Below, piece by piece: positions 1 through 57,323 of a stretch of 57,323 bases of DNA. Origin of the DNA: a virus (lineage: Duplodnaviria > Caudoviricetes); IMG/VR virus record IMGVR_UViG_3300025084_003544, positions 1 to 57,323 of that record; one strand, 5' to 3'. The position numbers and the translations under genes are program-made. The notes below the pieces were generated by a model. It searched no databases and was not told the origin of the DNA. It saw nothing but the letters and a program-made list of their open reading frames with translations. Numbering within the stretch: position 1 is the stretch's first letter; each line of letters starts with the position of its first letter.

Positions 1-735
1 TTCGATATTCCATGATAAGAATGGACGAGGGTTATTAAACGTAACTGGCTTAATTGTATGACTCTTTTTGTTTTTTATGTTCCAAATAAGAATACCTTTG
101 TCGTCTGTCTCCCCAAAGTTCTGTTGAACCGTAGAGCCTGCATACCATATAGTTCTACGATCATTCAAGTATTGTCTTTGGTGGATATCGCCTAGCATTG
201 CATAGTCAAAATCTTCAAAGATGGAAATATCATGATCCCCATGAGTCATAGAGAATCCTGTATCTGTTTTAGAATATTGTACTGCTCCATGGTATAGAGC
301 GATGTTGATCTTGTCGTCATCTGTTGGTTCTGTCCAATTATCCTCATCGAATACCGAAAGTACATTTAGTACAACGCCGTCTCCAATGTCTGTTTCGCCT
401 GAATTCTTCAATAGGTGCAAGTTATCGTGATCCAAAGCATTGATGATTGGGGTGATCGCATCTTGACGTGAACTGTTCTTAAGGTTTCCATCGTGATTCC
501 CCAAGATAATATATGTTGGAGCAATCTCTCCTAAGTTATAAAAGAACTCAGAAGCCATCTCCACAAACTCAGGTGAGATCTGTGTTTTGGTGTGTGCTAT
601 ATCTCCACAATGTACGATATAATCAACCTTCTCATTTCGTAAGGTTTCATAAATTTGCGAAAAGATAACCTTATATTCATAATGGTACTTAAGATTGCGA
701 ATATGAGTGTCTGCGATGTGTGCTATTTTAATCAT
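1..735 (-). CDS. Mre11/SbcD (T4 gp47-like) metallophosphoesterase recombination nuclease, 3' end beyond the window
   Basis: Absent from the ORF track because it runs off the edge. Manual translation from ATG at 735 gives MIKIAHIADTH...CGDIAH...LGNHD...LYHG...LGDIH...YAGS, the full set of calcineurin-like phosphoesterase motifs, with an AGGAG RBS upstream. Confidence 0.92.
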   Translation of the reverse strand, partial: MIKIAHIADTHIRNLKYHYEYKVIFSQIYETLRNEKVDYIVHCGDIAHTKTQISPEFVEMASEFFYNLGEIAPTYIILGNHDGNLKNSSRQDAITPIINALDHDNLHLLKNSGETDIGDGVVLNVLSVFDEDNWTEPTDDDKINIALYHGAVQYSKTDTGFSMTHGDHDISIFEDFDYAMLGDIHQRQYLNDRRTIWYAGSTVQQNFGETDDKGILIWNIKNKKSHTIKPVTFNNPRPFLSWNIE

Positions 736-1268
736 TTTTTCTCCTGTTGGTTTGTGATTTCATTTCCCCATACTGTCCACCCTTCTCTTTCTTTCCTAGA
801 GAATAGTTCAAGGTATGGGCCGTAAGATCTAGACTCAATCCAAGTGAAAGATTCTTCCGGCTTTTGTGAGTGCCTCTGTCTCTTTGCATTGATCACTGAT
901 TCTAGTTTGTTGTTATCTTTCTTGACACTAGTATGTGTTTTACCTCTAGTACCGAACAATAACAATTCATGCTTTCCTCTAGCGTATTGCCCTAGTCCAA
1001 TTCTATCTTTCACCCACACTATATTGGTGACATATCGAAACCCTAAAGATTCCATCACCGTAAGTCCTTCTGATAGAAAGTTGTTTGTTACCCACAGATA
1101 CATGTGAGCATCATCTTCTAAACTATTCCAATACTCGCACTGTAATATCGTTCTTATGATATCTGGAGTCTTCATCAAGGGATAGTGCTTATCTGCACCT
1201 CTTTTGATCTTGCCTCCTCCTCTCTCGTTCCATGGCGGATCTATCATGATTGTTTTAAAAGTTTCCAT
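732..1268 (-). CDS. MT-A70 family N6-adenine methyltransferase
   Basis: DPPW catalytic motif, YLWVTN, WVK..IGLG.Y.RGKHELLLFG, HSQKP and YLELFSR...GW..WGNE are all typical of MT-A70. Confidence 0.93.
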   Translation of the reverse strand: METFKTIMIDPPWNERGGGKIKRGADKHYPLMKTPDIIRTILQCEYWNSLEDDAHMYLWVTNNFLSEGLTVMESLGFRYVTNIVWVKDRIGLGQYARGKHELLLFGTRGKTHTSVKKDNNKLESVINAKRQRHSQKPEESFTWIESRSYGPYLELFSRKEREGWTVWGNEITNQQEKK

Positions 1269-1339
1269 TTTTCCCTCCTGTTAATGTGTATTGTTTTGAA
1301 CATGTTCCCTCCTTTGTGTATAGAATATTGTTCATTGTG

Positions 1340-2275
1340 TTATAGAGACATAAGTTTTCTCCTGAGAATACAGTCTTGGTTGTCTCTCATCAAAACTGCA
1401 TTATTTTTGAGTTCTGCAAACGCTTCCTTACCAATAGAAGATACATCTTCTCCGGCAGGTATATCAATCTTCCAAACCTCAATGTCATACTTCAAAAGAG
1501 TATGAGTAATCTTCATAGCCTTCTTTTCCGCATCGGGATCCAATGCCACGAAAACACTTGAATCGTTCCTGATTATGTGTTGAAACAGTTTTGATTCTTC
1601 TCTTAGTGTAGAACCCAATAGCGCAACTGCGTTTCCTGCGCATATGGCATCAAACACTCCTTCGACTAGAATAACGTCTGAATCCCAATCGATGATTAGT
1701 TCATTAAAGATAATGTCTCTAGAAGCATTGGGATTTTTATAGCGCATCCAATGCCCATCATAAGTTCGAGCGATAAAATAGTTTACATACCCATCAACGT
1801 TGAATGAAGGGATGATGACTCTACCTTCAAATTCTCCTTCACTGCAATACCCAATCTTGTATCTTAGTAGATCACAAGACTCTAATCCACGATTATGTAA
1901 ATAAGATAAGGGTATATTATCAACTACTGATGTTTTGCCAGTAAGAGTCTTGAATTCTTCTGGAAGAGATATTACCTGCTCTTGTTCTGCTTCTTCTTCG
2001 GCGAACAGATTAAATTCTAACCTAGAATGATCTGTGACGCCAGATAACTTATCCCATTCTTTTAATTGTGTGAACGAACCGAAGCGACGAATAACACGTC
2101 TTATGCTTCTTCCCTTCGCATCACAAACCCAACACTTGAATACATTTCTTTCAAAGTTTAAAGAAAACTTTTTCTTGTGATGGTTGCAATATGGACATGT
2201 ATATAGATGTTCCGATGATTGTCTTTTGGGATAACCCAAAACGTCATTTACTAGTTTGATCTTCTCCGCTAACAT
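1340..2275 (-). CDS. Phage DNA primase (zinc finger plus TOPRIM)
   Basis: CPYC-x-H...CWVC zinc-binding domain, GRVIIP, YKNP, TOPRIM motifs LVEGVFD and ALDPDAE. Confidence 0.92.
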   Translation of the reverse strand: MLAEKIKLVNDVLGYPKRQSSEHLYTCPYCNHHKKKFSLNFERNVFKCWVCDAKGRSIRRVIRRFGSFTQLKEWDKLSGVTDHSRLEFNLFAEEEAEQEQVISLPEEFKTLTGKTSVVDNIPLSYLHNRGLESCDLLRYKIGYCSEGEFEGRVIIPSFNVDGYVNYFIARTYDGHWMRYKNPNASRDIIFNELIIDWDSDVILVEGVFDAICAGNAVALLGSTLREESKLFQHIIRNDSSVFVALDPDAEKKAMKITHTLLKYDIEVWKIDIPAGEDVSSIGKEAFAELKNNAVLMRDNQDCILRRKLMSL

Positions 2276-2804
2276 TTAACCCCTCTTTGTATAAGCAAAC
2301 TCCTGCATGTGCAATTACGATAGCATCTGCTATATCATCAGTACCCGGTTTTGGATTTCCGTGTCTTGTGAGTTCGTAAGTGAAACTAGGATATTTACTT
2401 TTTACTTGTTCGACAATATATGTCTTCTTCTTCTTTACGTTTCGGGGTACCGAAATATTCATTTTTTTTCTTGCTGTGTTTGCGTGGATTAATTCTGGTA
2501 TTATTAATGTTTCGTTGTATACGGCAAAACAACACATTCCATTGAATCTCTGAAGTTTTGACATTGTCTGAGCAGTTGTTCTACCTCCTCCAAACATCAT
2601 TGCAGGTTGCTCTACGTATATTCTACCAAAACCATACTTCTCAAAGAGTGCGTAGATCTCTCTCTTAAAGTTGTAACATCTAAATTCTAGTTCCATCTTA
2701 GAAGATAACTTAAGGTTTTTGTATTCGATAAGGTTTTTATCCAAATCCATTACTGCCATTCCTATGACAGAGGTGCTTATGTCAAGCCCTAGTATATAAG
2801 TCAT
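2244..2804 (-). CDS. RuvC-like Holliday junction resolvase
   Basis: ILGLDISTSVIG, IYVEQP and DDIADAIVIA acidic RNase H-fold motifs. Confidence 0.88.
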   Translation of the reverse strand: MTYILGLDISTSVIGMAVMDLDKNLIEYKNLKLSSKMELEFRCYNFKREIYALFEKYGFGRIYVEQPAMMFGGGRTTAQTMSKLQRFNGMCCFAVYNETLIIPELIHANTARKKMNISVPRNVKKKKTYIVEQVKSKYPSFTYELTRHGNPKPGTDDIADAIVIAHAGVCLYKEGLNVSGEDQTSK

Positions 2805-2811
2805 ATTTCTC

Positions 2812-3984
2812 CTATATGTCTAATTTTAATTTAAAACTGAATTCTCTGTCTTCTGTTTTCTTCACAGGCTTCGCTACTTTGGCGACGCCTAATACGTTCA
2901 TAAACTCATCATAAATCACTACTTTGGATATATAAGTATGCTTCTCAAAAGTCTCTTCATTGTTATCGTATGGACTGTATACAGTGTTTTTGATCAATGC
3001 TCTGTCATTCTCCAAATATAGTGTCCCAGATTGGACTGTTCCAGACGGATACAGGCTTTGATCATTCTGAAGGAATGTGGGATTATTTGAATGATTTAGT
3101 TCACCCTTTGGCGCATGAGCGTACATAGAAATAGTTGGCGTTGTTGTTTCGCCTTGAAATGATATGCTGCTGTGAGAGCCTGTCATCGGATCATTGTCAA
3201 ATCCACTAATTCCCGAACCCCAATAAATCCACTTAGTAGCCTTTTTGAGAGATATGTCGTTAATGTAGTTCCTCAATGTACTGTCTAGAGCCCATGATCC
3301 CGTCAGCACCACAAATCCTTCGTTATAAAGTACGACTCCGGCACATGAGCCTGAGCCTGTTGATCCAGAGGGAGCAACTTGAATTAACTCTCCGTTCTTC
3401 TTTATGTCTTGTAGTTGTCCAACCAAAGTACCGGTAATATAAAATTTAAGATCCATAGTACCTTTCTTGATCCTGTTTCCATAGAAGATAGAAGGTATGC
3501 TTATCAGATTTGCCTCTTGAGTACTTTTATCTCCCAATGCTCCACTGAATTCATAATGACTGGATATGTTTCTATAATGGTTCAGGGTATTCTGAAGAGC
3601 GTTTAGATGAATTCTATCTGATGATTGTGAATAATAGTTTCTATACAGTGATGATGACATCGGGTATGAGCCGGTTATCACATCCCCATATGCAAATGAT
3701 TGTGCAAACTGAGTTGTACTAACAGTTGCAAACGACTGCAATGAGCCATCTTTCGTTATAAAAGGGTATATAAAATTATTTGAACCTGACAACTTATCAT
3801 TGTTAATCTCGTATAAAGAGATATATCCCGATGGAACGTTTAAACTCTGCGCACTGAAAGAGCCAGAATCTGATTTTTGATTGTTTATGTATAACGTGCC
3901 AGAGTAAGCAGTAAACTCATACTTTGGATACAGTTTCAAACTGTTAACAAATATTTCTTTTTCGTCAAATTTAAATATACTCAT
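2812..3984 (-). CDS. Putative virion (baseplate-associated) protein, paralog of 4585..5688
   Basis: Shares its C-terminal block (NHSNNPTF...YISKVVIYDE..NVLGVAKVAKPVKK...LKLD) with 4585..5688 and is Ser/Gly-rich. The ATG at 3984 is preferred over the TTG at 4008, which lies inside a promoter motif. Confidence 0.65.
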   Translation of the reverse strand: MSIFKFDEKEIFVNSLKLYPKYEFTAYSGTLYINNQKSDSGSFSAQSLNVPSGYISLYEINNDKLSGSNNFIYPFITKDGSLQSFATVSTTQFAQSFAYGDVITGSYPMSSSLYRNYYSQSSDRIHLNALQNTLNHYRNISSHYEFSGALGDKSTQEANLISIPSIFYGNRIKKGTMDLKFYITGTLVGQLQDIKKNGELIQVAPSGSTGSGSCAGVVLYNEGFVVLTGSWALDSTLRNYINDISLKKATKWIYWGSGISGFDNDPMTGSHSSISFQGETTTPTISMYAHAPKGELNHSNNPTFLQNDQSLYPSGTVQSGTLYLENDRALIKNTVYSPYDNNEETFEKHTYISKVVIYDEFMNVLGVAKVAKPVKKTEDREFSFKLKLDI

Positions 3985-3990
3985 AATTCT

Positions 3991-4018
3991 TATACGTTTG
4001 AATCGCAATAAATATTCA
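3991..4018 (-). promoter_or_regulatory. Bipartite promoter motif TGAATA-N11-TCAAACGTATA, copy 1
   Basis: Same elements as three other sites; ends 6 nt upstream of the ATG at 3984. Confidence 0.8.
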
Positions 4019-4585
4019 TTTTTTATTGCATGTTAACTTGCAGTAATTAGTTAGAACTAATTGTTTATTTGAGTTAGGCTCAGAATAAATCCATTCGTAT
4101 GTTATAACTATGCCTTCTATTACTGCTCTAGACTTTTGTATTTCCGTTTTAAGCCACTCTAAGTGCATTGGAGTATGTTCTCCTACCTCAATGCCTAAAG
4201 TCTCAGACAACTCATATAGAGTGTACCAGTCACCCTCTTGCATTGCTTTGGATGCTTTCTTGAACATAGAGGTTTTATCCAAATCATGATGTATATCAGG
4301 GTGTGTTTTCTTCGCTATTTTCCTGTACATCTCTTTGTTTTGGTTAGCCAGTTCAGTATCCTTTTTAACTATCATACTTTTCTCTTTCGGCTTATAGACG
4401 TCCTTCATCTTTTGCACTGTCTTTTTCTCTGAGAATACAAACTCTGTATCTTCCATGAACTTTTCTAGATCTTCATAGAACAAAGCACGTCTTAAGACGT
4501 GTTCTGCCCTGTGGTATTCTAGATCCGATTTAAGAAACGATAGTTCTTTAACCAGCCTCTTGAAACGTAAGCCCTCTACGGACAT
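4016..4585 (-). CDS. J-domain (DnaJ-like) protein
   Basis: MYRKIAKKTHPD...MFKKASKA matches helix II, the HPD motif and helix III of a J domain. Confidence 0.75.
   Translation of the reverse strand: MSVEGLRFKRLVKELSFLKSDLEYHRAEHVLRRALFYEDLEKFMEDTEFVFSEKKTVQKMKDVYKPKEKSMIVKKDTELANQNKEMYRKIAKKTHPDIHHDLDKTSMFKKASKAMQEGDWYTLYELSETLGIEVGEHTPMHLEWLKTEIQKSRAVIEGIVITYEWIYSEPNSNKQLVLTNYCKLTCNKK
4044..4051 (-). promoter_or_regulatory. ACTAATTA motif (putative late promoter)
   Basis: Exact copy of the motif, about 60 nt upstream of the ATG at 3984 and inside the end of the J-domain gene. Confidence 0.4.
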
Positions 4586-5688
4586 TAGTAATCCAATCTA
4601 ACTCGTAATGTCAATTCGTTTGACGGATCTTTCTTGAGAGCCTCAGATAATTTTGCTACTGCTAGTAATTCATTGTCTGCTGAATAAAGCCCAACTGTTG
4701 AGATATAAGATACAGGAGTATCGGAAGCGTTATTCTTGACAACTAGTTTAGATGAACTCAAGTAAGTTGGATTAGTTGAATAGTTAAACTCATTATGGTG
4801 AGCACGACAGAAATATACAGTCGAGTTTAGTTCTGTTGTGTTATTGAATTCGACATTATACATTCTTTGTCTAAGAGAATCGCATGATGCTGATATCGCT
4901 CCAGATACAAAAAGTTGCGTAACTGTCTGTGCGCCAGAGTTCATTTCACTAGAACTTGCTGCGTTAGTCAGCATTCCGCCATCTGCTGCATCTAAGAACA
5001 CAGATGCCGTAATAACTGCGATACCGGCTTGATAGAACAAGAGTCCTGCCTTTTGAGTGCCGTCATCTGTAGTCAAGTTTGTTCCTACTGTAGAATCCGC
5101 ATATAGAATTCCGTAGTCTCCAGCAGGAGAATTAACACGATAATCGTTCTGTGCATTGGTGTCTACTAGTTTAATCCTTTCTGCCGATACTCCATTCGAT
5201 TGATCAAAAGAAGCAGATGTACCTAGTTCTAAATTAAATGAACCTTTTTTAACTTCGTCTTTCGAAAGAAGTCTCGCAAAGTTTATGAAGAATACTTCAT
5301 TCATCTTGGTTCCACCAGTGAGATCTCCGTCTTCGTCGAATCTCCTGATGTTTCCATTTTCATCATAGCCCATAAGAACTTGTGCCATTTGGTTGTACAT
5401 GTTGATTTTTTTAGAAACCTGAACGTGTCCAGCACTAGTACCACTCAATGAAGAAGTAGCATGAAATCCCATTGCTACATCGAAAATATGATTTGCAGAA
5501 GAACTCAAGTAAGGATAATCATATACAGACTGAAACATGCCATGAGTATAATTTTTAATGTTCTTTTCTGTAGTACCACTAACATAAGTTCCACTGACGA
5601 TTGTTCCAGTAATAGGAATTGCTTCGTGTAATAGTGTCTTTGTAGTGACAATATCGTTTGTTGATAATGATTTATAAGTTGTAGCCAT
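4585..5688 (-). CDS. Putative virion (baseplate-associated) protein
   Basis: C-terminal YFCRA...FNYSTNPTY...YISTVGLY...ELLAVAKLS..LKK...LRVRLD resembles the C-terminal half of tail-collar/fibre-attachment domains; lies in the structural module. Confidence 0.65.
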   Translation of the reverse strand: MATTYKSLSTNDIVTTKTLLHEAIPITGTIVSGTYVSGTTEKNIKNYTHGMFQSVYDYPYLSSSANHIFDVAMGFHATSSLSGTSAGHVQVSKKINMYNQMAQVLMGYDENGNIRRFDEDGDLTGGTKMNEVFFINFARLLSKDEVKKGSFNLELGTSASFDQSNGVSAERIKLVDTNAQNDYRVNSPAGDYGILYADSTVGTNLTTDDGTQKAGLLFYQAGIAVITASVFLDAADGGMLTNAASSSEMNSGAQTVTQLFVSGAISASCDSLRQRMYNVEFNNTTELNSTVYFCRAHHNEFNYSTNPTYLSSSKLVVKNNASDTPVSYISTVGLYSADNELLAVAKLSEALKKDPSNELTLRVRLDY

Positions 5689-5708
5689 AATTTAATTCCT
5701 TTCCTTTA

Positions 5709-6626
5709 TTAAACTTTTTTGATGTATCTGACGGGCAACTCAACCGAATAGCCAGTTGTTGCACCCATAACTCTAATTATAGTATCGATTGCTTGATAAT
5801 TAACAGCATCGATAGTAATATTAGAAGAAAGCCCTATTTGATCAAATAGGAAAGTACTGTTCTGAAGATTGTCAGATGCTTTAACTGCAAAAGATAGTCT
5901 AGTACCTCTTCTACCTGCTACCGAAGAATCTCCTGCGACGTCGTTGGCAGAAATTTCTGTTACGAATCCAGAGTTGTTTCCACCAGATCCCATTGTAAAG
6001 TAGTAGGTTGCGATATTGTCATCATCTAAAAATGAAAACGAAGCAACACTAGACTCACCAGAAGCCCCAATGGAACCCAAACGGTGATCCATCTGAATAA
6101 TATATTGAGTTTCTTTTAAGTCCGGATCAATTTTGATAGTTGATGTTAAATCTGAAGTGTCAAGTCCTTGATCGAAAAAGATGCTAGTCGTATTGCTCTC
6201 TAAAGAGTAGCCATTCACAACACCAGTAGTATTAGAGCCTACAGATGTTATCGTATCATCGTCCACTGCAATCAAGTGCATACCATATGTAGCATGTCTG
6301 CTTCCCCCAGTAACTCCTTTATCTTCATTTAATTTAATAACCGGTAAATAAAGAAGATTAGATCTGGATATTGTAATCAATTTGCTCTTCATTGTTGAAG
6401 TATTGTTCGTAAATGCCTCTAAGACTGGAGTTTGCAATATTTCTAAATCATAATAAGCAGATCCACTTGCATGGTTCTTATTATAAAGTCCGTAATTGAT
6501 CTCATCGTCTCCTAGAGCGAACTTAGCGACGTTAAAACTACCATCACCTCTTGCTAATCTTTTTCTACCTGTGTCTGTCAAAACAGCGTCTAGGATGATA
6601 TCCCCAGAATTATCTAAAAAACCCAT
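5709..6626 (-). CDS. Putative virion protein
   Basis: N-terminal DAVLTDTGRKRLARG...KFALGDDEINY resembles the N-terminal half of tail-collar/fibre-attachment domains; preceded by two ACTATTTA motifs. Confidence 0.65.
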   Translation of the reverse strand: MGFLDNSGDIILDAVLTDTGRKRLARGDGSFNVAKFALGDDEINYGLYNKNHASGSAYYDLEILQTPVLEAFTNNTSTMKSKLITISRSNLLYLPVIKLNEDKGVTGGSRHATYGMHLIAVDDDTITSVGSNTTGVVNGYSLESNTTSIFFDQGLDTSDLTSTIKIDPDLKETQYIIQMDHRLGSIGASGESSVASFSFLDDDNIATYYFTMGSGGNNSGFVTEISANDVAGDSSVAGRRGTRLSFAVKASDNLQNSTFLFDQIGLSSNITIDAVNYQAIDTIIRVMGATTGYSVELPVRYIKKV

Positions 6627-6646
6627 ACTTTATTCCTCTTAATATG

Positions 6647-6671
6647 TAAATAGTATTTCATCATAAATAGT
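6647..6671 (-). promoter_or_regulatory. Tandem ACTATTTA motifs (putative late promoters)
   Basis: TAAATAGT on the + strand at 6647-6654 and 6664-6671, in the intergenic gap upstream of the ATG at 6626. Confidence 0.7.
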
Positions 6672-6684
6672 AAAACATTATCAT

Positions 6685-8616
6685 TTATGCTTTTATTACC
6701 TTATTCTTTTTGAACGTTACATTAATATCTATCAACTTCCCTGTATTTTTACTACGTATACGAAATTTAAACTTACGAAACTTCGCATCTGCTGAACCGT
6801 TGGATACCAGAATGTTATCTTCAGACACTCCAATATCTATGTGCTTACCTTCCACACTGTGCAAATTCGATGATGTTGATTTTGGCAGGAGGTACTGTCT
6901 AGGCGATAAGCCTATCTTGATATATTTTTTAAAACTTTTTTCTTTCTGTGCTGGAGGCTCTGGTTTTGCCAAAGATACAATCCGTATCTTAGGATATAAT
7001 GTCTCTCCTTCTTTTATTAATATAAACTCATAAATTGGCGAAGGATTCGAAACAAAGCCATTCTTGTCCTGAGTCCTGAACATATAGTAATATGTTTGAT
7101 TTGGCATGATAGTATCCTCATAAGCAGAAGAGTACGCATCGTTGGACTGAATAAGTTTATAATTTTCGTTCGAGAAGTCTTTGTATTCAACTGGCTTCTC
7201 TTTCAGCCTGAAGAATTCAAAGTCTGCAGGATCATCTGATTCAAATATGATTGGTTTGCCTTCTTCTATCTTCTGAGATAGGTATTGTTCTTTGAAATAT
7301 TCTGTATCAGAAGGGTTAATATAGACTGGGACTTCTGCTCTTTTGTCTATCATCTGGTTAAACAAAATCAAAACCTTGTTGTCTATTCCCCTGTATGTTA
7401 TTAATTCGACATCCGGTGATATGGGTGGTGAATCTAAAATAAATATATCTTCTCTGTAATATGGCTCTTCTACAAACACAACAGACATCGCTTCGCCACT
7501 AAAATTTTCAGCACTGATGGCTGGAACTTTTATCATATTTATGACTCGAACATCATAAGTATATTGTTCTCTGTATGCCACTTGGGTGTCAAAAAACATA
7601 AATGTCTCTAGTTCCGTATAGTTAAAAAAGTAGTGTGAACTGAACGGCTTGCCTTCATAATCATATTTCTCTAATCGAAATGCCACTGGATAAGCATTGC
7701 TAGCAGGCAAGTTGTCAATCATCTCTAGCGCTTTTGTTTTAAAGACTTGTGTTTTGAGAAAAGATTCGAAATACTCACAAGTAGTCTGTTCTTCGCTAGG
7801 CACACTGATTACTTTATCTGTTACCGTCTCTAGATAATCAATGAAGCCTTCATATTCGTATACGTGCAAGAGTGAAGATTTTGTACCCTCTTCTCTTCCA
7901 AACGCATACGTGTATTCTACTGGCTGAGTATACTTGGCGCTATCACGCATTGAAACTAAAAAATCTATAAATTCAACTTCTAATTCATATTGTTCCAAAA
8001 GATTGCAGATTTCTGTCTTTTCGACTCCTGTTATCTTTAGTTTAGAAAAAATGGGGAACATCTCTCTTTTGTTTTCTGCATCTGCATATAACTTGGACAC
8101 TCTCTTGTCGATAAACTCAGTCCGGCTATATCCCGGAAGTTCTTTTTTGCTGACTAAGATAGCGTCTGATAATGCGTCGTTTGATTCTAGATATCCCAGT
8201 GTCTGCCCCCTAAACATAAAAAAGTCCTTACTAAGGGTTCTATCCGGATTATCTATCTCCCCATTTCGCTTATAAGTCGTGAACATAAAATTTCTTATGT
8301 CTTCATTGATCATACGATTTTCCAATAATAACCAAGCGTTCAACGATGGCAATAGGAATAATTGATCTTGTCTGTGCAATTCTGTTGTAAGTCTTTGGTA
8401 CTCTGGAGCAAAATAATTATATTCATAATCAATGTCTGCATATAGTTTTTGCCCTATCCCTATGTCCAAAGCGGTGTCTGGAGATTGTGGAGTTTGCTCG
8501 TCTATCAAATTGAGATAGAGATCATTCCTTTCGTAAGGAGCCATGTAACTATGGTTCAAGTCGTATGAAGTGCCATTGACTTGTATCAAGTCTTGTTGTA
8601 ATGTATAATATTTCAT
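6685..8616 (-). CDS. Hypothetical protein, probably virion-associated, possible FN3/Ig-like segments
   Basis: 643-aa ORF in the structural module; FDTQV.Y...YTY and YEDTI.PN..YYYMFR look like FN3-type strand patterns. Confidence 0.5.
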   Translation of the reverse strand: MKYYTLQQDLIQVNGTSYDLNHSYMAPYERNDLYLNLIDEQTPQSPDTALDIGIGQKLYADIDYEYNYFAPEYQRLTTELHRQDQLFLLPSLNAWLLLENRMINEDIRNFMFTTYKRNGEIDNPDRTLSKDFFMFRGQTLGYLESNDALSDAILVSKKELPGYSRTEFIDKRVSKLYADAENKREMFPIFSKLKITGVEKTEICNLLEQYELEVEFIDFLVSMRDSAKYTQPVEYTYAFGREEGTKSSLLHVYEYEGFIDYLETVTDKVISVPSEEQTTCEYFESFLKTQVFKTKALEMIDNLPASNAYPVAFRLEKYDYEGKPFSSHYFFNYTELETFMFFDTQVAYREQYTYDVRVINMIKVPAISAENFSGEAMSVVFVEEPYYREDIFILDSPPISPDVELITYRGIDNKVLILFNQMIDKRAEVPVYINPSDTEYFKEQYLSQKIEEGKPIIFESDDPADFEFFRLKEKPVEYKDFSNENYKLIQSNDAYSSAYEDTIMPNQTYYYMFRTQDKNGFVSNPSPIYEFILIKEGETLYPKIRIVSLAKPEPPAQKEKSFKKYIKIGLSPRQYLLPKSTSSNLHSVEGKHIDIGVSEDNILVSNGSADAKFRKFKFRIRSKNTGKLIDINVTFKKNKVIKA

Positions 8617-8627
8617 TTAATTCGCTC

Positions 8628-11441
8628 TCAGTCTAAGTATAAATAGAAATATCTAGATAATATTTCCCTATCGGATGTAGAACCTTGTCCTATTTGCATT
8701 TTGGAGTCTTGAAATCTTTTAAATTTACACAGTACTCCGCCAGACTGATTGTCTTCTCTAGATGCAATAGTTCTAGCATTTTCGATATCTGTGAGTTGTC
8801 TCCAGTCAGGATTCATATTTTCATCGAAAGACGCAAGATAAAAAACCATGAATGTGTTGTCTAGGACAAACCTAGATAATGGCATTGCTACCTCGGTACC
8901 TGCACCGTTTTCTGACAGTCTAAAGTACTTTTCTGACACTGAATGTATTATGGGATGGGGTTTTCCTGTGACATTGCTAGAATAATTGAAGTTATAATCA
9001 AAACTTTTACTATTCTTTTCGCCCTGTTTGAAAGATTTTCTATCTAGTATACTGTATCCATCTCGATTAACCAACATTCTCATGACTACGTCTTCGATTT
9101 TGACTTTTTCTAGAAATATATTTTGCTTGATTTGATCTCTTTTCTCATCAACCTCTTCCAGATCATCATCAGTTATAACTTCGATTTGTCCATAATTCGA
9201 ATTAATTGAGTTTGCTATATTTTCTCCATTATCAATACCAGCAGAGAATAATTTTCTTGAGTTCCTAGGTGATGATATCTCTGTATCTATACTTCCCAAT
9301 GTATCGTTCTCTATCGTCCCACCCAAAGTAGTTAAAAAAGATTCAAACATTCCAGAACCATTCTTAAGTTCATTCACGGAGCCGTCATAGCCTATAGAGT
9401 TTTCTCCTAATAAAGCACTAGCCAATTCATCTTCTACCATATCACCTGACTCTAGCACGTTTGCGAACAAATTCAGATAATTTCTTATTATGTTCTCAGA
9501 AGAAAACGGATTAAAGCCTGCCAATAATGAAGGAGTCGCAAATCCTAAATTTTTTGATTCAACATTGAACGTAATGTCGTGTTTTGTTTTTTCGAAATCC
9601 ATCCTAAATTTGTAATCTAACTCTGATAATTCAACTGCGTTTTGCGCAATAACGGCGATCACGCCTTCCGAAAACGCATTGGGAGACACATTGGCATCCC
9701 AAGTTCTAGAGTAGGATAGTACCTTACTTTGATTCTTGGTTGCACTAGTGGAGATATTATTAATCTCTGCCATGGCAAAGAATTTACTAGACGCAAACAA
9801 AAGATCCTCAATCACTCTTTTCGAGTTTTCTAGTTTTCTTCTTTCGAAAAAAGACATGTCAAGTATATCATTCTCATCAGATTGACTCGAAAACCCTCTT
9901 ATCGAAGAGTATGATTGTCCTGTGAGCGCTATAAATAAAGTGTTCAAAGATACACTCTGCAGAAACAAAGTCTCATCCAGTGGAAATATTGCCCTTAAGT
10001 CTACTTGAGCCTGAGCGTTCAACTCATCTCTAAGTTCATTATAGTTTTGAGGATTGTTGTGTATGTACGTGATTGCTCTATTGAATCTGGCTAAAAGATT
10101 TTTTACCGGCTCTAGGAACTTTTCTGCGAATGTGTACATTGGATCTAAAAAATCTATCTTTAATCTATAGGTATACTCACCGTCAGTTAGTTTCGTAAAC
10201 CCCAAATCTGAGAATTCATACAACGTAACATCATTTGTAATTCTAGTATTTGAAATTGATATATCTCTACCCTGCAGCGCTACAATCTCATAAGCGTCCT
10301 TACGTACCCTATGTATATTGATACTCAACAATTCAAAATCATGAAGAATTCCTGCTATCCCATTCTTGGATAGATTGTCATATATAAATCTAACATTGGA
10401 GTTTCTACGACATAATTCTTTTATGTTTAAATAAAACCTATTGTGGGTGCGTATTTTGTCAGATGATAGAGAATTATCACCCTCAGGAATCTGTGGTACA
10501 ATTGAAACATAAGAAGGATATAAGTCCGATGTTATTCCGGAGTTCAGAACTCCTTTACCAGAAGATGCCAAAGAAACCTCATCAATTATTTGATCGTATC
10601 TTGTTACACGATTTGGGCGTATGATTTCTTGCACTCTTTCTGATATTCTGAAATCTTGCACGGACGAGGATGCTGCCCTACTATTATCCAAGATGTGACA
10701 CTCGTCTATGTTTTTAAAGAAAAATTCTACGGTGCTTGAATTAATTGGGATCTGAACGCCATCTATCAGTGAAGCCGCATCAAACGCACATATACTATGT
10801 GAATAGCACGTTCCTACATCAGACTTGTTGGTGAAAGATAACTCTTCCCTCGGAATTTTAAGATCATAAAATCGATTGCCATTTGAATCTTGCACAATTT
10901 GTCCATAACTTTGAATCAAATCATTGCTATAATCATTGAACGTAAATCCTTTGATTTCTAAAACTTGATTTTCAAATCCTTCTTTAAGTCTATCAATATG
11001 CTCTTTCACGCCCTCAGAAAAAGAAAGGCTTCTGACAACACTAGTGGACTCAAATACGGCAGAATAAGTTCTGAGGATTTCGTCATACATGTAGTCAGAG
11101 TCATTAGTCCCTGCGCTAGCCGGTATCATAACTGCATAAAAAATAAGGCTTTGCTTTGCAGGGCTTATACCAGTTTTATTCACTGGGTTCCAATAAGAAT
11201 CTAGAAATGCTACAAAATCTTTAACCCTATTATCTCTCGAAAATGTGGTAAATATTAATATGTTATTCTTGAAAGTGTCAGACAAGAGGTAATCGGCGAT
11301 TCCTCCATCATCCTCTATTGTATCGAACACGGAAGCATCAATCTTTACTTGATATTCTTCATAGTTTCCAGTTGTAGGTTCCAAGAAAATGCGGTTACAT
11401 CTAAAACTTGGTACCAAATCGTCTAAAGTACATGATGCCAT
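8628..11441 (-). CDS. Large hypothetical protein in the structural module
   Basis: About 937-aa ORF. The ATG at 11441 overlaps the upstream stop and has a GGAGAGGA RBS. No motif recognised. Confidence 0.55.
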   Translation of the reverse strand: MASCTLDDLVPSFRCNRIFLEPTTGNYEEYQVKIDASVFDTIEDDGGIADYLLSDTFKNNILIFTTFSRDNRVKDFVAFLDSYWNPVNKTGISPAKQSLIFYAVMIPASAGTNDSDYMYDEILRTYSAVFESTSVVRSLSFSEGVKEHIDRLKEGFENQVLEIKGFTFNDYSNDLIQSYGQIVQDSNGNRFYDLKIPREELSFTNKSDVGTCYSHSICAFDAASLIDGVQIPINSSTVEFFFKNIDECHILDNSRAASSSVQDFRISERVQEIIRPNRVTRYDQIIDEVSLASSGKGVLNSGITSDLYPSYVSIVPQIPEGDNSLSSDKIRTHNRFYLNIKELCRRNSNVRFIYDNLSKNGIAGILHDFELLSINIHRVRKDAYEIVALQGRDISISNTRITNDVTLYEFSDLGFTKLTDGEYTYRLKIDFLDPMYTFAEKFLEPVKNLLARFNRAITYIHNNPQNYNELRDELNAQAQVDLRAIFPLDETLFLQSVSLNTLFIALTGQSYSSIRGFSSQSDENDILDMSFFERRKLENSKRVIEDLLFASSKFFAMAEINNISTSATKNQSKVLSYSRTWDANVSPNAFSEGVIAVIAQNAVELSELDYKFRMDFEKTKHDITFNVESKNLGFATPSLLAGFNPFSSENIIRNYLNLFANVLESGDMVEDELASALLGENSIGYDGSVNELKNGSGMFESFLTTLGGTIENDTLGSIDTEISSPRNSRKLFSAGIDNGENIANSINSNYGQIEVITDDDLEEVDEKRDQIKQNIFLEKVKIEDVVMRMLVNRDGYSILDRKSFKQGEKNSKSFDYNFNYSSNVTGKPHPIIHSVSEKYFRLSENGAGTEVAMPLSRFVLDNTFMVFYLASFDENMNPDWRQLTDIENARTIASREDNQSGGVLCKFKRFQDSKMQIGQGSTSDREILSRYFYLYLD
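8639..8646 (-). promoter_or_regulatory. TCTATTTA variant of the late motif
   Basis: TAAATAGA on the + strand, about 24 nt upstream of the ATG at 8616. Confidence 0.5.
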
Positions 11442-12469
11442 TAACAATCCTCTCCATCGTTATCACTAGTATATAGTTCTGTTCCGGGAGTTTGTTGATA
11501 ATCTTGAGTGTCAATGTTACTATCAAATATATTACCACGCTTTTCTCGATAGAAAATCTTATCTTTCTTGGTTTTGTTGTCTATTCCATTGTCGACAGAA
11601 ATGTCGAAATAATATTCAATAAACTTATCATCTATAGGAGCCTCTGATATCTGCTCTTCAATTTCTTCTTGATCCAGTAATATCCCATTGACGATTGATT
11701 GAATCTGCTTTTTAAACATCTTGGGGACTAAGATCTCTTTTTTGTCTTCATCCTCAGTTATCTCATACACTTCTAGAGAAAATGAATCATTATATAGATC
11801 GACATTAGCCTCGACTATGTCTAATAAGATGTAATCATCAACCAATCTTATGAAAAACCCATCATCATCTTCAGTTATAAATCTATCTGTCTGTGGATCC
11901 GATATACCTTTAAAGTCTTTTTCTACAAGAATAGGCTGAATTTCTAAGTCTGCTTGCACTTGTGGTATGTTAATGATAGGCTTTTGACACGAAAACGGCG
12001 CTGAGCAACTTGAGGCTGAGTCGTATGTTGTAGATCTAGAATTCTTAAAATCGCCTTCCATGAACTCTACTCTCCAAGCGGCAGTATATTGGTTCCCTAA
12101 TTGCGACTTGCCCAAAGGCAATACATTTCTCAAGCCATCATAGTCTTGAAAAACAGATGGATCGGTTTTTCGATCATTAACATTTGATTCATGATAGGTA
12201 TCAGCAATTTTGTCATGCGTTTGCTTTCTCACCTTTTCCTCTAAATCGGTAAAATTAGTCTGACATCTCAGAGAAGGAGAGTTTTCTTGAATCCTTGGTT
12301 CAATATTATTATTGTCCTCAGAGATTCCTCCCCTAGAACCATCATATAATATATCATCATCAAAGAAAGCATAGTATGTAGGCTTAAAACTGCCTGCTGC
12401 TAACTTTTGCCTTCCGTATGACGATAATTTGAGTTCTAATATTTCTTCTTTCTTGTTAAAAAATGTCAT
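11441..12469 (-). CDS. Putative virion protein, N-terminus paralogous to 5709..6626
   Basis: ELKLSSYGRQKLAAGSFKPTYYAFFDDDILY aligns by eye with DAVLTDTGRKRLARG...KFALGDDEINY. Confidence 0.6.
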   Translation of the reverse strand: MTFFNKKEEILELKLSSYGRQKLAAGSFKPTYYAFFDDDILYDGSRGGISEDNNNIEPRIQENSPSLRCQTNFTDLEEKVRKQTHDKIADTYHESNVNDRKTDPSVFQDYDGLRNVLPLGKSQLGNQYTAAWRVEFMEGDFKNSRSTTYDSASSCSAPFSCQKPIINIPQVQADLEIQPILVEKDFKGISDPQTDRFITEDDDGFFIRLVDDYILLDIVEANVDLYNDSFSLEVYEITEDEDKKEILVPKMFKKQIQSIVNGILLDQEEIEEQISEAPIDDKFIEYYFDISVDNGIDNKTKKDKIFYREKRGNIFDSNIDTQDYQQTPGTELYTSDNDGEDC

Positions 12470-12479
12470 CTACTGTCTC

Positions 12480-15400
12480 CTAAAAGTCTCTTGGACGTAA
12501 TCTGCTAACATAGCCTTCTATATTCGGGAACTTGTCTACCATATCTTGATAAACTATCAGCCCTACTATGTTTTCTTTTGCTCTTTCTACATATCTTCTT
12601 TTTCTTCTATTGTTCAGATCACTCCAATTTTTATTTCTAGAATTTAGATCTGCTCGAATAATCTTTTTAAACTCTCTTAAGACTGCCAATTTAGCATCAT
12701 TGTAATTAAAAGTACTTTCCTGTTGTTCTGCCAACTCTGCAGCCAAGTAAGATTGCCCAGCATTTTCGGATATCTCAATTTGAGATGTCTGAACCAGTGT
12801 GCCTATCTCCAAATCAGATGCATCAAATCCAACAGGGTTTGTAATCCCTGTACCTGAGTATCCACCTTCAGGTGCTATAGAGGCTGCACCTTGAAGTGCT
12901 TGTGGCTTTTTAAGTTCAACATCTACGCTTAATTTGACATTCTCGACTAATGAGAAATAATCGTACGGCCAGTTATAACCAACTGTGGAGTTTATCTTAT
13001 TTGATTTACCTATATCGCTGTTCATCTTTTCATCGTAAGAGAAGTTACCTCTTTGCTTGACTTTGAATATTCTCCAACGTACCTTCTTCAAGATACTCAT
13101 ATTCGGGCTAACATCTTTCAACGAGCCTAGCATTCCCTCAGGAGATAGAACATGTGATATTGATTGCTGCTCTTCTTCTACCTTCTTAGTCTCTTCTGTA
13201 ACAACTCCTTGCCACAACCCATTAAGATCGGTTCTTTCCAAGTTCTTAGTAAACTCGAAAATATACATGGGTACTGGCTGGACATCGTAGTTGATAAAGT
13301 CTAAGTGAGGTGGAAAGACATATTCTTTCATTTTTTCCATCTGTCTCAATACTTCTGGATCTTGAGAAGTCCCGTCAGTCAATTTGAGATTCAGATATTC
13401 TGGTATACCGTCCTTGTTAGAGATATATGGCACAGCAACTACTGCTTCTCTGATCACTCTAGACTTAGCAGTCACGCCCATCTTAACAGGCTCTTGTTCA
13501 AACCCAACCAACTTAGCAAGAGATTTGATCTGCTGCTGAGAATCGTCATGTAAGAACTGTCCCCATCTGACGGTAGAAGGGTTTGCAGTTATGTTTTTGT
13601 CTGATTGAGGGGCATGTTGAACTAAAGTTTTAAAATAGTCTCTAGAGCGCTGTACTGTGTCTGAAGAGGCAGTTCCTGCACCAGCATTGTATCTAATTGC
13701 TCCACGAACAAACATTGGCTCTGGGAAATCATACGATGAAGTGTCACTAGATACCAAAGAAGATACTGCAGGACTATCTGGAATCAATCTGAACGTCTTT
13801 CTTCTTACTTTTGAACTTTTAAAAGTATTGCTATTTGCTTTTGATACATTGATTGCTCTATTGATCTTTGCCGCTTCTTGTGTCAGACTAGAGGGAGTAG
13901 AGACAGAAGAGATTGTTCTGCTACCTATCAAGTCTCCAAGTGATGCGCGAGAAGCATCAGTCATATTAACCTTCGAAAGATTACCAATTGTTATTTCATT
14001 ATTATTTTTCTGCAAGATATCATTGAGATAACTTGGCGCTAGTACTACACCGGTAGAAGTTTTCACACAATCAACTTCATCTGCATCAGCAAATCTAGTA
14101 GACTGTTCTGTATATACTTTCCCAATTGAAAAGTCTGACAATGCATCTTCGAACTGCCCTTTGGAAAAAGTTCCAAAATCATACTCAAGTGAAGAATAAT
14201 TCTTAGGAACAATCAGCAATGGAGCATAAGAGTTTCCTTGATCGTAGTGATAGTAAGACGCTGCCCAGTGTCCTTTGAACGGAGAACTAGAAGAAGCGTT
14301 GTTTGCGCTACTAGCAGTTCCATCAACTTTCACAGCAAATACTGTCGATGCAGATGTAAAGTCAGAATTAGTTGTTAGAATTTCTTTTGTGTAACTTCCC
14401 GTATCTCTGAATACGTCAAACAGTTTAAAGTTGTCAGCGACTGATGCTGTACTGTCCAAGGTGACTCCAAATATATTTTGCAAGTCTACATATCTTAACT
14501 CTGTGTCAATAATCATTCCGGAGTCTGGATTGATTACTTGTATCGAGCCTCCTTCTACTGCGAATTCATCATCGCCAACCAATCTTCTTCTCAGTTCTTG
14601 TCTCGCGAAGTATGGATACATAGTATCTCTAGGATTGGTGTTATACGCTGCGTCCAGCCCTGCGCCGTCGCAAGAAGATATCTCAGGCTTGACTACAGTG
14701 TATTTTGGATTAGGAATTGTTAGTCTAGTGCCAGACTTTTCATAGCCGTCTGGTACATCAATCATTTGCATGAAGATACCTTTATCAGCCTCTTTTGGGA
14801 ACTCTCCGTATTGATGCCACATACCAATTGGATTCAGTACTCCACTTAATTGATGAACTGAAGATAAGGACGAATGAATCGAACTTAAAGTATCTGGCTC
14901 CTGACGAGTACCGGACAAACTTAGTTGACTGGTGTATATATCATCAGAGGTTACGCCAGATTCAAATTCTGCATTGTATTCTCTGTTTAAATATTTGGAG
15001 AAGTCTAATATTGGAGTCTCGAATTTAGACTCAATAACCCAAGAATTACCTTGGTTATCTATGTTAGCCTGCTTGAATAAGTTGAACGATGCGTCAACTT
15101 GCATTGCATTTTCGTTGATGGTAAACCCTTGCGGCCCAAATGTCCCTCTATCTCCAAAAGATCCGGATTCATGATTGAGTTCGTATCTCAAGAAATCGAC
15201 AGTTGTGTTCTGCAAGATGTCGTTTAATGTATGCTTTCCTGCTTTTTGCGGAGTGAAGGTGTATATAGCCCATGCTTCTCCGTCATAATAAGGAGGAGTG
15301 AATGGCGCATTATAACCATTAGTGGAATCATACATCATATATGTTGTATTGTTGTTTTCTCCGGTAGTAATTGTATCACCAACAACACTGACAAACTCTA

Positions 15401-18400
15401 CAGCAACACCGCCAGCACAAGGTGGGCCGAAGGCGTTTGGCTGAGAATACATTGTTATTGTCTCCACTTCAGCATATGAATTTATCTGAGGGCGTGGATA
15501 GTTGACTTTCTGTACATCGTATTCTAGAGCAGATCCAGTTAATCCCTGATATTCGCTCAAGAAATAATTGGTTCCACTAGGAGGACGATTATAATACTTA
15601 TCATATGCACCAGAAACGTCAGACGAATTGTTGATAACATCGGCTGCACCACTGAATTCAATATAAGGATGTTCTTTTCTAGATTTATATACTCTGAAGA
15701 TGGAGCGATATGTCGGTAACATTCCAGCATGATTTGCCACAACAATACCAAAGTCCGGATCAGTTTCTGGCTTGGATACAATTCTAGAAGATTTACCTTC
15801 TTGCAAAAAGAATTCCATTACCTCTGAAAAGAAATTGCTAGACATTAATTTGTAGTTTGAATCAGATGCTTCACCAATCTTTGCCTTAAGGTTGAAAGAA
15901 GAACTCGGATGAGGGTTCATGTCAACAATATACTCTTTTGACATAAAAGACTCAGGTGATAGCAAAGTCTCAAACGGTAATCTACTATCAAATAATTCAT
16001 TACTGATCATATGGTTAGTTCCACCATATGGATCTTTAAGGCTTGCTGTAGCCATCTTTGAGGTAACGATAGGGTAATCTACTGCCATACCAGACTTAAT
16101 GGTGTTATAAAGCAATCCCGGAGACATAACAGCATCAAAAACTGGACGTGCTTGAGCAAGCACATTGTTGTCTGGGAATTCTATATCTGTGTCACTTGGG
16201 TTCGCTTCTTGTGCTGAGATTCCTTTACCATATGATCCGGCGAATGCTTCACACATCTGCACAGTTCTAGACTGAGGGTAGAAACCTTCGTACGGTAAGA
16301 AACTTTTGATTGCGTCGCAAGTCAAAGTCAAAGTAAATGGAACCAATCCCAAATCACCAGTATTGTCTTCAATAAAGTTTTCTACATCTCTGATGTTTGT
16401 GCTAGTAGAGTATTCTCTTAAAAATTCTGATGAATTTCCTCTTTGATTCTTAGCAACAGTGATGCCGTCGTCCAGTGATGCACCAGTGATCTCAAGCCAA
16501 TAATTTTGCGCAAAATAAGACTTTTCATCATTTCCGTCTTGAATGATGCCCTCAATATGAGAACTTATTCTATATTCTGGAACTAGCGAGAAGTGCTTGT
16601 TTTTACCTCTGATTCTTTCATACCAATCATTGTAGTTGTTATCCATTGGCGTAAGTCCTGATAAATCAGGAGTTGTCCATCGTGAAGTATTATCAAACAT
16701 ACCATCTGTACTATGTCCTAAAGAGCGAGTGAGCGCAAAATGGTTAGATCTGAGTTTATAACCTTCGTGAATTAATCCTAAATTAGATTTTGCCGTAGGA
16801 TTGCGCATAGAGCCGGGAGACTGTAGAGTGTGAGGATAAGCGTATCTTGGCTGTGGAATCACTTCACCAAATTTAACTCCTCTGAATACTCCGTTAATTC
16901 CGCCAGACAGTCCGACTAATTCATCAAAAGAGTTGCCAGTTTCAGTAATAGATATATTTTTCGCCGTTCCAGTAACCGATGAGGTTAATTCAAATGAACC
17001 AGTATTTGATGCCACAGTAAAGGTTGCAGACATGTCCGTATTGGCTTCTACAGCAGCCGTGAGCGCATTAAAGAAGTTATTATCAGTTACACCACTTGCA
17101 TTGATCTGCAATGACGTAGGAGACGAATTATGGACGATTGTGAATATCGTGTCATCAATCGTGATTGTATCACCTGATGTAGCACCTGACTCATCAGTTC
17201 CGCCCGATGTGTTGTTAGTTATTGTGAATCCGATTCCATCACTACCATTGTACACACTGTACAGATCATTGTTGAACAATGCTCCAGTGACAGAAGAAGT
17301 GATACTAAGCGTTGCGACATTACTACTAGATGAGATCGATATAGTGTCAAATAATGTATGATCCTTGATAGATTGTGATAAATCATTCCAAAATTTAGTG
17401 CTTTTCTCGGCGTCAGTTCCTGTATATCCGGATACGTCAATATATTTGTTGGCAGTACTGTCAGTCTCATCTCCATTAAGATCCGCTCTGAAGTATATAA
17501 ACTCTCCTAAGGCATCGTCGTCGTAATCGGTATGGAATCTAATATAGTCCAAATCGCCTATACCAATTGGCGATGTTCCACCTGCGGCACCTGCCAAGTT
17601 CTGGAATGTGGCTCTAGAACCATTTGTATTCTGAGAGAATGCTACGTTCTTTGCCGTACCAGTGACAGAAGAAGTCAAACTAAATCTGTGATATCCAGTT
17701 CCTAAGTTGGTAATTGCAATCGTATCAAAGTCTGTGTCAGTTTTAATCGAGTGTGACAGTGCATTATGGAAGTTGGCTGTAGATCCAGTACCTAGTCCGC
17801 TGCTAATATCGATAGAAAAAGTTTGCCCATCAATTGTTATAGTATCGCCATTTTCTGCACCAGTCTCATCTGTCCCTGCAGTACCTGCATCAACTATTGC
17901 GAATGTATCGCCAGTTACACTAATATTAGGATCTTCTGAAGAGCCAGTTGATACTGATGTGATTGTGAAAGTTCTAGGGCTGTCAGAGCCTGTTACTGCG
18001 CTATAACCTGTTTGTACATTAACTTTAGTTCTAAGACTTTCCCAGAATTCAGCATCAGTCACTCCAGATGCCTGTACCTGACTTGCAGATGATGTCGATG
18101 TGTGAGTGATCGTAAACGTTGTACCATCTATTTCTATTGTGTCTCCCAAATCTGCACCAGATGAATCACTTCCAGTCGCAAACGCATTGTCAATTTTGAC
18201 AAATGTTCCGCCACTTGTTCCACCGTTACCAGATGCACCACCGTTGCCTGCGGCTCCAGTAACATAGTTTGTAACAGTAAAAGTCCTAGGATTGTCAACA
18301 CCTTGTGCCACAGCGAACCCTTCTGCTTCAAGTGCAGTTTCAATTGTATTCCAGAAATCTGTATTTGAGGCTCTTGTCGAGTCAACATAAATTGTCGTAA

Positions 18401-21400
18401 ATCCACTTACTGCAACAGATGCCGAATAATTGAGCCCACCAGTGTTGGAGTTGTCCTTATCAATCGTAACCCTATAGCCATTAGCGGCGCCAGAATCTGC
18501 ATAGAAATTAATATAATGTCCGTCAATGGCTCCGGTTTCACTAGTTCCATTTTGAGCAGTTTGTGTAATATCAAAAGAAGCATCTGCAGATGTTATAGGC
18601 TCGTCTGCATTGTTTTGATCTGAGCCTGTGACTTTCGAAGTCAATGTGAATGTTGCAACATTGCCGACATTAGTTCTAGAGACATTGAAAGAACTAGTTC
18701 CTTCGATTTGTGATTCTAAGTTACTCCACACATATTCATCTGTTCTATCGGTGATGTCGATTGTTCTAGAAGGTGAACTTGTGGTAGTTGAAAGGGTATA
18801 AGTTTCTGTTCCAATAGATATGGAATGTCCACTAACAGATCCGCTGATATTTGTACCGCCAATAATATTCCCATTAGAAGTGAATTGTCCATTTCCTGTT
18901 AGGGTTCTGTTATCCGCAGTACCCACTGTGTTGGCAGTGACAGTAAATGTTCTACTATTTCCAGTTCCAGCAGAGGTTACTGTATAATTTGTACCGGGAG
19001 AAGTCGCTTCAATTGATGAAATAATGTTATTAATTATATTAGTCTGGGACTGATCTCTATCAACATTAGGATATGTATTATCTGTTGCTGCCTGAACAAC
19101 TGTAGTTCCACCGATTTGTAGCCTATTACTTCCTCCAGTCGAAGTTCCAAACCCAAAAGCATTGGTACCGTCAGTATCTGTCTCATTCGAAAAAGAATCT
19201 CCTACCTTAGATATGTCAAAATTATATAATCCAGCAGAATTTTTTGTAATTGTGAAGTCTGAATAATCATCACAATTATTCGTATCATCATTAACAGTAT
19301 AACTAACTGTAAATCCAGATCCCATTTCTTGTGTTAATGCTGTGCTTAAATTACTCCAGAAAGTTGCTGAAGACACACCATATGCGTCAATTCTCCTAGT
19401 GTTCCCATCGTCTCCAAAAGAGCCAGAGTCGATTTCGAATTGTTTTGTTGCAGAGTCAACAGTTAGCCTAAAGAAATCGCCTTCTTTTACCCCACATTCT
19501 GCAGAATATACAGAGAAATCTTCATGCGAAGGAGCAGATTCTCCGGCAGTAGTTATATTTTCGTTATCCCAAGATCCAGAAGTAATCACGCCGTCAGAAG
19601 AAAATGCATCTTCTTTGACAGTAAATACTATCTTTGCTTCTGGTTCTGCGCCACTAGAGTCTACTGTGTAGGCTATATCGTAATTGTCGCCTACCTTACC
19701 ACTATCGGCTGCAGCAATCGTTCCAGTAATCGCATTCCAAAATTGGCTATTATTTCCTTCACTGATGGTGTATGTACTTTGCCATGTTTGCTCGCTAGAA
19801 GGCAGGGCTGGTAATGCAATATGGGACGCATTTGTCAATGCATTCGTCCCACCAGTAGCAATATCAATCTCAAATGTCAGATTTTCAAAAGTTCTAGTAC
19901 TAGAGTCATAATAAGGGATCTCAAATCTTTGAGCATCAGAGACTCCTATTTGTTCTGTCCCACCAGTGTTGGAAATCCCTGATATGTGATTTCCTTCGTC
20001 ATCTTCTCTTATGAAATATGTATTACCGTCTCCAGTAGTATTTGAAATTAAAGTGAATGTTCCATTAGTTCTTGTGGCAGTAACGTCTAGACTTACAGAG
20101 TTGTTTATGGCTTCAAGAACCTTATCCCACAATTCAGCATCCGTATCGGTATCGGTATCACCGTATACAGTAATGTTCACCGGGTTGTGGTTGTGACTTG
20201 GAGATGTTGCATCACTCGCAAATATACTAAATTGAAAATTAATTTGTACATAATTATTAGTATCAGAAAGACTTCCAGCCTTATCATATGCACCTGAAGA
20301 ATCTCTTCTTCTGATATATATTTTTGTTGCTTCGAGTGAACTTAGTATTCCAGAAGGAGCGACATATCCTGAGAATTGCACAGCATCTGAGAAAGATGAT
20401 CCATCTTGTGTAAAAGATGGTGTGTTGGTTGCTTCTTGCCCTACAGGTGTAATAATTGTGAAATCTGCTCGTGCGCCTGAATCTGTTGACACTCTTGTAA
20501 CAGATTCGTAATTTGAGTCTGCTTCAATCTGAGTGTCCATGTGATCCCAAAAGTCACCAGCAGATGCCGTATTGGTAGTCCATACGCTTCCTCCATAGAT
20601 TTTTCCTTCAAAAATAATACCGTATGTAAGTTTAATAACATCGGTTACTCCGGCAGCAGAAATTAAAGTTAAATCATTTTGATTCACTGTGTTGTTATTC
20701 GATGTGATTCCAGTTGGAACTTCGGAAAGACTAGACAAAGTATTTTCATTTGAAACTTGAGTAGTTAAGTCGGTATCTAAAGAAGGCAATTCAGAACTAG
20801 TCCCCCCTTCGAACAACCACCAGTCATTACAATTAATAAATTTAGGATGAGTAATGAGTTCACGGTATCTTCCATAATTATAAATCTCCAAAATATCGTC
20901 TGAGGTTAGTTTATCGCTCCATATAGAAATTTGAGCGATAGCACCTATAAATTCATAATTTGTGCTAGTGTTTGGGTAGTCCGCGATGAAAATAGAGTTT
21001 ATTTCTTCACAAACACCAGTACCTGAACCTGTTGATGTTGGTGTGGCAGTAATCTCTACGCCATCAATATAAAGCACTGGCTGAGTCGTAATTGAGCCTC
21101 TATCTATGACTATAGCAACAAATTGATATCTCTCTGTGCTTAAAACATTAGAAAAAGTATACGCCTTGTTATTTGAAGAGCCATTCTGTTCTAACTGCAC
21201 AATAATGTCATCATAATTTTGGTATATATCTAGGCTCTTCGTAGAGGGGGTTGTATCACTAGATTGCTGAAAAAAGACTGCTATCTGTTTTCTTCCACTA
21301 GTGTTAGACTCTGCCCTAAGCCATGCGCAAAAAGTCATGTCTGTTGATGTATCGTTGAACCCAGAATAGTTCGTATTGTAAAGATCCACCCTCTGTAGTG

Positions 21401-24400
21401 ATGTGGATGCCCATCTCCACGCTTGGGATTTGGATGTCTCATAGAGATTAGTGGATGGTGAACTTCCAATTGTAAATACGTTACCTTCATCAATAGGACT
21501 AACATGCCGAATTTCAAATATGTCACCGGTTTGAAGTTCAACTTGATCATTAGATTTTATTTCATTAACAGTTGGTGTTTCTGAGAATGTAGATTTTGCT
21601 ATTTCGACTTGAGAGAATGTAGAGTAATATGTACCGTCTACGACTTGACTTATCAGACTAACGTCAAAATCATAGCCAGTGTTTGTACTTCTAACTTGCA
21701 GACGACTGTTATCATAAGTTACTGTAAAGTTTGAACCTAGTGCAGTAGAAAGTTTCGATTCCCATGCTTCAATAAATTCACTCAGTGTTCTTAAGTTTGT
21801 TTGATTGAATGTATCATCTGATGCGTTATCGAAAGAATCAAAAGAAATATGTGCAGTTGTGATATTACTGTCTAATGCATTATTGTTTGAGTTGGGCGCA
21901 ACATCATTAACATTGCTAATAGTGTCTAGAGCGTTATTTCCAAACGTGTAATAAGAAACAAGCCCTTCTGCAGTACTATTCCCTGATGATGTGAAATTGG
22001 CATGATCAAACCACTTACCGCTATTATAATGCTCAGCAGACGTTGGAACGCCTTCTCCGGAGAGATCGACGTCATAAATTGCCAAATCTGCAATCTTGAG
22101 ACTAAAGTCTGAATCCGGATCACCAACATAGATATAACTAGCGCATGCATTTACGTTATCTCCGCTGCTTACCGTGCCCGATTCGGTGGTGACTCCAGTT
22201 ATACTAGATCCATCGATCCACAAGTTCCAACTGTCATTGTAAGAATCATTAAAAGTTAACTTAAATGATCGGAAGCCGCCACTAGAATAACTAAGAGTGA
22301 ATTTGGTTTCTCTATAATCAGTAGTACTGTCATTAAAATATCTTCTACAGACAAGTTTGTGCGTCGCGGAGATTCCACTTCCAGTTCTCTCATATAATAT
22401 TTCAATTGACTTGTCGGAAAACGTGCTGCGTGTTAATTTAACAATATCATATGTATCATTTACAGTAGGATCTTCACCTGCACCACCTGTGTCAATGTCC
22501 ATGTGAAAAAATATTGCAACACCGTTTCCTGCCGTAAAGCCAGAAAAAGTAGTATGCCTCATGTATCCGCTATTTCCCATATCTGCAAATTTTCTTTCTT
22601 TATAAGTCTTGATCCATTTATTTGTAGAATCATCAGTCCTAGAGGTATCATCATTTTGTGTTTTAAAGTTAATCCCAGCAATTGTTATGCCCATTGCGTC
22701 CCTGTTAGTGGCGGCATTATCATCTACGCTATTAAAAGTTGTGACTACTCCTGCTCTGTCCCCGTATCTCTTTATAGATTCTAAAGTAAAACCACCAGAT
22801 GAACCGGTTCCGCTGTTGTACGCCCCATCTAAAGTAAATGTCCCAGTTGTTGCCGTTGGAGACTCATGGATTCCTTTGAGAGTTACTGATGCTGATGCTC
22901 TAACCTCTGGAATGTTTGAACCAGAAACTCTAAATGTAGCAGTCGGATGTGTTGCTGCTGTATATTGTCTTGTGTCAGAAACTGTAAATGTATTCGTGGC
23001 AGTTGTTCCAACATAATGTGCTCCACTTACTTCGAAAGATGCTGTACTACTTGTTCCTAAAACTGTTCTTTCGTCTGCGGTGAATCGGAATGACGAACTT
23101 ACCGGCGGAGTAAACGTCTCTAACACAGTAAACTCGCCGGTTGCGGCAGTCCCTTGTACGTTTGCTCCGGTAATTTCAAATGCTCCAGAGGCTGCGATAC
23201 CTGTTGGTTGCATACCTTGAACTGTGAAAGAGCCAGATGCAAGTGAGCCAAACCTAGTAGCGCCTTTTAACTTAAAAGAGCCTGTCGCAACAGAGCCGCT
23301 TTCTAACAATTGAAACTCACTTAAGCCATTATGGAAGTGATGATCTTGGCTCTGAAGGACACCGGGTGCTCCTGCGGAGTTTGATGCTGCAGACTGTGCA
23401 TTTGAACTAGTAAAGTTTGTTCTAGAATCCATGTTCCAGATTGATTGAGACGGTATAACATTGGTTAAATACCCGTCATTCTTAAGGATTTGAACTTGCT
23501 TGTTCAGGCTACCTTCTTTAAAAAGAGATGCAGTGACGTTAGTTTTACGACGCCCAACTTCATCTAGTCTATGGTATGAGCCAGTTTCACTAGTATCAGT
23601 ATTATACAGTTCGTTCTCACCATCAGTCCAAAACTTGGACACAAAGTAATGCCTATGCCTAGTACTATATTTTGTGTGCTTGACATATCTTGGGAATATA
23701 ATTTGTTTAATATTTTTCTTAAGAATTTCTACATCGTCAGTGTTCTTTGAATAATACCCATATAATGAATCATAGAGAGTTTCGTTCTTTTGCATGTCAG
23801 AGTCAAATCTCAATTTCATACTATCAAAATGATACTTCATGTTGACATAAGGGTACTTGAATGTAAATTCAGATTCCTTAAATTGAACATTTGCTGTGTT
23901 TGGGATATTTTCTGTTACTCTAGATTCTTCTACGCTTTCTGAGTTTAGATTATATCCGTAAGATTTCTTGAGACGGTTATTTGCATTTGTATCATTGTTA
24001 CGAATCTGTTCCCAAGTTGGATATCCGTAAGACGTTACTCCATCAATTCTTTGGTTGATCACGCTTTGGCTCAAAACCGTATTCTGGTTATGTTCGTGAG
24101 GGAATCTTGAGGTATTCCCACTAGGCTCTGAGAGCCCTGATAAGATATGTCCAGACATCGATGAGGTTGCAGCAGACGCTGAATGTGATTGCTTTACCCA
24201 CTGGTATTGATAGTCAGATTGTGGTATCTGATGTTGTACCCAATAATTATCATTGTCTTTAGCCTGTTCCGATGCATCCCATTTTGGGTTTCTATTCACT
24301 TTGTGGAATGCAGGATTGTCTGCTCCTAATACCGAGTCTATACCAAATTGTGCAGAGTGCCTTGTTAAGTGAGTCAACAATCCATAGCGATTACCATGAA

Positions 24401-27400
24401 TGTCGAAGAGGCGTATGGTTCCAGCCTCTCCAGATCCCAACCCTCTTACTTGTAGATTGCGGAATGGAAGTGCGTTGTATGCAGACTTTTCTTTACCGTA
24501 CATATCTAAAAATACTTCAGACATCGTCTCAAACCCACCGGGGGCAGAAAATCTGTTTGCAATGACATGCTTGCTGTCACCTGTTACAGAGTTCTCTGTT
24601 GTGCTCTTGACTCCTCCCAAGTAAAGACTTGAAGAGTTGAAGTTGGATGCTAAGTTCCCATTTCCACCAACGCCTCTAGATACCAAACTTGCTTCTAAAT
24701 TAGTTTCTGGTAATCTAGAATTAATCGTGTTGTGCAAATTTGATTCAGCAATATCAATGAACCTAGTCTTGTTTGTTGATCTTCCAAAAGTATGTACGAA
24801 TTGGTATGTTTTTTGGTAGTTTCCTACTTGCGAACCAGAAGTTTGAATATTCTTGATGTTCAGAGGGCGTTTGGCTCTCTCATCACGATAATAGCGTGCT
24901 TTTGCCTGATCGATCCTAAAGTGCGGTGCTTCTGCTTGATTTGAGTACGGATATGGGTAATCGGCGCCGGCGACTCCAATTGAGCCACTAGCATTTTCAA
25001 TATTATTTAATAAGATTTTATAGCCTTCACCACGATTTGATTCAGAATCTGAACCTTTGTTTAAGGGAGCGTGTCTAGATTGATGCCCACCAACCCATCT
25101 TTCTGTAAAGGGAGATTGCATTGGAATCTCATTTGTCAAATCAGTCGTGTCGGAATGTACGTTAGTTATGTCGATAGAGCCTCCATCTGCCCCTAAGGTA
25201 CCACTGACATCACCAGTGTATCCTGTTGAAACTGATGAAGACATGATATTGAATGGCATTACCATACCACCCTTGAACAAACCATCGTGTCCCCCTGATA
25301 GTTCGTGATGAAATCCTTGAAATCCGTCAAGTGCACTGAAGGCTCTTTTGATTTTCTCAGTTACTGGACGCTCATCTGTACAATCTTTAAGAGAAAAGAA
25401 CATATCGTTGTTTGTAATTACATATCGTAAAGGGAATGCTCCAAATTCTCCATATTTGGCAGGAGATTCAGCAACCTCTTTGGTAGCACTCCAAATATAA
25501 TCTCTTTTCTTATTATCTTCATAGTTTGTCCCACCATGGATTGCTCTTGCCCTGTCAACGGCAAAATGTTGTGCCGTTGTATATGAACGATTTAGGACTG
25601 AGTTTCTTGCTTGAAAAACCTTTACTCTGGAATTGTTAGAGCCGGATGTCGAGCCAGATAATGGCGAGCGATCTCTCTCTGCTCTTTCGAGCCACCAGAA
25701 ACAGTTTTCATTCTCAGGAGTCCCTCCAACAGGTGCATGCCCTTGTTTCCATGGGTACAGGTGCCTGTTGATGGTGTTCATGCCACCTTCTAATGTCGGA
25801 GTTTTAAACTCTATTGTGGGAAACTTATGTGTGTATTTATCTCTAGAGAATACATAATTCTCAATCACATTATTAATACCGTCAGAATGAGCCAAGGATG
25901 CAGGCACAAGAGCCACCAACATCTCACCCAGTGAATCATCTAGCCACTTATAATAATCAATGTATTTGTCCAAATCAGGCTCGTTAGACACTCTCTCGAA
26001 GAAGAGTTGTCTTAAATTTCTGAGATCTTTGTACTCTTCTCTATACTTATCTACTGGGCGTCCGATTAAGTTGTTAAAATCTTTAACCGAAGACATGAAG
26101 CGTATCATCTCTTCAGATACGGTTTGTGCCATTGATTTCTCAAAAGCAATATAAAAGTCTTGCGGTAAAGTCTCTTTTGTGAATTGGATATCGTCTTGTT
26201 GGCGAATCTCGATCATATCATCGCCTTGCAATATTTCAGGGTAAGTTGATCTTGCGGCGTTGATATATTCCACATCAATAACTTTTTCATCATTAGATAG
26301 AAAGAAGTCTCCTCTACCATGATAAAACTTTCTCTTCACATCTTCAAACGCTTGTACATATCTTTGCTCGCCAGAGCCACTAGTGACATCTAGGGAAATG
26401 AATTGTCCGTTTGAATCAGAATTAGATAATGTTTTAAAGTCCCAATTTAACAATAAAGTATCAATCTCTGGGATCTTGATATCATTAACATCGTCTTCCA
26501 TCAAATAGGCAGAACGCATTGGGGATTTAGCACCAATGTTACTACTATCATATGAATGATGCAGTAAGGTTTCGTTATCTAGATAGTTCATCCAGTATCT
26601 GACAAAGCCAATCTTATGATCAGAACTTTCTTGTACAGAACCAGTAAAGTTTGTTCTCTTGGCTCCGGCATATATCCGTTTTGAAGAATTCAAAAAGTTA
26701 TGCGCATTTGCCTCTGTAACAGAAGAACTCAATTCAAAAGAATTGATTGTATAATTTCCTTCAGTATTGTACCCCACAAAATCAATTATATAATCTGCAT
26801 TTAATGAAGAACTAGCCACAAAGTCTGTTGTTGGAAATTTCTCATTACGTATACGGAAAGAGAATAGCCATTCATTATTGAGGTACATATCATCATATAA
26901 AGATGAAGAAAGGTGTACACCTAGGACTGACGATGATAGATGAAACCTAACCCTTTTAGATTCTACTCTATCTCTCTCAGAATACATTTGAATCTCTGAG
27001 TAGTCTGTTCCCGGAATTGTATAATCACTCCCGTCAGAAGCATCTGCTTGGTGCATGCCCAAGATTACAGATTTTGTAAATGGAGTATTGTATCCATATG
27101 CAGAATTCCATTCTAATTTATTGGGAAGTATTACTTGAGTCTCTACTGTAATCGGTATGTATTTTTCAAACTCAGCGCCAGAGCCAGATATGAAACTAAC
27201 CCCGTTTGAGCCTGATGCATACTGATATACAGTACCATTAAACCTGTCTGGATGGTTAAAATCAACAAACTTTTCTTTAGTTGCTCGAATATTGTAACGA
27301 TCTTTTACTTCAAAATCAACATTATCGCCATAAAAATTAATTTTAACGACATCTTCATCAATCCCAAAAGCATGCAAGACATTTCTAAATGCCTTATTCG

Positions 27401-29156
27401 TTCCTTTCTCTTTGTAAATATTGATCAAAGATGAGTAAACATTCTGATATATCTGATTCTTGACGTCATGAATCTTCATTTCGTAATTTTCATCTTCACT
27501 ACGTGTTGCCAATGCTTCGATCACACTAGCGTCTGCGAATAATTCTGGTGCTACAAATCCCGCATTTGTCAAAAGTCTGTCGGCAAATGGTAGAGGTTTT
27601 ACTCCACCTTCAGTATTTGTATTACCGTTCTTATCGTTTATTTTAGTTTGAAAATGTGCATATACATCTTTGAGGCTGTTAAGATCCTGAATGTGCAGAT
27701 ACAGATTATCATAATAACTAGCCATAATGTGCGTAAGGATATTGACATTACCTTCTTCTTTGTCTTCGTCTAGAATCCATCCCGGAACTGACTTAATAAG
27801 AGATGCATTGTTATTGATATCATGCATACTACCAGACGCTTTTAGTGCGTTCAATGTAGAGATATATTGAGGATGTGACGAATAGATAGTAGGATCTTTG
27901 AATTCTTTCGCTGATGCGCCTGCAAGTACAATAGCCGACTCTTCTGATCTAGCACCAGATTGATACCCAACCCATGCTCCATTAGAAACACGTCCTGAAT
28001 AATCTAACACTGTTGAGTCAATGCTTGCAGTTTGTGTGATCCCTTCATTAAATTTATAGTATACTCCCAAGTTAGTATTCGCTTCGTCTGTATTTGTACC
28101 ACCACCAATATTAGTCCAGTAGTAGCGTCCAACTTCTTTAGAATTTCTTTCAGTCTTCCAGTATCTGAACTCGTCTAGCGAGCCAGAAAATTTACCAGCA
28201 CCCTCTGTAACTGTCGGAGAACCTGATGGGGCAGTGCGTAGCGCACCAATATAAGAAATAAGAGAACCGGTTACATTATCGATAGCAGCAGAACTTAGCG
28301 TTTGTGCTTGATTGAAGTTTCCATTAATATATAAATTAGCAGAAATGTCACTGCCACTATTTTTAAGGCTCAATGCAACATGAGTCCAGTCTACTATAGA
28401 GCCAGTTGTTAAATTTTGCCCAATACTTTGGTTTTGTACACCAGAAGTACCACTTAGTGCGGTAAACAAGAAGGGAGAACCAGCAGAAGCGCCAGTAAGT
28501 TCCAGTCGAAGTCTACCGTATTGTGCCGAACTGGATGCTTCGCCATTCCACAAGTCGAATAGTACCTCTTTCTCTGTTTTTGATGTATCGAAAGCAGGCT
28601 TTTTTACCCACATCTCAAGAGTTACACCGTCGTTTAAGTTAAATTTGAGGTTTGACTCTCTAGATTTACTGTTGTCAAGTATATTGGCATCACCATATTG
28701 CTTCTGTAGCCCTATCAAATCGGACTTATTTGGGCCGCCAAATGTCTTAATATATGTATTTGTTGTCGATTTTCCGTAACCGTCAATAATTGAACCATTT
28801 AAAGTACCCCAACTTGGGTAACTGAGACTTACGTGTCCATTAAATCTAGGATATTTATGCTCGAACAAATACATGTCGATGAATGTCGAATCAAAAATCC
28901 AATCATATTTTTCTTTTTCAGAGCCATCATATGGATATGTATTTCGAATTCTTTTGAACCCATCATCATAATATCTTTCTGCCGAGCCAAAGAAGGCAAA
29001 GTTCTTTGGATCACTATAGTCAACGTTAGGCATGAATCTTATCTTATCCTTATTGAAGGACTCAATATACTCTTGAGATTCTACCTCGTTAGCCATATCT
29101 TCCAGACTAGAAGATTTAATTGTTTTTGTTGAATTGAATAAGTCTTTAAGTTTCAT
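12480..29156 (-). CDS. 5558-aa giant virion protein: gp7/P2 gpI-like baseplate wedge core with LamG domains and an inserted repeat fibre
   Basis: Lies two genes downstream of the gp6-like gene. IYKEKGTNKAFRNVLHAFG (KGT at 27399-27407) matches the gp7/gpI wedge motif. LamG/ConA-like signatures include TLEMWVK...WTHVAL...LYING...FSGSLDEFRYW and TFCAWLR...FVAIV...LYIDG...FIGAIAQISIW. The central region is repetitive. Confidence 0.8.
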   Translation of the reverse strand: MKLKDLFNSTKTIKSSSLEDMANEVESQEYIESFNKDKIRFMPNVDYSDPKNFAFFGSAERYYDDGFKRIRNTYPYDGSEKEKYDWIFDSTFIDMYLFEHKYPRFNGHVSLSYPSWGTLNGSIIDGYGKSTTNTYIKTFGGPNKSDLIGLQKQYGDANILDNSKSRESNLKFNLNDGVTLEMWVKKPAFDTSKTEKEVLFDLWNGEASSSAQYGRLRLELTGASAGSPFLFTALSGTSGVQNQSIGQNLTTGSIVDWTHVALSLKNSGSDISANLYINGNFNQAQTLSSAAIDNVTGSLISYIGALRTAPSGSPTVTEGAGKFSGSLDEFRYWKTERNSKEVGRYYWTNIGGGTNTDEANTNLGVYYKFNEGITQTASIDSTVLDYSGRVSNGAWVGYQSGARSEESAIVLAGASAKEFKDPTIYSSHPQYISTLNALKASGSMHDINNNASLIKSVPGWILDEDKEEGNVNILTHIMASYYDNLYLHIQDLNSLKDVYAHFQTKINDKNGNTNTEGGVKPLPFADRLLTNAGFVAPELFADASVIEALATRSEDENYEMKIHDVKNQIYQNVYSSLINIYKEKGTNKAFRNVLHAFGIDEDVVKINFYGDNVDFEVKDRYNIRATKEKFVDFNHPDRFNGTVYQYASGSNGVSFISGSGAEFEKYIPITVETQVILPNKLEWNSAYGYNTPFTKSVILGMHQADASDGSDYTIPGTDYSEIQMYSERDRVESKRVRFHLSSSVLGVHLSSSLYDDMYLNNEWLFSFRIRNEKFPTTDFVASSSLNADYIIDFVGYNTEGNYTINSFELSSSVTEANAHNFLNSSKRIYAGAKRTNFTGSVQESSDHKIGFVRYWMNYLDNETLLHHSYDSSNIGAKSPMRSAYLMEDDVNDIKIPEIDTLLLNWDFKTLSNSDSNGQFISLDVTSGSGEQRYVQAFEDVKRKFYHGRGDFFLSNDEKVIDVEYINAARSTYPEILQGDDMIEIRQQDDIQFTKETLPQDFYIAFEKSMAQTVSEEMIRFMSSVKDFNNLIGRPVDKYREEYKDLRNLRQLFFERVSNEPDLDKYIDYYKWLDDSLGEMLVALVPASLAHSDGINNVIENYVFSRDKYTHKFPTIEFKTPTLEGGMNTINRHLYPWKQGHAPVGGTPENENCFWWLERAERDRSPLSGSTSGSNNSRVKVFQARNSVLNRSYTTAQHFAVDRARAIHGGTNYEDNKKRDYIWSATKEVAESPAKYGEFGAFPLRYVITNNDMFFSLKDCTDERPVTEKIKRAFSALDGFQGFHHELSGGHDGLFKGGMVMPFNIMSSSVSTGYTGDVSGTLGADGGSIDITNVHSDTTDLTNEIPMQSPFTERWVGGHQSRHAPLNKGSDSESNRGEGYKILLNNIENASGSIGVAGADYPYPYSNQAEAPHFRIDQAKARYYRDERAKRPLNIKNIQTSGSQVGNYQKTYQFVHTFGRSTNKTRFIDIAESNLHNTINSRLPETNLEASLVSRGVGGNGNLASNFNSSSLYLGGVKSTTENSVTGDSKHVIANRFSAPGGFETMSEVFLDMYGKEKSAYNALPFRNLQVRGLGSGEAGTIRLFDIHGNRYGLLTHLTRHSAQFGIDSVLGADNPAFHKVNRNPKWDASEQAKDNDNYWVQHQIPQSDYQYQWVKQSHSASAATSSMSGHILSGLSEPSGNTSRFPHEHNQNTVLSQSVINQRIDGVTSYGYPTWEQIRNNDTNANNRLKKSYGYNLNSESVEESRVTENIPNTANVQFKESEFTFKYPYVNMKYHFDSMKLRFDSDMQKNETLYDSLYGYYSKNTDDVEILKKNIKQIIFPRYVKHTKYSTRHRHYFVSKFWTDGENELYNTDTSETGSYHRLDEVGRRKTNVTASLFKEGSLNKQVQILKNDGYLTNVIPSQSIWNMDSRTNFTSSNAQSAASNSAGAPGVLQSQDHHFHNGLSEFQLLESGSVATGSFKLKGATRFGSLASGSFTVQGMQPTGIAASGAFEITGANVQGTAATGEFTVLETFTPPVSSSFRFTADERTVLGTSSTASFEVSGAHYVGTTATNTFTVSDTRQYTAATHPTATFRVSGSNIPEVRASASVTLKGIHESPTATTGTFTLDGAYNSGTGSSGGFTLESIKRYGDRAGVVTTFNSVDDNAATNRDAMGITIAGINFKTQNDDTSRTDDSTNKWIKTYKERKFADMGNSGYMRHTTFSGFTAGNGVAIFFHMDIDTGGAGEDPTVNDTYDIVKLTRSTFSDKSIEILYERTGSGISATHKLVCRRYFNDSTTDYRETKFTLSYSSGGFRSFKLTFNDSYNDSWNLWIDGSSITGVTTESGTVSSGDNVNACASYIYVGDPDSDFSLKIADLAIYDVDLSGEGVPTSAEHYNSGKWFDHANFTSSGNSTAEGLVSYYTFGNNALDTISNVNDVAPNSNNNALDSNITTAHISFDSFDNASDDTFNQTNLRTLSEFIEAWESKLSTALGSNFTVTYDNSRLQVRSTNTGYDFDVSLISQVVDGTYYSTFSQVEIAKSTFSETPTVNEIKSNDQVELQTGDIFEIRHVSPIDEGNVFTIGSSPSTNLYETSKSQAWRWASTSLQRVDLYNTNYSGFNDTSTDMTFCAWLRAESNTSGRKQIAVFFQQSSDTTPSTKSLDIYQNYDDIIVQLEQNGSSNNKAYTFSNVLSTERYQFVAIVIDRGSITTQPVLYIDGVEITATPTSTGSGTGVCEEINSIFIADYPNTSTNYEFIGAIAQISIWSDKLTSDDILEIYNYGRYRELITHPKFINCNDWWLFEGGTSSELPSLDTDLTTQVSNENTLSSLSEVPTGITSNNNTVNQNDLTLISAAGVTDVIKLTYGIIFEGKIYGGSVWTTNTASAGDFWDHMDTQIEADSNYESVTRVSTDSGARADFTIITPVGQEATNTPSFTQDGSSFSDAVQFSGYVAPSGILSSLEATKIYIRRRDSSGAYDKAGSLSDTNNYVQINFQFSIFASDATSPSHNHNPVNITVYGDTDTDTDAELWDKVLEAINNSVSLDVTATRTNGTFTLISNTTGDGNTYFIREDDEGNHISGISNTGGTEQIGVSDAQRFEIPYYDSSTRTFENLTFEIDIATGGTNALTNASHIALPALPSSEQTWQSTYTISEGNNSQFWNAITGTIAAADSGKVGDNYDIAYTVDSSGAEPEAKIVFTVKEDAFSSDGVITSGSWDNENITTAGESAPSHEDFSVYSAECGVKEGDFFRLTVDSATKQFEIDSGSFGDDGNTRRIDAYGVSSATFWSNLSTALTQEMGSGFTVSYTVNDDTNNCDDYSDFTITKNSAGLYNFDISKVGDSFSNETDTDGTNAFGFGTSTGGSNRLQIGGTTVVQAATDNTYPNVDRDQSQTNIINNIISSIEATSPGTNYTVTSAGTGNSRTFTVTANTVGTADNRTLTGNGQFTSNGNIIGGTNISGSVSGHSISIGTETYTLSTTTSSPSRTIDITDRTDEYVWSNLESQIEGTSSFNVSRTNVGNVATFTLTSKVTGSDQNNADEPITSADASFDITQTAQNGTSETGAIDGHYINFYADSGAANGYRVTIDKDNSNTGGLNYSASVAVSGFTTIYVDSTRASNTDFWNTIETALEAEGFAVAQGVDNPRTFTVTNYVTGAAGNGGASGNGGTSGGTFVKIDNAFATGSDSSGADLGDTIEIDGTTFTITHTSTSSASQVQASGVTDAEFWESLRTKVNVQTGYSAVTGSDSPRTFTITSVSTGSSEDPNISVTGDTFAIVDAGTAGTDETGAENGDTITIDGQTFSIDISSGLGTGSTANFHNALSHSIKTDTDFDTIAITNLGTGYHRFSLTSSVTGTAKNVAFSQNTNGSRATFQNLAGAAGGTSPIGIGDLDYIRFHTDYDDDALGEFIYFRADLNGDETDSTANKYIDVSGYTGTDAEKSTKFWNDLSQSIKDHTLFDTISISSSSNVATLSITSSVTGALFNNDLYSVYNGSDGIGFTITNNTSGGTDESGATSGDTITIDDTIFTIVHNSSPTSLQINASGVTDNNFFNALTAAVEANTDMSATFTVASNTGSFELTSSVTGTAKNISITETGNSFDELVGLSGGINGVFRGVKFGEVIPQPRYAYPHTLQSPGSMRNPTAKSNLGLIHEGYKLRSNHFALTRSLGHSTDGMFDNTSRWTTPDLSGLTPMDNNYNDWYERIRGKNKHFSLVPEYRISSHIEGIIQDGNDEKSYFAQNYWLEITGASLDDGITVAKNQRGNSSEFLREYSTSTNIRDVENFIEDNTGDLGLVPFTLTLTCDAIKSFLPYEGFYPQSRTVQMCEAFAGSYGKGISAQEANPSDTDIEFPDNNVLAQARPVFDAVMSPGLLYNTIKSGMAVDYPIVTSKMATASLKDPYGGTNHMISNELFDSRLPFETLLSPESFMSKEYIVDMNPHPSSSFNLKAKIGEASDSNYKLMSSNFFSEVMEFFLQEGKSSRIVSKPETDPDFGIVVANHAGMLPTYRSIFRVYKSRKEHPYIEFSGAADVINNSSDVSGAYDKYYNRPPSGTNYFLSEYQGLTGSALEYDVQKVNYPRPQINSYAEVETITMYSQPNAFGPPCAGGVAVEFVSVVGDTITTGENNNTTYMMYDSTNGYNAPFTPPYYDGEAWAIYTFTPQKAGKHTLNDILQNTTVDFLRYELNHESGSFGDRGTFGPQGFTINENAMQVDASFNLFKQANIDNQGNSWVIESKFETPILDFSKYLNREYNAEFESGVTSDDIYTSQLSLSGTRQEPDTLSSIHSSLSSVHQLSGVLNPIGMWHQYGEFPKEADKGIFMQMIDVPDGYEKSGTRLTIPNPKYTVVKPEISSCDGAGLDAAYNTNPRDTMYPYFARQELRRRLVGDDEFAVEGGSIQVINPDSGMIIDTELRYVDLQNIFGVTLDSTASVADNFKLFDVFRDTGSYTKEILTTNSDFTSASTVFAVKVDGTASSANNASSSSPFKGHWAASYYHYDQGNSYAPLLIVPKNYSSLEYDFGTFSKGQFEDALSDFSIGKVYTEQSTRFADADEVDCVKTSTGVVLAPSYLNDILQKNNNEITIGNLSKVNMTDASRASLGDLIGSRTISSVSTPSSLTQEAAKINRAINVSKANSNTFKSSKVRRKTFRLIPDSPAVSSLVSSDTSSYDFPEPMFVRGAIRYNAGAGTASSDTVQRSRDYFKTLVQHAPQSDKNITANPSTVRWGQFLHDDSQQQIKSLAKLVGFEQEPVKMGVTAKSRVIREAVVAVPYISNKDGIPEYLNLKLTDGTSQDPEVLRQMEKMKEYVFPPHLDFINYDVQPVPMYIFEFTKNLERTDLNGLWQGVVTEETKKVEEEQQSISHVLSPEGMLGSLKDVSPNMSILKKVRWRIFKVKQRGNFSYDEKMNSDIGKSNKINSTVGYNWPYDYFSLVENVKLSVDVELKKPQALQGAASIAPEGGYSGTGITNPVGFDASDLEIGTLVQTSQIEISENAGQSYLAAELAEQQESTFNYNDAKLAVLREFKKIIRADLNSRNKNWSDLNNRRKRRYVERAKENIVGLIVYQDMVDKFPNIEGYVSRLRPRDF
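16880..22727 (-). repeat. Twelve divergent ~100-150 aa domain-body repeats in the giant protein, the first two interrupted by LamG domains
   Basis: Recurring G-D-x-I-x-I-x-G...F-W-x-x-L...F-T-(L/I/V)-T-S-x-x-T-G...F...G-(G)-T pattern. The helix motifs in order are EFIEAW, DFWDHM, ELWDKV, QFWNAI, TFWSNL, NIINNI, YVWSNL, DFWNTI, EFWESL, NFHNAL, KFWNDL, NFFNAL. Confidence 0.85.
22728..23303 (-). repeat. Twelve tandem ~16-aa beta-strand repeats, consensus G-x-x-A-(S/T)-G-x-F-x-(V/L/I)-x-G
   Basis: ATGSFKL, ASGSFTV, ASGAFEI, ATGEFTV, SSFRFTA, STASFEV, ATNTFTV, PTATFRV, ASASVTL, TTGTFTL, SSGGFTL, AGVVTTF; 192 codons in total. Confidence 0.85.
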
Positions 29157-30600
29157 ATTTCTCTACTCTAAATTTAAATATCTTGTTTACAGGTTTGTAA
29201 TCAGCGATAAAGTCGTCATAAAATGCCAACTTAACCCCATATGAATATCCGGGCTCAAGAATAGACATATCGAAATCGAAATAACTTCCTGAACCATCAA
29301 AAGATAACTCTGTGTACTTGACACTGCCTGTAGCGTGTTCAATAACTTTGTAGTTGTCAATGATTCTAAATATTTCATATGATCCTGATGTTGGAATATA
29401 CAATTGAGGCTCTGCAACTGTTCTTGTGTAAATAGTTGGACTCCAGCCTTTTAATCTTGTATATATTCTAAATCTTGCTGTTTCGTCACTTTCGTAAACT
29501 TTCTTTAAATTAGTAATAGAGACATAATAGTCGTTTGTTTTTGTAGTTGTCCCAGTGTATCTTACTTCTGGGTAGATTGTTCCTGTGTGGAACTGTGTGG
29601 AACCTGTATACCATACATCGTGTAAAGTTTCAGATGTTCCAGTGATAGACACAGATGCACTATAAATACCAGTTGAAACATATGATCCTGTAACTGTCAC
29701 TAGTGCTGTTCCAGATGGAGCCGATGCAGACGATTCATACAGTGCTACTGCCAAATCTCCTGTACCAACAGAAGGAATGTTCTTTAATCTTCCACCGATA
29801 TTATTGTAAATGTATAAAGTATTTAAATTATCTTCGGCAGGTGCCAATGAGGAACTGTAATAAAAGTTTGATCGATCATCTTTGACAGAAGAGTTCCATC
29901 TTGCTTCAATAGCAGGACGATTGAAATAATATTCGGAATCTCTTGCTGAAAACTTTTTAGTATAGTAACTGTTTGCATCTGATTCAAAACTCGATGAAAA
30001 CTTTAGAATAAATCCATAGTTGTTACCACTGTTCAGAGAATTATTAAGTACATCTTCTACATATTTCGTCACATCTACTTCAAAATCTTCAAGTCCGGTA
30101 TCAAATGTTTGTTCAAATGCGTAAGAGGTATTGTAATCACCTTCGGCTCCACCGGCACTCCAAGCGGCTGTTGTGGATGATGATAACCAGTTTGAGTGCC
30201 CAATATCAGTGAATTCATCTAAATCCATTCCGTAGCCTTCATCCCAGTCAACTGTCAATGGGTGTGCAATTAATTTAAAATTTCTTGGTACAGTATCAGG
30301 ATGTTCGACGTTGCTAAGTTTCATGAAAAATTTAACTGATCCTGAATTTGGTAATACTCCAGCATCTCTATCTTGTTTGATAGTCTTAATATCACTGTTA
30401 AGATCTGTTTCGTTCACTGGGAAATTGATAAGTATCCTTGCTTGCTCTACGGAAGATGACGTAACTTGCCCATACATCTTAAATATTTCTAGAGAATCTG
30501 CTAAACCTGTATTCGCACCAGTACTCCTCTTACTTAGTCCAGAATTAAATTGATTGGTAATCGTATTATCTGCGATTGCTGTATATCTTTTAATAGCCAT
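29146..30600 (-). CDS. Putative baseplate-associated virion protein
   Basis: 484 aa, between the gp6-like and giant gp7-like genes. The N-terminal ADNTI...NTG...LEI...RILINF pattern recalls DNRLRE-type beta domains; Ser/Thr/Gly-rich. Confidence 0.6.
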   Translation of the reverse strand: MAIKRYTAIADNTITNQFNSGLSKRSTGANTGLADSLEIFKMYGQVTSSSVEQARILINFPVNETDLNSDIKTIKQDRDAGVLPNSGSVKFFMKLSNVEHPDTVPRNFKLIAHPLTVDWDEGYGMDLDEFTDIGHSNWLSSSTTAAWSAGGAEGDYNTSYAFEQTFDTGLEDFEVDVTKYVEDVLNNSLNSGNNYGFILKFSSSFESDANSYYTKKFSARDSEYYFNRPAIEARWNSSVKDDRSNFYYSSSLAPAEDNLNTLYIYNNIGGRLKNIPSVGTGDLAVALYESSASAPSGTALVTVTGSYVSTGIYSASVSITGTSETLHDVWYTGSTQFHTGTIYPEVRYTGTTTKTNDYYVSITNLKKVYESDETARFRIYTRLKGWSPTIYTRTVAEPQLYIPTSGSYEIFRIIDNYKVIEHATGSVKYTELSFDGSGSYFDFDMSILEPGYSYGVKLAFYDDFIADYKPVNKIFKFRVEKYET

Positions 30601-32411
30601 TACTTAACACTCCCTTTGATATCAATTGTTGGAAACTTAACTTCAAATATGCAATTCAGTGGACAGGCAATAAATCTTCCATCTGGGGTGGTATTAGCAG
30701 CGATGTCTATTCCACTTCTAGAATAGGCTCCACCGTTTTTGTTGGTAACATGCACATCAGTTGTATCTGCCACCCCCTCAACTCTATTTAGGGTTGAATA
30801 GACTTCTGTATAGTTAAAAGGCTCTGCGATGTCAAAGTGTCTTAAAAAACGATTTCTAAGCGTCCTTAGACACTCGTCAAGGACTTTAAATTTATCATAG
30901 CCCCCTTTGGTTACAATACTAAATGAAATGGCTAGATTGAGTATCTTCGCGTCCATAATGTCCAATGTGTCATTAATCATTCGATACTGATTAAGCCAAG
31001 TCTTGATATTGCTCTTAATTATGTCGTTTGATACACTAAGATTTCCAGCACTATTCTCAGAAATAATGTACATGTTTAAGTTTCTTTTAAACGAGTCTTT
31101 GTCTTGAAGCACCGCACATCTCTTGACTGCTCCATATTTTGGAGGCATATTGTATACCAAAGATTTGTAGTCTTCTCTTGTTACAGCACGGTTCTGTGCA
31201 GCGAAGAAAGATTTAGTTCTAACCTTTAACTCTTCTGTTGTTGGTATATTAGCATGCCCAATGATAGGGTTTTCGTTAGAAGATTCTAAAGAATTTCTCA
31301 CCTGTGCTAGTTTTCCAGAGTCTAGGGCAGTCTCGTTCTCGAAACTGTATATTGCTCTGACTAATTGCGTTACCGAGCCCACCGAAGCATTTGGGTTGTT
31401 GCTACTATTAACCCTGTATACTACATTCAAAACAGTGTTAACTGGAGAAACTCCGAACTTGTCTGAGCCAAGCAGATTACTTGGATCAAAGTCTGTATTG
31501 GTTATATAGTCTCTACCAAATTGCTCTAGAATAACATTACTTGGATCAATTACTTTATCTATCTTTATGTCTTCTTCTGAACCAAAGCCGAATATAAGGT
31601 GAGTCTCACCTCTGCTTCTTTCCACAACGAATCTTCTTGGAACAGCGGTTGGCTTAAGCAGCATGGGGGCGGCTTCTCTCGTAGAAGAGTCATTATTAGA
31701 TATCTCTCGATAAACAACGTCTTGCCCTAGATGCTCAACTTCGTAATATTCATGCCCTTCTTTATCAGTACAATCTAATATTTCTGCCACATTGGTATCA
31801 CCTAACAAAATCTTGTTGAATTTTTTAAATGCCCCAACGGTTACATTCTTTTCAGCCAATCTGCCAGATATTATCCTTCCAACTGATTTGATGATATAAT
31901 GAGTTGGAAGCCCTGTGGTTGTGTTAACCCTACCTACTACTACCTCATTACTAGAATCTCTAAAATCCACATCTTCAGTAAGGATAAAATTCTCACCGGC
32001 TGTAGATGCTAATTCAGTTCTTCTTTTAAGCACTGGTATGTACCTAGAGTCCGGAGCGAGTCCAGTTGAGTCTGCCGGGATCAATATAAAAAGAGATACA
32101 TATCCATGAGCAGAAGCCCGTCCTCTGTATTTATACCCCATTTGACGTGTTAGTTTGACAACATTGTCATATTCATTTGCAGTGTCTAGGAAAGATTCGT
32201 TCGCCTGATAATCCAAGTAGAAAGATAAGATGTCTCCAGTGTAAGCCACTTGATCCATCACAAGAGATCCAAAAGAAGCATCGTTAAAATCTTTATAAGT
32301 GTCCGGATAGTACCTCTTGGCATGATTAATCAAGTCTTGCTTGATAGAGTTAAAGTCCCTACTAGTATACTTAATGGGTACTTTTTTGTTTTTATCGTCG
32401 TATTTAGCCAT
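30600..32411 (-). CDS. Baseplate wedge subunit (T4 gp6 / baseplate J-like)
   Basis: YTSRDFNSIKQDL, DFNDASFG, AYTGDILSFYLDYQANESFL, FGFG and AQNRAVTREDY motifs. Confidence 0.92.
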   Translation of the reverse strand: MAKYDDKNKKVPIKYTSRDFNSIKQDLINHAKRYYPDTYKDFNDASFGSLVMDQVAYTGDILSFYLDYQANESFLDTANEYDNVVKLTRQMGYKYRGRASAHGYVSLFILIPADSTGLAPDSRYIPVLKRRTELASTAGENFILTEDVDFRDSSNEVVVGRVNTTTGLPTHYIIKSVGRIISGRLAEKNVTVGAFKKFNKILLGDTNVAEILDCTDKEGHEYYEVEHLGQDVVYREISNNDSSTREAAPMLLKPTAVPRRFVVERSRGETHLIFGFGSEEDIKIDKVIDPSNVILEQFGRDYITNTDFDPSNLLGSDKFGVSPVNTVLNVVYRVNSSNNPNASVGSVTQLVRAIYSFENETALDSGKLAQVRNSLESSNENPIIGHANIPTTEELKVRTKSFFAAQNRAVTREDYKSLVYNMPPKYGAVKRCAVLQDKDSFKRNLNMYIISENSAGNLSVSNDIIKSNIKTWLNQYRMINDTLDIMDAKILNLAISFSIVTKGGYDKFKVLDECLRTLRNRFLRHFDIAEPFNYTEVYSTLNRVEGVADTTDVHVTNKNGGAYSRSGIDIAANTTPDGRFIACPLNCIFEVKFPTIDIKGSVK

Positions 32412-32423
32412 TTACTTCCCTCT

Positions 32424-32804
32424 TTATATGTTTACAACCAAAGCGCTAACTGCACCGGATCCGTTGACACTGAATTTCACAGTAACTAGTAGTCCGTTCG
32501 CAGTTATATTGTCATTATTTGATTCTGAATGAAATAAGACATCTTCGATTTTAATATACCCCATATATTGACTTACTTGTCTTTTTATCTTAGCCTTGAT
32601 TCTAGAATAAGTTGAAGAATCATTTTGCTCAAATAGATATCTTTTCATTCCCACGCCAAAGTTTGGATCCATAATCCTCTCTCCCGGACTGGTAAGAAGA
32701 ATCATCTTAAGATTTTGATTTATAACTGCCATGATAGTCTGGTTATTTTCATAGCCATTCGAGTCATTAATCAATAAAGGAAGTTTAGGTGAATAGTTGG
32801 ACAT
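32424..32804 (-). CDS. Baseplate wedge / sheath initiator (gp25/GpW-like)
   Basis: QNLKMILLTSPGERIMDPNFGVGMKRYLFE signature; sits directly upstream of the gp6-like gene. Confidence 0.93.
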   Translation of the reverse strand: MSNYSPKLPLLINDSNGYENNQTIMAVINQNLKMILLTSPGERIMDPNFGVGMKRYLFEQNDSSTYSRIKAKIKRQVSQYMGYIKIEDVLFHSESNNDNITANGLLVTVKFSVNGSGAVSALVVNI

Positions 32805-32821
32805 ATTAGTTACCTCAAATC

Positions 32822-32829
32822 TAAATAGT
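32822..32829 (-). promoter_or_regulatory. ACTATTTA motif (putative late promoter)
   Basis: Intergenic, 17 nt upstream of the gp25-like ATG. Confidence 0.7.
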
Positions 32830-32833
32830 TATT

Positions 32834-35800
32834 TTATCTATTTTGATTCAAAGTAAGAATCGCTTGGTTTCTTTCTTGTTCTAATGCCTTCATGAAATCA
32901 TTAGCATTTTCTTCAAAATTGTCTCTGTAAAAACTCGTGTCAGTAATATTAATAATATCATATCCAAAAAGTTCTTTAAAACTTGAAGAAAATTCGAAAG
33001 TTTTAATATTCGAATACAAATCTTTAAAATTATTATACCTTTGTTTGGCATCCTCGATGCTGGAATCTTGACTTATTTTGAAAGTTTCATATCTATAATT
33101 TATCACTGAATTTAATTCTTCTAGGCTCGTTGCATTATAAGTGAATTGGATATGCTGCAGTAATGTTGAAGGGTATTCTTCTAGTGGCAAGTCAAGATAT
33201 TGATCATAAACTGTTTTATAAAAATACACAGAGAAAGTAAAGTATCTTAAGCCAATTCTCATGAGCCTGTTATATTGGTTTATTCCATCTTTGAACTTAC
33301 CTTCTTCAAGAATTCTATTCCATGCATATGGTACTAAAGTAGATGATTCATTCACTAAATAACTAAAATAGTCTAAATAATCTTCTAAATCATTTCTAAA
33401 ATCTCGATCTAACGGCATGTAGAACAGGTTCGACATCAATCCTATAAGTTTCCAAAGTTCTACCTCTTCTTTCCTATCAAAATCAATTGAGAAATAATCT
33501 TCGGGATCATAATAGAGTGGCTCATCTAGTGACACTTTTCCAGAACTCTGCCCGAAGGCTGTAGATATTGGGTAGTTAGCGATGTCCGGAAGATCTACTT
33601 CTTCTACAAAATCATCATGTGAGCGCTTTTGGAAACTTAAAAATTTATTATAGAACTCTTCCATAAAAGAAACGAATTCTGTGTACCTTCTAATGACTTC
33701 AGATGCTTTTTCTAAAGACAAACCTGTTTGTGCTTGCAATTGCTCTTCTATTGTTCCCCCAACGAAAGTTCCAGTATCCTGATCTGCACCAGAATTCAGA
33801 TTATCTCCTCGTTTGAGATCTGCTAATTTCTTTCTCTCTTTTGGTTCTAGATAAGAACTAGCCAGATACAAAAGTCCTAATGGGCCGATTGGAGGGCCGG
33901 GAGCGAATGGGATTAGATTCATAGGTAGTGCCATCAAAGACGCGGCTTTTGGCGGTATATCAAACCCTGCCAATGATGCCCCCTGACGTATCTTCGAGGC
34001 GATCTTTATATTGGGATCGAATTGTTCTGCAAAGCCTTTAAGAATTAAAGGCACAGTCATCAATGCCATTTTCTTTGCAGTGGCAGAGTACTCTGGAGTT
34101 GTTGATATGCCAGCCTGCTGCTCTAGGGACAACATATCCAATTGCTTATCTTGCGATTCAAATGCAGAAGGATCCTGATCAAGCGTTTCAATATTTCTCT
34201 TGATTGTGTCTTTTGACTCTGAAAATATTAAAGATATTTCTGGCTTCTCTGATGTTAAAAGTACCTTGTAAAGTTCGATGATCGATTGCTTAAGATGATC
34301 TACTCTCATAATATTCATTAAAAAGTTGTATACACTAGTTTGGGTGCTGTTGCTGTCAGTAATTAATTTGGATATTGATGCCTTTGTGTTTATATTTGCT
34401 ATTTTGCTTACCTCAGTCTCTGCTAATGGAAGAAGATAAATATCTTGAGCCTGCAACAGAGTTCCCGATGATCTTCTATTACTAGCCAAGTACTCATGAG
34501 ATATACTATTTTTAAGTTTGTAAACTGTGCCATCTAATATAAGTTCTCTCTTTGAATATTCTTCATTAAAGTTTGACGGCATTTCATACTCTTCTCCCAC
34601 TCTCATTATATAAGAAAGTCTTAATAAAGGCTTGTAACCACTCTTAAGTCTAGTAGGCAATTGTTCATATTCAAATGAGTATATTTCTTTCCCTTTCTCA
34701 GGAGATGTGCTCTTACGGTACACTCTCTGGACAAATAATTTTTGTGAAGTTCTGTATGCCTCTTGAAGTCCTGTAACGTATCCTGCAATATCCTGAGATT
34801 GAATATCCGTGTCATATGCAAATTCTCTAGCCAGTTTTGGCAAGTACTCTTCTGATTTTCTGAAGATTTTGTTAAAGTTTTTCGATATATCAGAATAAAT
34901 CTCTTTCACAATATTCGAGAAAGAAAACGAAGAATGCAAAAACTCTTCACTGTAAGCAACTTTGTATTTATCTTGAAACTTCTCATAAAAAGCATCTTTT
35001 TGTGTTCTTAGGTATGTAGATAGTTTAGCCCATACGACAGCAACAAAGGCATCAGATGCTTCCAGATCGTATACGTTCGAATTACAAAATGCATTTTTAA
35101 CTATCTCTTCTATAACCTGTACCCTAATCATTGTATTAATCAGGTGTTTAATAGAAGATGTTTCTAGTGAGTTATCATTTTCCGCAAAAGAGCATTTAGA
35201 ATTGAACTCTTGCTTTGCTGCATTTTTAGTATCTTGTAGTTTTAATAAGTTTACAGTATCGCTGTCAATGACAAAAGACAACATGTTGTCTATTTCAAAT
35301 AGTTCAGAGCCTTTCTCGCCATTTGTGTCATTCCTAAGAACTTTTGAAGTTAAGTATGACAATCGATAAAACAGTGTTGATACCAAGCCACTTCTCGGTT
35401 CTACAAAGTTAGGATCGGCGGCATCAGACAGCGTCACTACAGCACCATCAAACGATTCAAACTTAGACTTGAACTTGTTGTACTTATACTCTGAATCTGT
35501 TGATCCAGATGCTACATTCTCGACGTGAGATTTGAAAATATCTTCAATATCGAATTCAGAATGATTTAAAGATTTAATTTCTGTTGCTTCTGCACAAGGT
35601 GCATATTCTTCTGATCTACTATCGTATTGTTCAATAATAAAATTAAATTGACTTTGGTATTCATAAGTTGTCTTAAACTCTACACCCTTTTCAAGTAAAT
35701 TCGTTTTATGTTCTATTTTGATATAATTTGGAGTATCAAACCTTCTAGACGCTGCTGAATTAATCTCAACATCGGTAAATTGCTTTTTAAATAAAGGAAC

Positions 35801-38800
35801 TGGGACTGAAGATGGATTCTGCTTTTTGATGTATATGTTGTTGATAGATTCTATACCTTTCGTGGTGAAATTCCACTCTCCATTCTCTGATTTTATTTCT
35901 ACATCAGAAGGAGATATCACTTCAAATGCACCTTCTACTTTTTTATATAAATTTGTTCCCTCTCCGAAATAATTAACCGCAAATTCTTTATTAAAAATAG
36001 TTGAAGTGTCTTCTGGAAAAGCCTCTGGGTTAATGTTAAGAAGAGTGTCATACACTATTTCAAAGGTTCCGTCTGGGTTTTCAATTGACTGGGAAATTAC
36101 GGAGTCGAACGGATAGTTCCTCATTTGTATATATTCATTCGAACTAGTTGTCACTAAGAATGCATCCTGCAAAGTCGCTGCTTCTCCTTTATACTGCTTT
36201 TCGATTGTGTCAAAAATATTATCAAATACCATATTGTTCACGAAGTTCATTGCAGGGATTGAAGACTGTGGAGGCATGAATGAGCAAGGGTTTTCGTCAA
36301 ATGGTAAAACGCTATTGTAGTTGTCTTTGATAGCACCTATCGCCTCAACCAGTGAGTCCTTCGTATCATCAATCAATCCCTCAACAATGTCATCCAATTC
36401 TTCTTCAGATATGTTATTATAATTTTCTCTAATCTTGTCTTTGATATTTGCATAATTGTCGTTTAAGTTTTTTCCTGATATGAAAGAGATGTTACTATTC
36501 TCGCACAAAGAGGCAAAAACCTCTTCATTGTCGTATACCCTTTCTAATTCTTCAAGCATTTCAAAATCGATTATATCGGACAAAGATTCGAACAAGTCAA
36601 TAAAAGATGACGCGTCAAGAAGAGAAGATACCGGTTCTGTGAGGTTTGAACTTAAGTTGTCATAATCTTTCTCGTTGACTTGCCCTTTAAGTATCCGTAT
36701 GGCTTCTAATGGCTTTGCTGCTTCTGATATCTCTTCAAACATGTTTTGTACATCTTGCCTATTAGGATCTGGAACTTCAAACACCTCATCGCAAAGATTA
36801 GCCAACTTAAAATCTTTTGATAATTTGAGTCTATTAAGTGCTATATCAATCGCGAAGTCTAGATTAGTGCCATTACTGGCATTGAATAAGTCTGGGATAC
36901 TCAGAGAACCGAAGTTCGGAAGTCCAAGGTTTGGAAAATCGCCGTTCAGTCCACTTAGAACTCTTCTCAATATACCTTTGATAGATATAACCAAAGATCT
37001 TTCTATACCTGATCTTATCGATTCTTCGGCAGCATTGATGGCATCTCCAAAAATATCGTCCAAATTTCCAAATTGAAAATTAGTAAAATCAAAACTAGGG
37101 TTTATGTCTCCCATACTTGGAAATGAAAATCCTAAATCTAACTTTTTAATCTCAAAATCCAGATCAATGCCATCTACTCTTTTGAGCAACTTATCTCTAG
37201 TCAATTGCAAGTCTCCTAACAGGAACGATACACTCGGAATAGATAACAACCTATCTCTAAGCATGTTTTGAGGCTCGAACTTGAACCGATTTTTGAAATA
37301 CAGATCGATAACAGGCTTTAAAAGAGCAGGATCTAATTTACCAAAAAACTCAAACATGTCAATTTTAAGGCTTCCTAAGTTCAAAGAAGGTAACGATAAA
37401 GAAGGGATGCTAAAGCATTCATTAATGTCTCCAAAATCAGGTAACCCTTCTGTGAGTATTTTGCACATTATTTTGGCAACCATATCTTCTTGGTAGAACT
37501 TATCGTAATCGATTTGAGAAAATGCTATAGCCTGTACCAGTTTTGCACAGTCATTCAAGCCGGCTGACTCTAGAACATCTCCTACATCTCCAACATAGTT
37601 GTCAGGTATCAGTCCCCCTAAAGTGCCATCTTTCTTGTAGTGTATGAAATATACCCCAATATTCTCAACATCAACTAGCGACTCTATCAAAGATGAATAT
37701 TCCTCTCGCCCGAATAGATATTTGTCACAAATAGTCCCCCCAAAATCTGACAATTCTGGTAGTTCTAGAAATTCAAATACGATATCCAGAAGTTTAGGGA
37801 GGCTCAGTGACATCAAAACACCTCTCAGTTTTATCTCACCTAATTCTGGTATGCTGAGGTTTGAACCAATACTACCCATCAAAAAGTCAACTAGACTTTT
37901 TAAAGATATTTTATTCAAAACTAGATCGTATAATAAATTCAAATCCCCTATATTCATAATAATATCTGGAAGATCGATCAAGAACCTATCGCCAATTAAA
38001 TCTCTAGACTCTCTTAATCTTAAAGTCAATTCTCTTCTTATGCGTGGATCTCTGGTAAACTTATGTATACCAGTCGCATCAGCAGCAGATAGAACTGATA
38101 TTCCATCTCCTTTTTGGAATTTAGGTAAAGTGCCTATATTAAAACTCAGCCCACCATCTCTTCTAGGAAGTTTAGGTAGACTACCAATATTATACTTTAA
38201 GCCTCTGATATATCTTTTACTGAAATCTATTGGATTGATTCCAAAATCGACATTGACTGATCTAAGAATATTCTTGTGATCTTGGATCATTCTAGAGATG
38301 TCCGGATCAAATATATCACATAGGTACGACATACCGATCTTAAGAAATCTGCCGACTGGATCAAAAAACAAAACATATTTGAGTATGCCTGATTTCTTGT
38401 CGAATCCTAATTCAAACTTATTACTCAAGTCTTTAGACAATGTAATACCATTCTCATGTGTGTATTTTTTGAAATCTGCCAAAAATCTTTTAGATTTTGC
38501 AGAGAGTTGCCTGAAGTTGACACCTTGGAGGCTACCTGCTAATTTACTGTTAGTCTTGTCGAATTTGTCTAATATCTTTGACAAGTCTTTGACAATTTTT
38601 TCTAGTTCATTTCCTCTGAAATTAGTTGTCACAAAATCTGTGTTGATATTCTGTAAGGTGAAGTCTTCCATTGACATGTCTTTAAAAACATCAAAATATT
38701 TATCATGTATCGAGAACTTGATCTTAATACTCTTACCCGGCCGGGTTGAATAATTAAAATCTCCAACTTCTAGAAGTCCAAATGGACTAAGTACGAATTC

Positions 38801-39262
38801 AAGCAATTTCTCTTCGTATTCTGTAGCGTCGATGTTTTTTCCATAATATTTCAATATGTCATGTGCAGCGGCTGCTTTTATATTCTCAAGACTTTTTAAT
38901 TTTAAATTATCTTCTAATTCTTTCTTATCGAAATACCCAGTCTCTAGTACAATATGCACTTTATTATTTCTGCGATATGGTATGCCAACTTTGATATCTG
39001 CAATCTTTTCTTCCAGTTCTTTTGCCTGATCATATGCTTCTTTATAGTTTGCAGCAAAAAGTTCTCCGGCAGTGTCTAAAAATGCCGCTCTCATGAAATA
39101 CTTCTTTCCGCCGTATTCAACTTGACAATATTGATATCTATCCCCCAAATTAATTTGCAGGACTTCTACAAACTCTCCTTCTTCGATCATCTTTATTGGA
39201 TTATCGGGACTATCTGCCGAATCATACAATTCGGTTTTCATAATTGTTTTGAAGTTATTCAT
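32834..39262 (-). CDS. 2142-aa hypothetical virion protein between spike and gp25-like genes
   Basis: Long ORF, acidic and Leu/Ile-rich. The N-terminal ~60 aa look SH3b-like (TELYD...IKMIEEGEFVEVL...YCQVEY...YFM), and there are L-P-x-L-x-L-P stretches. Confidence 0.55.
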   Translation of the reverse strand: MNNFKTIMKTELYDSADSPDNPIKMIEEGEFVEVLQINLGDRYQYCQVEYGGKKYFMRAAFLDTAGELFAANYKEAYDQAKELEEKIADIKVGIPYRRNNKVHIVLETGYFDKKELEDNLKLKSLENIKAAAAHDILKYYGKNIDATEYEEKLLEFVLSPFGLLEVGDFNYSTRPGKSIKIKFSIHDKYFDVFKDMSMEDFTLQNINTDFVTTNFRGNELEKIVKDLSKILDKFDKTNSKLAGSLQGVNFRQLSAKSKRFLADFKKYTHENGITLSKDLSNKFELGFDKKSGILKYVLFFDPVGRFLKIGMSYLCDIFDPDISRMIQDHKNILRSVNVDFGINPIDFSKRYIRGLKYNIGSLPKLPRRDGGLSFNIGTLPKFQKGDGISVLSAADATGIHKFTRDPRIRRELTLRLRESRDLIGDRFLIDLPDIIMNIGDLNLLYDLVLNKISLKSLVDFLMGSIGSNLSIPELGEIKLRGVLMSLSLPKLLDIVFEFLELPELSDFGGTICDKYLFGREEYSSLIESLVDVENIGVYFIHYKKDGTLGGLIPDNYVGDVGDVLESAGLNDCAKLVQAIAFSQIDYDKFYQEDMVAKIMCKILTEGLPDFGDINECFSIPSLSLPSLNLGSLKIDMFEFFGKLDPALLKPVIDLYFKNRFKFEPQNMLRDRLLSIPSVSFLLGDLQLTRDKLLKRVDGIDLDFEIKKLDLGFSFPSMGDINPSFDFTNFQFGNLDDIFGDAINAAEESIRSGIERSLVISIKGILRRVLSGLNGDFPNLGLPNFGSLSIPDLFNASNGTNLDFAIDIALNRLKLSKDFKLANLCDEVFEVPDPNRQDVQNMFEEISEAAKPLEAIRILKGQVNEKDYDNLSSNLTEPVSSLLDASSFIDLFESLSDIIDFEMLEELERVYDNEEVFASLCENSNISFISGKNLNDNYANIKDKIRENYNNISEEELDDIVEGLIDDTKDSLVEAIGAIKDNYNSVLPFDENPCSFMPPQSSIPAMNFVNNMVFDNIFDTIEKQYKGEAATLQDAFLVTTSSNEYIQMRNYPFDSVISQSIENPDGTFEIVYDTLLNINPEAFPEDTSTIFNKEFAVNYFGEGTNLYKKVEGAFEVISPSDVEIKSENGEWNFTTKGIESINNIYIKKQNPSSVPVPLFKKQFTDVEINSAASRRFDTPNYIKIEHKTNLLEKGVEFKTTYEYQSQFNFIIEQYDSRSEEYAPCAEATEIKSLNHSEFDIEDIFKSHVENVASGSTDSEYKYNKFKSKFESFDGAVVTLSDAADPNFVEPRSGLVSTLFYRLSYLTSKVLRNDTNGEKGSELFEIDNMLSFVIDSDTVNLLKLQDTKNAAKQEFNSKCSFAENDNSLETSSIKHLINTMIRVQVIEEIVKNAFCNSNVYDLEASDAFVAVVWAKLSTYLRTQKDAFYEKFQDKYKVAYSEEFLHSSFSFSNIVKEIYSDISKNFNKIFRKSEEYLPKLAREFAYDTDIQSQDIAGYVTGLQEAYRTSQKLFVQRVYRKSTSPEKGKEIYSFEYEQLPTRLKSGYKPLLRLSYIMRVGEEYEMPSNFNEEYSKRELILDGTVYKLKNSISHEYLASNRRSSGTLLQAQDIYLLPLAETEVSKIANINTKASISKLITDSNSTQTSVYNFLMNIMRVDHLKQSIIELYKVLLTSEKPEISLIFSESKDTIKRNIETLDQDPSAFESQDKQLDMLSLEQQAGISTTPEYSATAKKMALMTVPLILKGFAEQFDPNIKIASKIRQGASLAGFDIPPKAASLMALPMNLIPFAPGPPIGPLGLLYLASSYLEPKERKKLADLKRGDNLNSGADQDTGTFVGGTIEEQLQAQTGLSLEKASEVIRRYTEFVSFMEEFYNKFLSFQKRSHDDFVEEVDLPDIANYPISTAFGQSSGKVSLDEPLYYDPEDYFSIDFDRKEEVELWKLIGLMSNLFYMPLDRDFRNDLEDYLDYFSYLVNESSTLVPYAWNRILEEGKFKDGINQYNRLMRIGLRYFTFSVYFYKTVYDQYLDLPLEEYPSTLLQHIQFTYNATSLEELNSVINYRYETFKISQDSSIEDAKQRYNNFKDLYSNIKTFEFSSSFKELFGYDIINITDTSFYRDNFEENANDFMKALEQERNQAILTLNQNR

Positions 39263-39273
39263 CTTTCCTCGCC

Positions 39274-40209
39274 TTAATTAGTATTATTATGTCTACTGTT
39301 GATGTATTTTTTACCAGATACGGCATAATAAGTTTGCTTGTGGAATTTTATGTTCGTCCTGAACTTAAAGAGATCCTTAACAGTCTTTGTGCCTAAATCT
39401 TTAGCAATCTGTACTCCTGCTGGGATTAGGATTTCAGATGGAGCAGTAGGTGTTCCAAAAAAAGCAGTGATGTGGGTGTGAGATGCCACTTTCGTATTAA
39501 ATTTCATTTGATATACAATCGCAGAAGATACGATTCCTGCTAACTTATCAATATGATCAGCCATTTTTTCAAGTGATTCATTGACGTTATCCCCCAAAAC
39601 CAAGGGTTGTATATTAGCATCATCATTGCCTGCAATCAAATCAATACCAGATACGCTTAAAATATCTTCACCATGAGATCCTTTCGTATCTGTTCCAGTA
39701 ACTAGTTTAATTCCTTCTCTACCTATTAGCCTTATGGCATCTGATTTTATTCCAATTCCAGATCTAGCAGTTGAACTTCCTACTTTTCCATTAACTAAAT
39801 CAAAATTATCATCAATATCAGTCTTTTGGCTGATATAGATCCTTGATGCGTCTAGTTTAAAGTCTGGATCTGCTTTTAAGTTTTCATTCCTAGAGTTTAC
39901 AGTTGAAGGATTGTGAGACATTCTCCCAACCACCATATCTATCGAACCAGCACCTGAATCTCCCCTCCCTCCATAACCTGAGAGAATTGAGCCGGGACGA
40001 TCTTTGCCAACCACAACATATGCATTAGTTCCATTTTCTATTATTTTCTCTGCTTTAGTTTGTGTGAATTGAGGTATAGGTTCAGAAACTCTAGATCCTG
40101 CGATACCTTTTCCAAGTACATCATTGATATAGTCTGGTGATGATAGGATATTTTCTTTGAGTTCTTTCTTAAGGTTTTCTATGTTTAGTGCTTTCTTGAA
40201 TCTAGGCAT
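39274..40209 (-). CDS. Putative baseplate central spike protein (gp5 C-terminal / gpV-like)
   Basis: Beta-rich repeats (IGIKSDAIRLIGREGIKLVT) and an apex-type H-x-H motif (SHTH...GTPTAP); directly follows the gp5 OB-fold/lysin gene. Confidence 0.7.
   Translation of the reverse strand: MPRFKKALNIENLKKELKENILSSPDYINDVLGKGIAGSRVSEPIPQFTQTKAEKIIENGTNAYVVVGKDRPGSILSGYGGRGDSGAGSIDMVVGRMSHNPSTVNSRNENLKADPDFKLDASRIYISQKTDIDDNFDLVNGKVGSSTARSGIGIKSDAIRLIGREGIKLVTGTDTKGSHGEDILSVSGIDLIAGNDDANIQPLVLGDNVNESLEKMADHIDKLAGIVSSAIVYQMKFNTKVASHTHITAFFGTPTAPSEILIPAGVQIAKDLGTKTVKDLFKFRTNIKFHKQTYYAVSGKKYINSRHNNTN
39275..39282 (-). promoter_or_regulatory. ACTAATTA motif (putative late promoter)
   Basis: Overlaps the last codons and stop of the spike gene, 12 nt upstream of the ATG at 39262. 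Confidence 0.55.
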
Positions 40210-40226
40210 TTCTTCACTCCGAGTAT

Positions 40227-40234
40227 TAATTAGT
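40227..40234 (-). promoter_or_regulatory. ACTAATTA motif (putative late promoter)
   Basis: Intergenic, 17 nt upstream of the ATG at 40209. Confidence 0.7.
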
Positions 40235-40237
40235 TTC

Positions 40238-42526
40238 TTATAAGATTGTTATGTGAACATGTTGTTGATATGCTTCAACAATTGGCTTGCCACCTGCTTC
40301 AATTGCAGACTCGACAATTGCTCTGATAAACCTAGAGTTATTCATTTGAGTCTCAGAGGCGCCATCATATGGCTGCCCTTCTGCTTTTAAATGACTCCAA
40401 GTATGGATGTCAACACCTGATCCGTAGTTATGCCCTCTTTTCCCATTTTTTGCTCCTTTGTCGATATTCGCCTGAACGGATGCCACTGCTCGTGCATTTG
40501 CTGATGCATCTCCTGCTTTGTGCTTTTTCCATTCGGCAACTACATCTTTAACCCATTGACGGCTGGATCCATAAAGACTCCAAACTCCATTCTCACCTAG
40601 TTTGTCCATCTTGTCCCACATCAAATAAACCTGTTTGGAGGCAGTTCTTAAAGTGGATGTTACTCTGATCTTCTTGAACGCACTTCCGGTATTAATAGGA
40701 TCATTCAATGGGATTCGTCTGTAATACGCAGAAGTAAACCTGTCCATGAATTGCAAAATAACATTAGTCACTCCTTTGTCACCATCTGTTGTCCAGCCGA
40801 GTTGTTGATGATTTTCAATTTCTGAGAATCTCCTTGTCGGAGGTAGTACAAGTTCTCCGTTTCCGACAGGATTTGGTAACCCACCCATACCGGGATTAGG
40901 TGCACATTGTAGCCCCGGAGAGGCATTGTTTTCAACTGGTGGCGTCTCGGTAGGCTCGGCAGTGCCCTCTACTCCTAATGTAGGAGTGTTATCAACTGGA
41001 GTCTCTGCTGCTGGAGCCTGAGTTGGAGATTCAACAGTACTTCTAACTTCTGCTTTTGATTTCTTTTCAACTGTTACTTTACTACTTAGGAAGTTTTGCT
41101 TTTGAGACTCTTTGATTCCTATTGATTCTTTTACAACAAGCAAGACTTCTTTTTCCAGCCGACTATAGCCGTCAATCAAAGTCTCCAAAGCAAAAGCATA
41201 TTTTAATTCTTCTTGAAGTATAAGTTCGCTCCTTTCGCCAAACAAGCATGGATCATTTAGAGTTTTTAGAAAATTAATTCCCCCTAAATTAAACGAACTC
41301 AATCTTTTACTAGCAAAGTCAGAAGAAGAAATTTCTGAGAAAGGTGTACCTAACTTTTTAATTTCATTATTATAATCATAATGATTTGCACTAGCAAAAA
41401 CTTTGTAAGAATATTCTAGTTCTGCTGCCTGAGCATGCTCTGTTTCGTGATTAATATACCCATATTGTTTTAGCCCTCTGCTGAATGTCAACTGAAGACA
41501 GTTGGCGTCAACTTCATTAGCCTCTTGTAAAGTCTCTGTAGTATAGTGGTTTATGAAATAATCTGGTTCAACCTCTCTAATGGTGGAGCCCAATAATTTT
41601 AAGTTTTCTACAAATTGGGGAAAATCCTGTCTTATTAATAATCCAGTCTTGACTCCTCTTGACTTGAGTTCCATCATGATTTTCTTAAGCCTATCGGTGT
41701 CTCTCACCCTTCTTTCTCCTTTCGCCAATGTGAAGCATATGTTATATACGCCTTTTCTGAGAAGTGTGTCAAAAGTGAGGCTTACGTCAGAAAACTCAGG
41801 CATCGTGTCAAACTCATTGATCGAAACTAAATAAAATGCCTTGTAAACTATATCAGAAGTATTTGGCTCTTTTTCATATGCTATTCCATCAGAAAAAGAT
41901 TCATCAGCAGGATCAGTGCTCAGTTCTTGCTCCTCAGAAGCCTCAGGAGCCTCTTGAGCGTCTCCTTCAGGTTGAGCAAGGTTAAGAGTAGGGGCTCCAG
42001 AAGCAAACGAGTCAGCAGTCCTACAGACGCCCCCTCCTGCAGGTGGACTACTACTGTTAACGGTGGCTGATACAGATGCGCCAGAAAAATTATTCTTATC
42101 TTGAAAATCAATTACAACAATATCTCCAACTTCTGGTATTGCTTTATCCTTTGTCATGATTGCTTTTGGGTGTCTATTGATTGCCTTCCAATCTTCACCA
42201 TTTTCTGGCTCAGGTAAATGAGCATGCAGTTCTGGTACTCTAAACCTGATTTCAATATAATCTGGTAATACACCTTTGTCTTCTTTAAGATACGACATCA
42301 ATGGATTTCTCCAAAGCATGTTATCTACGGGAGTGTCTATAACTTCCAACACTATAGCATTCATGGCACCGACAGACTCAAATGCATCTGCCGTATGCTT
42401 ATCACGAACATTCTTTTTTAATTCATGAAATATAGATTGCCCAGAATCATCCGAGAAAGTCCTCTTCGCTTTCTTGTTTGATATCTGATTAAGTCTATTT
42501 GGAGGTGGTATAAATCTTGACGCCAT
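40238..42526 (-). CDS. gp5-like hub protein: N-terminal OB-fold plus C-terminal M15/Hedgehog-fold peptidoglycan peptidase
   Basis: IRFRVPEL...IPEVGDIVVIDF is typical of the gp5/VgrG OB-fold. The C-terminal RVTSTLRT...GHNYGSGVDI...HVHI carries the zinc-ligand pattern of M15 peptidases. Confidence 0.72.
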   Translation of the reverse strand: MASRFIPPPNRLNQISNKKAKRTFSDDSGQSIFHELKKNVRDKHTADAFESVGAMNAIVLEVIDTPVDNMLWRNPLMSYLKEDKGVLPDYIEIRFRVPELHAHLPEPENGEDWKAINRHPKAIMTKDKAIPEVGDIVVIDFQDKNNFSGASVSATVNSSSPPAGGGVCRTADSFASGAPTLNLAQPEGDAQEAPEASEEQELSTDPADESFSDGIAYEKEPNTSDIVYKAFYLVSINEFDTMPEFSDVSLTFDTLLRKGVYNICFTLAKGERRVRDTDRLKKIMMELKSRGVKTGLLIRQDFPQFVENLKLLGSTIREVEPDYFINHYTTETLQEANEVDANCLQLTFSRGLKQYGYINHETEHAQAAELEYSYKVFASANHYDYNNEIKKLGTPFSEISSSDFASKRLSSFNLGGINFLKTLNDPCLFGERSELILQEELKYAFALETLIDGYSRLEKEVLLVVKESIGIKESQKQNFLSSKVTVEKKSKAEVRSTVESPTQAPAAETPVDNTPTLGVEGTAEPTETPPVENNASPGLQCAPNPGMGGLPNPVGNGELVLPPTRRFSEIENHQQLGWTTDGDKGVTNVILQFMDRFTSAYYRRIPLNDPINTGSAFKKIRVTSTLRTASKQVYLMWDKMDKLGENGVWSLYGSSRQWVKDVVAEWKKHKAGDASANARAVASVQANIDKGAKNGKRGHNYGSGVDIHTWSHLKAEGQPYDGASETQMNNSRFIRAIVESAIEAGGKPIVEAYQQHVHITIL

Positions 42527-42529
42527 CCA

Positions 42530-42835
42530 TTATTTCTCCTCTTTGTCACTGTTTTGGATTATATCATAAATATTATCCTTATCATCTCCTGAGAAGTTAA
42601 AAGCGGAATCTTTCTTTTCGTCTTTCTGTACCAGTCCTGCTAATTTAACTAACTGCTCATTAGATCTTTGAAGAGTTTCTACGTATTTTGCTGCAGCAAG
42701 TGATACTTCTTTGTGACTATGTTCACTTTGCCCAGCAATTACAATAAGATCGCTCAATAACTCTTGGGTTATTTCACGATCTTTTCTTATATTAACGACT
42801 GCTTCTTCAATAAATTTATTAAGTCTCTTTGACAT
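42530..42835 (-). CDS. Hypothetical helical protein
   Basis: 101-aa ORF coupled to the sigma gene stop; coiled-coil-like (KYVETLQRSNEQLVKLA). Confidence 0.6.
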   Translation of the reverse strand: MSKRLNKFIEEAVVNIRKDREITQELLSDLIVIAGQSEHSHKEVSLAAAKYVETLQRSNEQLVKLAGLVQKDEKKDSAFNFSGDDKDNIYDIIQNSDKEEK

Positions 42836-43524
42836 TATTCTTCACCATTATCATACCTTTCTTTGAAATCAGAGTATTTTTGTCTCATCTTGGATAACTG
42901 CACAACTATTTGTTTAGTGTTCAAGCCTGTGATCTCTCTTAAGTATAAGTAAATAGCCTTTTTGTTAAATATTTCAATCTTATCAGCGTTATCTATTAAT
43001 GTATTAATTGCATCGTACACCTTTCTTTCATTCGGGCGCATCGTTATAGACTCCCAAGAAGCAATCTCTTCTTTTAAAAGTTTCATGAATTCTTCACGCT
43101 CTCTATCTTCATGATACGTATCTTCTCTTCCGGGTTCAAATCCAGCCTCGATTTGTCTCTCTAGAGAGGTTTCTCTCTGGTTTTTCTTCTTGTTTTTCTT
43201 GACTTGTGCGATAAACCAATTCTTTGTAATTACTGAAAAATAAGAAAAGGCTTTGTGCCCTTTCTCTGGCTTAAACTTGTGTAATATAGTCACAAGCATT
43301 ACTTTACAGTCTTGCTGCAATTCAGAAATATTTGGCAATGATGTAAACTTATATGTATATACAATCTTGTCAACCATTTCATCTAATGCAGGATGGATCA
43401 GTTTTTCGTAAAGTTCTGATTTCTTGCTTAATGGTGTATCTGGATTATTAAATTCAATAATCGCATTTTCATGTACCTTGGTAAAGTACATTCTTTTTGT
43501 CCTAGGCTTCCGTTTCTTCGCCAT
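42835..43524 (-). CDS. Phage RNA polymerase sigma factor-like protein
   Basis: ELQQDC...LHKFKPEKGHKAFSYFSVITKNWF matches sigma region 2 as in T4 gp55 (F-x-P-E-K..F-x-Y-F). The C-terminus is HTH-like (LREITGLNTKQI). The ATG at 43524 has an AGGAGG RBS and is preferred over 43557. Confidence 0.78.
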   Translation of the reverse strand: MAKKRKPRTKRMYFTKVHENAIIEFNNPDTPLSKKSELYEKLIHPALDEMVDKIVYTYKFTSLPNISELQQDCKVMLVTILHKFKPEKGHKAFSYFSVITKNWFIAQVKKNKKKNQRETSLERQIEAGFEPGREDTYHEDREREEFMKLLKEEIASWESITMRPNERKVYDAINTLIDNADKIEIFNKKAIYLYLREITGLNTKQIVVQLSKMRQKYSDFKERYDNGEE

Positions 43525-43813
43525 CTGTATCCTCCTGTAGATCGTCTTCGAACACAACCATAACTTGAGAATAGTTTTCTATTTCTCCTGCTAGTCTTTT
43601 CATGTGCTCAACTAAGGATGTGATGGTTGGATCTCCGTAAAAGGATTCGACTTTGTTTATAGCCCTTAGATGAGTGGCAAATTCAAGCAATTTAGATCTC
43701 ATTTCCATAAAATCATCTTCCATGGAGATCAAATTTCTCAAAAGTTTATAAATATACCACCCCAAAAAACCATTAACAAGAATTGAAATTGTCAATATAA
43801 AATATAAAATCAT
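43502..43813 (-). CDS. Small single-pass membrane protein with coiled coil
   Basis: N-terminal hydrophobic stretch ILYFILTISILVNGFLGWYI. Confidence 0.7.
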   Translation of the reverse strand: MILYFILTISILVNGFLGWYIYKLLRNLISMEDDFMEMRSKLLEFATHLRAINKVESFYGDPTITSLVEHMKRLAGEIENYSQVMVVFEDDLQEDTDGEETEA

Positions 43814-44061
43814 AATTTAAAACTCCTATCAATGTTCTTCTTGTATTCCTTTACTTCTTTTCTTGTTTCTTCGATTGTTTGATTTACTACATCGCCAACT
43901 CTTTGCCTAGGAGTATTGATGGTAACTTCGCCCAAAAGAGCAGGAATACGCACAACAGAAGGAGCATCACAAACATTACAATTCGTGTGCTCCTCAGTCA
44001 TTCCATGCCAAATTTCGTACTCGCTCTCACAAGCGTCACAGCGGTATGAATACTTTGGCAT
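43810..44061 (-). CDS. FmdB-family zinc-ribbon protein
   Basis: MPKYSYRCDAC...CNVC signature. Confidence 0.85.
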   Translation of the reverse strand: MPKYSYRCDACESEYEIWHGMTEEHTNCNVCDAPSVVRIPALLGEVTINTPRQRVGDVVNQTIEETRKEVKEYKKNIDRSFKL

Positions 44062-44285
44062 TATTGTACACTCGTTTCTACGAACTCACCAGAAGTTTCT
44101 TGAGTATTAGCCCTTAAAACAGGTGGGTTGATCACGATCAATCCTTCAGTTGGGTGTACAGTCAACTTAAGATTCTTTAAAATTGGAACAATATCAGTTT
44201 GATTCAGAAGGCTATTTTGCAAAGCCATCATAATTGCCCCTAATGCTTGATCAGATAAATGTGTAGTTTGAACTTCGGTGTTCAT
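44061..44285 (-). CDS. Hypothetical protein
   Basis: 74-aa ORF with an AAGGAG RBS; first gene downstream of promoter copy 2. Confidence 0.65.
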   Translation of the reverse strand: MNTEVQTTHLSDQALGAIMMALQNSLLNQTDIVPILKNLKLTVHPTEGLIVINPPVLRANTQETSGEFVETSVQ

Positions 44286-44306
44286 GTTTTTCTCCTTGTT
44301 TAATTA

Positions 44307-44762
44307 TTATACGTTTGAGATACTAGTTTTATTCAAAAATTTATTAACATAATCTGTGCATATGAAATCATACTTTGAATATTCTATTTCTGGGTGTCTT
44401 TCTGGAAATAACAAAACGGTATTGTTTCCGCTCGTTTCCTTACTAGGGTAAGCCCAAATATATCCTCTAGAAGTTATAGTATAATCGTCTTGTTGGTGCC
44501 AAAAACAATGCACTTCAGAAGCCAGCATTTGCTCTAGAGCGTACTTGTTTTTGGCATGGCACCAAAGCCCTTCTTGCTTGAGAAAAGACTCTTGAATTTG
44601 ATATTTGGGACTGTCATGCCCTAATAAATAATTTCCATCTATATACCAAACATCTATCTCAACATGCAATCCAGAATCCAACAATGCTTGAATCGCTACT
44701 GGATGGTTTTCGATATCTGGATCCTCTCCGTTTACGTATGCCCTGTGTGATATAATTTTCAC
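44307..44762 (-). CDS. PLC/GDPD-like phosphodiesterase-fold protein
   Basis: IISHRA...ENHP...HVEIDVW...LGHD...WCHAKN...ICTDY motifs. Confidence 0.75.
   Translation of the reverse strand: MKIISHRAYVNGEDPDIENHPVAIQALLDSGLHVEIDVWYIDGNYLLGHDSPKYQIQESFLKQEGLWCHAKNKYALEQMLASEVHCFWHQQDDYTITSRGYIWAYPSKETSGNNTVLLFPERHPEIEYSKYDFICTDYVNKFLNKTSISNV
44308..44335 (-). promoter_or_regulatory. Bipartite promoter motif, copy 2
   Basis: TGAATA-N11-TCAAACGTATA in the last codons of 44307..44762, 22 nt upstream of the ATG at 44285. Confidence 0.8.
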
Positions 44763-46222
44763 ATTGACTCCAGACTGTGTGGGCTCGTTTGATCATAATA
44801 ATTAATTATTTTAGGATTTTTTAGTTTGACTCTGACATATTCATATCCATAATATTTCATCAACGAAGCCCTGTGCAAGCCATCTGAGATTAAATAATAT
44901 CCTGTATCAGTAACTTGACAAGAAATCATGTTTTCACTATCACACATGACTGCTTGAGGATAAAATTTTTCTATCAACTCTTCATATCTTTCAACAGTAT
45001 GCCTAGGATCTGGATCTGTATTGGTATATCTGATATATTGCTCTTTATCTCCATTTAAATATCTGTATTGAACGCTGCTCTCGATCTTGATCAAATCATA
45101 TACTCCAGACTGCCCTTCTCTATAAGAAACTGCTCTAAGCAAAGCAATCGGAACTACTGCATAATGATTTAAATATTGATTTAAATTGAAAAACTCAAAT
45201 ATTTTATTTGATTCGTGAATCTCGTCACAGCCATGAATATGTAAGTGAGAGTATTTTTTTCTAACTTCATTTTTCATTTCGAAAGATTTTTGATTTAGTA
45301 CCTTTGGTGTCTTAAATTGATTAGCAGGCTTTCCTATGTTAGAATACGTTGGATTATGATCTTCATAAACAATAACCTCAAAAGGGTGAGAATAGAATAT
45401 TCTAGGATCATTAGGGTTCATTTTTATCTCGTATATTAAATTCAAGATATCATACTTTCTTTTGTGATCTCCTCCAATTTGCATCTTCTGCCTTTTCAAG
45501 ATCTTGAAGTTATTTTTCTCGATTTGCGAAAGAAATGATTCAGTTGGCTTGGGAGTCCACATAATAAAAGCCATATTCTCTTTATAAAACTTGAATACCT
45601 GTCCGGTAGAAAGGATGGTATCCATTGCGTTTCCAAGTGCAGAATTATCTGTCTTAAGCATATTAAGACATCGCTCAAATTCTTCTTTGTCATTTGTGAT
45701 ACTAGGCATTAAAAACTCTATTCTCCGAATATATTTCTCAGGGATAACGCCACCTTTATCAAAGAATGCACGATATATTAGTAGCAAAGCATCCCAAGAA
45801 GAACTAGGGATACTATAGCGGTTCTTAAACTTCACTGAAGATTTGAAAATGTCTGATTCTACTTCGTGAGATATTACAACCTTTTTTCCAAAATAGAAAA
45901 AATGGTTATACAAGTCTATCCTAAAAGAGCCATTGGGTATATCTGAACATCTTTTATGGTTGGTAAAATATGGATTATAACTACATTCAGTTTTATCTAT
46001 CGAAAATCTTTTCGAAGGTTCATCAGTTTTAAAATCCTCATTGTTGTTCAAAAAATCTAAAACTTCTGAATATTTGTGATGATCTATTACGATATCCAAA
46101 TCGGTATTTGGGAACAATGGTAGCCTATCGTATCCCCTCATTATAACATATTTGATTTCACTTTCTCTCAAAAAGTCAATAAATGACTCAAATTTTTGCC
46201 TATGAGCCTGTATGTCGCTCAT
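44759..46222 (-). CDS. Multidomain protein: nucleotidyltransferase-like, NDK-like and ParB/Srx-like
   Basis: YVIMRG...TDLDIVID (NTase D-x-D); HIHGCD...E....FEFF (like the NDK HGSD motif); ISDGLHRAS (ParB/Srx DGxHR). Confidence 0.6.
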   Translation of the reverse strand: MSDIQAHRQKFESFIDFLRESEIKYVIMRGYDRLPLFPNTDLDIVIDHHKYSEVLDFLNNNEDFKTDEPSKRFSIDKTECSYNPYFTNHKRCSDIPNGSFRIDLYNHFFYFGKKVVISHEVESDIFKSSVKFKNRYSIPSSSWDALLLIYRAFFDKGGVIPEKYIRRIEFLMPSITNDKEEFERCLNMLKTDNSALGNAMDTILSTGQVFKFYKENMAFIMWTPKPTESFLSQIEKNNFKILKRQKMQIGGDHKRKYDILNLIYEIKMNPNDPRIFYSHPFEVIVYEDHNPTYSNIGKPANQFKTPKVLNQKSFEMKNEVRKKYSHLHIHGCDEIHESNKIFEFFNLNQYLNHYAVVPIALLRAVSYREGQSGVYDLIKIESSVQYRYLNGDKEQYIRYTNTDPDPRHTVERYEELIEKFYPQAVMCDSENMISCQVTDTGYYLISDGLHRASLMKYYGYEYVRVKLKNPKIINYYDQTSPHSLESM

Positions 46223-46935
46223 TTCACACTCCTAAGGTAATTATTTAAATCTTCCGGAGTCCCAACTCCATGCATTTTATGTACAAAAAATGGAACAAGA
46301 GTTTTTCCTTGTCCGATTAGTTCGTTATATACAGGAGCAATATAGAATTCGTTTTTAACTCTTATATCTTTTTGAATCATTTGTTCGGCAGATTTAACAA
46401 AATCACTGCCTTTCCTATACCAATATATTCCACATGTGGCAATGTCTGATATTGGTTTCTTCTCTGCGACTTCTGTACAGAATCCTCTAGAATTAGTTTT
46501 CACGAAACTCCACTTAGGATGTACATCATTGAAAGTCCACACAATTGCATCAACATTTGTAAGGTTTCTCATGAGGATGAAATTCTGCGGTTCATAATCA
46601 ATAATCTGATCTGAATTTGCAATAAGCAGATCGTCATCAGAGTTAATCAAATCTTTTGCCAGTAATGCTGTACAGGCTGCTCCTTCGGTTAGTCCATCTA
46701 CCTCTACAATTTGCATCCTATCATTTGTGATTCTTGATAATGTCTCTCTCAGTCCATCATATTTTTCAAGATGACTCTTACGTACCAAAAATATATACTC
46801 GCAATCAAAATCTAGATTTTCGATTACTCTCTGTATCATGGGCTTTCCATTGACATCGATCAATGGCTTGGGGAATGTATACCCCTCCTTCGCGAATCGG
46901 CTGCCTTCACCAGCCATTGGTATTAAAACTTTCAT
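46219..46935 (-). CDS. Sugar-phosphate nucleotidyltransferase (GT-A fold, BcbE-like)
   Basis: LIPMAGEGSRF...PKPLIDV.GKPMI, TEGAACT, IANSDQ, VAEKKPIS, EFYIAPVYN, GTPEDL. Confidence 0.88.
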   Translation of the reverse strand: MKVLIPMAGEGSRFAKEGYTFPKPLIDVNGKPMIQRVIENLDFDCEYIFLVRKSHLEKYDGLRETLSRITNDRMQIVEVDGLTEGAACTALLAKDLINSDDDLLIANSDQIIDYEPQNFILMRNLTNVDAIVWTFNDVHPKWSFVKTNSRGFCTEVAEKKPISDIATCGIYWYRKGSDFVKSAEQMIQKDIRVKNEFYIAPVYNELIGQGKTLVPFFVHKMHGVGTPEDLNNYLRSVK

Positions 46936-47528
46936 AGTATTCTCCTTATATTATTTAATGTGACATCATATATGTCTGTTACTTCTAGTACTCTTGCTCC
47001 ACTAGCATATGCTGCTTTTTTTCCTTTGGGTGAGTCCTCCACAATCAAGCACTCTTCCTTACCAATTCCAAGCAAACCCATTGCTAATATATAACAATCC
47101 GGATGTGGTTTATTATTTTTCACATCCTCATTTGTGATCAAAAAATCAAACAATTCTAATTGCCCTGTTGACTTTAACATCTGAGTTGCTGTTTCTCTGA
47201 TTGAATTTGTTACGCAAACTAATTTATAGTTCTCTTCTTTCAGTTTGGTTAGCATCCTTATTTTATATTTATCGACTGAGCCGTGTATTTTAATGTTCTC
47301 CAGTGTTCTATCTTGTTTCATTCTCCATATGTCTTCTTTCTCATCCTCAGAGATCCCAAGCATATCTAACTTAACACTTGTCGGAAGTCCATTGTACTTA
47401 TCAATATGATCATCGTAAGATATTTTAAAACCCTTGTAATGCTCAAGGGCATCGTTTAAAGAGTGATAGTGCCAACCACAAGCATCCACCAAGACTCCGT
47501 CTAAATCAAAAAAAATTGCTTTAATCAT
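46932..47528 (-). CDS. HAD-superfamily phosphatase
   Basis: FDLDGVLVD, VTNS, KPHPD and IVEDSPKG motifs I-IV. Confidence 0.92.
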   Translation of the reverse strand: MIKAIFFDLDGVLVDACGWHYHSLNDALEHYKGFKISYDDHIDKYNGLPTSVKLDMLGISEDEKEDIWRMKQDRTLENIKIHGSVDKYKIRMLTKLKEENYKLVCVTNSIRETATQMLKSTGQLELFDFLITNEDVKNNKPHPDCYILAMGLLGIGKEECLIVEDSPKGKKAAYASGARVLEVTDIYDVTLNNIRRIL

Positions 47529-48202
47529 AATCCTATCCTATTCCAAAAATCTACTTTTAAATTTCTATGTTCTTTGTTGTGTTTTACATATGAATTAGGA
47601 TTAAAAATAATTTTAGAACTATTCCTAATTCTTTTGCTCCATTCCACATCTTCCATTTGGTTTGCAACTAGTTCTTCATTCAGTGGATTCTCAAGAAAAA
47701 ACTTTTTCTTGATGACAAAATACCCTCCGCTGAAATATTGATATTCAATGTTCGACTCGTCTTCATAAGGCAGTGATCTGTGAATACCAAGTGTGGGGTG
47801 ATCAAGTGTCACCCAGTCAGTATATTCTCTTCTGCCATCAGACATCAGAACTGGGTTTAGGCACAAATCACAATTTTTAAAACGCTCTTTTATCTTAAGA
47901 TATCCTTGATACCAAGTTGGGTGAAAAACAAAATAATCATGTAGCATAACAATGTTTTCATATTTTGCTAGTTTTGCCACATCATTTTTCTTTTTTGTGA
48001 TCCACCCCTTTTTGATTGTTTCATGAAAGTCTACTTTAAATAAGTCTTCGAGGTTTCCTGAGAATCTAGAACCTTGTCCGCCAATCACTATTATCTCATA
48101 GTTAGGGATATCTAAATTTCTTATTGAACGCACGATCTCCGAAATTCTTTTACATGCGTCTAATGAATTGTCCGTTATAATACAAAAACTAAAATCAATC
48201 AT
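47525..48202 (-). CDS. GT2-like glycosyltransferase
   Basis: FSFCIIT, YEIIVIG, KKN...AKYENIVMLHD, GGYFVIK, EDVEWS.R; GT-A pattern. Confidence 0.75.
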   Translation of the reverse strand: MIDFSFCIITDNSLDACKRISEIVRSIRNLDIPNYEIIVIGGQGSRFSGNLEDLFKVDFHETIKKGWITKKKNDVAKLAKYENIVMLHDYFVFHPTWYQGYLKIKERFKNCDLCLNPVLMSDGRREYTDWVTLDHPTLGIHRSLPYEDESNIEYQYFSGGYFVIKKKFFLENPLNEELVANQMEDVEWSKRIRNSSKIIFNPNSYVKHNKEHRNLKVDFWNRIGL

Positions 48203-49212
48203 TTAACCTCACACTTATCCCACAGATGAGAATCAACTAATCCTGATTCTCTTCTGAGATCTGTTTCATACATTTCCATCGCCAATTCTTCAAAATCGTA
48301 TTCTGGCATCCATCCTAAAACTTTCATCATTTTAGAAGGATCTCCCCATAGTTTTGGAACTTCACAAGGGCGATAGAATTTTGGATCGATGACAACATGA
48401 TCTTTAATGTCAAGCCCGGCATACTCAAATACATATTCAAGAAACTGTTGGACTGAATTGGTTTTACCTGTTGCTAATACATAGTCATCTGCTACATCGT
48501 GCTGTAGCATCATCCACATTCCTTTCACATAATCTTTTGCATGCCCCCAATCTCTAAGGGCAGAAAGATTACCTAGGCGAAGTTCCTTTTGGTGCCCTAG
48601 TTTGATTCTTGATGCCGCTTTCGTTATCTTTCTAGTGACAAAGTTTTCTCCTCTTCTTGGAGATTCATGATTGAAAAGAATGCCAGAGCATGCAAAGATG
48701 CCATATGATTTACGATATGTCCCTACCATATGGTGTGCAGCAAGTTTGGCACAAGCATATGGAGAAACAGGAGAGAAACGAGTTCCAAGCCCTTGAGGAC
48801 ATTGAGCATTGTCTCCAAACATCTCACTAGTAGATGCTTGATAGAACTTACAGGATGGCTTCTGCAAGCGTATAGCCTCTAATGCATACAAGCACCCCAT
48901 CAAGTTGATTTCCGTTGTAGAGACAGGTGTCTTGAAGGACGTACCTACATGTGATTGAGCAGCCAAATTATAATATTCATCTGGTTGATATTCATGTACT
49001 AAACGATAAAGAGAAGCAGAGTCTGTAACGTCTGCTTCCTCTAGAATAAAATTACCGTTATCAAGCAAGTGAGAAATATTTTGAGTCTTATTGGAAAAGT
49101 CAGATACTGTTCTGCGATGAGTGCCAATCACCTTGTAGCCCTTATCAATCAGAAATTCTGAAAGATAAGAGCCATCTTGTCCAGTAACACCAGTTACTAT
49201 TGCAGTTTTCAT
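48199..49212 (-). CDS. gmd: GDP-mannose 4,6-dehydratase
   Basis: TGVTGQDGSYL, YNLAAQSHV, FYQASTSEMFG, SPYACAK, GILFNHESPRRGENFVTRKIT, RDWGHAKDYV. Confidence 0.97.
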   Translation of the reverse strand: MKTAIVTGVTGQDGSYLSEFLIDKGYKVIGTHRRTVSDFSNKTQNISHLLDNGNFILEEADVTDSASLYRLVHEYQPDEYYNLAAQSHVGTSFKTPVSTTEINLMGCLYALEAIRLQKPSCKFYQASTSEMFGDNAQCPQGLGTRFSPVSPYACAKLAAHHMVGTYRKSYGIFACSGILFNHESPRRGENFVTRKITKAASRIKLGHQKELRLGNLSALRDWGHAKDYVKGMWMMLQHDVADDYVLATGKTNSVQQFLEYVFEYAGLDIKDHVVIDPKFYRPCEVPKLWGDPSKMMKVLGWMPEYDFEELAMEMYETDLRRESGLVDSHLWDKCEVK

Positions 49213-50480
49213 AATATTACAACTCCTTCTTCGCTTTGTGAATCAAACTCAATCTCCAACTGTTCGTTGAACAGATCATAATAATGTTGCTCACCTAGGT
49301 AAGATTCCTGAAGTTCCTTAGCCAACATGTTCCAGTGATGTGTGTTTTGGTATACATCTCTCATTTTACTTCTAGCGTCTTCATTGTCAACATAAGCCCA
49401 TTTAGAATCTGCTTGAAGGACTCCATTCCAGACTGCTTGCTTAGGAATAGCCTTAAGTTCGTACTTCACAGCAGCAAACTTCTTTTTAAAAGTTGTAATC
49501 TTTCCTTTGGTTTTCCCACCCTTAAGTTTTCCTTCAGGATTAACATCCTCCTTAATAGTTAAGAAATCCAAATGCCCACTCCAGTCAGTTGCTACGACAG
49601 GCAGTCCATTGCAAGATGCCTCGTATAAAGGAAGTCCAAATCCTTCCCCATGAGTAAAAGATACCATCGCTTTCACTTTAGGGTGATTATATAAGCCTTG
49701 CATTTGTTCATCAGATAAATTACCGTGCAACAGATTAATCGAACACTTCCAGCCTTCTGATTTCGCTGTGTTGGAGATTTCAGAAAATTGCTTTTGTATA
49801 TTATGGAAATCCATAACAGAATCATTAGCCATGTGCACTTTCAGTAAAAGCCCGACATCTTCATTCTTGAACTCTTCGATAAAGTTATTAATAACAGCAT
49901 CAACATTCTTACGTGGGCCCAATTGAGCAACACACAAAAAATTAAAATCATGCTTCAAGTTAAGTTCTAAATCTACTGACTCAATGTTTCTTTTGGGAAA
50001 CCCTACAAAAGAAATTGGAGTTTCGCACTTATACTCTGGAATTTTCTTTCCTGTGGAGTTATCTACTGCTTCGTATGTAGTATTTTTAAATACATCCATT
50101 CCGTGCTTCGAAATAGTGACTACTTTGTCCACTTCGTTACCCTTTACAAGCCACTCTCCAGCAACCTTATCTGTCTCGATTCCTGCCGTATATCCAACAT
50201 CATGGGGGCTAAGACGCTTCCATTCATTCGGTATTGTACATTGAACAGAAGCATCAAATTGTCCACCATTTTGTTGATATAAGACAGTCTTCTGCAGCAA
50301 GGCATCAATTAGTTTTCTTTCTTGATTGTCCTTCCAGATCCATCCAGACTTTCCCCAATTGATATTATGCATGTACAAATCAATTCCGGGGTTTGACATC
50401 ATTGCTCTAAGAGCAAATCTTCCCATTTCACCATAACCAGATCTAGAAAGAACTGGTGCTACTAATAATACTTTTTTCAC
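49209..50480 (-). CDS. GT4-family (GT-B) glycosyltransferase
   Basis: SGYG, RKNV, GEGFGLPLYEA..GLPVVATDWSGHLDF. Confidence 0.9.
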   Translation of the reverse strand: MKKVLLVAPVLSRSGYGEMGRFALRAMMSNPGIDLYMHNINWGKSGWIWKDNQERKLIDALLQKTVLYQQNGGQFDASVQCTIPNEWKRLSPHDVGYTAGIETDKVAGEWLVKGNEVDKVVTISKHGMDVFKNTTYEAVDNSTGKKIPEYKCETPISFVGFPKRNIESVDLELNLKHDFNFLCVAQLGPRKNVDAVINNFIEEFKNEDVGLLLKVHMANDSVMDFHNIQKQFSEISNTAKSEGWKCSINLLHGNLSDEQMQGLYNHPKVKAMVSFTHGEGFGLPLYEASCNGLPVVATDWSGHLDFLTIKEDVNPEGKLKGGKTKGKITTFKKKFAAVKYELKAIPKQAVWNGVLQADSKWAYVDNEDARSKMRDVYQNTHHWNMLAKELQESYLGEQHYYDLFNEQLEIEFDSQSEEGVVIL

Positions 50481-51742
50481 GCTACCTCCAATAGTCTATA
50501 ATTTGAATGCTTTCTTGTTTCCCAAGAGCCTTCTTCTTCATGGATCTTAAGCATTAAATCAACCCATGTTTTATTGAACACTTCAAAACTATAGTTCTTT
50601 ACTACGTGTTCTCTGCCTGCTCTACCATATATTGCTCTATCTTCTTCAGACATTCCATACATTGAACGGAGTGCTGCTACAACTTTCTTTCCGTTTAAAC
50701 GATCTTCATAAATGTAAGGCACTTGCTGTGAGCCGATCACTGATTTAGAATCTGGCTCTAAGCCTATGCCAAACCATGCTTTTCCGTCTGTTACCTGCTC
50801 TTGCAAACCACCTGTCATGTTAACGATTATCGGTGTGCCACAAGATAGAGATTCTAACGTTGCCAAGCCAAAGCCTTCTGCATCTGAAACGTTAATTGTA
50901 CAATCAACAAAGTTATAAAACATAGCCAATTGTCCCATGCCAACTTTCTGAGTAGAGAACAATACTTGCCCTTTGTCAATCTCCAACTCTCGAACGATTG
51001 CATGAAGATCTTGTCCATATCCATCTTTTGGATCTGTATGCATAATTAAAGACGCTTTGTCGTGCCCCACTTGATCTAAGAATTCTTTAAACCAAAATAA
51101 TAGAGAACCACTCTGTTTGCGTCTAGCATTGCGATTGTTCCAAAAGAAAAGAAATTTTCCTTCTGAATTATGTTGCTCATCAAATGCTGTTCTAAATTGT
51201 TCTATCTGCTCTTCTGGAAGAGGCTTAAAAAAGTCTGAATCTACGGCATGTGGTACGTACAATTCATTAACATCAGGCGCAACTTTCTGCACAATATCAC
51301 TAGTGACTTTAGAAATCGAAGCAATAAAGTCATTAGACTCATAAAAAGCCTGATTGTACTTAGGTAATGGGTAGTTATCCCACACATGATAATAAACCAT
51401 AGGAATTAGAGAGCGAATCTCCGCTTCTATTTCCCATAGCCAACCATAAAAACGAGGATCAGTCATAAAATACAAAACATCAGGACGTTCATTCCTGATG
51501 ATAGATCTCACAATATCCTGTGTTCCGTAGCCATCAACAGGGAAGATTTTCCATCTTTCTCCCCATTGCTCCGTGATCTGTGGCTTAAGATCCGGATGCT
51601 TAATTGCCCCACCAAGACTGATGATATCAAACTTATCAGACTTGAGCAGGGCTTCTATAATATATTTTGTTTGAGTTCCGACACCCGATGGTGATAGTGG
51701 GTGATCAGAAATAGTTAAAATTTTAATTCTTTTTTCCGACAT
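50477..51742 (-). CDS. GT4-family (GT-B) glycosyltransferase
   Basis: SGVG, PHAVD...F.P, NRNARRK, EGFGLATLESLSCGTPII...GG..EQV. Confidence 0.9.
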   Translation of the reverse strand: MSEKRIKILTISDHPLSPSGVGTQTKYIIEALLKSDKFDIISLGGAIKHPDLKPQITEQWGERWKIFPVDGYGTQDIVRSIIRNERPDVLYFMTDPRFYGWLWEIEAEIRSLIPMVYYHVWDNYPLPKYNQAFYESNDFIASISKVTSDIVQKVAPDVNELYVPHAVDSDFFKPLPEEQIEQFRTAFDEQHNSEGKFLFFWNNRNARRKQSGSLLFWFKEFLDQVGHDKASLIMHTDPKDGYGQDLHAIVRELEIDKGQVLFSTQKVGMGQLAMFYNFVDCTINVSDAEGFGLATLESLSCGTPIIVNMTGGLQEQVTDGKAWFGIGLEPDSKSVIGSQQVPYIYEDRLNGKKVVAALRSMYGMSEEDRAIYGRAGREHVVKNYSFEVFNKTWVDLMLKIHEEEGSWETRKHSNYRLLEVA

Positions 51743-51757
51743 TTCTTCTCCTTTATG

Positions 51758-52537
51758 TTACGGACAGTGTTCAGTACCCTTGAACTCACAATAAGCACAA
51801 GAGAGTCTATTCTTAATATAAACACGATTATCGATATTGTGAAGGGCTCTTACTAATAATTCCATAGCATTCTCTGTTCTTCTCTTTCCAGAAGTAACTT
51901 TGAATAACTCTACTTCATTAGACTTTGCAGTCCTTTTCAAGAGCCCAAAATGGCATTCGATATTCTTTGGATCGATGCCATGTTTAATCGCATAATAATG
52001 CTTATAAAAAATCAATTGGTAGACAACCATCTTATCAGACTTTCTTTTAGCGTCCCAGCCCCAAGAGCAAGTTTTCCAATCTAATATGTGATAAGTGTTG
52101 CCTTTCTTGACAATCAAGTCAATGAAACCCTTAAACTTAAAAGGGGTTCCTTTATATTCTGGTATATCTTCGAAGATATCCTCTTCGCATTTTACAATCT
52201 CGTAATCTTTACCAAAGTAAGAATCGAGTTTGGCTTTATATTTCTCTACCAAGTTTTCTCCTTGAGTCCTAAATTCACCAAAATGGCTGTCTTTAATCTC
52301 TTCGGACAATAGGCTTCTTTCTTTCTCAAAGGCAGAACCAAAGTACTCTCTAAGTCCTTGCTCATCTATCTCATTCTCTAAGTGCTTTTCAATCGTCTCA
52401 TGCACAGCAGAGCCAAAAGCGGTATAAATGTTTCCAGAAAAAGAGCCATCTACCTTGTCAATATTTGATAGTTTGTGATAGAAAGGGCATTTAGCCCAGT
52501 TTTTAAGTTGTGAAAAAGAAATATATTTGTTAGTCAT
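51758..52537 (-). CDS. PD-(D/E)XK nuclease, RecB/AddB/Cas4-like, with a probable Fe-S cluster
   Basis: SFSQL...CP, FGSAVHE, GFIDL...ILDWKT, QLIFY, and C-terminal CAYC...C (1+3 cysteine arrangement). Confidence 0.88.
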   Translation of the reverse strand: MTNKYISFSQLKNWAKCPFYHKLSNIDKVDGSFSGNIYTAFGSAVHETIEKHLENEIDEQGLREYFGSAFEKERSLLSEEIKDSHFGEFRTQGENLVEKYKAKLDSYFGKDYEIVKCEEDIFEDIPEYKGTPFKFKGFIDLIVKKGNTYHILDWKTCSWGWDAKRKSDKMVVYQLIFYKHYYAIKHGIDPKNIECHFGLLKRTAKSNEVELFKVTSGKRRTENAMELLVRALHNIDNRVYIKNRLSCAYCEFKGTEHCP

Positions 52538-52872
52538 TAATCCCCCGATTTTGATTTTTTTGTTCTTCTTTTCTTATACGTTTGAGTGCTAGGTTTATTC
52601 ACTTTTTCTTCAACTTTATCAATCTTATTGAATACCCAAGTACCTTCTAGGGTAGGCTTTAATCCTTTTGTCGAATAAGAAGTCAAATGTTCATTCGTTC
52701 GACTCTGCAATTCATATTCTGAAAGTGTTATGCCTTGCTCTTTCAAGTATTGATTTAGTTCAGAATTGGAAAACTGCTGTACTGGATCATTGGCGTATCT
52801 TCTAGCCGGCAATTCAACACTAACAATCAATTGTTCATCATTCTCTATTTTATCGATTTTGATTTCTTTCAT
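52537..52872 (-). CDS. Hypothetical protein
   Basis: 111-aa ORF with an AAGGAG RBS and a basic C-terminal tail. Confidence 0.6.
   Translation of the reverse strand: MKEIKIDKIENDEQLIVSVELPARRYANDPVQQFSNSELNQYLKEQGITLSEYELQSRTNEHLTSYSTKGLKPTLEGTWVFNKIDKVEEKVNKPSTQTYKKRRTKKSKSGD
52575..52601 (-). promoter_or_regulatory. Bipartite promoter motif, copy 3
   Basis: TGAATA-N10-TCAAACGTATA inside the 3' end of 52537..52872, 37 nt upstream of the nuclease ATG. Confidence 0.75.
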
Positions 52873-52882
52873 AATATTCTCC

Positions 52883-53608
52883 TTAATTAATTTTAAAATC
52901 TGTACTCTTGTCTAGTAGTTCTATTCTAGAGTGTAATATTGGTGATATGTTCTTGAGTTTAAGTCCACCTTCTAAGTAATAGTCTTCAAACCCAGTAGCA
53001 AAGTACTCACGTACTGAGGTTGCAGCATATGGACGTATGAACAAAGATGGAGCCATATTAGTCATCTTTTCATAGCCAACTGTCTTATATAAAAACTCAT
53101 CCATCTTCTTATCAAATTCAGTATTAATAAAGTCAAAATAAGACATATCATACTTCTCTAGAGTGTACTTCTGTGCCACTAAGTCATGTAGTCTGTTCAT
53201 CTTTCCCAGATACTCGTTGATAATTTTCCCATCTTGATATATTGCCTCAGAATTATTCTCTTCAAATCTATGAGCAAACTCATGTATTAGATCATCTAGA
53301 ATCTCTTTCTCACTAGTCAGTTCTTCACTGGAAATATAGATGTTGTCTTTATGATGCAAGGCAGTGAGTGATCTTTTCTTGAGTATGTCAAATTCTCCAA
53401 AGTATACATTATTGATTCCCAAGTACGACGAAACGGGCAAATTGCTACGCAACAAGCCCATTACTTTTTCAATGTTAATATTTTTCTTAAGAGGCTTATC
53501 AAGTACGAACTCAATCCCTCTATTAAAATAAAATCTCTTCTTTTCAGAAAGAATTTTACTCTGCGATTTTTGCAGTAACTTCGTTAAGTTGCTTCTGTTC
53601 CTTGACAA
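52883..53608 (-). CDS. Zincin-like metallopeptidase-domain protein
   Basis: LIHEFAH (HExxH) plus downstream YAATSVREYFA, the third-ligand pattern of lethal-factor-like zincins. Confidence 0.7.
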   Translation of the reverse strand: MSRNRSNLTKLLQKSQSKILSEKKRFYFNRGIEFVLDKPLKKNINIEKVMGLLRSNLPVSSYLGINNVYFGEFDILKKRSLTALHHKDNIYISSEELTSEKEILDDLIHEFAHRFEENNSEAIYQDGKIINEYLGKMNRLHDLVAQKYTLEKYDMSYFDFINTEFDKKMDEFLYKTVGYEKMTNMAPSLFIRPYAATSVREYFATGFEDYYLEGGLKLKNISPILHSRIELLDKSTDFKIN

Positions 53609-53804
53609 GACGCTCTCCTTCTTCTACATCGTTTAATGCCTGTTCGTATCCACGAATCCAGTTTTCTTCTGCTATAAGCAATAAGAACTCAGGAAACTCT
53701 TCAGACATTACTTCAACGATATGATCTACGGTGACATCTCCATTATCAGGACTAGTCTTTTCTCCAACATATGTTACAAGAATTTCTTTAATAGTTTTTT
53801 CCAC
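53556..53804 (-). CDS. Hypothetical protein
   Basis: 82-aa ORF with a GTG start and GGAGG RBS, directly downstream of promoter copy 4. Confidence 0.65.
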   Translation of the reverse strand: MEKTIKEILVTYVGEKTSPDNGDVTVDHIVEVMSEEFPEFLLLIAEENWIRGYEQALNDVEEGERLVKEQKQLNEVTAKIAE

Positions 53805-53827
53805 GAATACCTCCAGTGTATATTATC

Positions 53828-53855
53828 TATACGTTTGAATGTAAAGGTTTATTCA
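53828..53855 (-). promoter_or_regulatory. Bipartite promoter motif, copy 4
   Basis: TGAATA-N11-TCAAACGTATA in the 98-nt intergenic gap, 23 nt upstream of the GTG at 53804, with an A-tract upstream. Confidence 0.82.
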
Positions 53856-53902
53856 TTTTTTTTACATATTTTTTCTCTTATGTAAAAGAAATCCAATTTT
53901 CT

Positions 53903-55327
53903 TTACAAACGTTTGGCGGCTTCGGTGGCTAATCTAGATCTTTCACCTTTTTTGAACGATACGTGTCCGGAGATTGCTGAATCTTTAAACTTTTCGATAG
54001 CATATGTGAGTCCATTAGAAGTCTCATTTGTGTATATATTATCAATCTGTTCGATATCACCGGTGAGTACCACTTTCGTTCCCTCTCCTGCTCTAGTGAT
54101 AATAGTCTTTACTTCGTGTGCAGTAAGATTCTGCGCTTCATCAATAATAATAAAAGCATTAGAAATAGAACGCCCTCTGATGTAAGTCAGTGCTTCTAAC
54201 TCAATTGCTCCAGATTCCATCAATTGTTCTATAATAATTTTATCATTTCCTACGATGAACTGAATGTTGTCTTGAATTGGCTTAAGCCATGGCATCATTT
54301 TCTCTTCCATAGTGCCCGGTAAAAACCCAATATCTTTACCTAGGGGCTGAACTGGGCGAGATACAACCATTTTATTAAATACCATACCTTCCTCATCATC
54401 TTCCATCATATTATATTTCTTAGACAATTGCATTTTGTGTCTTGTGTCGGGCTTACTGTTGAACATTCTAGCAAATGTTATAGACTGTTCCATACCAGCA
54501 GCGATTGCACACAAAGTCTTACCGGAACCTGCTTGCCCAGTGAGGGTAACCAAGTGAATATCTGGATCCATCAAGAGATCAAAGGCAAATGTCTGTTCTT
54601 TGTTTCTAGGCTGCACTCCCCAATTCAGAATGTTCTTACAGTCTAGTAAACGATCAACTGGCTCATTACAACTGTAATAACGACACAATGCTGTTTTCTT
54701 TTCATTAAATGAAGACACTAGCATTAAGAAAATATTTGGATAAAGAGCAATCTTTTGCTCGGCTGCAATTTCTTTTGTAATGAAGATATCTTCACCAGAG
54801 TAAAATCGATCTATCAATTCATCATCAACAAGTATGCTAGCCATCCCAGAATATAATTTATCACTGTCTTCGACAACCTGAGATACCAAATAGTCTTGAG
54901 AAAGCATTCCAATTGAATCGGCAATAACTCTCAAGTTTATGTCTCTTGATACTAAAACAACTTTTCTAGACTTTGGCGTATTAGCCATGACTGACATTGC
55001 TGTCTCTAAGATCATGTGATCAGCAACTCCAGAGGTTAAATCTTTTGGAAGTTTTTCAGTCACATTATCATATGTCACAACGGACACAATACCCTTTCCT
55101 TTTTCAATCCTGACGCCTTTTTGTAGTGAACCTTTTTCTCTCAAAGCATCTAAAATCCGAATAAAAGATCTAGCGTTTGAACCTACAGAATCTTGCCTCT
55201 TTTTGTGTTTGTCTACTTCTTCTAGTACCTTCAATGGAATTACAATGTCATTGTTTCCGAATTTATGAATACAACTAAAATCGCTTAGAAATACGCTTGT
55301 ATCAATCACATATGTTTTTTTTGCCAT
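53903..55327 (-). CDS. phoH: PhoH2-type protein (PIN domain plus PhoH ATPase)
   Basis: PIN: YVIDTSV, VLEEVD, LVSRDINLR. PhoH: GQAGSGKT, IGFLPG..EEKM.PW, YIRGRS, IIDEAQN, LTGD..QID. Confidence 0.95.
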   Translation of the reverse strand: MAKKTYVIDTSVFLSDFSCIHKFGNNDIVIPLKVLEEVDKHKKRQDSVGSNARSFIRILDALREKGSLQKGVRIEKGKGIVSVVTYDNVTEKLPKDLTSGVADHMILETAMSVMANTPKSRKVVLVSRDINLRVIADSIGMLSQDYLVSQVVEDSDKLYSGMASILVDDELIDRFYSGEDIFITKEIAAEQKIALYPNIFLMLVSSFNEKKTALCRYYSCNEPVDRLLDCKNILNWGVQPRNKEQTFAFDLLMDPDIHLVTLTGQAGSGKTLCAIAAGMEQSITFARMFNSKPDTRHKMQLSKKYNMMEDDEEGMVFNKMVVSRPVQPLGKDIGFLPGTMEEKMMPWLKPIQDNIQFIVGNDKIIIEQLMESGAIELEALTYIRGRSISNAFIIIDEAQNLTAHEVKTIITRAGEGTKVVLTGDIEQIDNIYTNETSNGLTYAIEKFKDSAISGHVSFKKGERSRLATEAAKRL

Positions 55328-55347
55328 GTTGACTCCTTTTTGTGTCT

Positions 55348-55623
55348 TTAAATTAGCATCAAGATCTCTAAAACGAGATTACTTGTACCTTTAAATATCC
55401 TATGGTATGACATTTTGGGAATAAAATATTCTTTTCCTTCAATTAATTTCTTTGGAAGTTCGTTGTCAAGTTGAAGATACCATGCTTGCCCTTCAAGGAC
55501 TTTTACCACTCTATCCTCTCTGTCCATATGCCAAACCAATTCAGACGTGTCTACGTCCATCATGAACGTCCTACGAACTATGTTTTCTTTTATTTTGACT
55601 TGCTTAAATGGAAAACCATCCAT
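55348..55623 (-). CDS. Small cupin-like protein
   Basis: LVWH.D.E.R...LEG..W..Q.D...P......FIPK..YHR..KG pattern. Confidence 0.7.
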   Translation of the reverse strand: MDGFPFKQVKIKENIVRRTFMMDVDTSELVWHMDREDRVVKVLEGQAWYLQLDNELPKKLIEGKEYFIPKMSYHRIFKGTSNLVLEILMLI

Positions 55624-56219
55624 TACCAGAACCTTCCGGGAACATTTGTCCCGAAATCTTTATGTGCTCTACAAGCCCAGTATCCGGCTTTAGTGCGATC
55701 TTTTTTCTCAGCGCAGTTATGACGCGAAGCGAATGATGAACGAGCCTCAGCGTTGTTCCAGTTGCCTTTAAGTCCACCTTTTGAATCACCATAAGAAATC
55801 TTTTTGATTCTTCCAGTCTTCTTGCTGCGAACATAGACTTGATATTTCTTACCACCGGAGCCCTTCATCGGCTTTCCAATTGGTGGATCTTTCTTCTTCT
55901 TTTTCTTCTTTGCTTCCTCAATTGTCTCCATATACATAGGAAAATCAAGGGGAACTCTTTCACCTTTAAATTCAACCCACTCTCCTAGATCAGACTCTAG
56001 AAGTTCTTTTTCTTCCTCATTGAGAGGGGTATAAATTCCTTCATTATAAGCCTTTCTGGCTTCAGATATCACTTCAAAATAAGAGTCAGATCCTACACGA
56101 TAAATATTATCCGTAAGAGGTGTTCTGGAATCAATGTGGTGCTTCAATCCTTCTGATAAGAGAGCAATTTTAGTCTCCTCCAAAATGATTGCTTTTAATC
56201 TTTGTTTAGTGATTTTCAT
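55623..56219 (-). CDS. Putative internal head protein with a basic C-terminal module
   Basis: N-terminal MKITKQRLKAIILEE, several (I/L)-x-E motifs and a poly-Lys run, followed by a basic KKYQVYV...KISYGD...FASRHNC...AGYWAC module. Confidence 0.6.
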   Translation of the reverse strand: MKITKQRLKAIILEETKIALLSEGLKHHIDSRTPLTDNIYRVGSDSYFEVISEARKAYNEGIYTPLNEEEKELLESDLGEWVEFKGERVPLDFPMYMETIEEAKKKKKKKDPPIGKPMKGSGGKKYQVYVRSKKTGRIKKISYGDSKGGLKGNWNNAEARSSFASRHNCAEKKDRTKAGYWACRAHKDFGTNVPGRFW

Positions 56220-57223
56220 TTCTTTTTTCCTTTGCGTTTAGCATCTTTTTTGCCCCAAGATTTACCTTTAGAGCCTTTCATTTTCTTGCAAGCACCGGGA
56301 GTTGGACGACATGCAGGATATCTTTTTCGCTTCTCACCAGAACTCTTTCCACAAGACTTATATCCACCTGAACCATCTGGTGCATTACAATCAACCCATC
56401 CTTTCTTCTTTCCTTTTGCTCCTCTTCTACCAAACCAGTCTCTAAGAGATTTTTCAGAAGATGGCTTTGAGGTTAGTTTACGCTTTTTTTCCATCAAAAA
56501 TTTATTAACTTTCTTCTTCAATGAACTGATCAAGCCATCAATGGGCATATCGTACACCAAACTTGCGTGGTATCCTGCGCCTCTCATCATAGAAGCAAAT
56601 TCATCTAAAAAATTGTTAAATTCAACAAAATCATCATGAGAGTCTGGATACAACATCTCTACCGATGCGGCGTACTGTGGATCAATTTCTGACGGATTTG
56701 AAGCAGCCATCTGACGGCTGGGGTATCTCTTTGTCCAGTTCACCCTAGTGGTTGATCCGTTATACTTTCTTTTTAGTCTCTCCAACTGATCTATAGCAGT
56801 AAAGATAAAGTCTTGATGCTGCTGATAGTGTTGTTCTAACTGTTGCCTACTCATTTGTGTGGATTCTGAGACTATCTCCTCTAAGGTTTCCTCATCTAGT
56901 TCTAACTCTTCATTAGTCTTTTTAGACTTATTACCCCAGTTCTTTGCGCCAACCTTTCGGCACTTAACAAGAGCACCGGAAGCATATGCACTCGGCCACA
57001 CATCATATCGAGAACGTACCTTGTGATAGCAAGCATCCTTCTTACCCTTCTTCTTTTTCTTTTTTTTCTTCTTTTTCTCGTCGAGGAGTTCTTCAGCCTC
57101 GTTTAAAATCTGAGAATAGTCTTCAATATCTTCAAAGTCATCTTCAGATATAAGCGATAGATTCGGTTCATATTCGTATTTAGGCTCTTCATCGATGAAG
57201 AACCGTCTCCATTTATTATTCAT
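56216..57223 (-). CDS. Putative internal head protein with alternating acidic and basic modules
   Basis: Acidic linkers with (I/L)-x-E separate the basic modules DACYHKV...WPSAYASGALVKCRK and SLRDWF...WVDC...CG...YPACRP. Confidence 0.6.
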   Translation of the reverse strand: MNNKWRRFFIDEEPKYEYEPNLSLISEDDFEDIEDYSQILNEAEELLDEKKKKKKKKKKGKKDACYHKVRSRYDVWPSAYASGALVKCRKVGAKNWGNKSKKTNEELELDEETLEEIVSESTQMSRQQLEQHYQQHQDFIFTAIDQLERLKRKYNGSTTRVNWTKRYPSRQMAASNPSEIDPQYAASVEMLYPDSHDDFVEFNNFLDEFASMMRGAGYHASLVYDMPIDGLISSLKKKVNKFLMEKKRKLTSKPSSEKSLRDWFGRRGAKGKKKGWVDCNAPDGSGGYKSCGKSSGEKRKRYPACRPTPGACKKMKGSKGKSWGKKDAKRKGKKK

Positions 57224-57244
57224 AGGTAACCCTCATTTTGTTAA

Positions 57245-57252
57245 TAAATAGT
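57245..57252 (-). promoter_or_regulatory. ACTATTTA motif (putative late promoter)
   Basis: Intergenic, 21 nt upstream of the ATG at 57223 and just downstream of a terminator. Confidence 0.7.
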
Positions 57253-57263
57253 ACACTACAAAC

Positions 57264-57295
57264 AAAAAAAGAGAAGATCAATTGATCTTCTCTTT
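57264..57295 (-). terminator. Intrinsic terminator-like hairpin (perfect 28-bp palindrome)
   Basis: AAAGAGAAGATCAATTGATCTTCTCTTT at 57268-57295 is self-complementary and runs into a T7 tract (57264-57270) on the minus strand. Confidence 0.8.
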
Positions 57296-57323
57296 AAAAA
57301 GGGAGGGGGGGGAATGACGTTTA

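What the first reader, a model, noticed from the sequence alone, without database searches (positions are those of the whole stretch)
16880..23303. Twelve-deep nested (Russian-doll) domain architecture: an out-and-back single-chain fibre
Seen: 12 tandem ~16-aa A(S/T)GxFxV strands (22728-23303) are followed by exactly 12 larger repeats, each starting near GDxIxIxG and containing an FWxxL helix and an FTLTS..TG strand. Known: beta-sandwich modules of tail-sheath and related surface proteins typically read ATGTIT...GDTITI.G...helix...VTLTA..G in one piece, and sheath proteins nest domains inside one another. Inference: each module's first strand is separated from its body by all the more distal modules, so strand 1 pairs with the last body and strand 12 with the first. 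The chain would run out as an extended spine and return domain by domain. If 192 residues are extended at about 0.33 nm each, the stalk is up to roughly 60 nm with both ends anchored in the wedge. The 12:12 match is the key evidence. I do not know of a described phage fibre with this topology, and it is the best candidate here for an undescribed system.
Basis: partly seen in the sequence, partly recalled or inferred. Interest (0 to 1): 0.93.

Follow-up and report, generated by a model that had tools for sequence, protein, structure and literature searches.

The report
Nested hairpin fibre inside baseplate protein
A 5558-residue phage baseplate-region protein appears to carry a built-in fibre in which the chain runs out as a row of short strands and comes back through an equal number of small domains, each strand docking on one domain; this layout is known only in shallow form from tail sheath proteins.

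Summary
One ORF (12480-29156, minus strand, 5558 aa) contains 11 clear and one degenerate 16-residue A(S/T)GxFxV repeats. A tip with two ConA/LamG-like domains follows, then 11 HMM-significant and one weak, split ~100-residue repeats ("bodies").

The nested reading is supported by four lines of evidence.
- In 79 non-redundant complete relatives of the carrier protein, automated strand and body counts correlate at r = 0.99. Forty-three have neither. Of 24 with two or more, 16 match exactly and 22 within one.
- The module sits at three or four different sites of the carrier protein, so its two ends must lie together.
- A co-fold of bodies 9-10 with strands 2-5 scored ipSAE 0.70 against 0.00 in three controls. 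It used only strands 3 and 4, in reverse order (3 with 10, 4 with 9).
- The body fold resembles the outer insertion domain of tail sheath proteins and FliD D2/D3, which are known to be nested.

Not shown: the rod shape, the length, pairing within one chain rather than between chains, and receptor binding. AF2 folds the bodies confidently without the strands, and a whole-module AF2 run failed.

Verdict: a real and unusual feature, a new variant of a known kind (domain-in-domain nesting iterated up to 12 deep).

The parts
12480..29156 (-). Giant ORF, 5558 aa (P0001), carrier of the module. It lies downstream of gp25-like and gp6-like baseplate genes.
   Evidence: Proteins 100% identical over the searched region (residues 1940-4100) occur on other contigs (P0002-P0004).
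22707..23294 (-). Outgoing array of 16-residue strand repeats, residues 1955-2150: 11 canonical units and 1 degenerate unit.
23103..23198 (-). Strands 3 and 4 (residues 1987-2018). These are essentially the only part of the offered strands 2-5 that the co-fold places on bodies 10 and 9 (reported interface: residues 1984-2017).
20682..22706 (-). Distal tip region, residues 2151-2825. It holds weak body fragments and two ConA/LamG-like domains.
21957..22604 (-). First LamG-like stretch (residues about 2185-2400). It is LamG-like by sequence pattern only.
   Evidence: No Pfam hit at E<=1; pattern seen.
20892..21356 (-). Second tip domain, Laminin_G_3 / ConA-like (residues 2601-2755).
   Evidence: PF13385, E 7.2e-13, 49.4 bits against a cutoff of 27.6
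16881..20681 (-). Returning array of 11 HMM-significant bodies, residues 2826-4092. Each is three strands, a helix, three more strands, and then a short post-body strand and a GGTxxSGA linker.
17556..18149 (-). Bodies 9 and 10 (residues 3670-3867). They were folded alone (within residues 3666-3871; pLDDT 86.9) and co-folded with the strands.
30600..32411 (-). gp6-like baseplate wedge subunit (context).
   Evidence: phrog_219 at 2e-25 and phrog_6 at 3.5e-12
32424..32804 (-). gp25-like baseplate wedge protein (context).
   Evidence: PF04965 at 1.4e-14; phrog_261

Best explanation
Residues 1955-4092 of the giant baseplate-region protein form a self-contained inserted module that is folded back on itself.

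The proposed path of the chain is this. It leaves the carrier protein and runs outward as N consecutive 16-residue strand segments (N = 12 here). It reaches a distal tip bearing two ConA/LamG-like domains. It then returns through N bodies of about 100 residues. Each body has six strands and one helix, the fold of the outer insertion domains of tail sheath proteins and of FliD D2/D3.

Each outgoing strand lies against the short strand that follows one returning body. It buries its Phe/Val in that body, against the helix and strands 1, 5 and 6. Strand k therefore belongs to body N+1-k, which is domain-in-domain nesting iterated N times.

Shown computationally: the repeats, the matched counts, the reverse-order docking of two pairs, the fold similarity, and the several insertion sites.

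Inferred: pairing within one chain; an elongated rod whose length is set by N (tens of nm); and a role as a built-in receptor-binding fibre whose contiguous inner cassette (inner strands, tip, inner bodies) can be exchanged as one piece.
For: (1) Counts. In 79 non-redundant complete relatives (80 of 89 kept after de-duplication; L009 dropped because it is cut by a contig end), automated strand count against body count gives Pearson 0.986. Forty-three have 0/0. Of the 24 with two or more, 16 are exact, 22 within 1 and 24 within 2. Values seen are 1, 2, 3, 4, 5, 6, 7, 8, 9 and 11-12.

(2) In single-module relatives the strand starts 16 residues before the body: L004 1548 then 1564, L005 1542 then 1558, L011 1544 then 1560. 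In larger modules the last strand abuts the tip body.

(3) Co-fold of bodies 9-10 with strands 2-5. ipSAE was 0.62, 0.70 and 0.70, and the best of 3 controls was 0.00. That mark was reached by 58 of 80 solved complexes and 2 of 110 mismatched pairs in the tool's calibration. The runs agree in at least 92% of contacts, and the partner's pLDDT was 67-70. Only partner residues 1984-2017 (strands 3 and 4) touch. F2009 meets residues 3751-3756 plus I9, F39, W40, F65 and I80 of body 9. F1993 meets F3851 after body 10.

(4) The module sits at different sites of the carrier protein (37 proteins):
- after HHFHN: 10 proteins
- between HKxxRN and SDFQYxW: 3
- between VGGHQ and RFSAPGG: 18
- ambiguous: 4
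- upstream of VGGHQ: 1
- truncated: 1
An insert that works at several loops needs adjacent ends.

(5) Mirrored conservation. The window protein and P0008 share strands 1-6 (9-13 of 16 identical) and the last six bodies (scores 140-509). P0012 and P0019 share strands 1-3 and the last three bodies.

(6) In the two-body AF2 model the post-body segment is coil with pLDDT about 61. In the co-fold it is at the interface.

(7) Fold. Sheath proteins 8kee_A (Z 7.5, rmsd 2.5, 80 aligned, 24% identity), 9khy_a (Z 6.2) and several other myophage tail or baseplate entries, FliD 5h5v_A (Z 5.9), and flagellin 4nx9_A (Z 5.1).
Against: - AF2 folds two bodies with pLDDT 86.9 without any strand, so the bodies may not need the strands to fold.
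- Only 2 of 12 pairs were co-folded. With four strands offered there were only three possible adjacent pairs and two orientations, and the middle pair might be preferred for geometric reasons. The three runs differ only by seed. The strand alignment had 6 rows. My own alignments were used, so the calibration holds only roughly.
- A pass may reflect likeness to solved sheath or FliD domains.
- Automated counts disagree in 8 of 24 multi-module proteins. My manual reconciliation (degenerate end strands, bodies split by LamG) consists of judgement calls that could lean towards equality. L033 may be 5:6.
- Many N = 7 proteins are related, so independent cases are fewer than the rows.
- The innermost pair in the window is not statistically supported.
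- VIA Z below 8 can be a common arrangement (note), and Foldseek against the PDB gave no hit with E <= 0.001.
- Nothing shows a rod, its length, or binding to a host.
Confidence: 0.72

Rival explanations
1. The same strand-body pairing occurs, but in trans. The strand array of one copy runs along the bodies of a neighbouring copy in the baseplate (donor-strand exchange or a domain-swapped pair), giving a two-chain fibre.
For: The co-fold was done with two separate chains, so it cannot tell cis from trans. Baseplate proteins occur in multiple copies per baseplate (established knowledge of T4-type baseplates).
Against: Single-module relatives have the strand directly before its body in one chain. 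In larger modules the last strand abuts the tip body. The cis hairpin explains the several insertion sites without further assumptions.
Confidence: 0.1
2. The 16-residue array is an independent structure (beta-solenoid, beta-helix or flexible linker), and the bodies are ordinary beads on a string. On this view the equal counts are coincidence or shared descent.
For: AF2 folds the bodies confidently without strands. The repeat has a 2 x 8 residue pattern with Gly, which recalls beta-helix repeats (my recollection, no call).
Against: Counts track each other over 0-12 in several clades and at three insertion sites. The co-fold scored 0.70 against 0.00 in controls, with specific Phe-Phe contacts. 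A linear beads-on-a-string insert of 7-12 domains could not return to the carrier protein at its insertion site.
Confidence: 0.07
3. The strands do dock on the bodies in the nested order, but the module is not an extended fibre. It folds into a compact or zig-zag decoration on the baseplate or tail surface, as sheath outer domains do, with a stabilising or adhesive role rather than a receptor-reaching one.
For: The related fold decorates sheath proteins, where roles in stability or adhesion are proposed (PMC9230969, passages read). RcTitan carries two such modules on the protein at the major-tail-protein position and one on a small protein encoded between the capsid and head-to-tail joining genes. 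pTM of the two-body model is only 0.62, so the inter-body geometry is not fixed.
Against: A 16-residue tie per body limits, but does not dictate, the spacing. Lectin-like domains sit at the position furthest from the carrier protein. N varies widely among close relatives, as fibre length does.
Confidence: 0.1

Closest known systems
T4 gp18-type tail sheath proteins (domain I inserted in II, II in III, III in IV)
   Same: [quoted passage not shown] The body model's best structural matches are sheath proteins. Sheath proteins with five or more domains and a 'returning part of the chain' are described (PMC9230969, passages).
   Different: Here one module type is iterated 1-12 times, with a regular 16-residue strand array. 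It sits in a baseplate-region giant protein, not in a sheath. No sheath core is present: no Pfam or PHROG sheath hit.
Flagellin / FliD outer domains (hairpin chain path D1-D2-D3-D2-D1)
   Same: An out-and-back chain with variable outer domains at the turn. FliD D2-D3 and FliC outer domains are among the fold matches (Z 5.0-5.9; Foldseek E 0.16-0.5).
   Different: There are no D0/D1 coiled-coil segments and no flagellin Pfam hit. The depth is far greater and the module is uniform.
Rhodobacter phage RcTitan gp17 and gp13 (uncharacterised)
   Same: Fold matches to the two-body model in BFVD (E 2.5e-6 and 6.3e-4). gp17 starts with two short ATGTVTI/ASGTLTI-type strands followed by two body-like repeats; gp13 has one of each.
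   Different: It is a cultured siphovirus. The modules are at the N-terminus of the protein in the major-tail-protein position. The depth is only 1-2, sequence similarity is weak (body HMM i-E about 1e-3), and there is no tip domain.
Streptococcal antigen I/II adhesins (A-region helix wrapped by P-region polyproline helix, V domain at the tip)
   Same: A single chain that goes out and back to form a long stalk with a binding domain at the far end and matched repeat numbers in the two arms. This is recalled from memory; my one search for it failed on syntax and no paper was read.
   Different: The arms are an alpha-helix and a PPII helix, not strands and domains, and it is a bacterial wall-anchored adhesin.
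Chaperone-usher pili and TasA fibres (donor-strand complementation)
   Same: A strand supplied from outside a domain's main chain segment completes or extends its sheet (search listing only; the mechanism is recalled).
   Different: There the strand comes from the next subunit and builds a polymer. Here it most likely comes from the same chain, about 1700 residues upstream for the pairs modelled.

Membership tests
Nested (domain-in-domain) insertion modules of the sheath-outer-domain type | The body has the fold of the sheath outer insertion domain (six strands plus one helix, about 90-100 aa). | tested here: inconclusive
   The AF2 model has b1-b3, a helix, then b4-b6. VIA gives 8kee_A Z 7.5 (rmsd 2.5, 80 aligned), 9khy_a Z 6.2 and several more sheath-bearing entries at Z 5.1-6.1, each covering about residues 1-100 of the model. 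The tool warns that Z below 8 can be a common arrangement. Foldseek against the PDB gave its best hit at E 0.16.
Nested (domain-in-domain) insertion modules of the sheath-outer-domain type | An N-terminal strand separated from its domain by the inserted, more distal domains, pairing in reverse order. | tested here: met
   In the co-fold, strand 4 pairs with body 9 and strand 3 with body 10. ipSAE 0.70 against a best control of 0.00; partner pLDDT 67-70; at least 92% contact agreement between runs. Only two of twelve pairs were tested.
Nested (domain-in-domain) insertion modules of the sheath-outer-domain type | One strand per body in relatives of any size. | tested here: met
   Across 79 proteins r = 0.986. 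Of 24 multi-module proteins, 16 are exact and 22 within 1.
Tail sheath protein family | The conserved sheath core, formed by the N- and C-terminal parts. | tested here: not met
   No sheath family in Pfam or PHROGs for any third of the protein. The gene lies in the baseplate block.
T4 gp7-type baseplate wedge protein (carrier protein) | Sequence or profile similarity to gp7 families. | tested here: inconclusive
   No PHROG or Pfam hit except Laminin_G_3 at residues 171-342. No PDB sequence hit with E below 0.47. No hit in cultured phages.
T4 gp7-type baseplate wedge protein (carrier protein) | Gene position after the gp25 and gp6 homologues. | tested here: met
   gp25-like at 32424-32804 and gp6-like at 30600-32411, then a 484-aa ORF, then the giant.
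ConA/LamG-like lectin domain (tip) | Pfam Laminin_G_3 above the gathering score. | tested here: met
   Residues 2601-2755: E 7.2e-13, 49.4 bits against 27.6. The first LamG-like stretch (about 2185-2400) gave no hit at E <= 1.
Flagellin / FliD | N- and C-terminal flagellin helical domains. | tested here: not met
   No flagellin family in Pfam. Only the outer-domain fold is alike.
Donor-strand exchange fibres (chaperone-usher pili, TasA) | The strand is donated by a neighbouring subunit, giving a polymer. | not testable with these tools
   The co-fold cannot separate cis from trans. Single-module relatives have the strand and the body contiguous.

The most novel reading that the evidence does not exclude
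This is a previously undescribed class of single-chain hairpin fibre. A baseplate protein grows its own receptor-reaching rod by iterated nesting of one strand-plus-domain module. The rod's length would be set by the nesting depth (1 to 12 or more seen). Its specificity would be changed by swapping the contiguous inner cassette, and strand-body stoichiometry would be enforced by selection.
Probability: 0.55. Interest if true: 0.88.

Novelty: new variant of a known kind. Interest (0 to 1): 0.8.

Why it matters
If the model is right, it shows a way to build a long, thin projection from one polypeptide inserted in a loop of another protein. It would need no trimerisation, unlike the classical phage fibres.

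Length and tip would be tunable by simple genetic steps. That bears on how uncultured marine myoviruses reach and recognise hosts. The family was found in 69 distinct IMG/VR loci in one scan and in none of three protein searches of 50,697 cultured-phage records.

It would also bear on how repeat proteins expand while keeping two distant arrays in step. And it offers a natural scaffold for designed rods of defined length.

Finally, it would extend domain-in-domain nesting from the three to five levels described for sheath proteins (PMC3004832, PMC9230969) to twelve.

Tried and rejected
- AF2 of a whole small module with carrier flanks (P0034, 1073 aa, 13-row alignment A5) gave mean pLDDT 35 and pTM 0.29. 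It is uninformative.
- Pfam and PHROGs on the three thirds of the giant gave only Laminin_G_3 at residues 171-342.
- tblastn of the N-terminal third, of the insert, and of an insert-free relative against 50,697 phage records gave no match.
- phmmer of the carrier parts against PDB sequences gave nothing with E below 0.47.
- The ESM Atlas gave no usable hit.
- Foldseek of the two-body model against the PDB gave no hit with E <= 0.001.
- An HMMER profile of the 16-residue repeat was too weak to count units. It was replaced by a PSSM and a chaining step. That step still misses degenerate end units.
- A three-body alignment (A3) had uneven depth and was not used for folding.
- A parallel pairing (strand i with body i) is rejected. 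The co-fold is in reverse order, and the conserved outer strands go with the conserved last bodies. That mirrored conservation alone would also follow from any central cassette swap.
- Literature searches found no description of this architecture: baseplate/giant/T4-like/wedge/metagenom; nested/domain insertion/tail sheath/flagellin/outer domain; donor strand/intramolecular/fibre/bacteriophage/repeat/strand complementation. These were three searches of an open-access library only, and supplements were not seen. PMC12619734 (passages) describes another aquatic phage lineage and does not mention such a protein.
- I did not test covariation between strand and body columns. Orthology would inflate every register equally.

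Full report
WHAT IS THERE. The finding lies inside one open reading frame, 12480-29156 on the minus strand, 5558 aa. The window is phage DNA. The gene follows a gp25-like gene (32424-32804; PF04965, 1.4e-14), a gp6-like wedge gene (30600-32411; phrog_219, 2e-25) and a 484-aa ORF. PhoH, primase, SbcD-like and exonuclease genes lie elsewhere in the window. Proteins 100% identical over the searched region occur on other contigs, so the long frame is not an assembly accident.

THE REPEATS. Residues 1955-2133 hold 11 units of 16 residues with the core A(S/T)GxFxV. Ten score 12-31 bits and one scores 3 bits with a 16-column PSSM refined without supervision. With the earlier 12-column PSSM, shuffled sequence reached 1.8 bits at its 99.9th percentile. 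A 12th, degenerate unit follows.

An iterated HMM finds 11 bodies of about 100 residues between 2826 and 4092, with i-Evalues from 1e-7 to 6e-26. Between the two arrays lie two ConA/LamG-like stretches. The second is a clear Laminin_G_3 domain (E 7e-13). The first has no Pfam hit.

Weak body fragments flank these stretches, at 1.3-6.0 bits, which is not significant. The coordinates are right.

THE BODY FOLD. AF2 on bodies 9-10 (residues 3666-3871), with a 54-row alignment of paralogous and metagenomic copies, gave pLDDT 86.9. Each body is three strands, a 15-residue helix, then three strands. The conserved segment after each body (GxxFxxV...GGTxxSGA) is coil there, with pLDDT about 61.

Foldseek against the PDB gave only weak hits. 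The exhaustive VIA search put tail sheath proteins on top: cyanophage A-1(L) 8kee_A at Z 7.5, rmsd 2.5 and 80 aligned, and Mu 9khy_a at Z 6.2, with several other myophage tail or baseplate entries close behind. FliD D2-D3 followed at Z 5.0-5.9 and flagellin FliC at Z 5.1. These Z values are middling by the tool's own note. Still, one family recurs and the matches cover a whole body.

[quoted passage not shown] It is inserted into domain II (88-97 plus 189-345), which is inserted into III, which is inserted into IV (PMC3004832, passages). Sheath proteins with five or more domains and a returning part of the chain are also described (PMC9230969, passages).

COUNTS IN RELATIVES. A body profile found only 72 proteins among 1.84 billion representatives, so the domain is rare. 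Relatives of the carrier protein came from the word-indexed protein search and from 69 distinct IMG/VR loci.

De-duplication kept 80 of 89 proteins. L009 was then dropped because it is cut at a contig end. In the remaining 79, automated counts of strands (PSSM chain) and bodies (HMM, i-E < 1e-3, complementary halves merged) correlate with Pearson r = 0.986.
- 43 proteins have neither strands nor bodies.
- 36 have at least one. Of these, 17 are exact, 34 within one and 36 within two.
- Of the 24 with two or more, 16 are exact and 22 within one.

The mismatches go mostly one way: the chain misses degenerate units next to the tip. By eye the mismatched cases read as follows:
- L001: 8 strands, 8 bodies
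- P0008: 8 strands, 7 bodies plus one weak body
- P0019: 6:6
- P0034: 2:2
- P0056 and P0062: 3:3
- L003: 7:7
- L033: 5:5 or 5:6
- L013: 3 strands against 2 bodies plus a split tip body
. These are judgement calls. They include treating two half-hits around a LamG insert as one body, so I give both sets of numbers. Many N = 7 proteins are related, so the rows are not independent. Even so, N varies within each clade.

In single-module relatives the strand starts exactly 16 residues before the body. The basic unit is therefore strand plus body in one piece.

Two distant cases fit by eye. RcTitan gp17 has two strands then two bodies, and gp13 has one and one. P0061 has four short repeats then four bodies.

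GEOMETRY FROM INSERTION SITES. The same module type interrupts the carrier protein at different places (37 proteins):
- after HHFHN: 10 proteins, including the window's
- between HKxxRN and SDFQYxW: 3
- between VGGHQ and RFSAPGG: 18
- ambiguous: 4
- upstream of VGGHQ: 1
- truncated: 1

An insert that is tolerated in several loops must start and end at nearly the same point. A tandem row of 7-12 domains can do that only if something runs back along it. The strand array is the only candidate, at one 16-residue unit per body.

Mirrored conservation fits this. The window protein and P0008 share strands 1-6 and the last six bodies. P0012 and P0019 share strands 1-3 and the last three bodies. The variable part is the contiguous inner cassette. 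By itself this would follow from any central swap. What is not trivial is that the swapped parts keep equal numbers.

DIRECT TEST OF PAIRING. Bodies 9-10 were co-folded with strands 2-5 (residues 1971-2034).
- The score was ipSAE 0.62, 0.70 and 0.70, and the best of three controls was 0.00.
- In the tool's calibration that mark was reached by 58 of 80 solved complexes and by 2 of 110 mismatched pairs.
- The runs agree in at least 92% of contacts, and the partner's pLDDT was 67-70.
- Only residues 1984-2017, that is strands 3 and 4, touch the bodies.
- F2009 and V2011 of strand 4 contact the post-body strand of body 9 (3751-3756). They also contact I9, F39, W40, F65 and I80 of that body.
- F1993 of strand 3 contacts F3851 after body 10.

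This is the reverse order, with i + j = 13. That is the register which leaves no unpaired unit at the base.

Caveats. Only two pairs were tested. The middle pair of four could be favoured for geometric reasons. The strand alignment was shallow and my own alignments were used. A pass can reflect likeness to solved sheath or FliD domains. Cis and trans pairing are not distinguished. AF2 of a whole small module failed (pLDDT 35).

MECHANISM. The best reading, at about 0.72, is that each level of the nest is a body plus a two-stranded tie. The tie consists of the outgoing strand and the returning post-body strand, packed on that body. The chain goes out along the ties, turns at the lectin-like tip and comes back through the bodies.

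The likely function is a built-in adhesion or receptor-binding fibre of the baseplate. Depth N would set its reach and the inner cassette its specificity. This rests on the LamG-type tip, the baseplate context and the variability of N, and it is inference.

Rivals are pairing in trans between copies (0.10), nested pairing in a compact decoration rather than a rod (0.10), and an independent strand array (0.07).

NOVELTY. Domain-in-domain nesting is established for sheath proteins and flagellins. The following did not turn up in three literature searches, nor among solved structures by sequence:
- one module nested up to twelve times
- a dedicated, count-matched strand array
- a lectin tip
- placement as a movable insert in a baseplate giant protein

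I file it as a new variant of a known kind. Earlier notes of this scan on the same stretch (e1-6333736, e1-6333739) agree with the baseplate context and with LamG domains in the innermost modules.

Noticed in passing
L073:10535-12748 and L073:8559-9128 (Rhodobacter phage RcTitan, KR935213): gp17 sits where the major tail protein sits. It begins with two short ATGTVTI/ASGTLTI-type strands followed by two body-like repeats. gp13 has one strand and one body. Both are BFVD fold matches of the two-body model (E 2.5e-6 and 6.3e-4). This is a cultured phage in which the basic module could be studied.
   Followed up: partly
P0061 residues about 860-1400 (protein): A distant relative with four tandem bodies (974-1383). 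By eye, four short GSATV-type repeats precede them, and there is no tip domain. The rest of the protein looks unrelated to the phage carrier protein.
   Followed up: no
P0065 (5421 aa): Eight body hits, mostly separated by gaps of about 250-370 residues (two pairs nearly adjacent). This may mean that most bodies carry an inserted domain. The strand array there was not resolved.
   Followed up: no
window 32834-39262 (-): A second very large ORF (2142 aa), two genes upstream of the baseplate genes, has no PHROG hit at E <= 0.001.
   Followed up: partly
window 28131-28646 (-), residues 171-342 of the giant: A further Laminin_G_3 domain (E 8e-11) lies near the N-terminus of the carrier part, outside the nested module.
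   Followed up: no
Carrier-protein family, loci L004-L072: The carrier protein family is common in IMG/VR (69 distinct loci in one scan). It gave no tblastn match in 50,697 cultured-phage records. Forty-three of 79 non-redundant members carry no module at all.
   Followed up: partly
P0005 (3259 aa, N-terminally cut): It has 12 HMM bodies. One extra body lies between the equivalents of the window's bodies 6 and 7, which predicts more strands than the window has. That part is missing, so it could not be checked.
   Followed up: no
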